From Basidiobolus meristosporus CBS 931.73 (lineage: Eukaryota; Fungi; Basidiobolomycota), in assembly GCA_002104905.1 (NCBI GenBank), contig MCFE01000536.1, positions 1-60,924 of the forward strand: a stretch of 60,924 nucleotides of DNA. The letters are read 5' to 3'. Below are positions 1 through 60,924 of this stretch, piece by piece. Positions within the stretch are counted from its first letter, which is position 1. Every line of letters begins with the position of its first letter. The notes beneath the pieces were generated by a model. The model was not told the DNA's origin. It saw nothing but the letters and a program-made list of their open reading frames with translations, and ran no database searches. The position numbers and the translations under genes are program-made.

Positions 1-1727
1 TGGTGATTGTCACCCCTGCTAACCCTAAATTATGAAATTTACAGCATATTTAAGACTCTAATCTCCTCAAGTAACTATGGCTATTATACTAGAGGGTGAT
101 GCTCCACTCACTATTCAAAGATTGCAGTTCAACAATATCCAATATATGTTGAGCAATATCTACTCAGGTGTAGCATTTTTGTTACCTCCACGTTGAAAGA
201 ATATTGCCAATGTGCGCACTAGATTTTACCTAGAGTTAGTGGTGTGTTGTGGCACAAAATTTATCTTGAGAACTATTCAAGATCACCGTGTTGAAAAAAT
301 CGCAAGTGTGTTCTACAGATTTATATCATGTTTCTAATTCCAGCAAAGTGACTGTTACATGAGCCTATGTTATTAGTCGACAGAACGATATGATAACCAG
401 GTAAATAGACTGGATTTGAAAAAAGGGACTTGTTGTCTGATAAGCCATTGAACGTTTGGTGATGAAACAATGTGCAACTTGTGCCACACAGTATACAAGC
501 TTGCTTATCGTACCATCAAGATGATCAGGGTGTGTGGGTCAGACTTCAACAGGAATTGCTGGTTTGGGCAGTTATAACCTTATAGTACTGATGGTGACTC
601 AGGCTTAAGCGTATGTATTGTTGGAACTGCTGGTTGATGGAAAATCTGATAACTCTGGTATGAGTACTGAGCTAACCATGAATTTGGTATCTCATCGTTA
701 TCACATATATATTCATATATACCTCGAAGATTATCTGAGTAACCTATAATGCCCAATAATTGCCATATTTGGAGTATTGGAAGTCTGGCTAAACATGGGA
801 TGAAGCAGTGCCATGAATTCGGGCAGAAAAGGAATGGCAGCTAGAATTTGCCCCTAATTTATCAGTACTCAATCAACCGTTGCCCATGAATAAGCAGATG
901 CTTTTAGGAAACTGGCGGATCTCATTCGTCGTCGGCCAATGCAGGATTTTGTCATTATTGCACTCTGAAACCCACCTAGCCCTACATCTACCCTTGGCAA
1001 CGGGGGATCTGGCCCCAAATGAGACCAAATCATTGCTCTGATCTAGCCGGTGGGAGCAGACTCTTGAATCAGAAAAGGTAGCATTCATCAGTCCGAACGC
1101 CTCTATTGTGCAACCACCTCATGAATGCTTGAATGGATGGAGCCATCTGGATGAAGGTGTAGAACCTTTGCTGCTTTACGGTTGCTCCACCGAAGCCCTA
1201 ATCTGACCTATGGGATACGCCAATCTTGCTGCCTAGAGCTTTGCTTCTGAAACTGGAATACTGGGCTTCCTCCGTACTTAGCCTCATCCAATCCTTTGGC
1301 TCTCCCACAATGATCCCAGATTTTCCACGACGAAGCCATCAGTTCCTGGAATGCATAGTAGGGCCGGCAATTCATTTCTATAACTGGACTTTTCATGGCT
1401 GTTCAATCCGTCGAAACTGGTTTGCAGAAAATCATTTCGAGGTCTAGCGAGCACTGATTGGATATCGCTTCAACCCAATGCCAGTCCAATCCTGTCTGGT
1501 ACAGTATGACTAGATTGTTGAAATGTTTATATGGTTTACTACATCAAGCACTAACATAGCTAATAAATAAATGCTGACTGCTATGAGTTCATACTGAACA
1601 AATGCACGTCATGTATAAAGCTCAAGTCAAAGCTCCAGTTCACGACTGTAAAAACTCCCTCCTCTTTCTCCCTAGAACTGTCTTCCTCACGGCCTGTAGA
1701 CTATTGCTCCTTCACCTACGCTAGCTC

Positions 1728-3182
1728 ATGCCAGTTCTACCTCCACAGTGTGTACAGCGAATTCTGTCTTGGCTATCCGATGACTACGTTACTCTTCATA
1801 ATGCTTCAAGTGTGGATAGACTTTGGTGTTCCCAGGCACTATTCCTCTTGTATAAACATCCGTGGAAGTACTTTCCTGAGGAGTTTACTCTCAGCAACGT
1901 ATCTAATATGAACTACTCTTTGGTAAATTTCCGCATTGCGAAGCTATGCCAAACACTCATCAACTGTGTACCACCACACTCTTTGAAAGATTTGGATCAG
2001 TGGGATATCATTCGAGAAACAAATTCCTTTACACCTCTGGTAGATTACCTTGGGTATTTGCGCGAGCTAGACTTAATTTGGTTGATGTCTATTTCATGGA
2101 ACACAAATTCTGATCTGGTCAACGGAACTTTAGATTTTTGTCAGTTCTTTATCAGTATAGAGGTCGCTGAGATATTGGCAAAATACCTATGGATTACGCA
2201 TGGACATAGAATTCGCAAGCTCGTCCTTTCCCGTTCTATTCCTCTTGAGCAATTTCTTCCACTCAGCACTCATACATCACTCACTACACTCGACATTGAG
2301 CTTGTTAGCTTCAAATCACTTCACGCAGAGCTTATCAACAAGGCCTGCAGCAATCTGAAAACACTGAAAATCATAGCTACCGTTGTTGATGACATCGCTG
2401 TTGCAAAAGTCATTGCACACCAAACCCCGGGAAGCATCAGAAAACTCGTTATCCGTTCCATGGAATCATATTCAATCCATCACACAATCGACACATTATT
2501 AGAGTACCACTACAAGAGTATTACACATCTAAAGCTCTCGATGTGTATATTAACTTTGGTAGAGCCTCAAGACAAATTCCTCTTCAATTCCGCTTTGTCG
2601 AAGCTGAGCCAATTTCCCAATCTCATTTCGTTGAAACTAGCGGGTTGGAAGCTTGCTGATGATGAGACCATGCTTACTGTCGCACACTCATTCCATAAGC
2701 TACACAAACTTCGACTCGAAAACGTTCCCTTCACCTCTAACACCATTGAAGCAATTGTGCGCGCAGCTGGCAAAAATTTGCTTCAATCAACCATTCTTAT
2801 AGACAACCAAGAGCTTGGTAGGGTGTTGCCAGCCTTAGGCATACATTGTCCTAATATTCGCTACTTGGATATTCAGAAGATGCGCTATCAGTCTAAGCAC
2901 CTTTTGCAATGCCTGAAATCGTGCGGCAGCCTCAAAACGCTCAAATTAGGCACGATAGAAAGCATGGATCCTATGGTGGCAGATCGGGTGGTATGCGGCA
3001 TTGCTCATTCCCTTAACGAGCTTGAACACCTGTATATGGGACAATCGAAGATATCCGAGGCTTCTCTTCATCACCTTAGCACTCATCCCAACCTGAAGTG
3101 CCTACGACTCAACCCATTTGCATACACTTTTTCTCCTGAGAAAGCACAAGCTCTTCTTGAAGGTAGGGTATCCATGGCTTGA
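1728..3182 (+). CDS. F-box-like / leucine-rich repeat (RNI-like) protein, intronless, 484 aa
   Basis: N-terminal F-box-like motif LPPQCVQRILSWL...VDRLWC..ALFLLYKHPW, followed by LRR-type repeats (LxxLxL: LTTLDI, LKTLKI, LISLKL, LHKLRL, LKTLKL, LEHLYM). Confidence 0.8.
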   Translation: MPVLPPQCVQRILSWLSDDYVTLHNASSVDRLWCSQALFLLYKHPWKYFPEEFTLSNVSNMNYSLVNFRIAKLCQTLINCVPPHSLKDLDQWDIIRETNSFTPLVDYLGYLRELDLIWLMSISWNTNSDLVNGTLDFCQFFISIEVAEILAKYLWITHGHRIRKLVLSRSIPLEQFLPLSTHTSLTTLDIELVSFKSLHAELINKACSNLKTLKIIATVVDDIAVAKVIAHQTPGSIRKLVIRSMESYSIHHTIDTLLEYHYKSITHLKLSMCILTLVEPQDKFLFNSALSKLSQFPNLISLKLAGWKLADDETMLTVAHSFHKLHKLRLENVPFTSNTIEAIVRAAGKNLLQSTILIDNQELGRVLPALGIHCPNIRYLDIQKMRYQSKHLLQCLKSCGSLKTLKLGTIESMDPMVADRVVCGIAHSLNELEHLYMGQSKISEASLHHLSTHPNLKCLRLNPFAYTFSPEKAQALLEGRVSMA

Positions 3183-4252
3183 TCTATATACACTTTTAGA
3201 GCCACTCGACTATAGACTGAGGAGCATAGCATCCATAATTAGCTCCACATGCCATTATGGTGAAATGATGTGCAGTGGGATGATTTGAGCACTGCTGCCT
3301 GCTAGTTTATTTTTATCATGTTTATAAATGGCACAACTGATCTTCAAAACAGCATCTCGTTCACTAATAATAAAGCTAATTTATAATATACAACACATGA
3401 GAGCATAACCCGAAAAAGTAGGCAATATATCCCAACACACCATTTAGGAACAATGGTCATTCGGTTCAACTGACTAGAGATTTTACCCCCATGTCTGCAT
3501 CACCAACTGCACCGGCCCTCCGCCCCAGTGCCACAATAAAGCACCTGTTGCTGAAAAATTTACTAGGTCGACAGTTGGCCAGGTCATGCTAGTTCGCCTT
3601 GACCCAAGGTCAATGTTGGCGTTTATGTGGTGTATCTAACACCGCAGGAATAAGGTTTTGGAGCTAGAGGGGTGTACGAACATCCATTCTGAACACAGTT
3701 GATGTTTGATCAAGATTATTAATAGATGGCCCAACGGCAATTAATTTCATATTGCAGACTTGGGGTCGATGGCGGGCAGAATCAGTACTGCATGAGATGT
3801 GAAACCAAATAAGGATGTGGGCGAATGAGCGAATGAGCACTTGAGCTCAAGGAAAGGAGTGACCTGGTAATGCCAAACCAGACAGATTCCCTAGTGCCTA
3901 AAGCAGGTTTGCCATACTGTCTGTCTAGATTGTATTTTTGGGATGCGATTTCGCCCATTCTACATTGCATTAATTTGCAACCATGTGTGAGTCGTGATTC
4001 AGCGTAGGTTCCAATATGAACGGATACTAGAGAGGCCTATGTGATAGCCTCGCGACACCAAGTTTCGTTTTAAGCCCATAATGGGATATGTAGTCGCTAA
4101 TGCTATCAGGGGATGTGGTGGGGACGAAAAGCGACGCATTCATATCCATATAAAAACCGCACGCTTGCTCAGTCTTGGTGGCAACACCGATTCTACTTCG
4201 AAACTAGGCCGTACTCTGGAGGCATAATACGGCCCAAAGCTCATCCCGAACC

Positions 4253-5266
4253 ATGATACTACAGTGGGACTTGCTAAATGGTATTCGTCTGGTCACCGAT
4301 GCAATCTCTCTTTTGGTATCTGCCATAGTGCTCCTGATCATCGTTGGGATACGTATCTATCGCAAGGATATGGCGGATCGAGTTTCATTGCGACTCACTG
4401 CTTTAGTGACTGTCAGCGACCTCTTGTTCCACGTTAGTTTGATCTTGGTAGGCGTTTTGGATGATCGAAATATTTGGAAGGTTTTTCGATGCTTGAGCTA
4501 CGCATTTTTGACTACAAGTATTTTGTACACCGCTTTGATTACTCTCAACCTTCAGTTGGTGCTGCTGCACCATTGGAGGCATACTGACAGATATCAGCTA
4601 GTGTACTACCTGGCTCCACCAATACCTGCGCTTGCTTTGGCGATAACTTGCTACTTTCTCCCGTGGACTACCCTTGCTTTCGGTGCCACCAGCGTGGATG
4701 TTGTAACCTTGGGCCTGACCATTGTATTTCTGGTGGTAATGGTGTATTCGGCCGCAGTTTGCTTCACCATCATTCATCGCCTCCGATTGGCCACGAGGTC
4801 ATCAGGAAGCATGGACAGCTCTCTCAGCTCAGGAGTAAAGAACCCCAAGGTCCTATCGCGGGTAGTAATTCGCATATCCTTGTACCCATTTATCCTATGC
4901 GTGGTTGGGATCCCGTTTATATTCATCATGATAATCCAGCTATCCTCGCGAACGCTTTACTATTCGAGCTCCTATTACATCTGTGAATATAGCATCGCCT
5001 TGCTTGGTATACTTAACGGGATTGCTTTTATCTATGATCCAGTGCTCTACCACTGCTATTCGCAAATACGAACGGAGTTGATTACTCGATACAGGGTTGA
5101 GGAGCAATACATAACGCCGGGCAAATTCAACCTTCGACGATGGCTAACAAAGGCCGTTTTTCATCTCGATCATGAGCGCTCGCAGAGTCCAGGCGATAGC
5201 AGCAAGGACGATAGTCTGGACTGGCAGGGTAGCGTGAAAGATGAGACAACACTGCGGTTGATCTAG
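4253..5266 (+). CDS. Seven-transmembrane receptor, cAMP-receptor/Git3-like GPCR, intronless, 337 aa
   Basis: Seven hydrophobic segments with RVSLRL before TM2, RISLYP in TM6 and GILNGIAFIYDP in TM7, as seen in fungal class VI-like GPCRs. Confidence 0.75.
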   Translation: MILQWDLLNGIRLVTDAISLLVSAIVLLIIVGIRIYRKDMADRVSLRLTALVTVSDLLFHVSLILVGVLDDRNIWKVFRCLSYAFLTTSILYTALITLNLQLVLLHHWRHTDRYQLVYYLAPPIPALALAITCYFLPWTTLAFGATSVDVVTLGLTIVFLVVMVYSAAVCFTIIHRLRLATRSSGSMDSSLSSGVKNPKVLSRVVIRISLYPFILCVVGIPFIFIMIIQLSSRTLYYSSSYYICEYSIALLGILNGIAFIYDPVLYHCYSQIRTELITRYRVEEQYITPGKFNLRRWLTKAVFHLDHERSQSPGDSSKDDSLDWQGSVKDETTLRLI

Positions 5267-5719
5267 CACCGCTCGGCCGACCAGCAGCCCACCGCCGCGT
5301 GACCGAGAATCTTCTTGGTAAACACCCGAGATACGCGGGACGATGATCTATCAAGCATGTCAAGTCATTGATTCATTCCACAAGCGACTTTCTACATCTG
5401 ACCCACTAGACGTAATACCCATCCTATTAGTAAGTTAATGATTCATATCACTGGAGAGCCGTGATCACTGTACATGCTCTATTTATTGTATCGAATTGAT
5501 GCATTGATTTGTTGACGGCTGCGCCTCTCTCATGGGAGCCATGGACAATCAGATCCAAAGTGGCAAATGAATATGCACTAATATAATTCATAAATGGGGG
5601 TTGAAGCAGAACGGCACGGACATACATACGGTTAGTTGGTTTCTTGGGGGATTGTGGTTGCGAGCAAAAGTGAGGGTTGTGGGCGGTGATATTGCGGAGG
5701 GCTGAGATGGATTTCTGGA

Positions 5720-8700
5720 TCACCATTTTGAATGCGGTGGATCGTTTGCGCTATACGTCGCGTGATATTCTGCATGCTCGTCATTGTGTATAAATGCGAA
5801 ATCACACTGGCAAGTGTTGTATACTGGCACTATTTTGGGGCTCTCTCGGGGGACCAGTGAGCCTTGTCCGTTACTGCTTTCTCCACTGCTCGCGCTGAAC
5901 GCGGTCACCTCCATATCGTGAAAAGGCCCGCCCGCAGCAAAGCTGCTCCTGCGCTTCAACGGACGGCCGTGGTCTTCTTTCGAGAGTTGGAATGAGTCGG
6001 TGACTACGGGTGTGTCGGCTCGGCGGATTCGAGGGGTGAACGTTTGTCTAATGTGGTTCCCAAAGCAGATGTAGAGAATGCTGATGCATGTGAAGGTGAT
6101 GTTTAGGGAGGCCCAGACTAGTGCTAAAAACGGGATCAATTCGAATCGGCCGTAGCGTGAGACAAAAATAACCTGTGAATTAGTGATGCATTAGCCCAGC
6201 CCCAAGAAGACAGCATGCAGCAATGCTCACCTGTATTATAAACTGCGGTATATCCTCTAGCATCAGCCCAACGGCCGCAAATATCAACATCCTACGATGC
6301 GCCTTCTCGGAAAATGGCGCGGAGAATATCGTGAATCCAGCCACCCTCGAGTCCAACAACCGCAGGGTTTTGATTTGGGTGGCTGCCAGGAGCGTTGTTG
6401 CACTAGCAATCTTTGCATTGTTTTTGAACCATTGGTGGAAGGCAGGGTTATGAAGCACCTCATGATACATCAGAACGAGAGTACAGCACAGATTCACTAC
6501 AAACGGAAAGGCAAAGAAAAATATAGACGGGACGTAGAGCTCAGGAACTTTCCGAGAATCTTGAGCCAAGAACAGGATGTCCGTAACAAAGTCGGCTATC
6601 GAGAGTGCGACGACAACGACAATGATATTGTTTCCATCGGAATACCGAAACCTGCAGAACATATAGATGATGCCTATCAGGACTACACCGACAGCAATCG
6701 AGATGAGCTTATACGCGTTCTCATTGAAAAATGTATCTGGTAATGGTGTTGTAACCAATGTTAGTGGCTGCTCACCGTACACTCTACCAGTCTTGGAAAG
6801 TACCTTTTCTTTGCGCACCATATATGGCATCTAGACGATACGATATTATTCCGTTCATCAACGGTGTTACTTCGATCCCCCGTATCATCGAGTTCAAATC
6901 TCTTAATAGCTCCATGGGGTACTTCGAGTTTTCATCCCCGTTCTTGATGAAGAACTGTATTGTTGTCTTGTTACTACTCTCGTCATGCCAATGGTAGGCT
7001 TTCTCTAGCCGGCTGATGTCAATCGGCAGATACTTCGCTACCTCCTCCAATAAGATATTTGTTTCTTCCGAGGGATCGGCATTCGATCGCTTATTCTTGG
7101 CGTCCTTGAGATGCACCTCGACTAGTATTTTCTCCATTTCTTCAGTAACACAACATTAGTCAATTGCTGCCGACGACCGCAAACGATGTGGATCTTACCT
7201 GAGGGAGTGGGCTTTTGTATCCTCGGCTCTAAGAGGGGCCTTAGCATCAGCGCATGTCAATGGGAATATGGAAATAGGTGTGGGCTTACTTGTCTTGATC
7301 TTCCATAATGCAGGCGGCTCCTGAATCCCTTGAAGCGGCTCACCGTAATAGCTGTTGGCAAACCCATTTTCAAGGATGGCGTAGTATTCCGAGTCGTAAA
7401 AGTTCAATGTGGAGGCAAGAAGCTTGATATGAATGGTGTTATTGTTAAAGCTAACATCAAAGTCATCGGCCGATAAGATCTCTCGCGGAAACAAATTGTT
7501 GTTGGCCGCATATATTGCAAGAAGACCCAGCCCGGGACGTAGGTCTGGGATGTTGAATGATATATCTAAGGTAGTATCATAGCCTGAGATATCTACCTCC
7601 TTGGTTGCAGATACAATGTAAGGATTGTAATATTCGAATTCTACACCAGGCTGTTAGTATTCAAGCATTCATCTAGCTGTTAGGAACTACATACCTAGCT
7701 TGTCTTCTGCAGCAAGCGGCTGAATTACCTGACTCTTCAGTTCCCAGCCTTTGTTTTGTGGTCCAAACTTGACGGCCAGTAAAGTGTTATTGGGGCTGAC
7801 ACAGGAAATACGGCTTGGCAGCTGGATCTCAGTTGAGCTTGCGTTATCGGTGTTTTTCTCTGAATAGTAAAGTAGCTTGTGCTTATAAAACCCGTTGTAC
7901 TGTATCGCCCAGCCTCCGTATGGGAACGGGTGTATTATCGGTATCACTAACTGCTCAAGGTATTTCTCTGGATCTACATTTTGAGGGAAGTGAATAAGCT
8001 TCTTGGCGGTGATCGCCGATTTGGGTAGGAGTCCGTTAGAGTAGAACTCCTGGAAGACGGTTATTCTCTGTATTTTCGTGCTATATTTCCGAAGATAGTT
8101 ATAGATACAGACATTCCCGTAGCCATTTCGTTTAGCTTTGCACCCAATGGTGGGAAAATAATGGGGTGACGAGTCATCAAAAGTGGCTTGGTGGACCACA
8201 AACGTGTGAGCTCCAAGCTGTACATCGCGTTTGCCGGATATTGAGCTCCACAGTATAGTGGTATACTGCGAGTTTTCTATGCGTTGATATTCAAGCCAGC
8301 TCAGCAGGAAACGGCCATCTATAGCGGAGGCTATGGTAAAATCCAATATTGCATTGTTGAATCTTTTAATGGACGAGTCGATTAGCTCTCCATCGTCAGT
8401 ATATCTGGCCGTCATAATAGCTCGATGATTATCGATGGCCCACATGATTGCAAACCCACCACCGTATCTTTCGCTTGAGGTTGCACTGAAGCCGTTGTGT
8501 TCTTTGCCGTAAATCTCAAACTCCCTCTTTACCGCAGTCCCATTCTTGTCCATTATCTCCATGGTCAACTTCTTTCGGTTGTTTTCCTTGAGAATGCCCA
8601 AATTCCCACTATTCAGGGTGAGCAGTGTGTGGACATCCTCCGGGAGTTGGATACCGTACTGAATTTTGCCTTCGTTACTGTGAACTCGGATGTAGTGGTT

Positions 8701-9033
8701 ATGCCGATTCTCCTGTGTGTATAGACCTACAACGTAGCTCCCGTCCCTCCACATACCGCAGGAGCCGCCAAAGTCACCGAACTGAATATCGGTGTCTTGA
8801 AGGGCGGAGCCAAAACCGACTAGCTCAAAGAAAATGACAAGTACTAGAAGTAGCGTGCGACTGGCATTGAGAGAGCTGCTTCCGGAGCTTCTGCTCGCTG
8901 GGGGGAATGGGGGCGCTTTGGTATAGACTATACTGCAACCATGTTTAAGAGATAATAGAACAGAGCGAAATGTAGAAAAAACCTGGTGTAATATGAGTAA
9001 ATGAAATGATAAAAAGTGATTGCTGTACCGCAT
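5720..9033 (-). CDS. Multi-exon membrane protein with a large ectodomain (propeller-like plus Ig/Big-like) and a C-terminal module of about 6 TM segments
   Basis: ORF pieces 7687-9075, 7195-7494, 6784-7137, 6180-6830 and 5720-6139 join through phase-compatible GT-AG introns (e.g. donor 7694 GTATGT; AAAG|GTACTT...TACCAG; CAG|GTGAGC...CACAG). Hydrophobic leader LLLVLVIFFELVGFGSA; TM module with DFVTD and EDIPQFIIQ motifs. Start codon uncertain. Confidence 0.75.
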
Positions 9034-10142
9034 TGAAGGAGAAGGAACCACTTTTTGAACATTAAGACTAATCAAATAGTATTTGGATTAAAAAGTAGTA
9101 GAGAACATCCGCTAGAGTAGAGGGTTGACTTGAGAAAGCAAGTGCTCTTCCTCTGTGCCTGCTTTTTATCATTTCGGAGAGCAAGCAACTCCACATTGCA
9201 AACCTTGGAGCTATATGTGTACCAATACAAATCTTGAAATCAAGTCATAACCTAGTTACAAATAGGCCATCGAAAGCAATGTTAACTGGGGATAGTTAAT
9301 GGATGCAACATCTTGATGCATATTCAGTAGCGTTCTACCCATCAATAATTGGTGGCACCACCCTACCATCCTATGTATGGAGTGGCACTACTTTGGAACA
9401 AGACTATGATTCTATATCTCTCTTGTCGGAGTGCATGTAATGCGTATCCACATAGGATAAATACATATGCTGGGAAGCTGGAGAAGCTCATGGACTTCAA
9501 AGTGAAGCCTCCAACAAGCAGACGCTCTATCAAACCATTTGCTGGAGCTGCGTTTGCACAGAAGCGGGTTGGGTGAAAAGTGAATGATGAGGGTCTGCAG
9601 TGCTCTCGTTCTGCTTAAATATGATCAGGTGCATATTCAACCCCACTTCGTCCGCAGTAGATCTTTGCCCTTGGCTACTGCCTAAACTTGAACATTTGCT
9701 GATGGTCAGCATATGGCCATCTTCACTGGCTGTCTTGTCGATGTTCTTAGGATCGTACTTGGCTGGCAAATAAGATATAGGTGCCTCATCAGAATAATCT
9801 ATTCCTCAAAGATCCTGCGATAACCCTTGGCATTCCAAGCCATTCCAAGTGTTCAGCGAACTATTCTTCAACATCGCAAACTAACATGACTATATTCCAA
9901 GAACACATTTACTATATGAGCAAATACAAAGCGGCCAGTAGCGATATTCCATTGAATATAGTAATACTTCATACTAAAACTCCATTACGGATAGGTCTAC
10001 CTCAAAGTTGACTTGAGCAATTAGGTATACCCCCGAGGGTAAACTCTCTAAAAACCAAAACCAAAAAGAAAAAGGAGGTGTCGCGAAACTCAAAATGAGC
10101 ATTGCTAATGTATGTCAGACTCGATATATTAACCAGGTAGTT

Positions 10143-10888
10143 TTAGGCTCGATGCTGGCTTCTTTGGCTGGCTTTTTTCCGTTTGATTAAATCTCTGTAC
10201 GCTGCGTAGCCGTCCTGAATTCTCCGAGAAATATGTCGGTGGAAGGTCAGTTCACCTTGGTTGTTTCGATCAAATGACATGCCATACATGCGCAATGTCT
10301 GATTACAGTAAGGCAAGTATCTAATGCATTTCAGAAAAACCAAGTCAGTCTCGGCATTACTCTAGCTTAACAGCAAAGCCAAATACCTTGAGGCTTCTTT
10401 CATCTTATCACAATTAACTATATAAAACATCAGTCCTCCGGTGACTAGCAATAAGCCTTTGTACAGTAGTTGAAGGTTTGTATTCTGCTTGAAGAGTCAG
10501 CATAGAAGATATTAGTTATGTGGTTTGCACATAATGCGATAAAGAGATGTAACGGACACTGGACGGATAGAAAAATATCATGCCTATCAAGAAAAGGGCT
10601 ACTACAACCAAAAAGCCTAATAACGCTATATCAAAACAGAGAGTTAGTAACTGTATTGGTGCAACATCGAGGAATGAACATCTAACCCTCCATTTTCTGT
10701 CGGTCCTTTCTCAATCTATGCATATGAAATTTGAGTCTTTCTTCAAAGATCATAAGGTCTCGAAATCTTGCGTGGTCGGTATCTGTTGAATGGCTCTGGG
10801 AGCCACTTGTAGTAGCTTTTTTTGGTTGAACATGCTCATCTGAAAGAGTGTTTAGTTGATTCGAACTACGATTACGCCGTAACGACAT
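10143..10888 (-). CDS. SPO7: Spo7-like regulatory subunit of the Nem1-Spo7 phosphatase, 4 exons
   Basis: Exon 1 contains FRDLMIFEERLK (Spo7 motif). Spliced exons give two TM segments (ALLGFLVVVALFLIGMIFFY; LLYKGLLLVTGGLMFYIV) and C-terminal RYLPYCNQTLRMYGMSF. Donors GTTAGA and GTATTT, CTAAC branch points. Confidence 0.75.
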
Positions 10889-11645
10889 GGCAAGGTTGCA
10901 GAGGCAGACAAAGGTTAAAGGCAACGAAATAGTGGATAGCCACGCTCTGAAACTCAACTGTATATTTGATATATTAATAGTGATTAGGTTTAGTATAAAT
11001 GGAAGTCAGGTCAGGGTGAAGGAAAAAGAATTGAATGGGTTTGATGAATTAGTCGTCTGGGCTTCCTAATTTGTGAATAGTCATGTTGTTCAAACATGAT
11101 TGAAGTAGAGCGCAATCCTCTGAATCAATCCCAAAATATCCCGAGTGTCGACAGCCTCATGATTTCGCACGGGATTCATTATCAGTGCCATGTTCTTACC
11201 CACTGCTGCCTGCATAACAAAGAAACGGAAGCATGCCTTATTCACTTGATCCAGGTGACCTCTATGAGCGTCACTAGCCACTGGTGGGTCAATGACTGAA
11301 TCTAGGACAGATGACGCTCCCCGATGCCACAGGTTCGTCATAAATCGATAATCAAATTTCAAGTAGGATTAACTCGCTATGCGCTCTGGCTAGTATGATG
11401 GGAAACTCACGGGCAGGATATTACTGGCCAATCTTTGTAAAATGATGCTTTCTACTTCCCGGCACGTTGTGTGAGTACTTGGGTGAGAGTATCTGTTGAC
11501 CACACGACCATGGATATATATGGATTCAGCCTCTCAAAGAATCGGCTCAATACTTTATTCACTGAATAGCGCGTATTTCCTAGAGCCACTTACGACACAA
11601 AAGAAAGACTGCTTGCTGCATGCCTCTTTCACCTCACTATTCTTA

Positions 11646-11963
11646 TCAAGGCTTGGACCCAGGCTCGCATTTCTCTACTCGCTTCTGCTCCTGTCCATCA
11701 CCATCTGACTCCTGAACCTTTAAGACGCAACGCGGATCGCCGTTGTTAAAATTCTCAATGGTAGACACGGTTGTGGAACCGCTAGGTCCTGATTTTTTTT
11801 TAGTGTGAACGACCTTGGAATTTGGCGCAGGATTTTCATAGCTATCAGGTTTACTCAGATCCGACTTGCTATAGCTAGAGCTCGACTCATATTCAAGCTC
11901 CGGCAACGCTTGAATAGCCATAGTCAGGCCGAGAATCAATAGGGAGGCGGTGACACGGACCAT
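11646..11963 (-). CDS. Small secreted Ser-rich protein, 105 aa
   Basis: ATG at 11963 gives MVRVTASLLILGLTMAIQA|LP, a typical signal peptide, followed by a Ser/Lys-rich region and two Cys near the C-terminus. Confidence 0.55.
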   Translation of the reverse strand: MVRVTASLLILGLTMAIQALPELEYESSSSYSKSDLSKPDSYENPAPNSKVVHTKKKSGPSGSTTVSTIENFNNGDPRCVLKVQESDGDGQEQKRVEKCEPGSKP

Positions 11964-13485
11964 GATGCTGAGAGAAACCGAGCAATGATCGAGGGACACA
12001 GGTCTGTACCGATTTGCTCGCACTTTATACTGGTATACTGAGCATCATGACGTAACCAGAAAGATACTGAACACCCCCTAACCACAGCCGTTTCATCCGG
12101 TGCAAGAGGAGCTACAGTTACCCTGCTTGCTCGTAGCATTGGATTATGGCCACCTATCAGTGTGCTCAGATGAGTCGATCGTTTCAGCCAGGTTGATCAG
12201 ATTCAGCCGATTTGATCGAAGATAGGCAAGTAATCCAAGGATGACATGGTGATGTCGTCCACTTTGCTGGCTGTATTGCCAAGCTAAGCATCCACGTTTC
12301 GTGACAATGCATATCTTTGTACGATCGCAAACCTCTGGGCAGTCTCCGACACTATATAATCATCGAATGCGGATCTGAAACTCCGTGGAGCGAGGGAACG
12401 TAGTTGGCACGTGACTCCATCCTTGACGGTGCTCTCAACTATGTACAATTGGCAAATGGTGATCTTAACTCCATAAAGGAGACCCACGGCCTCAATCATA
12501 CGGACACTCTTCAGCTTGCATACTCGCTTAGCACTCGTGGGTGAGCATTGATTTTCAGTGTAGCACAAGCATTATGTCCATCACACCTTACATAACGCTG
12601 CTTTATGCTTGAATGCCATGATATCAGGAGCCTCCCCCAGAAAAGCAACAGTCTAGGCCCACGGAGAAAGAACGCAGCCAATACCAGGGCTCTACAGGGC
12701 AGGCGTGCATGTGGAATCACCAAACAAGGCCTGGAAAGCCAAGGCTAAGACCAGGTATGGAAATAATCGACAGCACGGATGAAGGACGTTGAATGTCATC
12801 ATTTCAATTTCACTAATTAACAAACTGAGAGCCATCGCCTCATGTGAGTGACCGCCTCTTCAAACAGTATCAATGCCGCCTCAGTCAACTGCTTCGGCAC
12901 AAGGGCCTGGAAGAATCGTTAATATCCAGGAGTCTCAGTGACAGCGTAGGTTTGCCGAATTAGGAATTAATTGGACTACGCTGGTTTCATCTATTCCCAC
13001 TTTGTGATAAACGCACACTGCGGGGACTGTGCAAATTTCATTCATATTCATAATCATGTACAATATCAGATGCCCGATGTATCCCATATGACCTCCTTCA
13101 GAGAATCTCACCAAGCCTATCTTGCCCGTTGATTGGCCAGTGGGCAGTGCGATCTAATGAAAATATCCTCCTATGTGGATGACTGATGGACCGTCCAGAC
13201 AGGCCGAAAACAGTCAGCAGCGCCTCAAAACCCTTTGCTATAGGAGCAACGATCAGACATTGCCCTGGCACATAAATAAAGGCTTGGTTTTCATTTGATT
13301 GGATTTCCTCCATCTTTTTCGCTTCGAGAACCTGCCTTTTTTAAGCATATTTCCCTACTTTACGTTTGAGAGTCTGGCCGTTTAGAACCATTTTTATCTC
13401 ATTAAATGGGCTTATAAACTACACCTACTGTTTGATTTTGCCCAACGCTTACCTTCTTTGTATTAGTTAGTTTTGAGTACAAGCG

Positions 13486-15979
13486 ATGGGCTTGACTTCC
13501 TCAAAGGCTGTACCTCAGTTTGAAGCAGATAAGGAATTAGTTTATGACGAGCGTGATAAAGATACTCCTGATAATTGGATCCCTCGACATCCATCATTAA
13601 TAAGAACCACCGGAAACTATCCATTCAACGCGGAGCCCCCTCTGAAACGGCTTCAACAAGATGGTTACATAACCTCAACCGCGCTACATTACGTTAGAAA
13701 TCATGGTTATGTGCCTCGACTGGACTGGGATACACATACATTAGAAGTTTTTGGGTATGATTCAAATTCGTTATTACCACACTTTTTGCGCATTTTTTAG
13801 GAGTGCATTACGTGCTCGTAATATACTAAACTTCCCCATTTCGCTTAGGCTGGTTGGTTTATCCAAAACATTCACCATGGAGGAAATAGCCTCCTTTCGA
13901 AAAATAGAAATTCCAGTCACGCTATCCTGTTCAAGCAATCGCCTCAAGCAACTGATATCACAGAATTCACAAAACACCATTTGGAAAAAGGTCGCGTCTA
14001 GCACGGCAATGTGGGGAGGCGTCTATTTAAAAGATATACTAAAGAGCTGCGAAATCGATATACCAACAGAAAACGAATCTTGGTTTGTGCATTTTGAGGG
14101 CTGCGACCAACTCCCTAACGGCCTGTACGGTACCTCCATCGCCCTCTCCCATTGCTTGGATCCCGACCAGGAAATACTCTTGGCTTATGAAATAAACGGC
14201 GAACGACTAACGCCAGATCATGGATTCCCACTACGCGTCATCGCACCGGGATATATCGGTGGACGTATGGTGAAATGGCTGAAGCGTATATTTATTTCCA
14301 ACAAAGAGAGTGACAACTGGTATCACAAGCACGAGAATAGAATTGCCTTAAGCATCCCGGAGGAAATCGCTCAGGAGGACTTTCCCATCAATCAGCTCTC
14401 AACCATAGCCATGCTGTGCACTCCTTCTCACAAAGAGGTAATTCATATGACTCGAGGAGCATGTACTCTCCGAGGCTATGCATATGCTGGGGACGGGAGG
14501 AAAGTCACGGCCGTTGAGATATCCTTCGATCAAGGGCAAAGCTGGCATTCGTGCAATATCTATCCTCAGCAATGCTCCCCAAATACCAACAAGTATTGGG
14601 CATGGGCATTCTGGTCATTTACGGTTCTAACATCCGACCTCGCGCACGCGGAAGACATCCATATTCGAGTCTATCCCTTTGAATCATCTTTGCAGTTTTC
14701 CCGAAACGACTATCAGATAGCCAACATTGCTGTTGAGATAGATCGTCACCAAGATCAACTGATCCGATTTCTCCACCCGATTTCCCAAGTCGATAATTCT
14801 GGATGGCTAGAGCAAGCAACTAATCTAAAAAAGAAGCGCAATATGGACCCGCCTGATGACCATGAAGGCAGCCCTAGACTCAAGAAAAGGTGCATCATCC
14901 CTAGGCCGAAGGTATTCACAGCAGAGGATGTCGCGCGCCATTTCAAACCAGACGACGCTTGGGTATCCATCTATGGACGCGTATATGACTGTACGGATTT
15001 TATGAAAATCCATCCTGGTGGCATGGAAACCATAGCCGCCAACGCCGGGACGGATTGTTCCCGAGAATTCGGAGACATTCACTCGCCAGGCGCTATCGAG
15101 ATGTTGGAGCCTTACTGCGTTGGTCGTCTTGCCGACGCCATTCCTCATGAGCCAATCTTGGAGCCGTTTAACCCAAACGAGTTGGTTGCTCTCTCTCCAC
15201 TAAAGTACAACACCTTCCCTCTTATCGAAAAAATCACGCTGAACAAGGATACTCGTCTCTTCCGCCTTGGACTTCCTTCACCCAAGCATCGGATGGGCCT
15301 TCCTCTTGGGAAGCATATCCTACTCCGCGCCAAGATCAATGGAAGGACCACCGTGCGTGCATATACGCCCGTTTCTACCGAAGCCGATCTAGGACATCTC
15401 GATCTGGCAGTCAAAATATACTACAAAGGAATGCATCCAAAATATCCGAACGGTGGTAAGTTCTCGCAATATCTAGACTCGCTCGAAATAGGAGACACAG
15501 TAGAGGTGAAAGGCCCGATGGGGGAGTTCAATTATGATGGTCATGGTCACTATCGAGTCGAACGCAAACACCTCAAGGGGCAGGCACAAAACTTTGCTAT
15601 GATTGCTGGCGGAACTGGCCTTACCCCCATGCTGCAGCTGATTCGCGCCATCCTGAAGGACCCTTCTGATAACACCAAACTCTCTCTATTGTTCGCGAAC
15701 AAGAGCGAGGAAGATATCCTGCTTAGAGAAGAGCTGGAGCGATTGACTCGCAAATACCCCGAGCAATTAAAAGTGTGGTATACAATAGATGAAACCTACC
15801 TTTCTGAATGGCCCTACAGTACAGGCTTCATAACATACGAGATGATCCGCAATCACCTGCCGAAACCCGAAGAAAGTACTGTAGTACTAATGAGTGGACC
15901 GCCGCCCATGCTGAAGTTTACCTGCATCCCCAATCTAGAGAAACTCGGATATGATCTCGAAAAGTGTTTTACTTTCTAA
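13486..15979 (+). CDS. niaD-like: Eukaryotic assimilatory nitrate reductase-architecture protein (Moco, dimerisation, cytochrome b5, FAD/NADH domains), divergent; 2 exons, about 799 aa
   Basis: Phase-2 intron 13755-13848 joins ...HTLEVFG|LVGLSKTFTMEE. Motifs: HYVRNHG, NGERLTPDHGFPLRVIAPGYIGGRMVKWL, WAWAFW, b5 HPGG...DIHS, RAYTP, AGGTGLTPM, GPPPM. Confidence 0.9.
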
Positions 15980-16603
15980 TTTATTGTGTTGTATTGCTAC
16001 AGATGACTTTGATTGTTTGATAGATACTCCCATATTTGTTGATCTTCTTGTACATAGTATGAAACCCCTACATGCACCTCGCCCTTTCTTGTCACATATA
16101 CAAATGAATGCTTTTGCTATTTCCATTATGCTCACTATTCAATATACGTGAAGGTGCCGCGCATTATTGCCTTATGATTCGAAAAACAGAGATATAAAAG
16201 TGTCCTTTGAATCAAGGAGCCTCCCCCTCAATAATGCTCGACAGAACGCACCCATTCACCAATGCTCCGAAGGCAATGGCATGCATGGGGCGGCTGTTTG
16301 AACTAAACACGCCGAATATATGTGGCGAATGGGATTTCTTTCCTCGTGAGCGCTTCAGTTAGATGGTATTGCTGACGCGTCTCCAACAAGATGTACAGCC
16401 CCCTCCCCACCAGACAACACACTCATCCAAATTGCTGACATATCAGGAGATCTATTGACTTTAACCAAATCTAAATTACAGACGATACGAAAGATGACAG
16501 GAACGGAGAAGGGAAGTAAGCTACGGAGTGTAGGATATAAAGTGATGATATATTACAACTCAGCAGTGGAAGCGAAATCCATGCTGAGAATGTATTACCC
16601 GGT

Positions 16604-17708
16604 CTACTTTTGGCAAAGACTAGGCAATTGTGAGTACTGGTCGAGAAGCTGAGTGGATGCATCTATTTTCGAGCAATTAGCCAAAAATCATTTGCTGGGC
16701 ATATCAGATTTGAATTCACGCACCTTCAATGTCACTGAAATCCGCATCTACCAATTTCCACCAGCTGCGTCCAGAGAGGGATGGCATGCTTTCTTCCAAA
16801 AATTTGGAGGCTATGTAGAGTGCAGACGCGGCAATGATATGAGGTGGGTAGATGATACACAGTACGGTGCGCAGACTAATTCACGTAAATATCTCAGGGG
16901 AATGTCTCAGTAAAATCGCAAAATAGGTCTGCTTACCTGTCATTGATGAAAGCCCACGCGGTCTGTGCAAGCTTTTTCGAGCCTATAAATACATATCTTA
17001 GTGCTGATGGACAAACACTGTGGGGACACCGTTGCTTACCCTGAAGCTCTTTGACTAAACTAAGTAGTATTCTATATGGGTGCTCGATAGCCAACTCGAA
17101 GCAGAGAGCCTCTAACAGAACCTCTTCGTTATATAAAATGGTATCTCTCCACCTCCAAAATTCCTAAGAGGGCTTAGAATATGCTCGTTCAATCCCTGTA
17201 TTAGAAGTATATAAACTACCTTCGAGTCTTCCTCTAGAATCAGCTTATCGTTTTTCTGAGCCTTCTGGGCACATACAATAATGATGTCGCGTAATTTCCG
17301 CCCCGTTTCCTCAATTTTGGCGGCAAGTAAAATGCAAGTGGCACCGATGTCCTGGAGAAAACAATCAATTTAAAGCCTACTTGAGGACCGATAGGGTCGA
17401 AGTCTTACATAATAATGGAATTCCTTCAAAGAGTGTCGAACATAAAATCGATGGAAGTAAACAGTGGCAGTTGCAAGGGTGGACTGCGGCCTTCGCAGGG
17501 TAAGAATAGTGAGTATTTCGTTATGGCAACAAATATACACAAGCTTGACCTACAATTTTAGAGTCATTCCAACATTCAAAATAAAATTACATCCTTTGGC
17601 ACGATCGATAATCTCTTTTTCATAGGAGATGCCATCAAAAGAGGACGGTGTTTTATAAAGCTCCTCTTTCTTGAAGTACCATTGCAAAGAACGGGATGAC
17701 ATGGTCAT
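16604..17708 (-). CDS. Transcriptional cyclin (Pch1 / cyclin K-T family), about 7 short exons, not visible in the ORF track
   Basis: Manual splicing gives MTMSSRSLQWYFKKEELYKTPSSFDGISYEKEIIDRAKGCNFILNVGMTLKL|PQSTLATATVYFHRFYVRHSLKEFHYY|DIGATCILLAAKIEETGRKLRDII...|EFWRWRDTILYNEEVLLEALCFELAIEHPY...|SKKLAQTAWAFINDS|LRTVLCIIYPPHIIAASALYIA...WW, stop at 16604-16606. Confidence 0.9.
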
Positions 17709-18280
17709 TTAGAGGTCTGAACAGTGTCGCTGCTTCACCTAAACAAGGACTGCATTTTGGATATTGTACGTGGTAAAGTGGGACCACTTTTTTTTCTTCC
17801 ATAGGAGGAAAAAAAATCTCGGTTACTACTAAATTGTTTACTAATCAGAAAGTTACAGGAACAACTGCATAAGCTCATCAAAATTCGAGAAATCGGCATA
17901 TGTTGGTTGGAATTCACGATGCAGAGATAACATCAGAGTACAACATTTCCAGAAATACTGAGGTAATACATTTACTTGGTGGCCATGGTATTGAGGACCA
18001 CAACAGTATACAGATCCATTGTTGCTAATCTACCTGATCGATGCCCAAACCCTGATTGAACTGGATGATAGAAATATACCCAGATATATCACCCACGACG
18101 CAAAATACATGCATGATTTGTCGTTCTCTCGATTCAACTGCCTGTAACGAAGACTGACCAATGCTAGGAAACAAGGTTTACCATGTATGGGGAGACCCTG
18201 GGAGAGTGTACATTATAATCCGACAATTTTTATTAATTAGTGGGATCTGATCTAGTGTTCTAACAACAATAGGTATGGAT

Positions 18281-18863
18281 TTATTGAGTCTTGTTCATCT
18301 CATCGATGACAGCGTTGGCCTTGGTAGTAACTTTACCGAACATGGCATCAAGGCACCCCTCGTGCTTCAAGAAAGCTGGGCGAAGGAAGTTCTTATAAAC
18401 GTATTGGGCACCCATGAATTGGGGAAGAAGCAACCAAAGCAAGGCAGCCAGCTTGAAGAGGTAATAGAATGGGAACCAGTACAACAGGGCGTCAGCAAAG
18501 TATTCGGCAATGTTGACGAAACCGTACACAGTCCAGTAGGTAAGCCATTGGGTGTCGTCCTCCTTGTCGCGGGATTCAATGGCCTTGAAAGAGGCGTAAG
18601 CTAGAAAAACGAAAACTCATAAGGTTAGAATGAGAGGGAGAGTTGGTATATGCCAACAGAAACTTACCGGGATAAACCCAACCAACGACATTAGTAAGAA
18701 GGGAGGCGGCGATGTTGAGGAAAACGAATAGGACAAAGACAAAGCCGATACCGGCGACAGCGTAGGTCTTATGGATTCCAGTCTTTTGCTCTACCTTTTG
18801 GAAGATAGGATACTTGGAAAGCTCTTGATCAAGCAAGTTCTGGTAGTGTTGGACCTTATCCAT
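18281..18863 (-). CDS. YOP1: ER-shaping protein Yop1/REEP5 (TB2/DP1/HVA22 family), 2 exons
   Basis: MDKVQHY...GWVYP|AYASFKAIES..KEDDTQWLTYWTVYG...WFPFYYLFK...LPQFMGA, the family signature motifs. Confidence 0.93.
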
Positions 18864-20669
18864 TTGAATGGAGTGTAGTGTGAAGAAACAAGTGTAGGAT
18901 AATGGTCCAAGCAGAAAATTTTGAAATTTATACCAGTTTTTCCGAGGGCAATTACCATGGCTTATGACAAGATCTACAAGAAACGTTAACCCCGTCAGTT
19001 CCAATTATACGGAGTCAATTAGATTTGCTATCTCAAGAAATTGTAGCACCGCCTGCTTCCAATTCTGGATAAATCATAGCTGGACCTGATTGTTTTGATT
19101 CTAGCTACGTTTGTTTGTTCAGATAAGCCTTGATGTGCGAAGATGCAACCACAAGAGTTGCATTGTCTCGTAGGAGATCAGGTTCCTGGAAATGATACAT
19201 CGGTGCGCACAGAGAGAAGGAGTAATGCGTTCTTCAATACTGACATCGTTGGTCGGGTTGCGGTGGACTTTGAATATCATGTAGTTTTGTAATACTAAAA
19301 GCCGATCAAACAGGTTGCTAGCGAATTTTCTGATCACCAATTTTCACGTGAAAGTGGTCAATGGAAGGGTATCCACAAAGGCTATAGGTCCAATGTGACC
19401 AATATGGTAACGGTGGGAGATACCATCATCTTGATATATATACATGAGGGAGATAACCGTTGTAGTCGTAAACAGATTGCCTGGTAGATTCACCATGGAA
19501 CCGCCTGGCAGTACTACACTAATATGGTTATATTTCAGATGGGTTTACCTATACCCTGCTATTAATAATAATAATCCTTGGGAACCTGTCCGATTGGACC
19601 GCAGTCTCATAAGCCGGGTAACGCGAAATCTATGCAAAATAGCCATTCATGTTAAGGAGGGTTAGGTTTCCATTAATGACCAGTCTGGGTAGGCGCTGCC
19701 AATGCTTCAGCGAAACTTATCAGAGCCTCCAGAATCCATGCTCCCATACTGACCTTAGAAGCTGTGAAGAATATTGCTCAAGATGTGCATACAACATAAA
19801 AAATAGATTCAATTGGCTGGATGATTGAGGAGACCCGTAATATGTGGGTGTCACAAAATTGCAGTAACATACAGGGCCGTCACCAGTGAAATCAGCCCGG
19901 TGGGTTTTGTGCACACACTTATACCGGTCTAAGGAAATGCATATCAGGTGTTTGTCACGTCTGATTCGATACCTTCATGGGATCTTGCGATTTTCATATC
20001 CAACAGACCTTGACTATGAGAACTCCTCGTTTCTCACGGAGGTATGTAAATGTCGCACTGGATTTCATAAATCGGGCTTGATTTGCAGATTGGATTCAAC
20101 CTGCACGATCTCGTCCATCCTGATTAATCTTATTCCAAATTGATTAACCTAGTTACATTAGGGATTACTTCACCACTTTACAAATTAGATTTGATATTCG
20201 AAGCTGGTCATCTAGTTCAGATCAAATATTACACCAACGGAATGGCCACTTGAAAGATGGTCTCATTGATCATTGCTTTAGCACTGCAGAAATATATGAC
20301 GAGCGGACGTTTTTCTGAATTGATTCACCTAAACGATCTTTTCCAATATAGTTAGCAATTACAAGGAGTCACTAATTCAAGTCTCATATACTGCACTGAT
20401 ACAGATATACGTATGATTGCGGCAATGCTAGTGGCAAATATAGTAAGACAGAGGGGCGGTAGGTATTGTTGAATGCTCTGATCGACAAATTTAGAAATTC
20501 CAAGACTTCGACAGTGTTCTAAAGTAAATAATTAGATCGGTAATTTGATGAGCTTTGATTGGAGTAACTCATTCCTACATTTCCCTGATCTAGGAGATTT
20601 CATAAAGGAAATTCTTGTTACTTGGCTCACTTGTCTAATTTCACTGCTTTTCATGAATTTGACTGTGAC

Positions 20670-23600
20670 ATGAACGCCGTGAAAGAAGCTTACATGAAGC
20701 CGAACGAATTTAATAAAACAAGGAGCTCTTCATATCATTCAAGCGCTCCTAAGAATGTTGACTCGGCGTACAATAAGTTCATGAGTTCTCTTGGGTTAAA
20801 CCCGCCAAACAAACTCTCTTCAAAGAGCTCGATTGCCAAAACAAAAGATACTTACGATGGCCAAAATATGGAAGCGCTATCTACAACCTCTTCTGATAGA
20901 AGATCCAAGTTGAATGTAGAAAGAGCCAATCTGTGCTTTCAATCTCGGCGAAGTAGTCCCCCTAGACACCTTACGCAAAAGAACTATTCCACCGAATTAT
21001 CATCCCCACGTAATGGTTCGAAGAATACATTTCAAGCAAAAGGTAAGTTTGGTTTCTCTATATTTGAATATTTGATATGTTGATACATTAATGCGGATCC
21101 CTCACTTCAGTTGAAGAGCCTCTCAAGCTCAAAAGTAAGCGTGTCGAAAGTGCATCTCTTGCAACTGAGGGAAAAGCTCGCGACAAACGCTTGCGTCACG
21201 AACACAGACCCCATCAGGGTGTACCCGATCGGGAAACACAAACAAATAACGCGCTTTCAAAAAATAGCGGTGGTATAGGAGAACCTGTTTTTAGTACCAA
21301 TATCACTAAATCATCCGCAAGCTCCAGGAAAAACAATCAATTATCAACCACACGATTCGAAAAACACGAACACACAGCCACTTCTAAACAGAACCTTGAT
21401 ACACCTAAGCAAAGAGTTGTGACTGAAATCAAAACCTTTACACAGGTAGTTTCCCCAGCTAGCGTGTCACGTGAGGACCCTTTGGCCGCCTACTTTAATC
21501 GTAAAGATCAATACAAAGTCGTGGTGAAAAAGAAATTGGTTGAAGTTCCACCATCTTCGAATGACGAACCCAAGGAGAAGGCGTCACAGGATCGATCGAA
21601 AGGGCATGAGTTAGGTTTTGCTCAAAGAACTCCTTCGAAATCCATCAATGCGCAGTACTCATTTTCGGCCAAGGATGATCATATTTCTAGATCTCCAACC
21701 AAATCCAAACGTAATTATGAGGAATATACCCATACAAAAGATAAAATACGGAAAGTCAGTCGTGAGCAGAGCGCTGGGAAAACTACAGAAAAAGTCAGCG
21801 AGGTTGTATCTGTCACTAACACGTCGGGTTCCACACCGAAAAGCAGGTCCCGTAGTAGCCAGGTAAATGACCCATCTGATGATGACGCCGAATACAACTC
21901 CAGCAGTATTTCGAAAATCCCATCAGATGACAACAAAGCGACACTTGTTGAAGAACGCTCGAAATCACGTCGCGATGTCCTGTCAAAACATACTTTAGAT
22001 GATGAGAGGTTAGGGTCTCCAATACCGGTTAGTGGGACGAAATCAGTCCCAGCTTCTTCGATACCTGCTAGCGCGCATGATGAAACTAAACCTGTCACTT
22101 TGGAGCAAAAGCGCGAAATTACTCTAATTGGAGAACGTAGTAATCTGTCAAAGAAGTCATCTCAGGGTGTAAAGCAGAGTCGGCCAACCAGGGAGATGTC
22201 TTCCTCGACTGATTCTTCTACACCAACTTTATCAAATCAGGATGGCCAACCCGCATCAGACGATTCCTTGAGAAAAGAGAATTCAACCTCCCATAATTCA
22301 CAAGAATCGGCCAGTCGGAGTAACCTTGATACAAATATTCAAAGGGATCTCGAGGACTGCGACAAGACCAATGTTCAATCCTCAGAAAAACATGAAGATA
22401 GCCTTGAGGCTTTGGACATCATAAAAGATGCTGGTCCACGAGACTCCAACGACTTGCCTATCACCAATGGTATACGGCACCAGTCTCCTTCATTAAACTC
22501 CGTTGATAGCTCTACCCTGGAAGCTTCAAGCGAGTCAGCTAGTCTTCAAAGGGCCGAGCACTCGAAATTGCCATCAGAAAGAACAAACTCGGCAGTCCAG
22601 GTTTCATCCAATTCCGAACCCCAGAGTGAAAGAACTACGGCCTCGTGTAAGCACACTGCTTCAATGCCACCTAAACATCATGGTGTTGAAGCGCAAACAC
22701 AGCCAGACAAGGGCCTTAATAAGCAAAATGATGCAAATCACCAAGTGTCAAGCGATGAAGCTAAAAAATCAATACCAGTGTTGCGTGGAGCTGAAAAAGC
22801 AGTGCGAGATGCCATCGAAACATACAAAAAATGTATGGGGTTGCTTGTTGGTAGTTATCTCCGTTGTTTCTAATACGAGCCTTTGTTTTTTAGACTTCAA
22901 GGATAGTAGCTTTGAAAACTTATCGAAAATGAAGAATGCAGTTCCCAGAATCATATTGGAACTTCCAGCTGAGGGAGTCAGGGAGGTGTAAGTAGTTGCA
23001 TGGTTGCTATTGTATCTCCTGTGCTTATTGACTTATTTTGGTAATGGCACATAGTTATCCATTGATGATACCTATCAAGCCTGGAACTCGCGATGAGGAG
23101 GACAAAGAGGAATATAACCCTATTACTGATCTTATATCGACTGTTGAGGTGATCGTAGACCATATGCTTTCGGAAAACTTGGCTTCCCATTTTGGTGATG
23201 AAAAAGAAGGTGTAATACGTAACTTGAAGAAGGCAAGAAATAGAAAGGAGGGGTTAGAGTTCGTGTCAGCTGTCCGGGATTTCAATGTGTTGATGCGAAA
23301 GTTCAAAGAGTCAGGCCAGATGCAGGCATGTGCAAAGCGAATCAAGGTCCCCTCAATCGAGCTTAGTAGCCATATCCTGTACCAAGTATACAGTCGAACT
23401 GTGGCCCCCCAGGCTGATAGCCTTAAAGAATACGAAGGTCAGTTAGATTGGAGCAGTTATTTTTGTGGCGTATTATTCATATCCCGCAGCTTTTTCGAAC
23501 CAGGTATATGGTGAGATCAACCCAATTCTGATATCGGAGTTTATTGAAAGAACCGGAATCCAGTCCAATCACGTTTTCCTTGACATGGGTTGTGGTATTG

Positions 23601-24221
23601 GCAATGTGGTATTACAAGTTGCTGCTCAGACGGGATGTGAATCTCATGGAATTGAAATCATGGACATCCCTGCTCGTCTAGCCAAGCTTCAGCTAAGAGA
23701 ATTCAAGGCTAGGATGAGGTAAGTTTGTGTGTGTATTCTGGCAGTAAATTTTGTCAACATATTCAAACATTGTCATCTCCAGATATTATCATATTTCCCA
23801 TGGGCATGTCAATATCCTACATGGCGATTTTCTAGAATCACCCGAGATTGTTGATATATTGCGGCGGGTCGACGTTGTATTAGTTAACAACTATGCGTTC
23901 GACAGTGATCTTAACCAGCGCCTACTTCAGCTCTTCTTGGACCTAAAAGAAGGAACCAAAATCATAACCCTCAAAAGCTATGTTCCGCTTGATCACAAGA
24001 TTACACTTCGAAATGCGGCTAGTGTTGAAAGTATTCTAACGGTGCAGCGATATCCCTATTGGAGTGAGTCTGTTAGTTGGACAAATAACGGTGGAGAGTA
24101 TTTTATTCATACTGTTGATCGGAAACCACTTCACGAGTTCTGGAAACAAGTTGAAGAAAATGGAGGAATTGATGCTGCTGCTGAGGGCCCGGTTCGACGG
24201 ACTACTCGTTCCAGGAAGTAG
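20670..24221 (+). CDS. DOT1: Histone H3K79 methyltransferase Dot1 with a long low-complexity N-terminus, multi-exon
   Basis: C-terminal exons contain VYGEI, VFLDMGCGIGNVVLQVAAQTGCESHGIE, VVLVNNYAF, LKEGTKIITLK and VSWT. Intron 21043-21110 links the N-terminal ORFs. Confidence 0.9.
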
Positions 24222-24724
24222 CATCATTTCATTCATCTCACATTCGCCATCATTGTCTAGTACGCTCAGAAATTACGCAAATCCCAATATTCCCAAGCAT
24301 TATTCTTCATGTACCTTTTATTCCATTTTCATCCTGACATACTTGCCAATTAGATTTTGATTTCATTGTATCCATATTTCCTCTAAACAGATTTGTTTAT
24401 TTACAACAGGTTAGACAAACTGAGCTACCCCAAATCCCACCAGACCAACTGCTTAATAAAGATCACACACGCAAACAGACTTTTAGAAGTCACTTAAAGA
24501 GGCTTTTGCATTAGCGTGGCGCAAGTTCCTCTCTTTGTTGTTTACAGGCCTTACATTAACAACATCAGGGCTATCTGTGGTACGCTTCATAGAAAGCTTC
24601 GCCCACGCTCCCATAGCATTCAGAATAATTGTACATGATAATGACGATGATGAAAGAATATTTAATGCAAATGTCATGAATGACCAGTGGTTGCGAACAA
24701 AGCACCACCAAGCAAGTGGATCTA

Positions 24725-26276
24725 CTACATCAAACCAGTGACTTTGAATACTTTTGTCAAGTTTTTCTTTGCAATCGCGGCAGCCTTGGCCTCTCCCTGC
24801 AACAGGACGTTTTCTACATACTGCGGGTCCTTTTCCAATCGCTTCATTTCTGCTTGGATAGGGGCCAGAGTTTGCACTAGCACCTCTGCCAAATCCTCCT
24901 TGAATTTGGCGTTGTTGGATTCACAGTGTATCTCGCACAGCTCCTCAACACTCTTTCCACTGATTCCAGAGTAGATGCGCAGAAGGTTCGCCAACTCGGG
25001 TCTCTGCTCCGGTTGGTATGTAATGCCAGAGATCGAGTCCGTGGTCGCTTTGCGGATTTTACGTACGATTACATCGGCAGGATCATTCAAATTGATGCGA
25101 GTATTATCCGACGGATCGGATTTGGACATCTTCGAGCTTGCGTTTCTTAGGGACATGACCCGTCTGGTTTGAGCTGTGAAGAGAAGGGAGCGAGCCTGTG
25201 TGAGTCTGAGGAATCTGGGGCCATTTGCATGTGGACTTACTCAAGATTGGCTGGGGTAGATTGAATACCTCCTTCTGGTAACGGTGATTGAATGTGGTAG
25301 CGATATCTCTCGCCAACTCCAAGTGTTGTAATTGATCCTCACCAACTGGAACATGCGTGGCGCTGTGGGAGAATGGTGCCCGAGTTTGTTAGCTTCTGTA
25401 CTTATGGGCCAAATGAACAGGATCGACTCACTTGTATACAAGTATATCCGAGGCCATGAGTACAGGGTATGCGAAAAGACCAAGCTGTAACCCTGCCGAC
25501 GCGTCAACTTCAGTGATCGATTGGATTCCTTTAGAAAGTTGAAGTTTACTCTAGGTGAGGGGCGTCAGTACTTCGAAGGGGGGGGGATCCGAGTATTCAT
25601 ACGTGGGCTAATATCTACCTTCCACTGGGTCATTCTTGTCAACCAACTAACAGGAGTCATGCAGGTCAACAACCAAGTGAGTTCTGCATGTTGGGTAACC
25701 TATACATTCAAGGTGAATATTCCTTGCCCCAAGCCAAGTGAAGCTACGAGGATACTGACTCGGGATTGTCTAAACAAAACCACTCGGTTGACATCAATAC
25801 CGCACGCCAGCAGAGCAATCGCCGAGTTTTTGATACTTTTACGAAGGGCTACCGGGTCTTGGGGTAGTGTTATGGCGTGCAAGTCCACGATACTGTAAAG
25901 GACGTTGGCACTTTTCTTGTCCATATCTTCCGCGAACGGCAGTGGTGCATATTCATCCTGTAACTTCACCCAATTGGCAACGGCACCCAGGTAGTTTCCC
26001 AGGTGAAGAGAGCCAGTGGGCTGAATACCAGACAAGACTGTGCGCTCCTTTGGCTCGGGTGGGCTAGTCAAGGTGCTTGATAACCGGACAGGCTAAACAG
26101 TATCGAGGGATAGGCGATAGATATATGGGTTATTACGAAGCCTCTTGGAGGGGGGACAGGAAGGAGGGGCGACTTGTAGCGCAACTTGCCTGTGCTTTCT
26201 TTAAACCGCACACGGCCAACTTGGCCAGGTCGGCGTTCGCGAGAGATAAAGCTCCTCGAAGAGTACCAATACTCAT
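24725..26276 (-). CDS. MSW1: Mitochondrial tryptophanyl-tRNA synthetase, multi-exon
   Basis: [23 protein letters not shown] (HIGH-like), SIVDLHAIT and KMSKSDP (KMSKS). The N-terminal targeting-like exon starts at ATG 26276. Confidence 0.92.
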
Positions 26277-26661
26277 GGTTTGAAGCGGAAATTTCCAAGT
26301 TAGATGTGTAGCAATGCGGCTGGATTCTCCACCGAAATCGAAGATATATTCAAATTTTTTTACCCTTCGTGTTTCCCCAGTCAAACCGATTTCGGGGTGG
26401 CCTGATGAGCCTCGGATGCTGCGGGTATATCGTGCCTGTTGACTCCACGTGAAGCCATATAGAGCGGCCGTTAATTAGCCATCCTTTTTGGTGAAGGTAG
26501 GGACAGGTGAGTGTTCCACACCACGTTTTGAGGCGGTGGTACAGGGTGGCTGGTGATTTTTTTTTATTGCGAACTGCTTTGGTTGAGGGGCTTCGATGTT
26601 TCCCACTCCGACGAATGGGTGGAGGGTGGTGGTTTATTTGCTACATAAGTTGGTTTGGGCA

Positions 26662-29600
26662 TTATGGAAGGGAGATCAGAAACAGTCTTTTGTTGTTGGC
26701 AAAGAAATCCTCGGAGGCTCTCGTTTGTTTGGAGACGTCTGAGCCGACTGAACCAGTGGTCGTTAGGTAGAGATCGGCGAGTAAAGGATGAAGGTCGTAC
26801 TGTTCAAGCTGAGCGAGTACGGTCTTCAGTTCTGTGTCATTTGCAAGCAGGTTACTAAATGCTAGTGCTCGAAGCCAGTGGTGAATGTGTGGTGTGTACC
26901 TGAGAGGAGGTCTTCCTCTGGTGAGACCTGTTTAGCTAAAAGGATAAGTGTAGCTATCCTGTACACTTCCAAGAATATTGATGCATGGCCAGTGAATCCA
27001 GACGGACCGAAATTCCTTGTCTTTGAAAGAAACAGGTTAGCCAGCTGGAACTTTCTTACGACCTGAGCCGGTGGTTTACCTGCTCCTTGGCTCTTTCTAA
27101 GCTGCCGATTAGCCGGCTCAGTTTGGCGACTGCCTGGCTTCCTTGATGGAGAATGAGGCCCCTTAGAGTGGGAGGAATGCCTTCCTGCTCTTTCAGTTTT
27201 GATACTGTTTCCTGGAGTACCTGGTATACCAGCTGGGTTTCAATCAGGTCCTCCTTGTAGATGTTCGGTCTTTCGGTGACGAAGAGCGTTTGGTTAGGGC
27301 TTAATTCCTCTGCTATGATGGTGTCTATCGGGAAAATCACAACAGATTGGTTTCATAACCTTGGGTGAAAATGCTCAGTTGATTGCGCTTACCAAATGGC
27401 TTTCCTCCGTTCAGAATCTCCAAATAGGCCATCATTAGTTGAGCTGAGGTAGGTTCAAGCTCAGCCGCGTTTCGAACGCATATTTCTGCAGCTCGCTCCG
27501 AATTCAAGGATGTCCATCCTCCTCCGATCTTTGACACGAGTTCGGCGCTTTCTTGGCGGATATCAATATCGTCATCTTGCAACAATCGGATAAGCACGCA
27601 ATAGATGTCGATCAGGATCGCGTTCTCTGCTTTGTCTTGGTTGCTTGTCCCACGCGCCTCCAGGGATTTCTCAAAGTACTGGATGGAGGCGAGGGCCGCT
27701 TCACGCAAAGATACCGACATGGATTCGTCGCTGTACCGGCCGACGTAGTCCGACCAGATTTTCGAGAACTCCATGACCTCTGTCCTCTCAAGTTCGTATT
27801 CGTCCTGATGAAGCCACATGTAGTTCACTAACGACCCAAGCAATGGTAGTGTGTACTCCACCACAGTTAATGATCGAGTGTTGCTCATCATGTCCATCAG
27901 GTGATTCCAAAATTCGCGGACATTGAAGCTGATGTCCTTGTTGCTGTGCGCTTGGATAATGACGGGGATGAAGTTGCTGTGTGAAAGCAGCTTGGTCTCA
28001 ATCTTGAAGCACTCGAGGTTTGCTTCACCGGCAAAGATCAGTTGAGCAAGTCTCAGCCACAAACGGGCCTTGGAAAGTCGGTATTCTTCCGAGCTCTTGG
28101 AGCCCTCGAGAGCTCGAGCAAGTGCTTGAAGAGTAGACAGCCGCACTTCGTAGTCCGAATCATTCAGCAATGTTGCGATGATGCCGTCCACATCCATTTC
28201 CGCATAATCCAAACCATGCACGATGGCTTGCATAGTGATGATCTTGGAGGCATGCTTGAGAACCAGATATCTACCGACATCGACGACTTCGCTGTCGACC
28301 CGGCGAGCGAACACATCCTCCAGGGCATATTGGAGTACATTCTTTCGAAGATCTGAAAACTCTTCTTCGGCCATGGCGACCAACTCCACCTGGCCTTGAT
28401 CCGTGTTGTCGCTTTGGATCCAAACAGGCTCGAACACGAATTCCGATATGATGTCGTAGAAGACCGCTCGAGTGATGCTGCACTTGTTGTCGCCGAGCAG
28501 CAGCTTCACCTTAGACCGGAACAGCTCGGCCACACAGGTGATCACGTTGCGGCGCACTTCGTGGTTCGCCACATGGTATAAGTGTCCTCGGAGGAGAAAC
28601 AGAAGCTGGACCAAACGCCCGTGAAGTTTGTTCTGTGACTGAATGTCTATATCTTCCCACAAGTGCACGATGGTTTTGACGAGGTCATTGGAAACTACCA
28701 AGGGGACAAGCGCACGCGCCGCCATCTCCCGTGTTTTGTAGATACACCCTCCTGCACATTCAAGAACCGCAGGAACGAAGCTCGACATCGTCAAGGCCGA
28801 ATCCTGCCCATCCATAACAGAGGGTTGTAGTCGCGAGAGTAATGTCAGGACTGGATACAGGCCAGGATGAACAGCAGAGGCGCTGAGGCCCTTCGACTTA
28901 AACATTTGCTCCACAGAGTATTTCAATTCCTTTAGTAAGAAAGGATGAAGCTTGGGGAACCGGGAGAAGAACTCCTTTCCGGTCAAGGTGTTCATGGAGT
29001 GGTGCTCGTCTTTGGTTTTCTTGGTTCCGAACGTTCTTTGTAACAGCGTGGAGAAGAGCATTACAGAACAGTTGCGGATCGCCCAACAGTCCGAGGAGAA
29101 CCCAGAGATAGCCAGCATGAAACCCTCCTCGACATAAGGCAGTGCGTTGGCGCCTTGCTTGGCATCCGAGAACATCGTCCTTAGAATGTTGAATGCGTGC
29201 ACCTGAGGCAAATCATTGTTCAGATTGGCCTCTGCTGCTGGTGGTTCGCGGGCAATCTTGAACACCTCTCTCATGGTGTAGTTCAAGAGATGAGTGCTGT
29301 CAGCTGGTTCACTGCTGACAATAGCCAAAATACACAAGGGGATTCCCGCACTTCGGCGCGTCACCGAGACCGAGTTGGAGAAGATGTTCTTGAGATTCTC
29401 GTTGAGCCACGATTTGGGTACAGCTGAATGCTTGGAATCTGGGGCAGTCAGTAGTCTTGAGCAAACAGCAATGTAGCCTGGATACACGGCAGAGAAGGCT
29501 CCGCGATGTCGAATGGAGGTTAGCAGACTTCGAAGCAAGTCGCCACCTTGGATGACTTGTTCATATTCCATGATGGCAGGAAGATTGCTGTTTCCGTCAT

Positions 29601-32600
29601 CCAAGGGAACTCGAGAAAAGAGTACGCTCAGTAACGTGCTCGCTTCTTTAACGGCTCTCCACGAGTAGCTTAAGATCACCTGGCGTTTGGGACCAATGCT
29701 TTCGTCGTCCAGTGGGAGCTCATCCTCATTTACGCTTTCCATCTCCTGGAGAGACACGGGTGTGTTGTTTTCGGTTGAAGGGTTCGATAACACATCGAAG
29801 ACGGTGAAGCAGACAGAATTGACCAAGTTTAGCGTACGTGAATGGACCTGTCGCCAAGTCTCCGCGTTGTCTTTGATCTCCGGGGAGGAATAGTTGATGT
29901 CCTGGAAGATGTACATCAAAGCCATGAGAGTTCCATGAACTGGGTAGTTCTGCGCGGCATGAAGTAGATTCTGAGAGGCGGAGCGCAGCTGCTTTTCCAA
30001 CAGATTCAATAGTTTGATGGTGAAGTCAATCGAAGGAACACCGGTGAGATTTGAATACTCGGGCTGCTGTTCTTCAACTTCCAGGCAGAACCCGAGCTTC
30101 TCAACATACTTGGAAAATATCAGTCTAAAGACTGTTGCGCCACTGTTGCTCTGATTTGCACGATTGCTAGTCATGGCCTCGAAGCCCCACCAAAGGAGCT
30201 TTTGTACATGCTCGGTTGTTTCTATTCCCGGGAGAGGTGAAGGAAACAGGAACAGGATCTTTCTGACCATCTCTCGGTTGGCTTCAAATGGATTCATCAG
30301 TGCTTCCACCAGGATCTTACTGTTTCTTACAGTAGCGAGGGGGAGGCGGAAGGGGAGGCCAAGAGAATCCGAGTGTTCTTGGACAGATCCATTCGGTAAG
30401 GGAGCGTCGTCGATACCGAAGTACTTGATGAGGAGCTCAAAAAGTTTCAACGCGCTAGAGACACGCTGGAAAGATGCGCCGGGATACAGTGAGGCCATGG
30501 AAAGATCGCATAGCCAGACCAGCAACTCCTTGAGGTGGTTGATCTTCTCCGACAAAGAATCCAACTCCGTTTGCAGCGCGGGGTTCCCGGGTTTCTTCTG
30601 AAGCAACTTCTGCTTGGATTGAGATGTTCTCCACAGGCTGTAGAGATTTCCGCGAACTCGAATGAAAAACTTGGTTAGGTGGCCGTAGAGCTTCTGTCGA
30701 AATTCAGGAGAGGTGTGGTTCATATTGAGGGTGAGGAATTCCTGCAGCAAGTCGATCTCGTTCTTGGTAACCTCGGCGGTAACTTTCTGTGCCTGGCAAA
30801 GGAGCCCAAGCACATCGATTCTCAAATACAGGTCGCCGTGGTGAATAGCCTCAAGCAATATGTCAACACTGAGCTTTCTCTCGCTGGTTCTGGTAGGCCC
30901 GATGCGGAAGGAATGACCATCAATCAAATCCAAGGACTTCCCTGCCTTGATGACCGAAATCATTGCGTTCATGCAGAACTGAGGACATACCACGAATTCA
31001 GGATCCATTCCTTGCAGACCCTCGACAGCCAGCCAGAATGAGTCGGGGTGTGCCTTGAAAACCTTGTCCAACAGATAGTGCCCGACGTTCTTACGTAGAA
31101 GATCATTGTCGGAGGAGAGTGCTTGACATATAGGAGCAAGCCAGAGCTTGATATCATTGTCATTGATGGATACCTCTCTCTTGCGCTGCTCAATAAACGC
31201 AATAATAAGATGAGAGGCCCTTGGCGACAAAACCTGGTTGTGGAACACGAGAAGAGCCTTCGAGATCAAACTGGGGCATATTTCCAACAGCAGGGATGTC
31301 CCGACTTGGGGAAGCAAGGTTGACAAAAGGGCATATTTCACTTTGCGATACCAGTCCATCTCCATCAGTCGCTTGACAAGGTCGCTCAGGAATTGCGCGT
31401 GCCTCTCCGGCGAGTCTTGGGATTTGTTGTTGAGCTCACTTACCTTCAGGACGGTCTCGAAAAGATCCTTGACCTTTTGCTGCACAAGGTCGACCGGATC
31501 GTCCCAATTGTTCCAAACGTACGACAAGATATGTTGCTGGGTCTCATTTGCAAGAAGCTCATGCATATATTGAATGGTGCTTTGGAACAAAGCTCCATCT
31601 TTATAAATCGCCTTTGCAGTTTCGAACCACATGGTCAGGGTCTCAAATGCAAGCGCCTTCATATGGGATTCTAGGGAAGTGTCGCAAAACCCAATCAACT
31701 TCTGGAACATAATGCTATGGAGACAGTAATCATGCAACTGCAAAGAGCTAGCGTACGCATTTGGGTCGACCGACGAGGTTAGAGGTGCTGCACATTGGGT
31801 ACGGTGGTGAGGAGGCTTACCTATTTGAATGGATTCCAGCCACTAGTGTTGAAATACGTAGATTGGCCAAGAACCCTCTGTAGATTATAAGCTCCGTGAA
31901 GTCGCTGTGAGATTTCTCATTCAACATGTCAAAGTAGCCTTTGAAGTGGACATTCTTTAGGAGGGGCTCGTTGTGTTTATTTCCAGAGAACAGCTTAAAG
32001 ATCAAGGAGGCTACGCGTTCGGGAGAATCGACTAGATCCAACAGCGAGGCCAACGCCATAGCAGCAAGTGGGCCAAATTCTCTCGTGTATTTATCTGAGG
32101 TGCACATGGTGATGCAAGAGTTCACTGTATTCTCGTACACATTCACCGTCTTCTTTTGCTCTTCCTCGAGTTCTTCCTGGTTCAGGGTCGAAAACAATGT
32201 ACGGAAGAATGGGTCGTGACGAGACAGGAGCCCTAAGATCGTCTTAAGTAGGCTGTTGCAATCAACCACTTTATCCGAAAGAGCCAACACTTGGGTATCA
32301 CTGAACGAGGTTCTCTCGATCTCCGACAACGTTTCTCTCAGACAATCGCTCAAGTAGTAGAAGGTTGCTTCTAGATTCTCGCCAACAACTTTGGCGCCGA
32401 GTGGGAAATCCATGATGGCGTATATCGTATTCGCTTTGTTTGCATAGGATTGTTGATAGTATCTATCTCCCTCAATGTATCTCAGGTACTGTTGGCTGAA
32501 CAGCTCGTCCACATAGTCCTTCCTACTGAGGCCTCTACAAGCCTCGATTGTGGGGACACAATGTCGTTGAGAAATCACTTCCGTGGAGGAAAAATAAAGC

Positions 32601-32959
32601 TGCATGAAGATAGTGACAATTGGGCTATCGATTTGAGCAGCTATCTGCTCAGCATCGTAGTTTTTCAAAGTGGCTTTTGACAATTGTTTCTCTAGAAACG
32701 AAAAGTCCTATTAATTAATGACGAATGTCGCTGAGCATAACAAGTGGCCCATACCTATATTCTTGAGCGCTTGTAACTGCTCTTCCCAAGTGGCCTGCTC
32801 TGCCTCCAAGAATTGAATAAGGGATTTGGTAGCAGGAAGGAAGTTTTCTTCCGGAACTTGGTCAACGGCCTGTTTGGCAAGAGTCAACCATTGCTTCTCT
32901 ATACAAATGGGTTGTCTTTTCCCTTTCAAGTGAAGTCTATTTTTATCTAGAAGACCCAT
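26662..32959 (-). CDS. TRM732: THADA / Trm732 armadillo-repeat protein (tRNA Nm32 methyltransferase partner), multi-exon
   Basis: DUF2428 motifs SIRHRGAF, TRRSAGIP, VHAFNILR and WAIRNCSVMLF; LYPGASFQR; terminal exons spliced to ...DLHPLL...*. The frame stays open about 70 nt upstream of 32959, so the true start may lie further 5'. Confidence 0.9.
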
Positions 32960-33233
32960 GGAGAATAAAGAGTTCCACTTGTAACAGAGTTCGTCCTCGT
33001 AGAACCTCCCACCACGGCCGCGAGCTTTTACCTACATCGAATGGATTTTTTTTCTTCCCAATTGACCTTTAACCTTGTCAAATCATTGACTAAATTCCCG
33101 CTTAATAGTGTTGATATACATCTCCATTTAATTCCACAATACCAAGAGCAGTCCCACAAATTCTTTTTTTTTCCAAAAAGTTCCCGACGCATATACTCTC
33201 ACAACTTTACGAGCCGTTCTTCTCTATCGAGGC

Positions 33234-34913
33234 ATGACCAAAAAACACAAGGCAGCAGAGGAGGAGCCCGTTCCACCCCCACCCGACAAGCCCGGGCAAT
33301 GCCACTTCTGGGTCAAGCGAAAGAGAAGATATTGCCACTTGCGTGCCAAAGAAACCAACCAGTACTGTGGCGAGCACCTTGTACATCAGGACAATCTGGC
33401 ACAGAAGCGCGTTCCTTGCCCTTACGACCCTTCACAGTATGTATATCCAAGGCAACACAGCCTGAAACTTATAACAAGTGGATTTACTCGAGTCTCTATT
33501 TAGCTCTGTGTATGAAAGCGAGTTGGAAAAGCACATGCAATCTAGATGCAACTCACGACCACCCCCACCTCCTGTTTACTTCAGCGAAAACATCAACGTC
33601 GTTCTTCCAGCCTCGGAAGAGGAGAAGCCCAAAACCACGCTCTCTTCTTTGGATAAAGATAGACTGCAAAGCCTGATCGAGAAAATCCGAAAGATTCATG
33701 CGGAACAACTACCAGAGCTCCCAAAGGAGGTTCTACACCACGAGGCATTAGAGGATAGACTGTAAGTCCCAGTGTTCTCGATTTGCCAATCCTGCAAGTG
33801 ACTCAGATTTTCCTCTTTTTCCAGCGAGGTGGTGACCACTGGCAGAAAGCATGCAATCCAACAAGTATGTCCACCAGCAAGTGTTTTCGGAGCTTGCAAA
33901 TTGCTGATAAGTGTATCAATGATTAGGCCTCGTTACTTGGACACATGAAGAGGAGGGATTTACTCACCACTGATGCCTGCTTTATAGAGTTTGGAGCGGG
34001 CAGGGGTAACACGCCAAGGCTGACATTTGTTCCCAGCTGATATCTAACATCCAGCCTGATAGGTGAGCTATCAAGTTATCTTCAGAAGGCGATCGACGGC
34101 GGATCCCAGGGTACGTACATTCTAGTGGACCGCAAGAAGTCCCGAGGAAAGGTAAGCAGCAGTGCGAGGGAGGATAGAACGTGAAGTCTAGCGTAGAGCT
34201 AACCTGGATGCTAGTTTGATGGATCCATTAGAGGTGGGGAAACCAAAGCGACTGTAGAAAGAATCTGGATGGACATCAAGGACCTCAACCTATCCCGTGT
34301 GGCAGCCATCAAGGGCAAACCCGTGGTGGCACTGTCGAAGCATTTGTGCGGTGCGGCCACCGATTTGACTCTAAAATGCTTGAGCAACTATGTCGAAGGC
34401 CAAAAAGAGAATGGCATCCTCGGCATAGTCATCGCGTTGTGCTGCCATCAAGTGTGCCGCTACAACATGTACCCAAATCAAGAGTACTTGACAGAAATTG
34501 GTTTGGATGACGAGGATTTCCGATTTTTGACCATGATGAGCAGTTGGGCCATCTGCGGGCAAAGACCCAAGCAGGGTGAGGAGCCCGACGAGCACTCGAC
34601 AAAATCCCTTGATACCGAGGAGACACAGAATGAGTGAGTGGTTTTTCCCGTATCCCAATGACATCCATACTCACGCGTTACCTCGCATTTTCTTCGAAGC
34701 CAAACCCACTACTCTGGACTCCCCCACGAGGAGCGAGAAATAATAGGTAGACAGTGCAAACGAATCCTGGACATGGGGAGAGTCAAGTACCTGGAGCGCC
34801 TCGGATTTGATGCGCAACTAGTGTACTATGTGGACAGAGAGATTTCTTTGGAGAACTTGGCCCTGATCGCTGTCCCGAAGAAATCTACCCTTGAATCAAA
34901 ACCTGAATGTTAA
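33234..34913 (+). CDS. TRM13: tRNA:Nm4 2'-O-methyltransferase Trm13, multi-exon
   Basis: N-terminal CCCH (CHFWVKRKRRYC...YCGEH) and CHHC zinc motifs (RVPCPYDPS), IEFGAGRG, SKHLCGAATDL, IALCCH and SLENLALIA. Confidence 0.92.
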
Positions 34914-36433
34914 TGCCGTCAATAAAGCCCAATAGATGATTTGTCCTCTCACCAACCCAACTGACCGCCGAGGTTACCAAGTATTAGTCATCTTACGCCA
35001 GCACTTCTGTTAGCTGCTGCGCTCGGGGTGTCATTACCATGCTCAATTTCTGGTTGGGAAGTCATCTGTGTTCGGGGGGGATATGCCACCCTATTATTAA
35101 CTCGTTAATAAATTGAGAAATCCAGAGAAAACCTGCATTGAGCATCAGTAGTGTTGAGGCAGGAAGCAACCTGTTCTCTCCCGTTAGATCGATGCAATGC
35201 TCCAATAACAGAAAATCCTCTACTCCTAAAGCCCACCGCTACCACCCCGACGGATGTTGCCGAACACGCCTTTGGGTCTCGTCACGTTCGATGATCCGGG
35301 GATCGATGAAAGCATCAAGACAAGGCTAATGGCTTCGTACCTTGCACGCCAGTTCTCAGGGTCTTAATTATCAGAGACAATAAATCCTTATCTGATAGAT
35401 GTTTAAGGAATACGGTCTGAGAGGCTGCACTATATTCCTTTGTCTTATCCTTCGGTTCGCATGGACTGAAATCTTTGGATTACATATATTGATTGCTTCG
35501 ACTGAGTCCCACTCCTGCTACTACAGGTATGCGTCTAGGGGACCCTCCCCAGAGAGTAGAGTGCTCAGCATCAATCCAATTCTGCCGGACCATGGCAACG
35601 GGGCGCTATACACTTCGTACACCGTCTACGCATCCCCGCCAGCGGTCCCCTCGCGGCCGGTGCTTTGGCAAACTTGCAAGATTTGATAGGTTGCCACAAC
35701 ACGCGACACCACTACTGGTTTCAAACCACCCCATGAATCCTCATTGCCTGATCGGGAAGTAGGCTGATCCCACGCTCACTTCACAGGATCCATCCTAAAG
35801 CAGCCAGCCTGTAGATATCTCAGCAATTCCAATGGATGCCAACGAATCCCCCTGTGCGTGGGCATTTACTGAAGTGAATACGATCGAATGCACGAATGTT
35901 GCTAATCTGAATCCAGTATAATTGGCTGGTGCATCACAACCATGCATGTTGCACTGCAGCCTGAGCCACTACGATTCAGTTCAAATGGGAATGTTCGCTG
36001 ATCAAATCCCATTCCGTATGCACTTGGCCTGTGGCGCATTCCGAAGAACTCGCACTCTCACCCATCTGCCTGCCAAAGCCACACCAACTGCGGAGCGTGC
36101 AGCCTGCTTCAACGAGGAAGAGGTAAACCGCCTCTGCTTCGACAGAGTCGCTGACCTTACATGCCACCAATCGCGCTCGCCCCTCCGGCCAGTGAGGGTT
36201 CTTGGCCCGTAGCTAGCACATCCATATACGTGTGGGGTAGGAAAGCGAGAATTTCTTTATTTACAAAATCCTTAGTGTTCTCTTTAGATATGCGGCGCTA
36301 GAAATAATAAGCAAGGTAGGATATGAATAAAGAGGCTCAAGAATCAATCTGAGAACATGTTCGTGGGAAACAGTTATAGAGAGATGAGGCGGTGGGGATA
36401 GATAGGATGGCCAGACCGGCGGTCGGGGTGGAT

Positions 36434-37180
36434 TCATGGGTTTTTGCTCTTCCCGCGCAAGCTCAGGCGACCAAGGATCTTCTTCATCTTGGAACTCTGG
36501 AGGGAATTCCCTGGTTTGGGTGAAAGCCGGCTTAAAAGACTGGACTTCCGCTTGCGTGTTTCGCTGTGGTTGGCCTGATGAGGTGGGCTGCTCTTCTCAA
36601 GCGGCACAAAGAGCTCGCTTAGTGGGTTGTGGATCGGCCCCTTGGTGGATTCGATAATTCCATTGAAATCCTCGGCTGCGGCCTCCGGCTTGACGGTAGG
36701 GATTACCTCTTCGGTATCCTCCGTCCTCGACTCGATGGCCAGGGAAGGCTTGGACCGGCTGGCACGGGAGTTTGATCTGGCAACCAACTCTCGAACCAAC
36801 CAACCAATCTCTTTCACCAGCTTGTAGCCGCGCACGAATTCCTGATACACGAAGTGGAGAGCGAAGACATCCACCAGGTAAATCAGGAATTGGTGCGGTA
36901 TCCAGATCATCGTCAACAAGCAGTCCACATCAGTCTCCGACGTTGTCATCGAATGTTGCTTGGGGTGGGTGACCGTGCTGTGCTCCGACCCGCGCATCTT
37001 TCCAATATTCCTTACACTAAGAAGAAACAACAAGTCGAAAAGTCTGTAGAATCTCTGGACGGTGGGTATCCCGAAGAAGGTCGCCAAGGTCGTTTGGATC
37101 AGTAGAATGGCTGACACCCAGCACATCGTCAGCCCGTTGACCAGCCATGCTATCCCACCAGAGACAATAGAAAGTACCAT
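36434..37180 (-). CDS. Hypothetical membrane-associated protein with a basic low-complexity C-terminus
   Basis: ORF of about 250 codons with hydrophobic N-terminal segments and a Ser/Lys-rich tail; no recognised domain. Confidence 0.55.
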   Translation of the reverse strand: MVLSIVSGGIAWLVNGLTMCWVSAILLIQTTLATFFGIPTVQRFYRLFDLLFLLSVRNIGKMRGSEHSTVTHPKQHSMTTSETDVDCLLTMIWIPHQFLIYLVDVFALHFVYQEFVRGYKLVKEIGWLVRELVARSNSRASRSKPSLAIESRTEDTEEVIPTVKPEAAAEDFNGIIESTKGPIHNPLSELFVPLEKSSPPHQANHSETRKRKSSLLSRLSPKPGNSLQSSKMKKILGRLSLRGKSKNP

Positions 37181-37224
37181 CTTCACCAAGACAGAGGAGA
37201 GGAAAGAGAGCGATGGGTATCAGG

Positions 37225-37282
37225 TGGGAGATGGGAAATGGGAAGGGAAAGGAATGGAATGGAGAGGAGTGGAGTGGAGTGG
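37225..37282. repeat. Purine-rich GGAAT/GGAGT pentamer-like simple repeat (pyrimidine tract on the minus strand, upstream of the 36434-37180 gene)
   Basis: gggaaatgggaagggaaaggaatggaatggagaggagtggagtggagtgga. Confidence 0.7.
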
Positions 37283-38702
37283 ACAGCGGTATAAAATCTG
37301 GTTGTCGAAAGATACTATCTCAAGGCAGCCCAGGTGCTCACGTTGGTCCTGTACCCACTATTTATTCCCGTCTGGGGATTCACGAGAACGGACCACTCAA
37401 ATCGCTGCCACTCCTTTTCCCTCACCCGCGTCCACAGTAATCCCTGCAATCTGGAAACAAGCCTGTATCCGTAGAGTCCAGGACCAGTTGCGCCTATGAG
37501 GACTGTACCATCCCTCAGAATGAATATGAGCCAGCCCCTTAATTTGCCTGGGATCCCCTTGAAGCTGAGTTGCTGCATGTCTCGTCTGCCGGGTAATTAC
37601 ACGAGTTTCTAGCTGGAAAGAGGTGTGCGTGTGTGGGGAAAGGGGAATTGGCCTCATCGGCGCGTTCGATTCCATCCCAAGAATCCGAATGGCGCTGTCA
37701 GGCGGTGCATCGGACCCTTCACGGGATGGCCGAAGGGACGGGAGTGGACAGGAGTGCATGGAATCCCATGGCTGGATGGATGCTATAAAAGCCTACGTGG
37801 GGTGGGATTGGCGAACCGCACGGCGGCTCTTGTGATCTCTTCGGCGTGCCTATACCGTTTGGGTTGTGCAAAGTGGACGCGATTGACAATCTATCCAGGG
37901 GTGTACATCGACCATCGCCATTCTGCCATGAACCCATCGGGGGTGTTTCAGTGGGGGGATATTCATTCGTGTGAGCGATTTGTCGAACTTCGGACGTATA
38001 CTACAATGTATGGAAATCGGCTCGGTTCTTCGTTTCACCAGTTTTATGGGGTCGCCTAATGGCTCATCAGTACGGGAGTCGCCAGTTGCCGTTTTTGCAA
38101 TGGCCTCGTCGGCCGCAACGATCAGCCAGCAATTACTCTGCCCAGAGATTTCAGGCCGCTCCTTAGCTGGACACTACCGTTTTGCCGACTTTTCTAGGTT
38201 CAGGCGCCAGAAAAGTGAGGCGTGCCCTACAGACGATCCATCAACGCCCAGCTTCACCAACGAGAGGTCACTCACCTCACTGGGGCCAACCATCCCAGCA
38301 GCTTTGAAGATGAAGGGATTAGGGCGAGTATACTGGGCAGCAGGTGAATCCGTGGTTCTGCATGATCTGCATCTCAAACGTCGAATATGGTTGCTCGAAT
38401 CCTGTTTCAATGATCAGCCGATGGTAATTAGTCTCACACCGTCCATATGAGTAGAATTGTTGGCATATTGGTATTAATGAATGGACACTACATCACTTCA
38501 ACGAGCCCACCAGTCCCACGTGAATGGTTACGGTGTGCCATCAGGAAATGGGCCGGGCATTCTATGGCTTTTCAATGAATTCCACATTGCACAGACCCCG
38601 ATAGGAGTGAAATTGGCTGGGAAATCTGTGGGGAGTGACACGATTTTCTTGCGTCAGAATCCGGGTTTTGTCAGTCAACCGCACATCAAGAGTTGATTAG
38701 AG

Positions 38703-39090
38703 AAACTTTGCACACATGTTCTTGGGACCTTCCTAAACATAATCTACGTTTTCGCTTTGCCAAGATCAAATAAAAGCACAAACACCACCTGTACATTCAA
38801 TATATCATTAAGTGAAAATCGCAGAATCTATTGGTTCTCCCAATCATCTCCAATATCTGCAAAACTCTTGCAAGTATAAGATATACAATAATATCTCAAT
38901 ATATGGGCATCAGTATTTATATAAAGAATAACTGGTACAAGTCACCTAAACTATTTTGATCAGGATCCAAAGAGTGCAAAATGTTGTAAATTTCATAATT
39001 ACACCCAAATATTCCCCTAGCTTAGTTACTTGGATCATTACCTACAAATCTTTGAGAATTCTGACCAAATTACTTCTGGGGATTTACTTC
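38703..39090 (+). mobile_element. Two truncated copia-type LTR fragments (3' half about 38703-38873; 5' part 38982 to about 39090)
   Basis: Similar to the LTR at 58341-58689 (aaactttgcacacatgttcttgggaccttcc; TGTTGTAA start at 38982). Confidence 0.7.
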
Positions 39091-39229
39091 AGCAGGCAGA
39101 ATGAATATATTGCTTAAGTACCACAAAGTATTTTGTGGATATTCAATAGGTATTCATGGCAAAAGTGGCAGCAACCAAGCATATATTTGCAAGATGCATA
39201 TGTACCAGCAATGCAAGGTATATGGCAGC

Positions 39230-39831
39230 ATTGCAAGTATCACAGTGAAAAGCTATAAAGTTCAGGTGATAGAGATGTGTTAATTGCAGTGGGTGTGCAC
39301 ATATGCAGAGGTTAGTAAACAGGAGACTGTGGTTTTCTTTTTATTTAAGCTACATATAGAGTACCCATGGTAGTAGTGGGTAAGCAAATAAATAGGCATG
39401 GCACTAAAGTGGAATGTATTAATGGTGCAAGGCAAGGTAGAAAATAAAATCTTTTTGGTAGATTGGTACAGTAGCATTATACAGGATTAGCAGTAGGCCA
39501 CCATACTACCATGTTAATGTCAACAGAGGTTTGCATAATGGCTATCAAAACACTGTCAAGTTTTTTGCCATATAAGGCAGTTGTACTTATTGGCCAGTTA
39601 GTTCCACTCAAATAAATGTAGACTGCATTAAGACTATCTATATGCCAAGCAAGCCCTGCAACTAGACCATTGAAACAACATCAAGTTTATTACTTTATTT
39701 GGCAGTAGAAACAGCAAATAGCCATCATGATCCCACTATAAGATTGTAAAGAGGGTCAAGAATTCCAAGCAGCTGGCATTATAACAGCCTCATCATGGGA
39801 TCCTGACAGCTGATCTAAATTGGATCCACCC
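39230..39831. repeat. Unclassified dispersed repeat, copy 1 (diverged inverted copy at 56785-57340)
   Basis: Anchors ttgcaagtatcacagtgaaaagct and taaagagggtcaagaattccaagcagctggcatt match the reverse complement of 57308-57340 and 56785-56870. Confidence 0.8.
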
Positions 39832-39952
39832 AAGGGACCAAAATATTTTTCATAGGGTTATTAGTATTTGATTTTCTTAATTCCTCATGCAGGAGCCTTC
39901 CAGTTTAGAAGTTTCAAGTCCAATCTTAAGTTCTGGACTCTTGGGAAAATAC

Positions 39953-41021
39953 TGTTGTAAGAGTCTTGGAGATATTGGAAGTGATTGGGAGGACAAGTAG
40001 ATTACATGGTTTTCACTTAATGATTCATTGAATGTAAAAGTAGTACTGATACTTTTAAATGGTCTTGACATAACAAACATGTAGAGTAGGTTAAGGAAGG
40101 TCCCAAGAACATGTGTGCAAAGTTTGGGGCTGTTTGGACAACTTGTCTAATTTTCATGTTCTGGGTAAATATTCTAAGTAAATCCCAACAAGGAATTTGG
40201 TCAGTATTCTCTAGGATTTGAAGGTAATGATCTAAGTGACTAGACTTGTTCCGTTGGATAGTGCCACATTGAGCCATGAGTGCCAAATAGTGCCATAGTG
40301 TGCCTGAGAGCCATAACAGACCTAAACTTGGCCACAGAGTGTGACATATATTTCTGCATATTCATGCAAAGCAGCCCCTGTGTTTCACCTACTGTGCAGG
40401 AGAAAATCAATTTTTTAACCTTTTTTTTGGGATCAAAATTGTGCATGACATAAAAGAGCACAGACAGACTGAAGATATGCATCTGGTACACAATACCCAT
40501 GGCACTCTAAATCTAGCCCCACAGGCTTGTAGCATGTCACAAAAATGCATGGCACTATCTTGGTCCACTGGTACTATCTGGCACTATAAGTGCTTTGTAT
40601 AGGTTCTACTTTAGGGCTAATATTTAAATATAGTGCCAGATAGTACCAGTGGACCAAGATAGTGCCATGCATTTTTGTGACATGCTACAAGCCTGTGGGG
40701 CTAGATTTAGAGTGCCATGGGTATTGTGTACCAGATGCATATCTTTAGTCTGTCTGTGCTCTTTTATATCATGCACAATTTTGATCCCAAAAAAAAGGTT
40801 AAAAAATTGATTTTCTCCTGCACCGTAGGTGAAACACAGGGGCTGCTTTGCATGAATATGAAGAACTCTATGCCACACTCTGTGGCCAAGTTTAGGTCTG
40901 CTATGACTCTCAGGCACACTATGGCACTATTTGGCACTCATGGCTCAATGTGGCACTATCCAACGGAACAAGTCTACTAAGTTAGGTGCATATTTAGGTG
41001 GAATTACAAATTTTTACAACA
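39953..41021 (-). mobile_element. Solo LTR A (about 332 bp net, interrupted by a foldback element)
   Basis: TGTTGTAA...TTACAACA ends; perfect 5-bp TSD AATAC (39948-39952 / 41022-41026). Confidence 0.92.
40242..40975. mobile_element. Foldback / MITE-like palindromic element, 734 bp, with arms of about 347 bp and a 40-bp spacer
   Basis: Ends AGACTTGTTCCGTTGG...CCAACGGAACAAGTCT; TSD ACT (40239-40241 / 40976-40978). The uninterrupted site aagtgACTaa(g/a)ttagg is seen in LTR B. Confidence 0.9.
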
Positions 41022-41039
41022 AATACAAGGTGCTGAAGC

Positions 41040-41370
41040 TGTTGTAAGAGTCTTGGAGATATTGGAAGTGATTGGGAGGACAGGTAGATATGTGGTTTTC
41101 ACTTAATGACATATTGAATGTAAAAGTAGTATTTATACTTTTACCTGGTCTTGGCATAACAAACACATAGAATAGGTCAAGGAAGGTCCCAAGAACATGT
41201 GTGCAAAGTTTGGGGCTGTTTGGACAACTTTGAGAATTTTCATGTTCTGGGTAAACATTCTAAGTAAATCCCAACAAGAATTTTGGTCAGTATTCTCTGG
41301 GATTTGAAGATGATGATCTAAGTGACTAAATTAGGTGAATATTTGGGTGGAAATACAATTTTTTACAACA
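41040..41370 (-). mobile_element. Solo LTR B (331 bp)
   Basis: TGTTGTAA...TTACAACA; TSD GAAGC/GAAAC; shares an 18-bp deletion with LTR A relative to the 58341 LTR. Confidence 0.9.
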
Positions 41371-41577
41371 GAAACTTGTCCATCAGGCTATTCAGGATGG
41401 TAACTATTACATCCTCATTGGTAGCTTGCACAGCCACTGATTCCACCTCCCTAACCAACATGATAAATCTATCAATTAGATTTCTTGTTTCACCTCCTGG
41501 GAGCATATTTGCTGCAAAATATTTTTGTCAAAGATACATCTTTATGGCTACTGATGGTGACTTGAAGGTTTCTACTA

Positions 41578-41923
41578 TGTTGTCAGAGTTTTGGAGATAT
41601 TGGAAGTTATTGGGAGAACACAAGAATGATGTGGTTTTCATTTAATGATTTATTTAATGTAAAAGTATTATACAAGTTATGCATAGTTTTGGCAAAAGCA
41701 ACACATAGAGTATGCTTAGGAAGGTCCCAAGAACATATGTGCATGGTCTTGAGCAGCTTGTATAGCTTTGAGAAATTTCATGCTTGGGTACCTAATGTTC
41801 TGGTGAAAAATGAAAAGTAAATCTCAACAAAGAATTTGGCCATAGTACCCTAAGAATTGTAGGTAATGATCAAAATGACTAAGTAAGGGGAATATGCAGG
41901 TGCAAATCTGAGCTTTTACATCA
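41578..41923 (-). mobile_element. Solo LTR C (346 bp, more diverged)
   Basis: TGTTGTCA...TTACATCA; degraded TSD TACTA/ATCTA; the gag relic aligns across it. Confidence 0.8.
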
Positions 41924-42245
41924 ATCTAATGCATGTGCAACAATCTGTGGCATTTTTGCTCTTGAGCATTGAATTAGCAATTTATCTGTAAATTTCCAGT
42001 AAAGTAGTGGTAGACAGTCCACAGAGTGACAGCTTGGGACTCATAACCTGTTCCAAGTGCTTTGGAGATATAGGCAATGATTGGTAGTACAAGCAGATTT
42101 TGTTGCTTCCCATAATGGTATATGGAATGTAATGGTAGTATTTATACTTTACATGTTCCTGGCAAAGTAGAGATATAGGGTATGCTGAGTAAGGTCTCAA
42201 GAACATGTATTCAGGTTCTTGGGCTGTTTGGACAGCTCACAAAAT

Positions 42246-42591
42246 TGTTGCAATATTCTGAGGAGTATTAGATGTGATGTGGAGAGCCAGAAGACTTATA
42301 TGTTATTCACATGTACATTTATTGATCAGAAGTATGGTATTTATTCTTTTGATGGAGAAAGACAAAAATCTGAGAGTTTGCTAGGGAAAGTCTCAATAAT
42401 ATGTGTGCAAATCTTCGGGTCTTTTGAACAGCTTGGAGAAAGGTCATAATTGGGGTATTTGATAATCTGGTGAAAGTATTCCAAGTAAATCCTAACAAGA
42501 GATTTGATCATGGCAGCATACCAATCACAAAGTAAGATTTATGTGACTAAGTTAGCATGAATATTCAGGTGACAACTTAATAATTGCAATA
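42246..42591 (-). mobile_element. Solo LTR E (subfamily 2), inserted in the host 5' LTR
   Basis: TGTTGCAA...TTGCAATA; TSD AAAAT/GAAAT; the host LTR resumes after it. Confidence 0.82.
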
Positions 42592-42737
42592 GAAATTTCA
42601 TTATCTGGGTACCAGATGTTTTAGTGAAAATATTCCAACTGAATCCCAACAAACTTGGTCAGAGTTCTCTAAGACTTATAGACTATAGTATAGGTGGCTC
42701 AGTTAGGTGAATAGCTAGTTGTAACTACCAAGCTTAC

Positions 42738-43085
42738 TGCTGTAATGATTAAGTTGTCACCTAAATATTTGTGCCAACTTAGTCACATAGATCTTATTCT
42801 TTAATTAGCATTCTGTCCTGACCAAATTTCTTGTCGGGATTTACTTAGAATATTTTCACCAAATTATCAGGTACCCATATTATGATCTTTCTCAAGTAGT
42901 CCAAAAGCCCCCAAACTTTGCACACATATTGTTCGGACCTTCCCTAATAAACTCCACACATTTGTTTGCTCTACTTTATCAACTGTATAAATGCCATACT
43001 TTTGATCAATAAAGCCACAAGTGAATAACATGTAAATCCTCTAGTTCTCCACATCACTTCCAATACTCCTCAGAATATTGCAACA
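42738..43085 (+). mobile_element. Solo LTR F (subfamily 2), inserted in the terminus of the host 5' LTR in opposite orientation
   Basis: TGCTGTAA...TTGCAACA, closely similar to the reverse complement of E. Removing it restores the host end ...GCTTACAACA; degraded TSD CTTAC/AATAC. Confidence 0.8.
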
Positions 43086-43333
43086 AATACAACAGCTTTC
43101 ACTTGATAATTTAATGCATCCATTATATTTACACAGCTGTATGATTTTAATTAAATTATTTTAGGTAGATACTTGCAAAGAGCCTGACTAAGATATTGTG
43201 TAAGCTCATGAGCTAGTAGCTAAACAAGTCATCTGAAGAATTAACTTGGTGTAAATATGTACCTCACAGCAGAAATTGCTTGGAAAACAGCAATTTCAAA
43301 AATTGACATTTTAGTACCAAATCAGAAGCAAAA

Positions 43334-43681
43334 TGTGCTCTAAACATTGAGCTTACATCCACACCATCCATATTATCTGCAACTCTACCCAGCTTATTGT
43401 CAAGTTGTGAGTTACATGCTTAGGATTTTGTTTGTACAATACAAGCTGATTCTTGGAATTATGAAGGCCTGGGAGTTATTAATATTCATGACCTGTCCAA
43501 CTGCCCCCAAACTTCGTCCACAGCTCTTGGGGACCTTTCTTAAGACAATGCTACCTTTAGTTCTGCAAGGTTCTCATAAGAGTAAAAATATCTTACTTGA
43601 ACTCAATGAACCACAGGTGAGTCTTATGCAATCCCTTTAGTTCTCCAAATCACTCCTAGTACTCCCTGGAATCCTGCAACA
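43334..43681 (+). mobile_element. Highly diverged solo LTR G
   Basis: About 348 bp, TGTG...CTGCAACA, with internal ccccaaacttcgtccacagctcttggggacctttc similar to the other LTRs; TSD not convincing. Confidence 0.6.
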
Positions 43682-46555
43682 AAATGTTTGTGCCAGCATT
43701 AGTTAGCTTAACCGTATTTGTCATACCTAGTGCCCATTTCTATCAGCTATATCTGCTAAGTAGCTCAGCTACTATAATTGCTGTTTGTAAGGTATAAATT
43801 TACTACAGAAAGCATATTGTTCCATAAATAAGTTCTTATTTGGTGTCACTTGGACAATTGCTGTTCACTCCGGACAGAGCAGTACCAATTCCAATATAAC
43901 CCAGCCCTGTTAGTCGAGTTGGACCCAATGCGCATAAGCGTGATATATAAGATTCAGCAAACACACATGCACTTCGATCTTTTCGCCTCAGTGTTGATAG
44001 CGCATTGCTTTAAATAGGCAATGGGGCACTGGGCCACTAATTATTCGGAATCGCACTGCCAAATCACCGTGCTCATCTGGTTCCACCCGACACGCTGATG
44101 AGATAACACATTTATAATCGCAGTCGCTCGTCACCCAAAAAGTCCGACTTCAACCCATTGAGGTCATGATATTTTGGACGAACTCCAATAATAGCCGCAG
44201 ACACTGCTGCATATATACTCAGCCAGTCATACTTACTAACTTCAGTGATCCAGAAATTTTCCAAAACGTTTGGAGATTTCTGGAGACCAATAACCTCGTT
44301 ACGAGAATAGATGCACCGACACCCACCAAGCAGAAATAGCCCATCTAGGACCATAGAACCCTGGGAAGTATAACGCTCTCGAATGAGAGTGAGGGTGCCT
44401 GGTGAATATACTTGATCTGCTACCGCTTGAAACCTAGAGAATATCAAAATACGCTGGTAAACCAATATCAAGACGGGCTTGGGATTTAAGCATAGAGAAA
44501 AAGCAAAATAGCCTAACGAACCCAATCCCATCGAAATAATTTGATAATGATATTACCCATTGTATTGGTAACAATCTAACGCCTTCTTCGCCCATTTTAG
44601 TAGGTGCAAGTTAGAACTCTGTTCTGGAACCAAAGATGGCATAAATGGACAAGTCAAAATGCAGTAGATACATGAAAGAGGATATCCCAGCCCATATTTG
44701 TAAACATCATGAATTCCTTCATCTTCGCACCCCAAGCACCCAAGTTCTGATTACCTTTTATGTGCGTGACATCGATTTAGCAATGATCTCAGCAGCATCA
44801 TACCTTTCTGGCTCTCTTGTTTGAGTTGCTGGCTGTGGGCATTTAACTGGCAAACTGAGTGATATACGACAACATGTACCAGGCAACCAGTTGGAGGACA
44901 ACGAGGCAAGGGCGTTGGACAGCACCTACTGTAGATATTGGTTTCTTGTTGAGCCAGCCAAGCGATTTTCCTTTGCTGCCCCTTTTCGATCTGAAGCTCC
45001 AAGTGAATGAAGCGTCAATTTATGTTAACCAGCAACCAACCACATGCCGCCCAGACACTACACATATCAACTGACCGTATTTCAATCTTGTGCCTTTCCA
45101 CAGATACGCTAAAAGTGCTAGCAATGCAATCACCCTTAAGTACATAACCAATCGCCGGGAGCATCAATCGACACCAGCCATATGTAGTCTCAAATTGGTG
45201 TGTTCTCGGACCCTGGTCACCTCTCGATACCCCGCCCTTCTAGCCCGGTACTAGGGTGCGTTGCCCCGTCGAGGGCCCAATGAGCGATACCCTTGGCACC
45301 CAGTAGCCGCAAAGTGCCCAGCAATACCATCGTCTGAGCTCCACATGGGTTGCTTGGTGTTGTAACAGGCAGATAGGTCAATGTGGGTGGAGCATGCGGA
45401 TACTCCACGCCCATTGGACTATCATTGCACTAGTGCAGAATCAGCACCCTGGTTAAATTCCCACCATCAATGCAATTCACGTCAGCTGGGGAGATTCTAC
45501 ACCTCGTAACTGAGCTAACAAATAAACCTGCCTCACTCGGAGTTATGGTGCTCGAGATAATCTCAGCAAGTGCCACAGGCGGATGCGTCATTCTAAGCCA
45601 GCAACCAGTGTCTGGCGAAACAACCCATTTTAACTGGAACTCGCATCCACCAAAGGTTTCAGAAAAATAGAACTAAACTCACAATAGCGAGGTATCAACT
45701 AGATTGGAATTCACAATGTTCCACCAAGAGGAAGGCCAGTGGATGCCTATCAACCAGGGAAATCACGTGCCGTCCTGGATTATACCAGCAGAGGGCTGGC
45801 TCTAAATTCATTAAGCGACATTCAGCTGCTCAAATGGCTCCAAATGTAACACCCAAAAAAGGTTCGTGTTCGTCGCTACAAGAGCATGCTTATCAGAGTA
45901 CAGTGTTCCGGTAAGTTCGCTATCAATGTAGTCTCCCCGGTTTATTTCGAGGCGGTAGTGGTCGTTCATTGATAACAGAATGGCCCTTTTCGAGCTCGTT
46001 ATCTAAGGCCGCTCTGCACGAATCAGATCGGTTTCGCCTATCTATTCGGTGGAAAAAAAAAGCTCACATCACCATTTGTCATACCAAAAATCTATCCTTT
46101 TGCTATCACTATTATTACATCAACATAATTTCGGCTGATTGATTTGGACATACATCAACGGCACCTCGTGTAATATTTGACTACAGGAAGGTCACTTTAG
46201 TAATCGTAGAAAATTAATCATTGTGACTTATTTTGATGGGCTGTTTCATATTCTCGCCACGCGAAATCTTTCCAGAATTCATCTCGCTCGTATCAAGCTC
46301 ATACAATTAGTAATCCCCAACTTGTGTGTTATTTACAAATAATCGCTTATGGGTGGTTACCGTGTCCTCGAGCATTTTCCGCTTTGGTGCTCGATTTTGG
46401 CATGACGTACTCCAGACCGCCACTTGATTGGGGGATATTTTGGTCCAGCTTCATCTTGATTCAAGGACTATAAATTTCCGCCGAAGCGCCCTCAACCTTA
46501 TTCTTCCCCCTTCTCTAGTTATTTGGTAGTGCCTTGTAACAGGTCAAGTTTCAAT

Positions 46556-48868
46556 ATGAGTCAATCTAGAGTTCAAGCGATCATGAACAGTGTTCACAGA
46601 CCTTCTCGTAAGGTCGAGTACCCCACCACCAACGGAAGAGGAATTTATCCTTCCGAATTCTATGGACAAAATGTGTTGACTCTTAAGGCTTTGTCCAAAG
46701 CTTTGCCCAAGCCAATCTTCGGCCAATTCCTCAAGCAAGTCAGAGGCCGCCAACATCTGGACAAAGTCACTGCCGATGCAGTTGCACATGCTGCTCGTGT
46801 GTGGGCCATGGAGAGGGGTGCTACCCACTACTCCCACTGGTTCCAACCTCAAACTGGCACTACTGCTGAGAAGCATGATTCTTTCCTGACCTTGAGAACT
46901 GGTCCTGCCGATGAGGTAAGACGTTCCTGCTCCCTTCCTCAATGACTTTCTATCTAATCATTCATTTCATAGGTCTTCGCTGTCGAGGCCCTCTCTGGTT
47001 CCCAACTTCTTCAATCCGAGCCCGATGCCTCTAGTTTCCCCTCCGGTGGTATGAGAACCACCTTCGAAGCTCGTGGTTATACCGTGTGGGATACCACCAG
47101 CCCCATGTTCATTCAACCAGGTCCTCACAATACCTCCGTTTTGTATATCCCATCTGTGTTCATTTCATACAATGGTGATGCCCTTGATGAGAAGACCGTT
47201 CTACTTCGCTCTTGTGAAGCAGTCTCCAAGGCTGCTTCCAGATTGTTAAATCTTCTCCAACCCGTTCCTGCTGGTGTCCCACCTCTCGTAAATCGCGTAC
47301 ACACCACCCTTGGTACCGAGCAAGAATTCTTCCTTGTTGATCGTGCCCTCTACGCACTCCGTCCTGATTTGAAGACCTGCGGACGTACTCTTATCGGCAA
47401 CCTTCCTCCCAAGCACCAACAAATGGAGGATCACTACTTCGGTAGAATGCCTACTCGCGTCTTGGCCGCTATCAGTGAGGTCGAATTGGAGCTTACCAAG
47501 CTTGGAATTCCCATCAAAACTCGTCACAACGAGGTTGCTCCTGCTCAATTCGAGGTTGCTCCTATCTTCGAGGAAGCTGTTGTTGCTGTCGATCACAATC
47601 TCGTTACCATGGAAGTTATTCATAAGGTTGCTCACAAGCACAATTTGAAGGTCTTGTATCACGAGAAGCCTTTCAAGGGTGTCAACGGATCCGGAAAGCA
47701 CTGTAACTGGGCTTTGTCCACTGATCGTGGTGAGAATCTTCTTGACCCTACTGTTAAGCCTGAAACCAACTACCGCTTCTTGTTGTTCTTGCTTGCTACC
47801 CTTCACGCTGTCCACAAGCACGGTGGCCTTCTTCGTGCTTCTATTGCCAGTGCTGCCAATGACCACCGTCTTGGTGCCGCCGAGGCTCCTCCAGGCATTG
47901 TTTCGGCTTTCCTTGGCGAGCACTTGAACGAAGTTTTGAACTCTATCGAGGAATCCCGCCCAGTCAAAACCTTCTCTCAACCTCATATCCAATCTATTAA
48001 GGTTGGCGGAACCGTCCTTGATGTCAAGGTCGCCTCCCTTCCAAATATCTCCCGCGATTTGACCGATCGTAACCGTACTTCTCCCTTCGCTTTCACTGGC
48101 AACAAATTCGAATTCCGTGCCGTTGGTTCTAAGCAATCACCTGCTTTCCCCGTCACTGTGCTTAACGCTGCTGTTGCTTCTGCTTTGGAAGACATCACCG
48201 AAGCCCTTTTGAAACAAAAGGGAACCAAGGATTTCGTTACCGATGCCGATAAGGTTGCCGTCATCAAGCAATTCATCACTTCAACCAAGCCTATCCGTTT
48301 CGAAGGTGACAACTATTCTGAGGCTTGGGCTCAGGAAGCTGAGAAGCGTGGTCTCCCCAATATCCGCAGCTCCGTCGAAGCTTTCAACCAATTGCGTCTT
48401 GATTCTCACAGAGACATGTTGATCAAGACTACTGGCGTCTTTACCGAATCCGAGTTGAACTCTAGATACCATATTCTCAACGAAAGATACTCCAAGGATG
48501 TGATCATGGAAGCCAATACCCTACGCACAATGGTCCAACAACAAGTGCTCCCCGCTGCTTATGAATACAGAAAGGAGCTTGCCACTTCTGCTGCCGCCAT
48601 GGCTGCCATCAATGTTGCTAGCGAGCCTGAGGTTTCACTCTTGAACCGCTTGAGCCCCATCCTTACTGACCTCCAATTGGAAAATGAAAATCTCCTTAAC
48701 CAAGTCGAGAAGGTCATGAACATGGAGCATGAAGAGCAACCTCAAGCCACCAGTGAAGTTATTGTACCACTTGTTGACCGCGTCCGTCAATTGTCCGACC
48801 AATTGGAGGATTTGGTTGCCGACAAGTACTGGCCTCTTCCCAAGAACACCGAGCTATTATTCTTCTAA
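46556..48868 (+). CDS. glnN-like: Glutamine synthetase type III (GlnN/GSIII), 2 exons, about 751 aa
   Basis: GATHYSHWFQP.TG.TAEKHDSF; intron 46916-46972; EPDASSFPSGGMRTTFEARGYT.WD.TSP; GTEQEFFL; HNEVAPAQFE; EKPFKGVNGSGKHCNW; NDHRLGA.EAPP; DRNRTSPFAFTGNKFEFRAVGS. Strong codon bias. Confidence 0.95.
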
Positions 48869-49934
48869 GTTGCTCGTTCTAATTGTACTTCTGTTCTCCA
48901 TTGTTACATCGTACCATTTTTCCATGTCTACATCCCTTGTTTTGCTCACTCCCCCATACCGAACTGCATACCTCTTTGTTAAGTTGATCCCATTATTGCA
49001 AATTCCATAGAAAATATAAATCGAAGGTTAATTACAATTTGACTACATTTGTATATTGGCACTGCTATAAAGGAGTTGAACGGTTAGTGACATATATATT
49101 GATCACGTATACATTGGTGCAATCTGGTCTGAATACCCGGCGTCCAGAAGCTGGAGAAGCATGTTTGCAGTTCTTCGCCTTTTGGGCTGGTGAACTCATA
49201 GTAAGACCCGAATGACGGCGCATTTTCCAAGATCACTTACAGCACAGCCACTACATCTCTGCGGATCTGCCATGAAGAAAAACACATGACCTCGCTACGT
49301 CCCTGGTTGACCCACCCTCCCAGGTTCGTATGATTGCGATTGCTGTGTGCCCTTTGTGTAGGTTCAAAAATTCATTAAAAACACATGCATATGGTAGGAC
49401 AATAATTTGGAGTTTCATGATATTGCTGTATTGTTAAATCCGTACGTCACATGTGGAAAATGATTGGAATTCTGCAAGTCCATAATCGGAATTCCTGACG
49501 ACTATGTTGATTTAAATATTTTCTTGCGTTGGTGATTGGCTCCAGAATACACCAGGTTCATGTTTCTAGAATTAAATATATGGCTTGATATAAGGTTTAA
49601 TAGGGATTGAGACAAGGTTTATGTCGGGATAAAGTGGCTTCCCCTACTTTTCAGCCAAGATTACACCTTGTTTCCTTACTACTTTTTAGAGTGTTATATC
49701 GTTGCAGCCTTCTCCTGTCCAGCCATCATTCCGTAGTGTTTGAAGAGGGTGTATTTAATATCGGTACTACTACTTCAAAAGAAAACTCGCCTCTTATAAC
49801 TGTAAATACGCCCGCCGATTGAGTGAATGGTCAATTGGCTTACTGGAACTCGGCCGTTTTATTCCCTTCCTTGGTTATCTCCACTATAGTTTTTTGATAG
49901 TTGTATCTTGCACCCATTTCCCCAGTATTCAGAG

Positions 49935-51500
49935 ATGGTCATTAAGAAGAAGGTTAAGTTGTTGGGCACTTTAGAGATCAGACCTTGCAAAGGCAGAGAT
50001 TTGAGGGTGGTTCAGAAAATCGGAAAGCAAGACCCTTTTCTTCAGTTCGAACTTGGAAACACACGCAAACGAACCAAAGCGGACAAAAACGGCGGCCAAA
50101 AACCCACGTGGAACGAGCGCATTTCTTTCGAAGTGCCAGAAGGGGTGCACAAGGTGGCAGTCAAATGCTATGATCAGAATCTTAGAGAGCATGCCTTCAT
50201 TGGGGAGAGAGAGATCGACTTTAGCCCCGCCATAACATATTATCAACTTGACAGTAATGGCAATCGCGATATTTAGCCCCCTTGAGGTTCAGTGTTCGCT
50301 AATTGCTTGGTTTCCGTTTTAGATTGGTTCGAGTTGAAGGACAAAGGGGACCCAGCCGGTGAAGTATACTTAGAGTTTACTTTCTTTCCAGTGGTAAGTT
50401 CAACACCTCTTTATCGTACAGAGAATCACTCTACGCACACACACACACACACACACCATGTTCCCAATGCAGATGGCATTAACGACCTTTTATGCGTTAC
50501 TAGGATGGCCAAAAAAATCCACCACCATTACCATATGCATCCTCACCAGTGGCTAACAAAACGGGGGTACCAGTAGTCCCGCCGAATGCTCTCACGGCAG
50601 CTACACCAACAAGTGCCTTGAACAACCAAAAGGCTCAGGCCTCGCCGAAGTCGAAGGTCTCACCAGAGGGTACACCAAAGCAATCCGGATCGCCTATCCA
50701 TAACCCAGAATATGGAGGGCCAAAACGTAACAACGGTCAACCTCTCCCAGCAAACAACAAGTTAGACTCTGATAGACCCAGTTCATCCTTGGGTGATTCC
50801 ACCCCTCATATCGGCTCTGCAGGCCCTAGCGCAAAGCCTCTTCCAAACATTCCTCCCTCAAGCAGATCGAATAGCATATATTCATCCACCACACCGTCGC
50901 AAAATGGGTCTCCACAACCGGCCCGTCGCAATCCCGACAGCTCTGAACACGCCGAGCAAAGCAACCGAGCCTCGCAGTACTCTCAGGTAAGGTGGAGTTT
51001 GGAGAGTGATGCTGTATACTTTGGAATTCAGATGTTTGTACTTGTAGGCGCCTTCATTCACTACACCTTATCCACCTTATCCCTATCCTATGTCTCCAGT
51101 AAGTAGAGGAGCATGCCGTGTATATAACCTTGGGGCTAACTCGTCTCTGTAGGACCAAAGCATGTATTTGCCGGGGCATTATTATCCTTCTGAGCCATAT
51201 GCCTATGGATACCCACCTGCACCGGGCACACCGTTCCCACCAATATGCCCGGATCCGGCAGTCTTTGCTGGGTATCCCATCCCTGAGGGATATATGCCAC
51301 CATATCCAGATATGCCTGTGTATGATCCAAGCTTGTTTCCAGATCATTTCCCAATGCCTGAAGAGTTTGTGCCGCCCATGGGGGTGTACTGTGACGAGTA
51401 TGGAGTTCCTTTGCCGCCACCGCCGATGGATTTCATGCCCTATCCAGCCATGGTGCCTCCCGGCTGCTACGTTCATCCTGAAGAAGAGAAGCAAAAGTAG
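49935..51500 (+). CDS. C2-domain protein with a Pro-rich tail (Inn1/Fic1-like), 4 exons
   Basis: C2 motifs IGKQDPF..TKADKNGGQKPTWNE..FEV..CYD..FIGE; spliced NWFELKDKGDPAGEVYLEFTF; PxxP/PY-rich C-terminal exons. Confidence 0.8.
50436..50455. repeat. (CA)10 microsatellite in an intron of the C2 gene
   Basis: Direct read: cacacacacacacacacaca. Confidence 0.95.
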
Positions 51501-51527
51501 CCTATCGGCAGGTAGGTTATGTTGACG

Positions 51528-51570
51528 CAGCCCCAGCCCCAGCCCCAGCCCTAGCTCCAGCTCCAGTTCC
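51528..51570. repeat. (CAGCCC/CAGCTC)n hexamer repeat, 3' of the C2 gene
   Basis: cagccccagccccagccccagccctagctccagctccagttcc. Confidence 0.85.
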
Positions 51571-52047
51571 AACTCTACAAATGGCCGGCCCTACTTTCGT
51601 CATTGTATTGAAGTCATGATTATTATTTTAACTCCTACACAAGTCTTGGTAAAGGATGCTTTATTTTGTTCGATGTCTACGGCCATTCGTGGTACCGTGA
51701 CTCAGCTCGTTACCCGGTTTCTTTAAACTTTTGTTACTCATACCAAAGCTGTGGAATATTAATATATGATTGTTCGATAAACTTACACTAGAAATGGGTT
51801 ACGCTTGTCCCACGCCGCCTCACTAGTCGGTTAACTAGGCTAACGGCCCGAAATATGGTGCCCATCTGCAGTTGGGTTGATTCGCATGCAGTAGGGTGCT
51901 GATGGCTGCGTTCCTGTCTGCTGGATCTTGAGTAGTTGGCTAGAGGCGATAAAGCAGAGTCGAAAATATGGATTGGATGGTGGGATCCCTAATAAACAAG
52001 GGAGGCGGGCCTTTGGAGTCTGGCCGCTCGATTCACTGAAAACGGAT

Positions 52048-53022
52048 TCAGCTGAAGTTAAATCGATTGCGTGCATGATGGGAGGTGTTGTGTTGGTTAT
52101 GATGGGACCACATGGTTTTCCAATCACTTGGTAGAGGCTCGGATACGGAGTTTTCGGATCCTTTGCACTCCTTGTCGGTAATCTCGTCCCCCTCGATGGT
52201 GATGTGATAGCTTTCCAAACGGATGGGTGGTTGGAGGTCAAAGTTCTCGTTTTCCAGTATGTGCATCAGGTCGGACACGCGATTGGCGCTTTCGGGCCAC
52301 ACTTCGTCCGGGAAACAGCAGAGTAAGCGTCGTCTGATTCTTAGGAATTGGTTGAGGTAATCGTATTCGGTGCTATGTTTCCCAGCAAGCCTCATGATAC
52401 TACGAAGGCTGATCCCGTCATCGTTCTCGTATCCGTGCTGTAGCGCTGTGTCGTAGAAGATCAGTCTGCCGAGGTCGGAATGGATCCCGGCCTTGTTAGC
52501 GAGGTAGATGGCTGGCCGGAGAATGTTCTGATCCGCTACATCGACCTGAACCTGACGGAATTTCTCATCGCATGCTGCTTTCTTCCAGGCCTCTGTAAAC
52601 CCATACAGGTCAACGTCTTTCGGCTCGGTGTGGCAGCGGGTGGTGTTGGAGAACTCGTTGAGCGTGGGAAGGTACTTCTCAAAGCCGGTGGGCTGATCCT
52701 TCTTCACCTTCAAGTATTCCTGTATCACAGTCAGCGCTTCCCCGGCGGATGTGGTGAACCCAACGAACCCACAGGTATAACCTCGCTTGTCGTCGAGGTC
52801 ACGGCAGGATTGGTAATGGAAGTCGGTTCTGGAGTGCTCAAAAACATTCGATATCATCATGATGGTTTTCTTAGTGTCGGGCGACAATGGGGGGACATAG
52901 TAGTTGAAGCTTTTGGAAGGGATGCATGACTTGATGGCGGCCGTGAAGTTGAACACACCACAGTGCATGGTGGTGTTGGTATATGATCCCGCACAGTAAG
53001 GAAGACTCAATCCAGAGACCAT
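52048..53022 (-). CDS. GH46 chitosanase, intronless, about 324 aa
   Basis: ISNVFEHS (catalytic Glu), RDLDDKRGYTCGFVGFTT (catalytic Asp, Arg and Thr of the GH46 DGRGYTxG motif), FRQVQVD, YDTALQHG and YLNQFLRIR. Confidence 0.88.
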   Translation of the reverse strand: MVSGLSLPYCAGSYTNTTMHCGVFNFTAAIKSCIPSKSFNYYVPPLSPDTKKTIMMISNVFEHSRTDFHYQSCRDLDDKRGYTCGFVGFTTSAGEALTVIQEYLKVKKDQPTGFEKYLPTLNEFSNTTRCHTEPKDVDLYGFTEAWKKAACDEKFRQVQVDVADQNILRPAIYLANKAGIHSDLGRLIFYDTALQHGYENDDGISLRSIMRLAGKHSTEYDYLNQFLRIRRRLLCCFPDEVWPESANRVSDLMHILENENFDLQPPIRLESYHITIEGDEITDKECKGSENSVSEPLPSDWKTMWSHHNQHNTSHHARNRFNFS

Positions 53023-53724
53023 GATCTTTACTTGTTGACAGCGGGCCCAATCGAAGAATCGTCAACTAGCTAGAGAAGGCCAATGGGAACAGGAAGTCGT
53101 CGCCAAGGTGGGAAGGATCAAATATCAGAGCGGGCACTGGCGAGAAATAGCGCCTAGAGAAGTGGGATTTATGAATGAATTCTCGGTTTCGATTGGCACC
53201 GCCCACTTGTTTCCTCTCAGTGGATAGTGCTTCATAATGTAAGAATGGCCAAGAGACGATCTGCCCCGAGAAGATGACGACAAGCGGATTGGTCATACGA
53301 AGGTTAGAAAGTACCAACCACGTTCGACGGGACCCGTTTCATTCAAAGACAAACCGAGTCGGAACATTTTCAGATGGTCTGTAACCTTGATACAAGATCG
53401 GTAAATCGTTTCACTCTTACTGCTCACGCCATCGCTGGGCTTTCTTGGGATCGTCATGTCGCCGATACCTAGCCCGAGCTTCTCTGCAGACGGCTAGATT
53501 GCTGGTTGAGCGCAGGCTGTGTGGCGCATAGGGGCCAGGGAGTCGATGGTATCTTAAGGTACGGTTTATTCTGGGTAAAATCAAGCCCATTCAAAAATCA
53601 ATGGAACAGAGTGGCAAATCCCACCAGATATTCTAAAGGAGATCCTCAGTTCAAAGTAACCTGCTTCGATCGCGACACATGGGAATATTGGGGATGAGAT
53701 TTGGCTATACGACGACAAGGTCAC

Positions 53725-54520
53725 TCAGGATTTCTTGCTCTTGCCCTTCCCTTTCTTGGCGGGGCTAGGCTTCTGTCCTATGCTGACGTTGACCTCCTTC
53801 CCCTGGGCGGCAGAGGACCCTTTCCCGTTGATCGTTATGATCGAGCGTTTCTCGAAGATCGAGGTGTCGTCCCACCCTTTCTCGGGGTATTCGGGAATCT
53901 TCGGGTAGTTTGGTAATTGCGCAATCGCCAGTTTGGGCCCGGTGATTGATCCGCCAGGCTTTCCGTTGATGGTCACATCGGCGCAGTTCATGTAGAAGTC
54001 TCGGTTCCCCTCCTTGCTGATCCACGTCCATGCCAGTACGGCCTCTCCGGAGGGCGCATTGGCCGGGAGGGGTATGTCGAAGCTTCTGCCCGAATTCAGG
54101 CACTCAAGAAGCACCGTCTTTAGAACAACCCAATTCTTGGTGTCGTACGAAATAACGAACTGGCAGGTACCGCCTTTGTGGGGGGTCCCTCCCGCAATCT
54201 TGATTTTAACGCTTGAGCCGGCAGAGTAGCTTGCTACGCTGGATCCCTTGGGCGCTCCCTGGCACGGAAATGGCCGCTATACATCACATGGAGTTAATGC
54301 GATTGCTCGGAGCAGAACGTGGTCTGTACCGGCCTACCTTTTCACTGAGGGGAGACATGATGTCGTAATCGACATCACCTTTCTTTTCGAAGTACGGGTT
54401 ATGGGATGATCTTCTGGGCGCGGGCTCAACCATCTCCATATGCGCGGAGCCAAGCTGAACCTGAAATAGAACCAGAACCAGAGACAAAAAAATCCCTCCG
54501 AGGATATAGTGGTGCATCAT
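53725..54520 (-). CDS. Secreted AA11-type lytic polysaccharide monooxygenase (chitin-active family), 2 exons
   Basis: Signal peptide then His1 (GSA|HMEMVEPAPR); phase-0 splice EK|RPFPCQG; second His in TPHKGGTCQ; LAWTW...NRDFYMNCADV (axial Tyr). Confidence 0.88.
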
Positions 54521-56784
54521 GAGAGCAGTTGGAGCAAAACCTGTATGCTGTCCTGATCGCTTCCCAGGGTGTTCTTATAGCCATGCCAACAAAGATCGCT
54601 CCTATTTCTCGTCCTGGCCAGTTTTGCGCTTGCTTTGCATATTTATGTACGAACAAATGAGAATCAAACCAAGGTGTGGATGGTTTAGAATAACCACCGC
54701 TTTGATCTCATTTATTTAGCAATTATTGCTCGCATAGCCCCTGAGCCATTACGAATTCTCTGCCATGTAGTTGCTCAGGACGCTAAGGTAATCGATGATG
54801 AAACAATGGTTGAACTTCTGGGCCGTTCAACAAGGATGGGGCTCCATGAGCTGCAAGCTGTTGGTGGGTCGGCACGCAGCTGTTCACCTGTCGTTTGTCC
54901 AACAAAGCTCCACCCACAGGTGTTGATCGGTTGGTTAGTAAATGGACAAGCCACCAAAAGGCCGGCATCAGATCGCAAACGTCAAAGAAACAAACAGTTT
55001 CAAACCGTCCATACCTCTAATAAATGTGCCCGGGAAGATTCTTGCCAGCCAACATATGCGTACATCCTAACACTACGGGCTCACCGAGTACTTGCTCGAA
55101 TTGATGCCCATGCGTTGTACACCATGCCCAGGAATGCCTGGATAACAGCATATGGAATAGGAGGGGATGACTTTAATCCTTTTGCAGCCAAGATGCTTAA
55201 CCATGTACTGCTTGCATGTACATAGGGATTGTGTCCAGGAGAAAGTTCGGATCTCCCATTGAAAATTCCAATCATCGAGATGATGGATTCTGAAGTGTCA
55301 CACCCACTCCGCCCAAAGCTAATCTATCGACCACCCTGAGTCTAAATCGCATTGGGTTTCGGATTGCTGTGGCATGATGCCATGGGTTAAACAAAAGTTA
55401 CAGGCCGATGACAAAAGAACATGCAAGCAAATCGTACCAACGCCACCCTTGACCAAGGTCCCGCGAGCGATGACGATTGTATACAGAAGTGCTGGTTATT
55501 CATCTTTTCTCAGCCTACACGCGGTCTTGTCCAAGTACGTTTTGATCGATGCCACTTTGCGTTACTATGGGAAGCAGTAGATCTACAGTAGGGACAGTCT
55601 ACATCTATCAATTGCTGTATAGAGCGTCAGATTTCTTATGGGAATTCATGATATCCGGAGAGTGGGCGTAGCTACAATCGCTCTCTCAAAAAGCGATGAG
55701 GTGGAATGAAATTTCGCTGGCGCACAGCGTAGTATGGGCTCGCATCCTTCATCCCCACTATTTTGACCTACGAGCTGGTTACCCGTGGAAATTCCCTAGT
55801 CTCGACTGCTTCTTGGATAATATCTTGGGCCGGATTTGCTGCCATCCTCGCAAAGCATCCATACTTGGCTGGATTTTGGCTAGGGTAGTCTCAATGCATG
55901 AATATGCGGGGCTGGGATGTCATTCCTTTCTATTTGTTTGAGCTGGCACGGGTGGTGTCTTAACATTGGATTTATTGTACCTGATTTTGGCCAACCAGCT
56001 TGAATGCTGTTTCAACCTCCTTATTATGTTGAATAGATTGACTACAGGCTGCCATATCCGGAAATTCTTGAATATTCACCCAACTTGGTCATGTAGATCA
56101 TTGCCTACAAATCTTGGAGAATTCCTACCAAATTCCTTGTCAGGACAAAACCCATTCATTAATGGAAACAAGTAGCTTTCCAGGTTGAATGACATTTTAG
56201 GCCCATACACCAGTAATACTACCATCAGAGCAGTAATCTGATATCTTAAGACTGGTGGCTGATTCAGGCTAATAAGGATTGGTGGCCAGCACAACTTGCT
56301 GTAAGAGTATTTGTTTGATGAGAACTCATCAAGTCATAAAGGCATGACTCTACCTGACCTCAGAGTAGCCTTGCTTCTTAGATGACTGTAACATTTACCA
56401 TCAGCATGTGCATCTGAAGCAGCCATTGCTTTGTAGTTAGTTGCAATGTTTGCTATCAAATATCTCTGAAATTTATGCACTTTATTGTATTAGGTGTGGT
56501 ATTTTTTGGCTTGACAATGCTTGTTTGTCTACATGAGCTTCTTTAGACAGGGTATTACAGGTGGACATTGTTTTCCACCTTGCAAAGGTGAAATTTATGA
56601 TGGGTGCATCATAGAACTGCAAACTCAAACATTATTATGACAGTTTTGAGGTCATATGTTGCCAGCTACATGAAGGTTGTCCAGGTGAATCATGCACAGA
56701 GTTATTTGCATCCTATAATATTTTAGGCAAGAAATAGCAGTAAATCATCAAAGCCCCTCCCCACAAAATATAATTTGGTCACAC

Positions 56785-57340
56785 AGGTGGATCCAATCCA
56801 GATCAGCTGTCAAGATCTTTTGATGAGGCCATCATAATGCCAGCAGCTTGGAATTATTGACCCTCTTTATGACTGTATGACAGGATTTTGACAGCATTTA
56901 GGTGGTCCTTTAGCAGAATTTGAGTAGCATTCTGATGGTTTTATTGTGGCCTGCACATATTTAGTGGGCCCAACTGGCCAGCATATGCAAATGCCATATT
57001 TGGAAAAATTGATGGTATTTTCATGGCCTTGATTTGAACATCTGTTTATATTATTGCAGCTGCACATTGGCCTACAGCTAGTACTTTATAATGCTACTGT
57101 ACCAATTTACCAAATGGTATTTCCTTTTGCTACCTCCCCTTGTGCCATTCATATATTCTATTTTATAACAACCCCAATGTATTTGCTTACCCACTGCTAC
57201 CATGGATATTACATATGTTGTTTGAATCAACAAAACACTATAGCTTCCTGTTTACTCACTACTACATATGGCACACCTGCTGCAATTGACATACTTCTAT
57301 CACCTTTACTTTACAGCTTTTCAGTGTGATACTTGCAAAG
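56785..57340. repeat. Unclassified dispersed repeat, copy 2 (inverted relative to 39230-39831)
   Basis: Reverse-complement matches to copy 1 at both ends and through the middle. Confidence 0.8.
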
Positions 57341-58340
57341 TGGCCATTTACCTTGTATTACTGGTAAGATATAAAAGTTATTATGACAATCCCATTAAAA
57401 GACCATCTCAATTTCTAAGTCCCATGACTAAGAGGTATTGATCCCATCAGGACTCTGTGCAAAGGCTGTCAAAAAGTTATTGCACCCCAGATTTCATAAA
57501 AAACTTGGTCAAAATTTTTCATTACAACAATACATAAATGGCTTTTGATTGGTTCTCTGCCATTTTTCCCACTTTCTGATCATGGACACTCTATCACCTC
57601 CTACATTTGTGCGCATTGATTGGCTATTGCCTCTTTTTCACACTCCTTACTTCCTGACTCAACTGTTTCTCTTACTTTTCATGCATACAAGTTGATTTAT
57701 TTCCATTGAAACTTCAGTTGTACCTTAATTGCCAATTGTATTGACCTACACAAGTACCCATACCCTATACTAGCATTAAGCCCAACCCCACACTCAACAA
57801 ATATTTCTGCTGTAATGCTCTGTTTCCTTGACTTTGGCAGGAACTGTACAGCTTTATGCTATTGTTCATTAACTGGTTTCCATATGTCCTGGTCTTCAGC
57901 TGGCACTGCAAGGTCTAGCACCTCATCTGTCAGTCATTGCACTAGATCCTTGGAATATTCAAGTGTGTTTTCTTGAGCACTGTTCTTGAAGAAGTGCTGC
58001 AACCTCTTGGTGTGCCTATTAATGTTCCAAAATTGCACCAAAGGCATTGTAATAACCTTTTGATTCTTGATGTTGTTACTTTTTCTGTCTGTGGGATCTC
58101 TACTCTGTCAATAATGGAGGATGCAGAGGCTGTGGTAGACAAATTGCCTTTCTTTGCAAGCTCATCTACCTCACTGGAGTGTAGCTCAACTGGCTGTGCT
58201 TCCAACTCTTGTGAAAATAGCTGTTTTCTTGTTAATAATTCTTCTTAGCTATGATGGGATTCAGTCTGGTTTGGACTTACAGCATCAATTGGCTAAGACT
58301 GCAGCTTTTTTCTCATGCTTCCCTGTCTCTGGCTTAGATA

Positions 58341-58689
58341 TGTTGTAAAAATTTGTATTTCCACCTAAATATTCACCTACATTAGTCACTTAGATCATCA
58401 CCTTCAAATCCTAGAGAATACTGACCAAATTCCTTGTCAGGATTTACTTAGAATATTTTCACCAAAATGCCAGGTACCCAGAACATGAAAATTCTCAAAG
58501 TTGTTCAAACAGCCCCAAACTTTGCACACATATTCTTGGAACCTTCCTTAACCTATTCTACGTGTTTGTAATGCCAAGACCAGGTAAAAGTATAAATACT
58601 ACTTTTACATTCAATAAATCATTAAGTGAAAACCACATAATCTACTTGTTCTCCCAATCACTTCCAATATCTCCAAGACTCTTACAACA
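58341..58689 (+). mobile_element. 5' LTR (349 bp) of a Ty5/copia-like element
   Basis: TGTTGTAA...TTACAACA 8-bp terminal inverted repeats; TATAAATA at 58591-58598; immediately followed by the PBS. Confidence 0.92.
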
Positions 58690-58701
58690 GGTTATGAGCC
58701 C
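58690..58701 (+). promoter_or_regulatory. Primer-binding site complementary to the anticodon arm of tRNA-iMet (half-tRNA priming, Ty5/copia type)
   Basis: GGTTATGAGCCC is the reverse complement of GGGCUCAUAACC in fungal initiator tRNA-Met, and it abuts the LTR's terminal CA. Confidence 0.88.
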
Positions 58702-60924
58702 CAAGCTGTCACTCTCTGCAATATCTACTACTGCTATTACTGGAATTTTTCCCTCTGCTGAAAAGTTGGATGGCTCTAACTACCAAGTGTGGAAGGTGAA
58801 GATGAAGATGCTGCTACAAGAAAGAGGCCTTTGGGATATTGTCATGGGAGAAGAATGCCCTCCTAAAAACGTGGGAGAGGAAGCCTTAAAGTACCAGAAG
58901 AAAGAACAAAGTGCCTTTAACTGCATTTGCCTTAATGTCAAGGACAAATTGCTAATTCAATGCTCAAGAGCAAAAACGGCAAAGAATGCCTGGAAGGCAT
59001 TAGAAGACACCTACCAGTCATGCTCAGCTGCCAAGAAAATGTATCTGAGAAGAAAATTCTTTACTACAAAGATGCTGCCAGGAGAAGAAATGAAAAATCT
59101 AATTAACAGAATTACCGTGCTGGTAGATGAGATGAAATCTGTGGGCGTACCAACTACTGATGAGGATGTGATAGTTACCATCCTGAATAGCCTGACAGAC
59201 AAGTTTCAGGGCCTTGTGTCAGCCCTAGAATCCAAAACTGAAGATGTGACCTTAAATTACATATATGGAAGGCTCCTGGAGGAAGAATTAGGAAAATCAG
59301 GCACCAATAACAAGGAAAATGACAATGCTTTCATAAGCATTGATAACCAGGAAAGAAGGTACTCAAGACCCTTTAAAGGCAACAGCAACCTATTTTGCAA
59401 CTACTGCAAAAGGAAAGGACACACATCAGACCAGTGTTTCAAAAAGAGAGATTATCAGCAAAAGAAGCCTGAATATGGAAATGCTGCCACAACTGAAGAT
59501 AGACTATTCATATCTGCACTAAATATGACCACAAAAAAGGATTCTCAGACGTAGTATATTGACTCTGGAGCTTCTCAACACTTTACACACCAAAAAGAAC
59601 TTTTTACCCAATATCAAGAAATTCCAATTAATAAGGTTTTCATGGGTGATGATAGAACACTTGATGCAGTGGGAGAAGGAGCTATCCAAGTGAACCTTAG
59701 AAGCAGTGAAGGAAGCCATACACTGACCTTTAAAGAAGTACTCTATGTACCAGAAATAGCCAAGAACCTACTCTCTGTAAGCAAGGCCACAGCAGAAGGA
59801 CTCAGTTTCAGTTTTGACAATTCTGGATGCAGGATCACTGATCAAAATGGTGCTCATATTGCTTTGGGCATCAGAGATCAGAATCTATACAAGTTGAATT
59901 ATATTCCATCATATCTGGAAGCCAATATAAGTAACTTAAATGAAGAAACACCAATGCTTTGGCACAGGAGATTTGGGCACATCAATTTTGATTATTTGCG
60001 CAAAATGATCAAAGATCAGCTAATTTCTGGAGTGAAAATTGATCCCCCAGCTAATTTGGAGCACTGTGAAGCCTGCATATATGGGAAACAAGCTAGACAA
60101 CTGTTCAAGAGCTCTGGGTTATTCAAAACTAAGAAAAAATTAGATCTAATTCACTCAGAGCTTTGTGGACCTATGCAAAATTTATCCTTAGGCGGGATGA
60201 AGTATTTAATCACTTTTATTGATGATTATACAAGATGCACATGGGTCTACTTCATGGAGAGAAAGGAAGAAGCTCTGTCTAAGCTCAGGGAGTTTAAAGC
60301 CATGGTGGAGAGAGAAACTGGTGAAAAAATCAAGAAAATATGCTCTGACAATGGTGGAGAATATACCTCAAAACTCTTCATCCACTTCTGCAAAATTCAT
60401 GGGATAAAGCAAGAGACTACTGTACCATACTCCCCACAGCAAAATGGAGTAGCAGAACAAGCTAACAGATCAATAATTGATATGGCAAGATCTATAATCC
60501 ATGATCATAAATTATCCTATGATTTTGGGCGGAATCAGTTGCTACTGCTGTATACCTTAGAAATAGGAGTTATAACAGAATACTTCGTGATTCTACTCCA
60601 TTTGAAGCATGGTATGGATACAGACCAAGTGCAGAACATCTAAGAATATTTGGGTGCACAGCATTTGCCAAAAAACTGGCCGGAAATCAGTCAAAATTTG
60701 AGCCAAAAAGTGTAAAATGCATATTTTTGGGCTACTGCAATGAGAGTAAGGCATACAGACTCTACAATACCAAAGCAAAGAAGCGGATCAAGTCCAGGGA
60801 TGTGTTGTTTGATGAAAATTCAAAATTTTCACAAAAAAATGACATCAGATGATGACAAAAATTTTATCTCAAGTCCACCAATTGTCAGGATTGAATCAGA
60901 GCAAAACAATGAAAATTTTTTCAC
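58694..60924 (+). pseudogene. Defective copia-type gag-protease-integrase ORF, runs off the window
   Basis: Gag EKLDGSNYQVW...GLWDIV; Zn knuckle CNYCKRKGHTSDQC; protease (W to stop, TAG 59552-59554)YIDSGAS; integrase HHCC LWHRRFGH...CEAC; IHSELCGP (D to E, 60158); SDNGGEY; PQQNGVAE; one-base frameshift at about 60523-60527 before WAESVATAVYLRNR. Confidence 0.93.

What the first reader, a model, noticed from the sequence alone, without database searches (positions are those of the whole stretch)
13849..14760. Nitrate reductase scaffold with a rebuilt substrate pocket
Seen: the Mo-ligand Cys is kept but CAGNRRKE has become CSSNRLKQ, so the Arg at Cys+5 is Leu. GFNWGAAA is NTIWKKVA, DNRVLP is ENRIAL, NINSVI is STIAML, and the WNxxGMMNN motif is absent (LQFSRNDY). 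Moco-contact motifs (HYVRNHG, DHGFPLR, PGYIGGRMVKWL) and the b5 and FAD modules stay conserved and in frame. Established: the Cys+5 Arg (Arg144 in Pichia angusta NR) and the GMMNN region shape the nitrate site. Inference: an intact electron chain feeding an altered Mo site, possibly a new substrate (nitrite to NO, N-oxide/N-hydroxyl or S-oxide) rather than nitrate.
Basis: partly seen in the sequence, partly recalled or inferred. Interest (0 to 1): 0.78.

Follow-up and report, generated by a model that had tools for sequence, protein, structure and literature searches.

The report
Nitrate-reductase paralog with dismantled nitrate pocket
A fungus (Basidiobolus) keeps, under strong selection, extra copies of nitrate reductase whose electron chain and molybdenum-cofactor site are intact but whose nitrate-binding pocket has been taken apart, so they probably do something other than reduce nitrate.

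Summary
The window comes from Basidiobolus meristosporus. The gene (13486-15979, + strand, one intron) encodes a 799-aa Mo / dimer / b5 / FAD / NAD(P)H protein. It keeps the Mo-ligand Cys and the Moco-contact motifs. The Arg at Cys+5 is Leu, the GFNWG loop is remodelled, and a 10-residue deletion removes the WNxxGMMNN element (P. angusta Met427).

This is a clade trait. Four genes share it: two old paralogs, each present in B. meristosporus and B. ranarum. The clade is sister to the canonical Basidiobolus NRs and has a very long stem (about 1 substitution per site) but short crown branches. No relative turned up outside the genus in either large protein search.

Decay is refuted. Synonymous sites are saturated, while dN is 0.09 in the Mo core and 0.02-0.06 in b5/FAD/NAD.

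"Rebuilt pocket" overstates the case. The former pocket segments are now hypervariable within the clade (20/87 invariant against 208/291 elsewhere, p 7e-16), and the sister paralog keeps the Arg. The pocket looks dismantled and opened, not re-specified.

The best reading is a Moco-dependent NAD(P)H reductase that no longer specialises in nitrate, substrate unknown. The main rival is an idle Mo site in a dedicated electron donor. The clade also gained an N-terminal myristoylation pattern and a bipartite basic hinge motif.

The parts
13486..13754 (+). Exon 1 (residues 1-89 plus 2 nt). It holds the N-terminal MGLTSSK and the Moco-contact motif HYVRNHG (13687-13707), whose Arg corresponds to P. 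angusta Arg89.
   Evidence: All four clade genes have their single intron at the same offset (269 nt, phase 2).
13755..13848 (+). Intron (GTATGA ... TAG), 94 nt. The public model P0001 instead uses the acceptor at 13800 and so adds 16 residues (SALRARNILNFPISLR).
   Evidence: The three homologs lack the 16 residues. AF2 gives pLDDT below 50 exactly there.
13849..15979 (+). Exon 2 (residues 90-799 plus the stop). It encodes the rest of the Mo domain, the dimerisation domain, hinge 1, cytochrome b5, hinge 2, and the FAD and NAD(P)H domains.
   Evidence: (Pfam PF00174, PF03404, PF00173, PF00970, PF00175).
13928..13996 (+). Active-site loop CSSNRLKQLISQNSQNTIWKKVA. The Mo-ligand Cys117 is kept and Leu122 replaces the Cys+5 Arg. 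The loop is one residue shorter, Trp135 is kept, and Gly136 has become Lys.
   Evidence: mapping onto 2BIH: C139, R144, W158.
14216..14326 (+). Conserved Moco-scaffold motifs DHGFPLR, PGYIGGRMVKWL and ESDNWYH.
   Evidence: 38 of 50 NR+SO-universal positions are kept in all four clade members.
14333..14416 (+). ENRIAL (in place of DNRVLP; the Asn equivalent to N272 is kept and Asp has become Glu), then a deletion of about 6 residues that removes the conserved WW, then STIAML (in place of NINSxI).
14666..14740 (+). RVYPFESSLQFSRNDYQIANIAVEI. RAWD and NTQP are lost, and a 10-residue deletion removes WNxxGMMNNxxF, including the equivalent of P. angusta Met427.
14828..14890 (+). Hinge 1 basic pair KKKR-x14-KKR, a bipartite NLS-like pattern conserved in all four clade members.
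   Evidence: (0 of 209 other NR-like proteins have it).
15011..15094 (+). Cytochrome b5 haem-ligand motifs HPGG and DIHSPGA.
   Evidence: 18 of 19 canonical-invariant b5 sites are kept.
15356..15910 (+). FAD/NAD(P)H module with RAYTPVS, GGTGLTP and SGPPPM. The invariant Cys of CGPPPM is Ser in all four clade members.

Best explanation
The gene is an intact, selectively maintained member of a Basidiobolus-specific clade of nitrate-reductase paralogs.

Shown:
- The clade arose by duplication of the lineage's own assimilatory NR.
- It passed through a burst of change concentrated on the elements that line the oxyanion pocket of all eukaryotic sulfite-oxidase-family enzymes.
- It was then duplicated again as part of a chromosomal block before B. 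meristosporus and B. ranarum split.
- It has since evolved slowly everywhere except in the old pocket segments.

Inferred:
- The protein still binds FAD, haem and Moco, and passes electrons from NAD(P)H to FAD to b5 haem to Mo.
- The Mo centre now sits in a wider, less positively charged and loosely specified cavity, because the Met427 loop is deleted, the Cys+5 Arg is lost in this copy, and the Cys loop is shortened.
- It is therefore no longer a dedicated nitrate reductase. It most likely reduces some other, possibly broad, set of oxygen-atom donors. This resembles the function of the mARC + b5 + b5-reductase system, but in a single polypeptide.

The substrate is unknown.
For: - Intact gene: the ORF is intact, with one intron at the same site in all four genes.
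- Domains: all five NR domains are found.
- Fold: the AF2 model best matches P. angusta NR 2BIH (TMq 0.80).
- Selection: dS is saturated in every pair, while dN is 0.09 (Mo core), 0.15-0.28 (dimer domain), 0.04-0.06 (b5), 0.02 (FAD) and 0.04-0.06 (NAD).
- Phylogeny: the clade is monophyletic (100/100) and sister to the canonical Basidiobolus NRs (100/100). Its stem is 1.1 substitutions per site and its crown branches are 0.05-0.13. The placement holds when the pan-fungal paralog clade is added.
- Canonical-invariant sites kept in all four: Mo core 53/66, b5 18/19, FAD 23/25, NAD 15/18, but dimer domain only 12/34.
- Lost family-wide sites: 12 of 50 positions universal to NR and SO are lost, and all lie in the pocket-lining segments.
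- Active-site mapping onto 2BIH: C139, W158 and N272 are kept, R144 is Leu, and M427 is deleted.
- Uniqueness: no other NR-like protein examined shares these losses, and there are no relatives outside the genus.
- Background: canonical NRs coexist in the genome.
- Analogy: mARC has a solvent-exposed Mo site, is promiscuous, and is fed by b5 and b5 reductase (PMC10637980).
Against: - Within the clade the former pocket segments are hypervariable (20/87 invariant against 208/291 elsewhere). A newly specific site would be conserved, so the data fit an unconstrained pocket as well as an open promiscuous one.
- The b5/FAD/NAD module, not the Mo domain, is the best-conserved part, which is the reverse of canonical NRs.
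- The invariant Cys of CGPPPM is Ser. From my memory of the b5-reductase and NR literature, this slows hydride transfer.
- There is no expression evidence, because no RNA run was listed.
- There is no biochemical evidence at all.
- The pocket could not be modelled, because the relevant loops have pLDDT below 50.
Confidence: 0.55

Rival explanations
1. The Mo centre is catalytically idle. The protein works as a dedicated NAD(P)H-to-FAD-to-b5 electron donor (a diaphorase, like a b5-reductase/b5 fusion) for a separate acceptor protein. The Mo/dimer domains are kept only as a folding and dimerisation scaffold.
For: - b5/FAD/NAD are the most conserved domains in the clade (identity 0.89-0.96), while the dimer domain is the least (0.63). 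This is the reverse of the canonical Basidiobolus NRs.
- The pocket segments evolve almost freely.
- There is a precedent: the haem and FAD domains of Chlamydomonas NR feed electrons to ARC independently of nitrate reduction (PMC10637980).
- The clade-specific N-terminal myristoylation pattern recalls membrane-anchored b5 reductase (the comparison is from my own knowledge).
Against: - The Mo-ligand Cys and the Moco-contact motifs are invariant in four genes across saturated synonymous divergence.
- 38 of 50 NR+SO-universal positions are kept.
- The Mo-core dN of 0.09 is close to that of b5. A mere scaffold would not need the cofactor ligand.
Confidence: 0.25
2. It is still a nitrate reductase (or a nitrite-to-NO reductase) with altered kinetics, for example a low-affinity or differently regulated isoform.
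For: - Full NR architecture is present and the gene sits inside the EUKNR tree.
- The equivalents of Arg89, Trp158 and Asn272 are kept in this copy.
- The sister paralog also keeps the Cys+5 Arg.
- A new Lys next to the Trp could replace lost positive charge.
- All eukaryotic Mo enzymes can reduce nitrite to NO to some extent (PMC10637980).
Against: - The whole WNxxGMMNN element, including Met427, is deleted and 12 family-universal positions are lost.
- No canonical or proven NR examined tolerates these changes.
- Four canonical NRs already exist in the genome.
- There is no nitrate-assimilation neighbour in the window or in the three related loci.
Confidence: 0.12
3. It is a decaying gene copy, that is, simple relaxation on the way to a pseudogene.
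For: Many conserved residues are lost, and variability is high in the dimer domain and the former pocket.
Against: - Four intact 795-800-codon ORFs share a conserved intron position.
- dS is saturated while dN stays at or below 0.28 in every domain.
- Crown branches are as short as, or shorter than, those of the canonical NRs.
- Positional orthology and synteny are preserved between the species.
Confidence: 0.03

Closest known systems
Eukaryotic assimilatory NAD(P)H nitrate reductase (EUKNR; e.g. P. angusta YNR1, PDB 2BIH/2BII)
   Same: - Same five-domain order.
- Same Mo-ligand Cys, Moco-contact motifs, haem ligands and FAD/NAD motifs.
- The predicted fold matches 2BIH best.
- It nests inside the EUKNR tree, next to the canonical Basidiobolus NRs.
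   Different: - The Cys+5 Arg is lost in this copy.
- The active-site loop is one residue shorter, with Gly changed to Lys.
- Asp of DNR is Glu.
- The WW segment is deleted.
- A 10-residue deletion removes the Met427 loop.
- The Cys of CGPPPM is Ser.
- New N-terminal MGxxxS and basic hinge motifs are present.
Pan-fungal EUKNR paralogue of uncertain function (Ocana-Pallares et al. 2019, PMC6400420)
   Same: It is an NR-derived fungal paralog that coexists with a bona fide NR and is thought not to act as a nitrate reductase.
   Different: - Likely members (chytrid, Endogonales, Trametes and Sordariales sequences) keep Arg at Cys+5, DNR and WNxxGxxNN. That these sequences are the paralogue described in the paper is my inference.
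- They form their own clade.
- The Basidiobolus clade does not join them. It branches with the Basidiobolus canonical NRs (SH-aLRT 100). It is therefore an independent and far more radical derivation.
Sulfite oxidase (chicken 1SOX, plant 1OGP)
   Same: Same Mo and dimerisation fold. The Mo domain scores as well against chicken SO as against NR.
   Different: - The SO-defining residues are absent. There is no Tyr at the DNR Asn position, and the WNxRG Arg lies in the deleted segment.
- Residues shared by SO and NR are also lost.
- The b5 domain is C-terminal to the Mo domain and is followed by a reductase module, as in NR.
mARC + cytochrome b5 + NADH-b5 reductase system
   Same: This is a functional analogy only. 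An NAD(P)H-to-FAD-to-b5-to-Moco chain feeds a Cys-ligated Mo centre. In mARC that centre is open and promiscuous (PMC10637980).
   Different: - mARC has a MOSC fold, not the SUOX fold.
- It uses three separate proteins, not one.
- No sequence relationship exists, and no activity has been shown here.

Membership tests
Eukaryotic assimilatory nitrate reductase (EUKNR) | Domain order: Mo-binding, Mo-co dimerisation, cytochrome b5, FAD-binding, NAD(P)H-binding | tested here: met
   Pfam. The dimerisation domain matches only profile positions 4-107 of 138.
Eukaryotic assimilatory nitrate reductase (EUKNR) | Mo-ligand Cys and Moco-contact motifs | tested here: met
   Cys117, HYVRNHG, DHGFPLR and PGYIGGRMVKWL are invariant in the clade.
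Eukaryotic assimilatory nitrate reductase (EUKNR) | Nitrate-pocket residues (P. angusta Arg89, Arg144, Trp158, Asn272, Met427). Their roles are recalled from Fischer et al. 2005, which is not held in the library. | tested here: not met
   The equivalents of Arg89, Trp158 and Asn272 are kept. Arg144 is Leu. Met427 and its loop are deleted.
Eukaryotic assimilatory nitrate reductase (EUKNR) | Phylogenetic position inside the EUKNR family | tested here: met
   Sister to the canonical Basidiobolus NRs, with support 100/100 and SH-aLRT 100.
Eukaryotic assimilatory nitrate reductase (EUKNR) | NAD(P)H:nitrate reductase activity | not testable with these tools
   This needs an enzyme assay or complementation.
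Pan-fungal EUKNR paralogue of uncertain function | Branches with the clade of distantly related fungal paralogs (plus Acanthamoeba) | tested here: not met
   The candidate paralog clade (P0218, P0232, P0214, P0302 and others) is separate. That these are the paper's clade is inferred from their taxa and was not verified against the paper's sequences.
Sulfite oxidase | Tyr at the position of the DNR Asn, and Arg in WNxRG | tested here: not met
   Asn253 is present, and the WNxRG region is deleted.

The most novel reading that the evidence does not exclude
The clade is a third catalytic type within the eukaryotic sulfite-oxidase family. It would be a self-sufficient, single-chain flavohaemomolybdo-reductase, possibly N-myristoylated, with an opened mARC-like Mo site. 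Such an enzyme would reduce N- or S-oxygenated compounds (or nitrite to NO) rather than nitrate, and would have evolved within one genus of gut-associated fungi.
Probability: 0.3. Interest if true: 0.75.

Novelty: new variant of a known kind. Interest (0 to 1): 0.55.

Why it matters
Eukaryotes are credited with only a handful of molybdenum enzymes, and only two of them (nitrate reductase and sulfite oxidase) use the SUOX fold. This clade keeps the cofactor site and a complete built-in electron supply, yet it discards residues that are invariant in both known enzymes. It has stayed under purifying selection across a divergence deep enough to saturate synonymous sites.

That makes it a natural experiment on what the SUOX Mo centre can do without its oxyanion pocket. 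It is also a tractable candidate for a new eukaryotic Mo-dependent activity, because a single polypeptide can be expressed and assayed.

There is a practical lesson too. Public records label these genes "nitrate reductase [NADH/NADPH]", and that name would inflate any inference about nitrate assimilation in Basidiobolus.

Tried and rejected
- **Expression and splice evidence.** The look-up of sequencing runs listed no RNA run. Read laying was therefore not run, and expression and the choice of splice acceptor remain untested.
- **Numerical dN/dS.** dS is saturated or undefined in all six pairs (NG86 and YN00). Only the bound 'dN far below dS' can be given. No codeml or RELAX was available.
- **Pocket modelling.** The AF2 model has pLDDT below 50 in exactly the remodelled loops, and the tool returns no coordinates. 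No cavity analysis was possible.
- **Literature.** Fischer et al. 2005 (PMC1087994) is not held, and residue-name searches found nothing useful. The residue roles are therefore from memory. They were cross-checked only by the consistent +10 mapping onto the 2BIH chain and by the PDB titles of the SO-to-NR specificity mutants 3R18 and 3R19. Nothing was found on Basidiobolus NR.
- **Rejected: membership of the known pan-fungal paralog clade**.
- **Rejected: a shift toward sulfite oxidase**.
- **Rejected: a hidden intron that restores the GMMNN motif.** The ORF is continuous and all four genes share the same deletion.
- **Rejected: a nitrate-assimilation gene cluster.** No NiR or NRT2 lies in the window or in the three related loci.
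- **Failed pattern.** One regular expression (the DNR pattern) was faulty and its count was ignored.

Full report
**1. Gene and organism**

The protein search identifies the window as Basidiobolus meristosporus CBS 931.73. The annotated product is P0001, named "molybdopterin binding oxidoreductase".

The gene lies on the + strand:
- exon 1: 13486-13754
- intron: 13755-13848
- exon 2: 13849-15979

The public model uses an acceptor at 13800 and so carries 16 extra residues. The three closest homologs lack those residues, and all have their single intron at the same offset and phase. AlphaFold also gives pLDDT below 50 exactly there. I therefore used the 799-residue model.

Pfam finds Oxidored_molyb, Mo-co_dimer (profile positions 4-107 of 138 only), Cyt-b5, FAD_binding_6 and NAD_binding_1.

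**2. The observation**

Alignment with the crystallised P. angusta NR (2BIH) places its active-site residues as shown below. The chain index plus 10 gives the native numbering. The roles of these residues are from my memory of Fischer et al. 2005, which the library does not hold.

| P. angusta residue | State in this protein |
|---|---|
| Cys139 | Cys117, kept |
| Arg144 | Leu122 |
| Trp158 | Trp135, kept, in a loop one residue shorter and followed by Lys instead of Gly |
| Asn272 | Asn253, kept, preceded by Glu instead of Asp |
| Met427 | inside a 10-residue deletion |

The Arg of HYVRNHG (Arg89) is kept.

The losses are not ordinary variation:
- Among the 207 other retrieved sequences, every post-Cys motif that my pattern recovered (188) has Arg at Cys+5. 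A GxxNN motif is present in 202 of 207.
- Across 50%-identity representatives of the whole family, no NR-architecture protein lacks the WNxxGxxNN element, and only one (P0233, which also lacks the ligand Cys) departs from Arg at Cys+5.

One correction applies. NINS is not diagnostic, because P. angusta NR itself reads NLQT there, and reads TSMLNN for GMMNN.

**3. A clade trait, not a single gene**

Four proteins share the remodelling:
- this one
- P0002 (B. ranarum, 82% identical)
- P0003 (B. ranarum)
- P0004 (B. meristosporus)

The window is collinear with the P0002 locus over the whole 14.5 kb fetched, so these two genes are positional orthologs. All four loci have the same cyclin and TB2/DP1/HVA22 genes downstream. 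The two paralog lines therefore come from a block duplication that predates the split of the two species.

All four share:
- the shortened Cys loop with Gly changed to Lys
- Asp changed to Glu in DNR
- the WW deletion
- the loss of RAWD and NTQP
- the 10-residue deletion

The Cys+5 Arg is Leu here and Thr in P0002, but it is retained in P0003 and P0004.

**4. Origin**

In a maximum-likelihood tree the clade (100/100) is sister to the canonical Basidiobolus NRs (P0005, P0121, P0122, P0006 and a partial B. ranarum protein; 100/100). Its stem is 1.1 substitutions per site, and its crown branches are 0.05-0.13.

Ocana-Pallares et al. 2019 describe a fungal EUKNR paralogue of uncertain function (PMC6400420). 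Likely members from a chytrid, Endogonales, Trametes and a Sordariales species keep the pocket motifs and form their own clade. The Basidiobolus clade stays with the canonical Basidiobolus NRs (SH-aLRT 100).

Two searches looked for relatives outside the genus:
- A word search restricted to the remodelled region found only the four clade members.
- An exhaustive profile search of 1.84 billion representatives found nothing between the clade's own representative (873 bits) and a canonical Basidiobolus NR (442 bits).

**5. Selection**

Synonymous sites are saturated in all six pairs.

| Region | dN |
|---|---|
| Mo core | 0.09 |
| dimer domain | 0.15-0.28 |
| b5 | 0.04-0.06 |
| FAD | 0.02 |
| NAD | 0.04-0.06 |

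Four intact ORFs with a conserved intron rule out decay.

Sites invariant in a 31-sequence canonical panel are kept in all four clade members as follows:
- Mo core: 53/66
- dimer domain: 12/34
- b5: 18/19
- FAD: 23/25
- NAD: 15/18

Of 50 positions universal to both NR and sulfite oxidase, 38 are kept. The 12 lost positions are G119, R122, G133, D252, S277, R311, A364, Q372, P373, W378, N379 and G380. All of them lie in the pocket-lining segments. The change is therefore a departure from the family-wide oxyanion pocket, not a drift toward sulfite oxidase.

**6. Dismantled rather than rebuilt**

Within the clade the four former pocket segments are invariant at only 20 of 87 columns, against 208 of 291 in the rest of the Mo and dimer domains (Fisher p 7e-16). 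In the canonical Basidiobolus NRs the same comparison gives 60/104 against 167/291 (p 1).

The order of domain conservation is also reversed. In the clade, FAD, NAD and b5 are the most conserved and the dimer domain the least. In the canonical paralogs the Mo domain is the most conserved.

A newly specific pocket would be conserved, and this one is not. The data fit either an opened, loosely specified site or a site that is no longer used.

**7. Other clade-specific features**

- All four begin MGLT[SN]SK, which matches the N-myristoylation pattern. Only 4 of 259 other full-length NR-like proteins match it.
- All four have two basic clusters in hinge 1, in the spacing of a bipartite nuclear-localisation signal. 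None of 209 others do.
- All four have Ser for the invariant Cys of CGPPPM.

These are pattern matches only. Taken together, though, they indicate a changed cellular context as well as a changed active site.

**8. Context**

No nitrite reductase or nitrate transporter lies in the window or in the three related loci. I did not check that note.

No RNA run was listed, so expression is untested and read laying was not used.

**9. Verdict**

The gene is functional, it is very unlikely to be a conventional nitrate reductase, and its electron chain and Moco scaffold are intact. However, the evidence favours a dismantled or opened pocket over a redesigned one. A non-catalytic Mo domain in a dedicated electron donor remains a serious rival.

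As far as these searches and the literature held here show, the clade is undescribed. It is a new, radical variant of a known enzyme kind, and so far it is confined to one genus.

Noticed in passing
window 13755-13848: The public gene model (P0001, 815 aa) uses a 3' splice site at 13800. That retains 48 nt of probable intron as 16 in-frame residues. Three homologs lack these residues and AF2 gives pLDDT below 50 there. The 94-nt intron is the better model.
   Followed up: partly
window 13486-13506: The N-terminus MGLTSSK matches the N-myristoylation pattern in all four clade members, but in only 4 of 259 other full-length NR-like proteins. The canonical Basidiobolus NRs start MIYK or MAFE.
   Followed up: partly
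window 14828-14890: Hinge 1 carries two conserved basic clusters (KKKR ... KKR) in a spacing like that of a bipartite NLS. They are present in all four clade members and in none of 209 other NR-like proteins.
   Followed up: partly
window 15893-15895: The invariant Cys of the CGPPPM nucleotide-site motif of NR and b5 reductases is Ser in all four clade members. It is Cys in every one of the 199 other retrieved sequences where my pattern found the motif.
   Followed up: partly
window 47051-48868 (+): A long ORF has type III glutamine synthetase domains (GSIII_N, Gln-synt_C, Gln-synt_C-ter). This GS type is found mostly in bacteria and is unusual in a fungus. It lies about 31 kb from the NR-like gene.
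   Followed up: no
window 52048-53022 (-): An ORF has a GH46 chitosanase domain, a family that is mainly bacterial. It may have been acquired by horizontal transfer.
   Followed up: no
window 27337-31743 (-) and 58562-59554 (+): A THADA/Trm732 homolog (DUF2428 plus TPR) and a copia-type gag ORF.
   Followed up: no
proteins P0005, P0121, P0122, P0006 (B. meristosporus), P0123 (B. ranarum): B. meristosporus carries at least four canonical-looking NR paralogs in addition to the two divergent ones. That is an unusually large NR family for a fungus.
   Followed up: partly
proteins P0218, P0232, P0214, P0302, P0224, P0240, P0251, P0272: A separate pan-fungal clade of NR-like proteins has CDGNRRKE or CTGNRRKE after the ligand Cys and HIWDNR / EQxLQS variants. 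It is probably the 'euknr paralogue of uncertain function' of Ocana-Pallares et al. 2019. It is still uncharacterised.
   Followed up: partly
window 16607-18983 and loci L001, L002, L003: The cyclin and TB2/DP1/HVA22 genes downstream are conserved at all four loci. Upstream genes at window 1728-5263 match L003. The NR-like paralogs therefore sit in a duplicated chromosomal block.
   Followed up: partly

Follow-up and report, generated by a model that had tools for sequence, protein, structure and literature searches.

Ty5 of Saccharomyces reaches silent chromatin through the tail of its integrase and Sir4, and the Ty5 targeting hexapeptide, reportedly described by Xie and colleagues in 2001, is said to have the consensus LxSSxP. 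Yeast Ty1 and Ty3 form stacks of solo LTRs upstream of tRNA genes. Both Ty5 targeting of silent chromatin and the clusters of Ty5-like elements at yeast centromeres, invoked as background in an earlier sequence-only reading of the locus considered here, are indeed documented in the literature (PMC7459421, PMC2997560), and at the centromeres of some yeasts Ty5-like elements and solo LTRs form clusters poor in GC (PMC2997560, PMC12711049, PMC13017519). Sir4, the partner of Ty5, exists only in Saccharomycetaceae (PMC6394760).

The window analysed is the whole stretch of 60,924 nt from contig MCFE01000536.1 of Basidiobolus meristosporus CBS 931.73. It holds a relic element into which five LTRs of its own family, each with a target-site duplication (TSD), have been inserted. 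LTRs were placed using blastn and an nhmmer profile built from seven LTRs, with the copy at 58.3 kb as the reference element. The components of the stack are as follows.

39857-43094, minus strand: relic Ty1/copia element, comprising the 5' LTR, primer-binding site and gag up to internal position ~621, with five solo LTRs inside (blastn, post-excision alignment)
42049-43094, minus strand: relic 5' LTR in pieces 42049-42245, 42597-42737 and 43091-43094, cut by E and F (nhmmer profile positions 150-349 and 5-155)
42036-42048, minus strand: relic primer-binding site GGTTATGAGTCCC, with the gag ATG within; reference copy at 58690-58702 (pattern search)
39953-41021, minus strand: solo LTR A, made up of the foldback and 336 bp of LTR; TSD AATAC (39948-52) and AATAC (41022-26); site at gag position ~533
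40243-40975, no strand: foldback within A, 733 bp, with 357-nt arms (97% complementary), a 40-nt loop and an apparent 3-bp duplication
41040-41370, minus strand: solo LTR B; TSD GAAGC (41035-39) and GAAAC (41371-75); site at gag position ~517
41578-41923, minus strand: solo LTR C, with 76% identity to the reference LTR; TSD TACTA/ATCTA; site at gag position ~312
42246-42591, minus strand: solo LTR E, second subfamily; TSD AAAAT (42241-45) and GAAAT (42592-96); site at relic LTR position ~150-155
42738-43085, plus strand: solo LTR F, second subfamily, opposite orientation; TSD CTTAC/AATAC; site 4 bp short of the relic LTR's outer end
58341-58689: reference copia LTR, start of the reference element

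By its LTR ends, TSD length and domain order the element is a Ty1/copia LTR retrotransposon. The 349-bp reference LTR (TGTTG...CAACA) has TG...CA inverted ends and, as in Ty1/copia (Pseudoviridae), 5-bp TSDs, and the domains in the window follow the copia order Retrotran_gag_2, Pol_BBD, gag_pre-integrs, rve (Pfam). RVT_2 comes after the integrase in X3 of L001, a Basidiobolus meristosporus locus obtained through gag similarity alone, and RT-like sequence lies there in L002, the only intact relative (85% protein identity). Directly after the LTR a pattern search finds GGTTATGAGCCCC, which would match the yeast initiator tRNA in its anticodon stem-loop; on this match, the Ty5-type primer-binding site named in the sequence-only reading appears correct. 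Priming from the initiator tRNA anticodon stem-loop is the Ty5-type mode (PMC5371799). Neither the window nor the other loci contain a host initiator tRNA gene for comparison with the primer-binding site.

Once each LTR and one TSD copy are excised in silico, what remains can be aligned over its full length to 58341-59311 through LTR, primer-binding site and gag, just as had been claimed from the sequence. The relic retains the first ~620 bp of gag with a deletion of ~190 bp inside (58750-58940 of the reference, at 41986/41990), and stops at gag position ~621, where it abuts another repeat at 39090-39856. Each of A, B, C, E and F is a complete LTR that has no internal region, is flanked by a duplication and restores the target on removal; blastn and nhmmer agree on the five places proposed earlier, with coordinates now refined. 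When the five TSDs are pooled, 19 of 25 bases match, compared to 0.27 expected per base (binomial P 4e-7).

The reference, A and B are 91-94% identical to one another, and A and B have a 17-bp deletion in common. Identity is 76% for C, 73% for the relic and 79% between E and F, while E and F are 64-70% identical to the reference. The LTRs form at least three groups, so that the hits are spread over time; the previously proposed repetition stands, and the two subfamilies then counted become three groups or more. The relic was hit by five independent integrase-type insertions from diverged sublineages of its own family, repeated over time. Within about 0.9 kb, successive retrotransposon landings are thereby recorded cleanly and can be resolved in full. 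The orientation of the relic is found, as counted before, in four of the five solo LTRs, and this bias is not significant (one-sided 6/32).

The distance of just 18 bp between A and B is confirmed; it consists of 13 bp of relic gag and the 5-bp right-hand TSD copy of A. We also considered A and B as the LTR pair of one internally deleted element and rejected it: the 13 bp belong to the gag of the relic and cannot be an element's interior, the spacer has no primer-binding site, and the outer flanks match at 3/5 positions only.

There is hardly any chance that the stack is an assembly artefact with repeats collapsed or chimerically joined. The region is indeed built of repeats, but pairs of LTRs show 6-40% divergence, every LTR is flanked by a TSD of its own, and excision yields one continuous relic, which a misjoin would not.

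The stack is a part of a larger domain with distinct composition, and a second such domain lies near the end of the window.

38703-43870, no strand: CpG-depleted transposon island 1, 5.2 kb; GC 0.37; CpG o/e 0.07; TpG+CpA o/e 1.36
38703-38873, plus strand: LTR fragment G, LTR positions 177-347, left edge of island 1 (blastn, nhmmer profile)
38982-39089, plus strand: LTR fragment H, LTR positions 1-109, abutting the second repeat (blastn, nhmmer profile)
39090-39856, minus strand: second repeat "fam2", 69-74% identical to 56759-57372 and to L001 17325-17943
43454-43681, plus strand: LTR fragment I, heavily decayed, E/F-subfamily-like (LTR identities, nhmmer profile)
56059-60924, no strand: CpG-depleted island 2, containing LTR fragment K56, DNA similar to fam2 and, starting at 58341 and running off the window, the reference copia element
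56069-56145: LTR fragment K56 in island 2 (nhmmer profile)

The CpG o/e ratio is 0.07 in island 1 and 0.78 outside, the edges are sharp, and the 13 longest CpG-free gaps of the window all fall within the two islands. This composition supports the earlier suggestion that the DNA hosting the stack is silenced, and would be a trace of silencing or methylation over a long time. In L001, a solo LTR that stands alone in CpG-normal DNA (3032-3335) keeps eight CpGs, and island copies show TG, CA or TA in their place. As much of this loss is common to all island copies, it may come from the source copies rather than arise in place.

Island 1 also contains a Harbinger-like fragment, fam2, whose counterpart at L001 17325-17943 adjoins an open frame with DDE_Tnp_4 (PIF/Harbinger). 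Fragments H and I were tried as halves of an older LTR around the whole stack and rejected: identity to the reference group is 80-84% for H, whereas I is E/F-like and its identity to all the others is 55-61%, and their ranges (1-109 and profile 109-349) probably overlap.

The neighbors of island 1 are ordinary genes (glutamine synthetase III, GH46), and island 2 is 12 kb away. The description of the surroundings as gene-dense holds only roughly, given that 37-52% of non-island DNA has no open frame of at least 100-150 codons. Neither tRNA nor any other Rfam RNA gene is found anywhere in the window, which excludes a Pol III landmark.

Every family LTR in the window lies within a CpG-depleted island, and none is detected by the nhmmer profile in the remaining ~50 kb. 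Compared to a uniform model of the window, this clustering has P from 1e-9 to 3e-7. L001 presents a like picture, its 9-kb CpG-free island holding element X2 within the gag of X1. A possible explanation, though a tentative one, is passive accumulation: integration would be near-random, gene-proximal insertions would be purged, and nests would grow by retention in dead transposon DNA. It accords with the mixture in the island of unrelated integration chemistries (copia, a Harbinger-like fragment, a foldback), with the state of the five nested copies, all old solo LTRs, and with the fact that nesting is common where transposons are dense (PMC6911290). However, ~10 family insertions are observed in 7.6 kb of island and none in the 18.7-26.4 kb of the window that is CpG-normal and has no long open frames. 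Moreover, the old solo LTR isolated between genes in L001 indicates that such insertions are tolerable, and A, B and the reference LTR, the youngest ones, are in islands as well.

A preference of the integrase for AT-rich or easily bent DNA is a highly improbable cause. The islands are the most AT-rich DNA nearby, 8-10 GC points below their flanks, and plant LTR elements have a weak target preference tied to palindromes and to the predicted occupancy by nucleosomes (PMC6911290). Still, no family LTR is present in five non-island segments of 1 kb each whose GC, at 0.39-0.41, comes near that of the islands (0.35-0.40), roughly P 0.006 against equal use.

The sequence-only reading had proposed that integration is directed to the family's own silenced copies. 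As true self-homing, this would mean that the machinery recognizes the family's sequence or its silenced members, the LTR and early gag being hot spots. We consider this rather improbable. Within island 1 the ~0.97-kb relic took all five nested LTRs and the remaining ~1.8 kb took none (P ~0.006 counting only those five), X2 of L001, where a 9-kb island is CpG-free, is likewise inserted in early gag (of X1, at position ~388), and same-family "autoinsertion" is described in plants (PMC6911290). On the other hand, P rises to 0.11 when eight events are allowed in island 1, and the case was selected post hoc among about 1,700 windows. The five target sites have no common motif, and an 18-bp gap such as that between A and B is expected by chance in about one case in three, that is, not significant. 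In the window and L001 together, roughly 6-7 insertions hit family DNA and 8-9 hit other DNA. Set against the whole window, family DNA receives a large excess of events (P below 1e-6); set against island DNA, ~60% of which is of the family, its share of ~45% of events does not exceed what a mere preference for islands would give, and with about half of the sampled insertions in non-family island DNA homing on own copies is not supported. It is further weakened by the Harbinger-like piece, the foldback and unassigned CpG-free DNA that share island 1.

An apparent reuse in L001 of the site of C (blast extension 11342-11400) was not upheld on sequence inspection. In L002 the order 3'-internal end, LTR, gag is most simply an assembler path through the shared LTR, so that this arrangement says nothing on nesting.

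The reading that we favor, at about an even chance, is that integration of this family prefers silenced transposon islands, or that its insertions persist there, self-hits being a by-product. An old Ty1/copia element inserted at the locus, and over a long period its 5' LTR and early gag received at least five more copies, from three diverging sublineages, that integrated in the ordinary integrase manner with 5-bp duplications; each was then reduced, as we infer, to a solo LTR by LTR-LTR recombination. Integration would be biased to silenced, probably 5mC-marked, transposon chromatin, and loss of insertions near genes would sharpen the pattern. As the family is the main constituent of the islands, it would mostly hit itself; recognition of its own sequence would not be needed, self-hits following from the island preference.

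The integrase tail, with an LxSSxP-like peptide at the place of the Ty5 targeting domain, may provide a tether. Inspection of the integrase C-terminus for a targeting domain, suggested earlier, revealed one candidate resembling the Ty5 hexapeptide.

60863-60880, plus strand: FISSPP of the reference element, within its integrase-RT linker, ~20 residues past the SH3-like integrase end

At this place X3 of L001 reads LI*SPP. The pattern [LIVMF]xSSxP is rare: a set of 122 proteins, nearly all of them other copia and together 60,537 residues long, has four instances, and 1,520 residues of integrase tails have none. It is doubtful that the Basidiobolus copia family uses a Ty5-like tail peptide (L[IV]SSPP) tethering integration to CpG-methylated islands via a non-Sir4 partner. 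If it does, peptide-guided heterochromatin targeting by copia elements would go back much further, or be spread much more widely, than budding yeast, while these small islands would be self-reinforcing landing pads.

Three points speak against a tether. Sir4 is confined to Saccharomycetaceae; the only intact relative, L002, has TISILP instead of the motif; and the Harbinger-like piece and foldback are in the same island, for which a general cause such as tolerance suffices.

A gag query of protein collections, which are almost without transposon proteins of this genome, returned one B. meristosporus protein; a PR-IN query, one close metagenome contig, the rest being ~40%-identical copia of other organisms; and a Harbinger transposase query, one 1.2-kb contig. 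For three host open frames no exact product is on record. The nearest database proteins outside Basidiobolus are generic copia, about 40-45% identical.

The evidence points to the stack as a further case of a known pattern, preference for small silenced transposon islands. New here are the CpG-poor island around the stack, the extra LTR fragments, the Harbinger-like piece, the foldback, the second island, the likeness of L001 and the tail motif. The stack and its CpG-free island suggest that in this compact genome of a fungus an abundant copia family is restricted to little silenced pockets lying among the genes. Should the tail peptide be a tether, the Ty5 paradigm would reach beyond yeasts and provide an experimental handle on the partitioning of transposons and genes in early-diverging fungi; if not, this is an ordinary transposon nest.

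Plant autoinsertions favor the 3' UTR and avoid LTRs and coding regions, whereas in Basidiobolus it is the 5' LTR and early gag that are hit; 1,491 pairs underlie the plant finding, compared to one stack and one extra locus here (Jedlicka et al., 2019, PMC6911290). Yeast centromeric clusters of Ty5-like elements are similar in being GC-poor and composed of family elements and solo LTRs, but the Basidiobolus island is just 5 kb long and lies amid ordinary genes with a second island 12 kb off, hence it is no chromosome-unique centromeric trough. Ty1/Ty3 stacks, in contrast to this one, are associated with tRNA genes, and resemble it as dense nested piles of solo LTRs produced by repeated targeted integration at one place. 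As for Ty5, the host here is an early-diverging fungus without Sir4, silencing leaves a CpG-loss footprint that budding yeast does not have, and the motif, a likeness seen at the sequence level, is missing from the one intact relative. Both elements, however, are of the copia type, the candidate hexapeptide near the integrase C-terminus here may be of the LxSSxP type, and the copies described here are confined, in the manner of Ty5, to small silent-looking domains.

Five solo LTRs of a Ty1/copia family are nested in one older, minus-strand copy of the same family (hereafter, the relic; 39857-43094). LTRs were mapped by blastn with the LTR (58341-58689) and interior of the reference element, a family copy starting at 58341, and with an nhmmer profile built from seven LTRs, and both maps agree.

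Components of the relic and the solo LTRs inserted in it
42049-43094, minus strand, relic 5' LTR (blastn, nhmmer)
42036-42048, minus strand, relic primer-binding site
relic gag, minus strand, reaching internal position ~621 (the whole relic reads from 43094 to 39857)
42738-43085, plus strand, solo LTR F, TSD CTTAC/AATAC, inserted 4 bp from the outer end of the relic LTR
42246-42591, minus strand, solo LTR E, TSD AAAAT/GAAAT, inserted at relic LTR position ~150-155
41578-41923, minus strand, solo LTR C, TSD TACTA/ATCTA, inserted at gag ~312
41040-41370, minus strand, solo LTR B, TSD GAAGC/GAAAC, inserted at gag ~517
39953-41021, minus strand, solo LTR A, TSD AATAC/AATAC, inserted at gag ~533

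This arrangement, proposed in the sequence-only reading, is borne out by both maps, by the TSDs and by in-silico removal of each LTR with one TSD copy, which yields a continuous alignment with 58341-59311 at every junction. The TSD 5-mers match at 5/5 positions for A, 4/5 for B and E, and 3/5 for C and F, that is, at 19/25 bases overall vs. 0.27 per base expected (P ~4e-7). Hence the LTRs arose by ordinary integrase-mediated insertion, and cDNA recombination or gene conversion is excluded as their source; LTR–LTR recombination would then collapse inserted copies to solo LTRs, the standard inference. The reported 18-bp spacing of A and B is also confirmed; as 13 of these 18 bp are relic gag, A and B are separate events, ruling out two ends of one gutted element. 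The relic gag lacks ~190 bp at 41986/41990. No shared motif was found at the five target sites, and although four of the five LTRs indeed have the host orientation, this bias is not significant. Solo LTR A contains a foldback (40243-40975; 733 bp, 357-nt arms, 97% complementary, 40-nt loop) with CpG observed/expected ratio of 0.09 and an apparent 3-bp duplication, which would be compatible with a MITE of the PIF/Harbinger type.

The reference, A and B form a young group with 91–94% identity, A and B having a 17-bp deletion in common; C and the relic are 76% and 73% identical to this group, respectively, and E and F form a separate pair, 79% identical to each other and 64–70% to the remaining LTRs. 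These three identity groups show, in line with the earlier suggestion, that the insertions were spread over a long time and came from diverged sublineages.

The relic lies in a sharply bounded island (island 1, 38703-43870, 5.2 kb) with GC content 0.37 (~0.46–0.48 outside), CpG observed/expected ratio 0.07 (0.78–0.79 outside) and TpG+CpA ratio 1.36 (1.14 outside). It contains further repeats, and ~650 bp of CpG-free DNA without family assignment.

Other repeats of island 1
38703-38873, family LTR fragment G (nhmmer profile)
38982-39089, family LTR fragment H (nhmmer profile)
43454-43681, family LTR fragment I (nhmmer profile)
39090-39856, second repeat, 767 bp, recurring at 56759-57372 and in L001, a second B. 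meristosporus locus

Island 2, from 56059 to the window end, is similar; besides the reference element it comprises an LTR fragment and second-repeat DNA. Of the CpG-free gaps in the window, the 13 longest all fall within these two islands, and the nhmmer profile finds no family LTRs elsewhere in it. Since the window has no tRNA or other Rfam RNA genes, the LTR pile cannot be put down to a Pol III landmark. Genes near the islands encode a type III glutamine synthetase (GSIII_N, Gln-synt_C, Gln-synt_C-ter domains) and a GH46 enzyme (46523-48868 and 52048-53022, respectively); both families are mostly bacterial, and horizontal acquisition is possible.

The reference element has a 349-bp LTR (TGTTG...CAACA), a primer-binding site GGTTATGAGCCCC that includes the gag ATG, at 58694, and gag, protease and integrase regions of the copia type (Retrotran_gag_2, Pol_BBD, gag_pre-integrs, rve). 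It is damaged: TAG at 59552-59554 replaces a W codon conserved in copia, before the protease DSGA motif, and two single-base homopolymer changes in the integrase (T and A runs; ~60540, 60833-60839) shift the frame and then restore it. Either genuine mutations or long-read sequencing errors at homopolymers could account for these changes. The sole close database match to its gag is a B. meristosporus CBS 931.73 protein. A 3.3-kb metagenome contig, L002 (ENA ERZ27274739 k141_126514), encodes an intact gag-protease open frame of this family (570 aa), 85% identical to the window copy in the best local protein alignment; the assembler seems to have produced its order (3' internal end, LTR, gag) by passing through a shared LTR.

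L001 (22 kb), selected solely for encoding a gag relative, has the LTR, internal region and second repeat in common with the window, at 74–89% nucleotide identity. It features a sharp-edged 9-kb island (11.1–20.2 kb; 11100-20222) with CpG ratio 0.00–0.09 (~0.78 in flanking DNA) and an excess of TpG/CpA, comprising an edge LTR fragment, family copies X1, X2 and X3, and Harbinger-like DNA. X2 is inserted into the X1 gag at position ~388, with GATAC on its left, and X3 is on the opposite strand, its LTR adjoining X2. The second repeat (17325-17943 and 19318-19965), hence present in all three islands, here has a DDE_Tnp_4 (PIF/Harbinger) transposase open frame ~1.4 kb away, which makes it a probable terminus of a Harbinger-like DNA transposon. 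An isolated old solo LTR between ordinary genes (3032-3335) retains eight CpGs, where the island copies almost invariably show TG, CA or TA, a pattern consistent with silenced repeats decaying from CpG to TpG, while several changes common to all island copies may reflect inheritance from depleted source copies. At one CpG boundary of each of the three islands (window 38703, 56069; L001 11144) the first element is a truncated family LTR, a hint that islands may have been founded by family insertion into unique DNA.

The probability of at least five of 5–10 later events falling inside the 0.97-kb relic, a case chosen post hoc among many windows, is 1e-9 to 3e-7 for targets uniform over the window, 3e-5 to 5e-3 over the two islands (7.6 kb before insertion), and 0.006 to 0.11 for island 1 alone. 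No family insertions are present in 18.7–26.4 kb of CpG-normal window DNA without long open frames, nor family LTRs in five 1-kb extra-island segments comparably rich in AT. Across the window and L001 together, ~6–7 family events (A, B, C, E, F, X2, probably X3) occurred inside family DNA, which constitutes ~60% of present island DNA, and ~8–9 in non-family DNA (the relic itself, G, H, I, window LTR fragment K56, the reference element, L001 copy X0, the isolated solo LTR, perhaps X1). Thus, the preference for islands is robust, and that for own-family DNA within them is not. The self-targeting of silenced copies, proposed previously, is supported in part: the host DNA looks silenced (CpG ratio 0.07) and the insertions are repeated and independent, but the data do not show self-targeting itself; island targeting or retention fits the stack better.

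As the cause of the bias we favour, at about even odds, a targeting of integration to silenced transposon chromatin, with selection sharpening it. One lead supports an integrase-tail peptide as a candidate tether: the window integrase–RT linker reads N-F-I-S-S-P-P-I-V (60860-60886), with FISSPP at 60863-60880, ~20 residues past the integrase SH3-like end, and X3 of L001 (minus strand, near 16150) reads N-L-I-*-S-P-P-I-V in a continuous frame. The Ty5 targeting domain, described by Xie and colleagues in 2001, is reportedly LxSSxP (LDSSPP) near the integrase C-terminus, and both FISSPP and LI*SPP resemble it. The literature bears out a Sir4-binding hexapeptide at the integrase C-terminus (PMC7459421). 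Among 122 proteins (60,537 residues), almost all from other copia elements, there are four matches to [LIVMF]xSSxP, and none in 1,520 residues of integrase tails. On the other hand, L002, the sole intact relative, reads TISILP at the motif site, and Sir4 is restricted to Saccharomycetaceae (PMC6394760). The islands are also occupied by unrelated transposons, for which selection or general tolerance would account with no tether.

A literature search turned up no study of how retrotransposons choose their targets in Basidiobolus. Silent chromatin is the target of Ty5, and in some yeasts Ty5-like clusters mark the centromeres (PMC2997560, PMC12711049, PMC13017519). Compared to these, island 1 is too small, and too near island 2, to be centromeric, and the stack matters chiefly for its testable integrase-tail lead and its clean CpG-defined islands.
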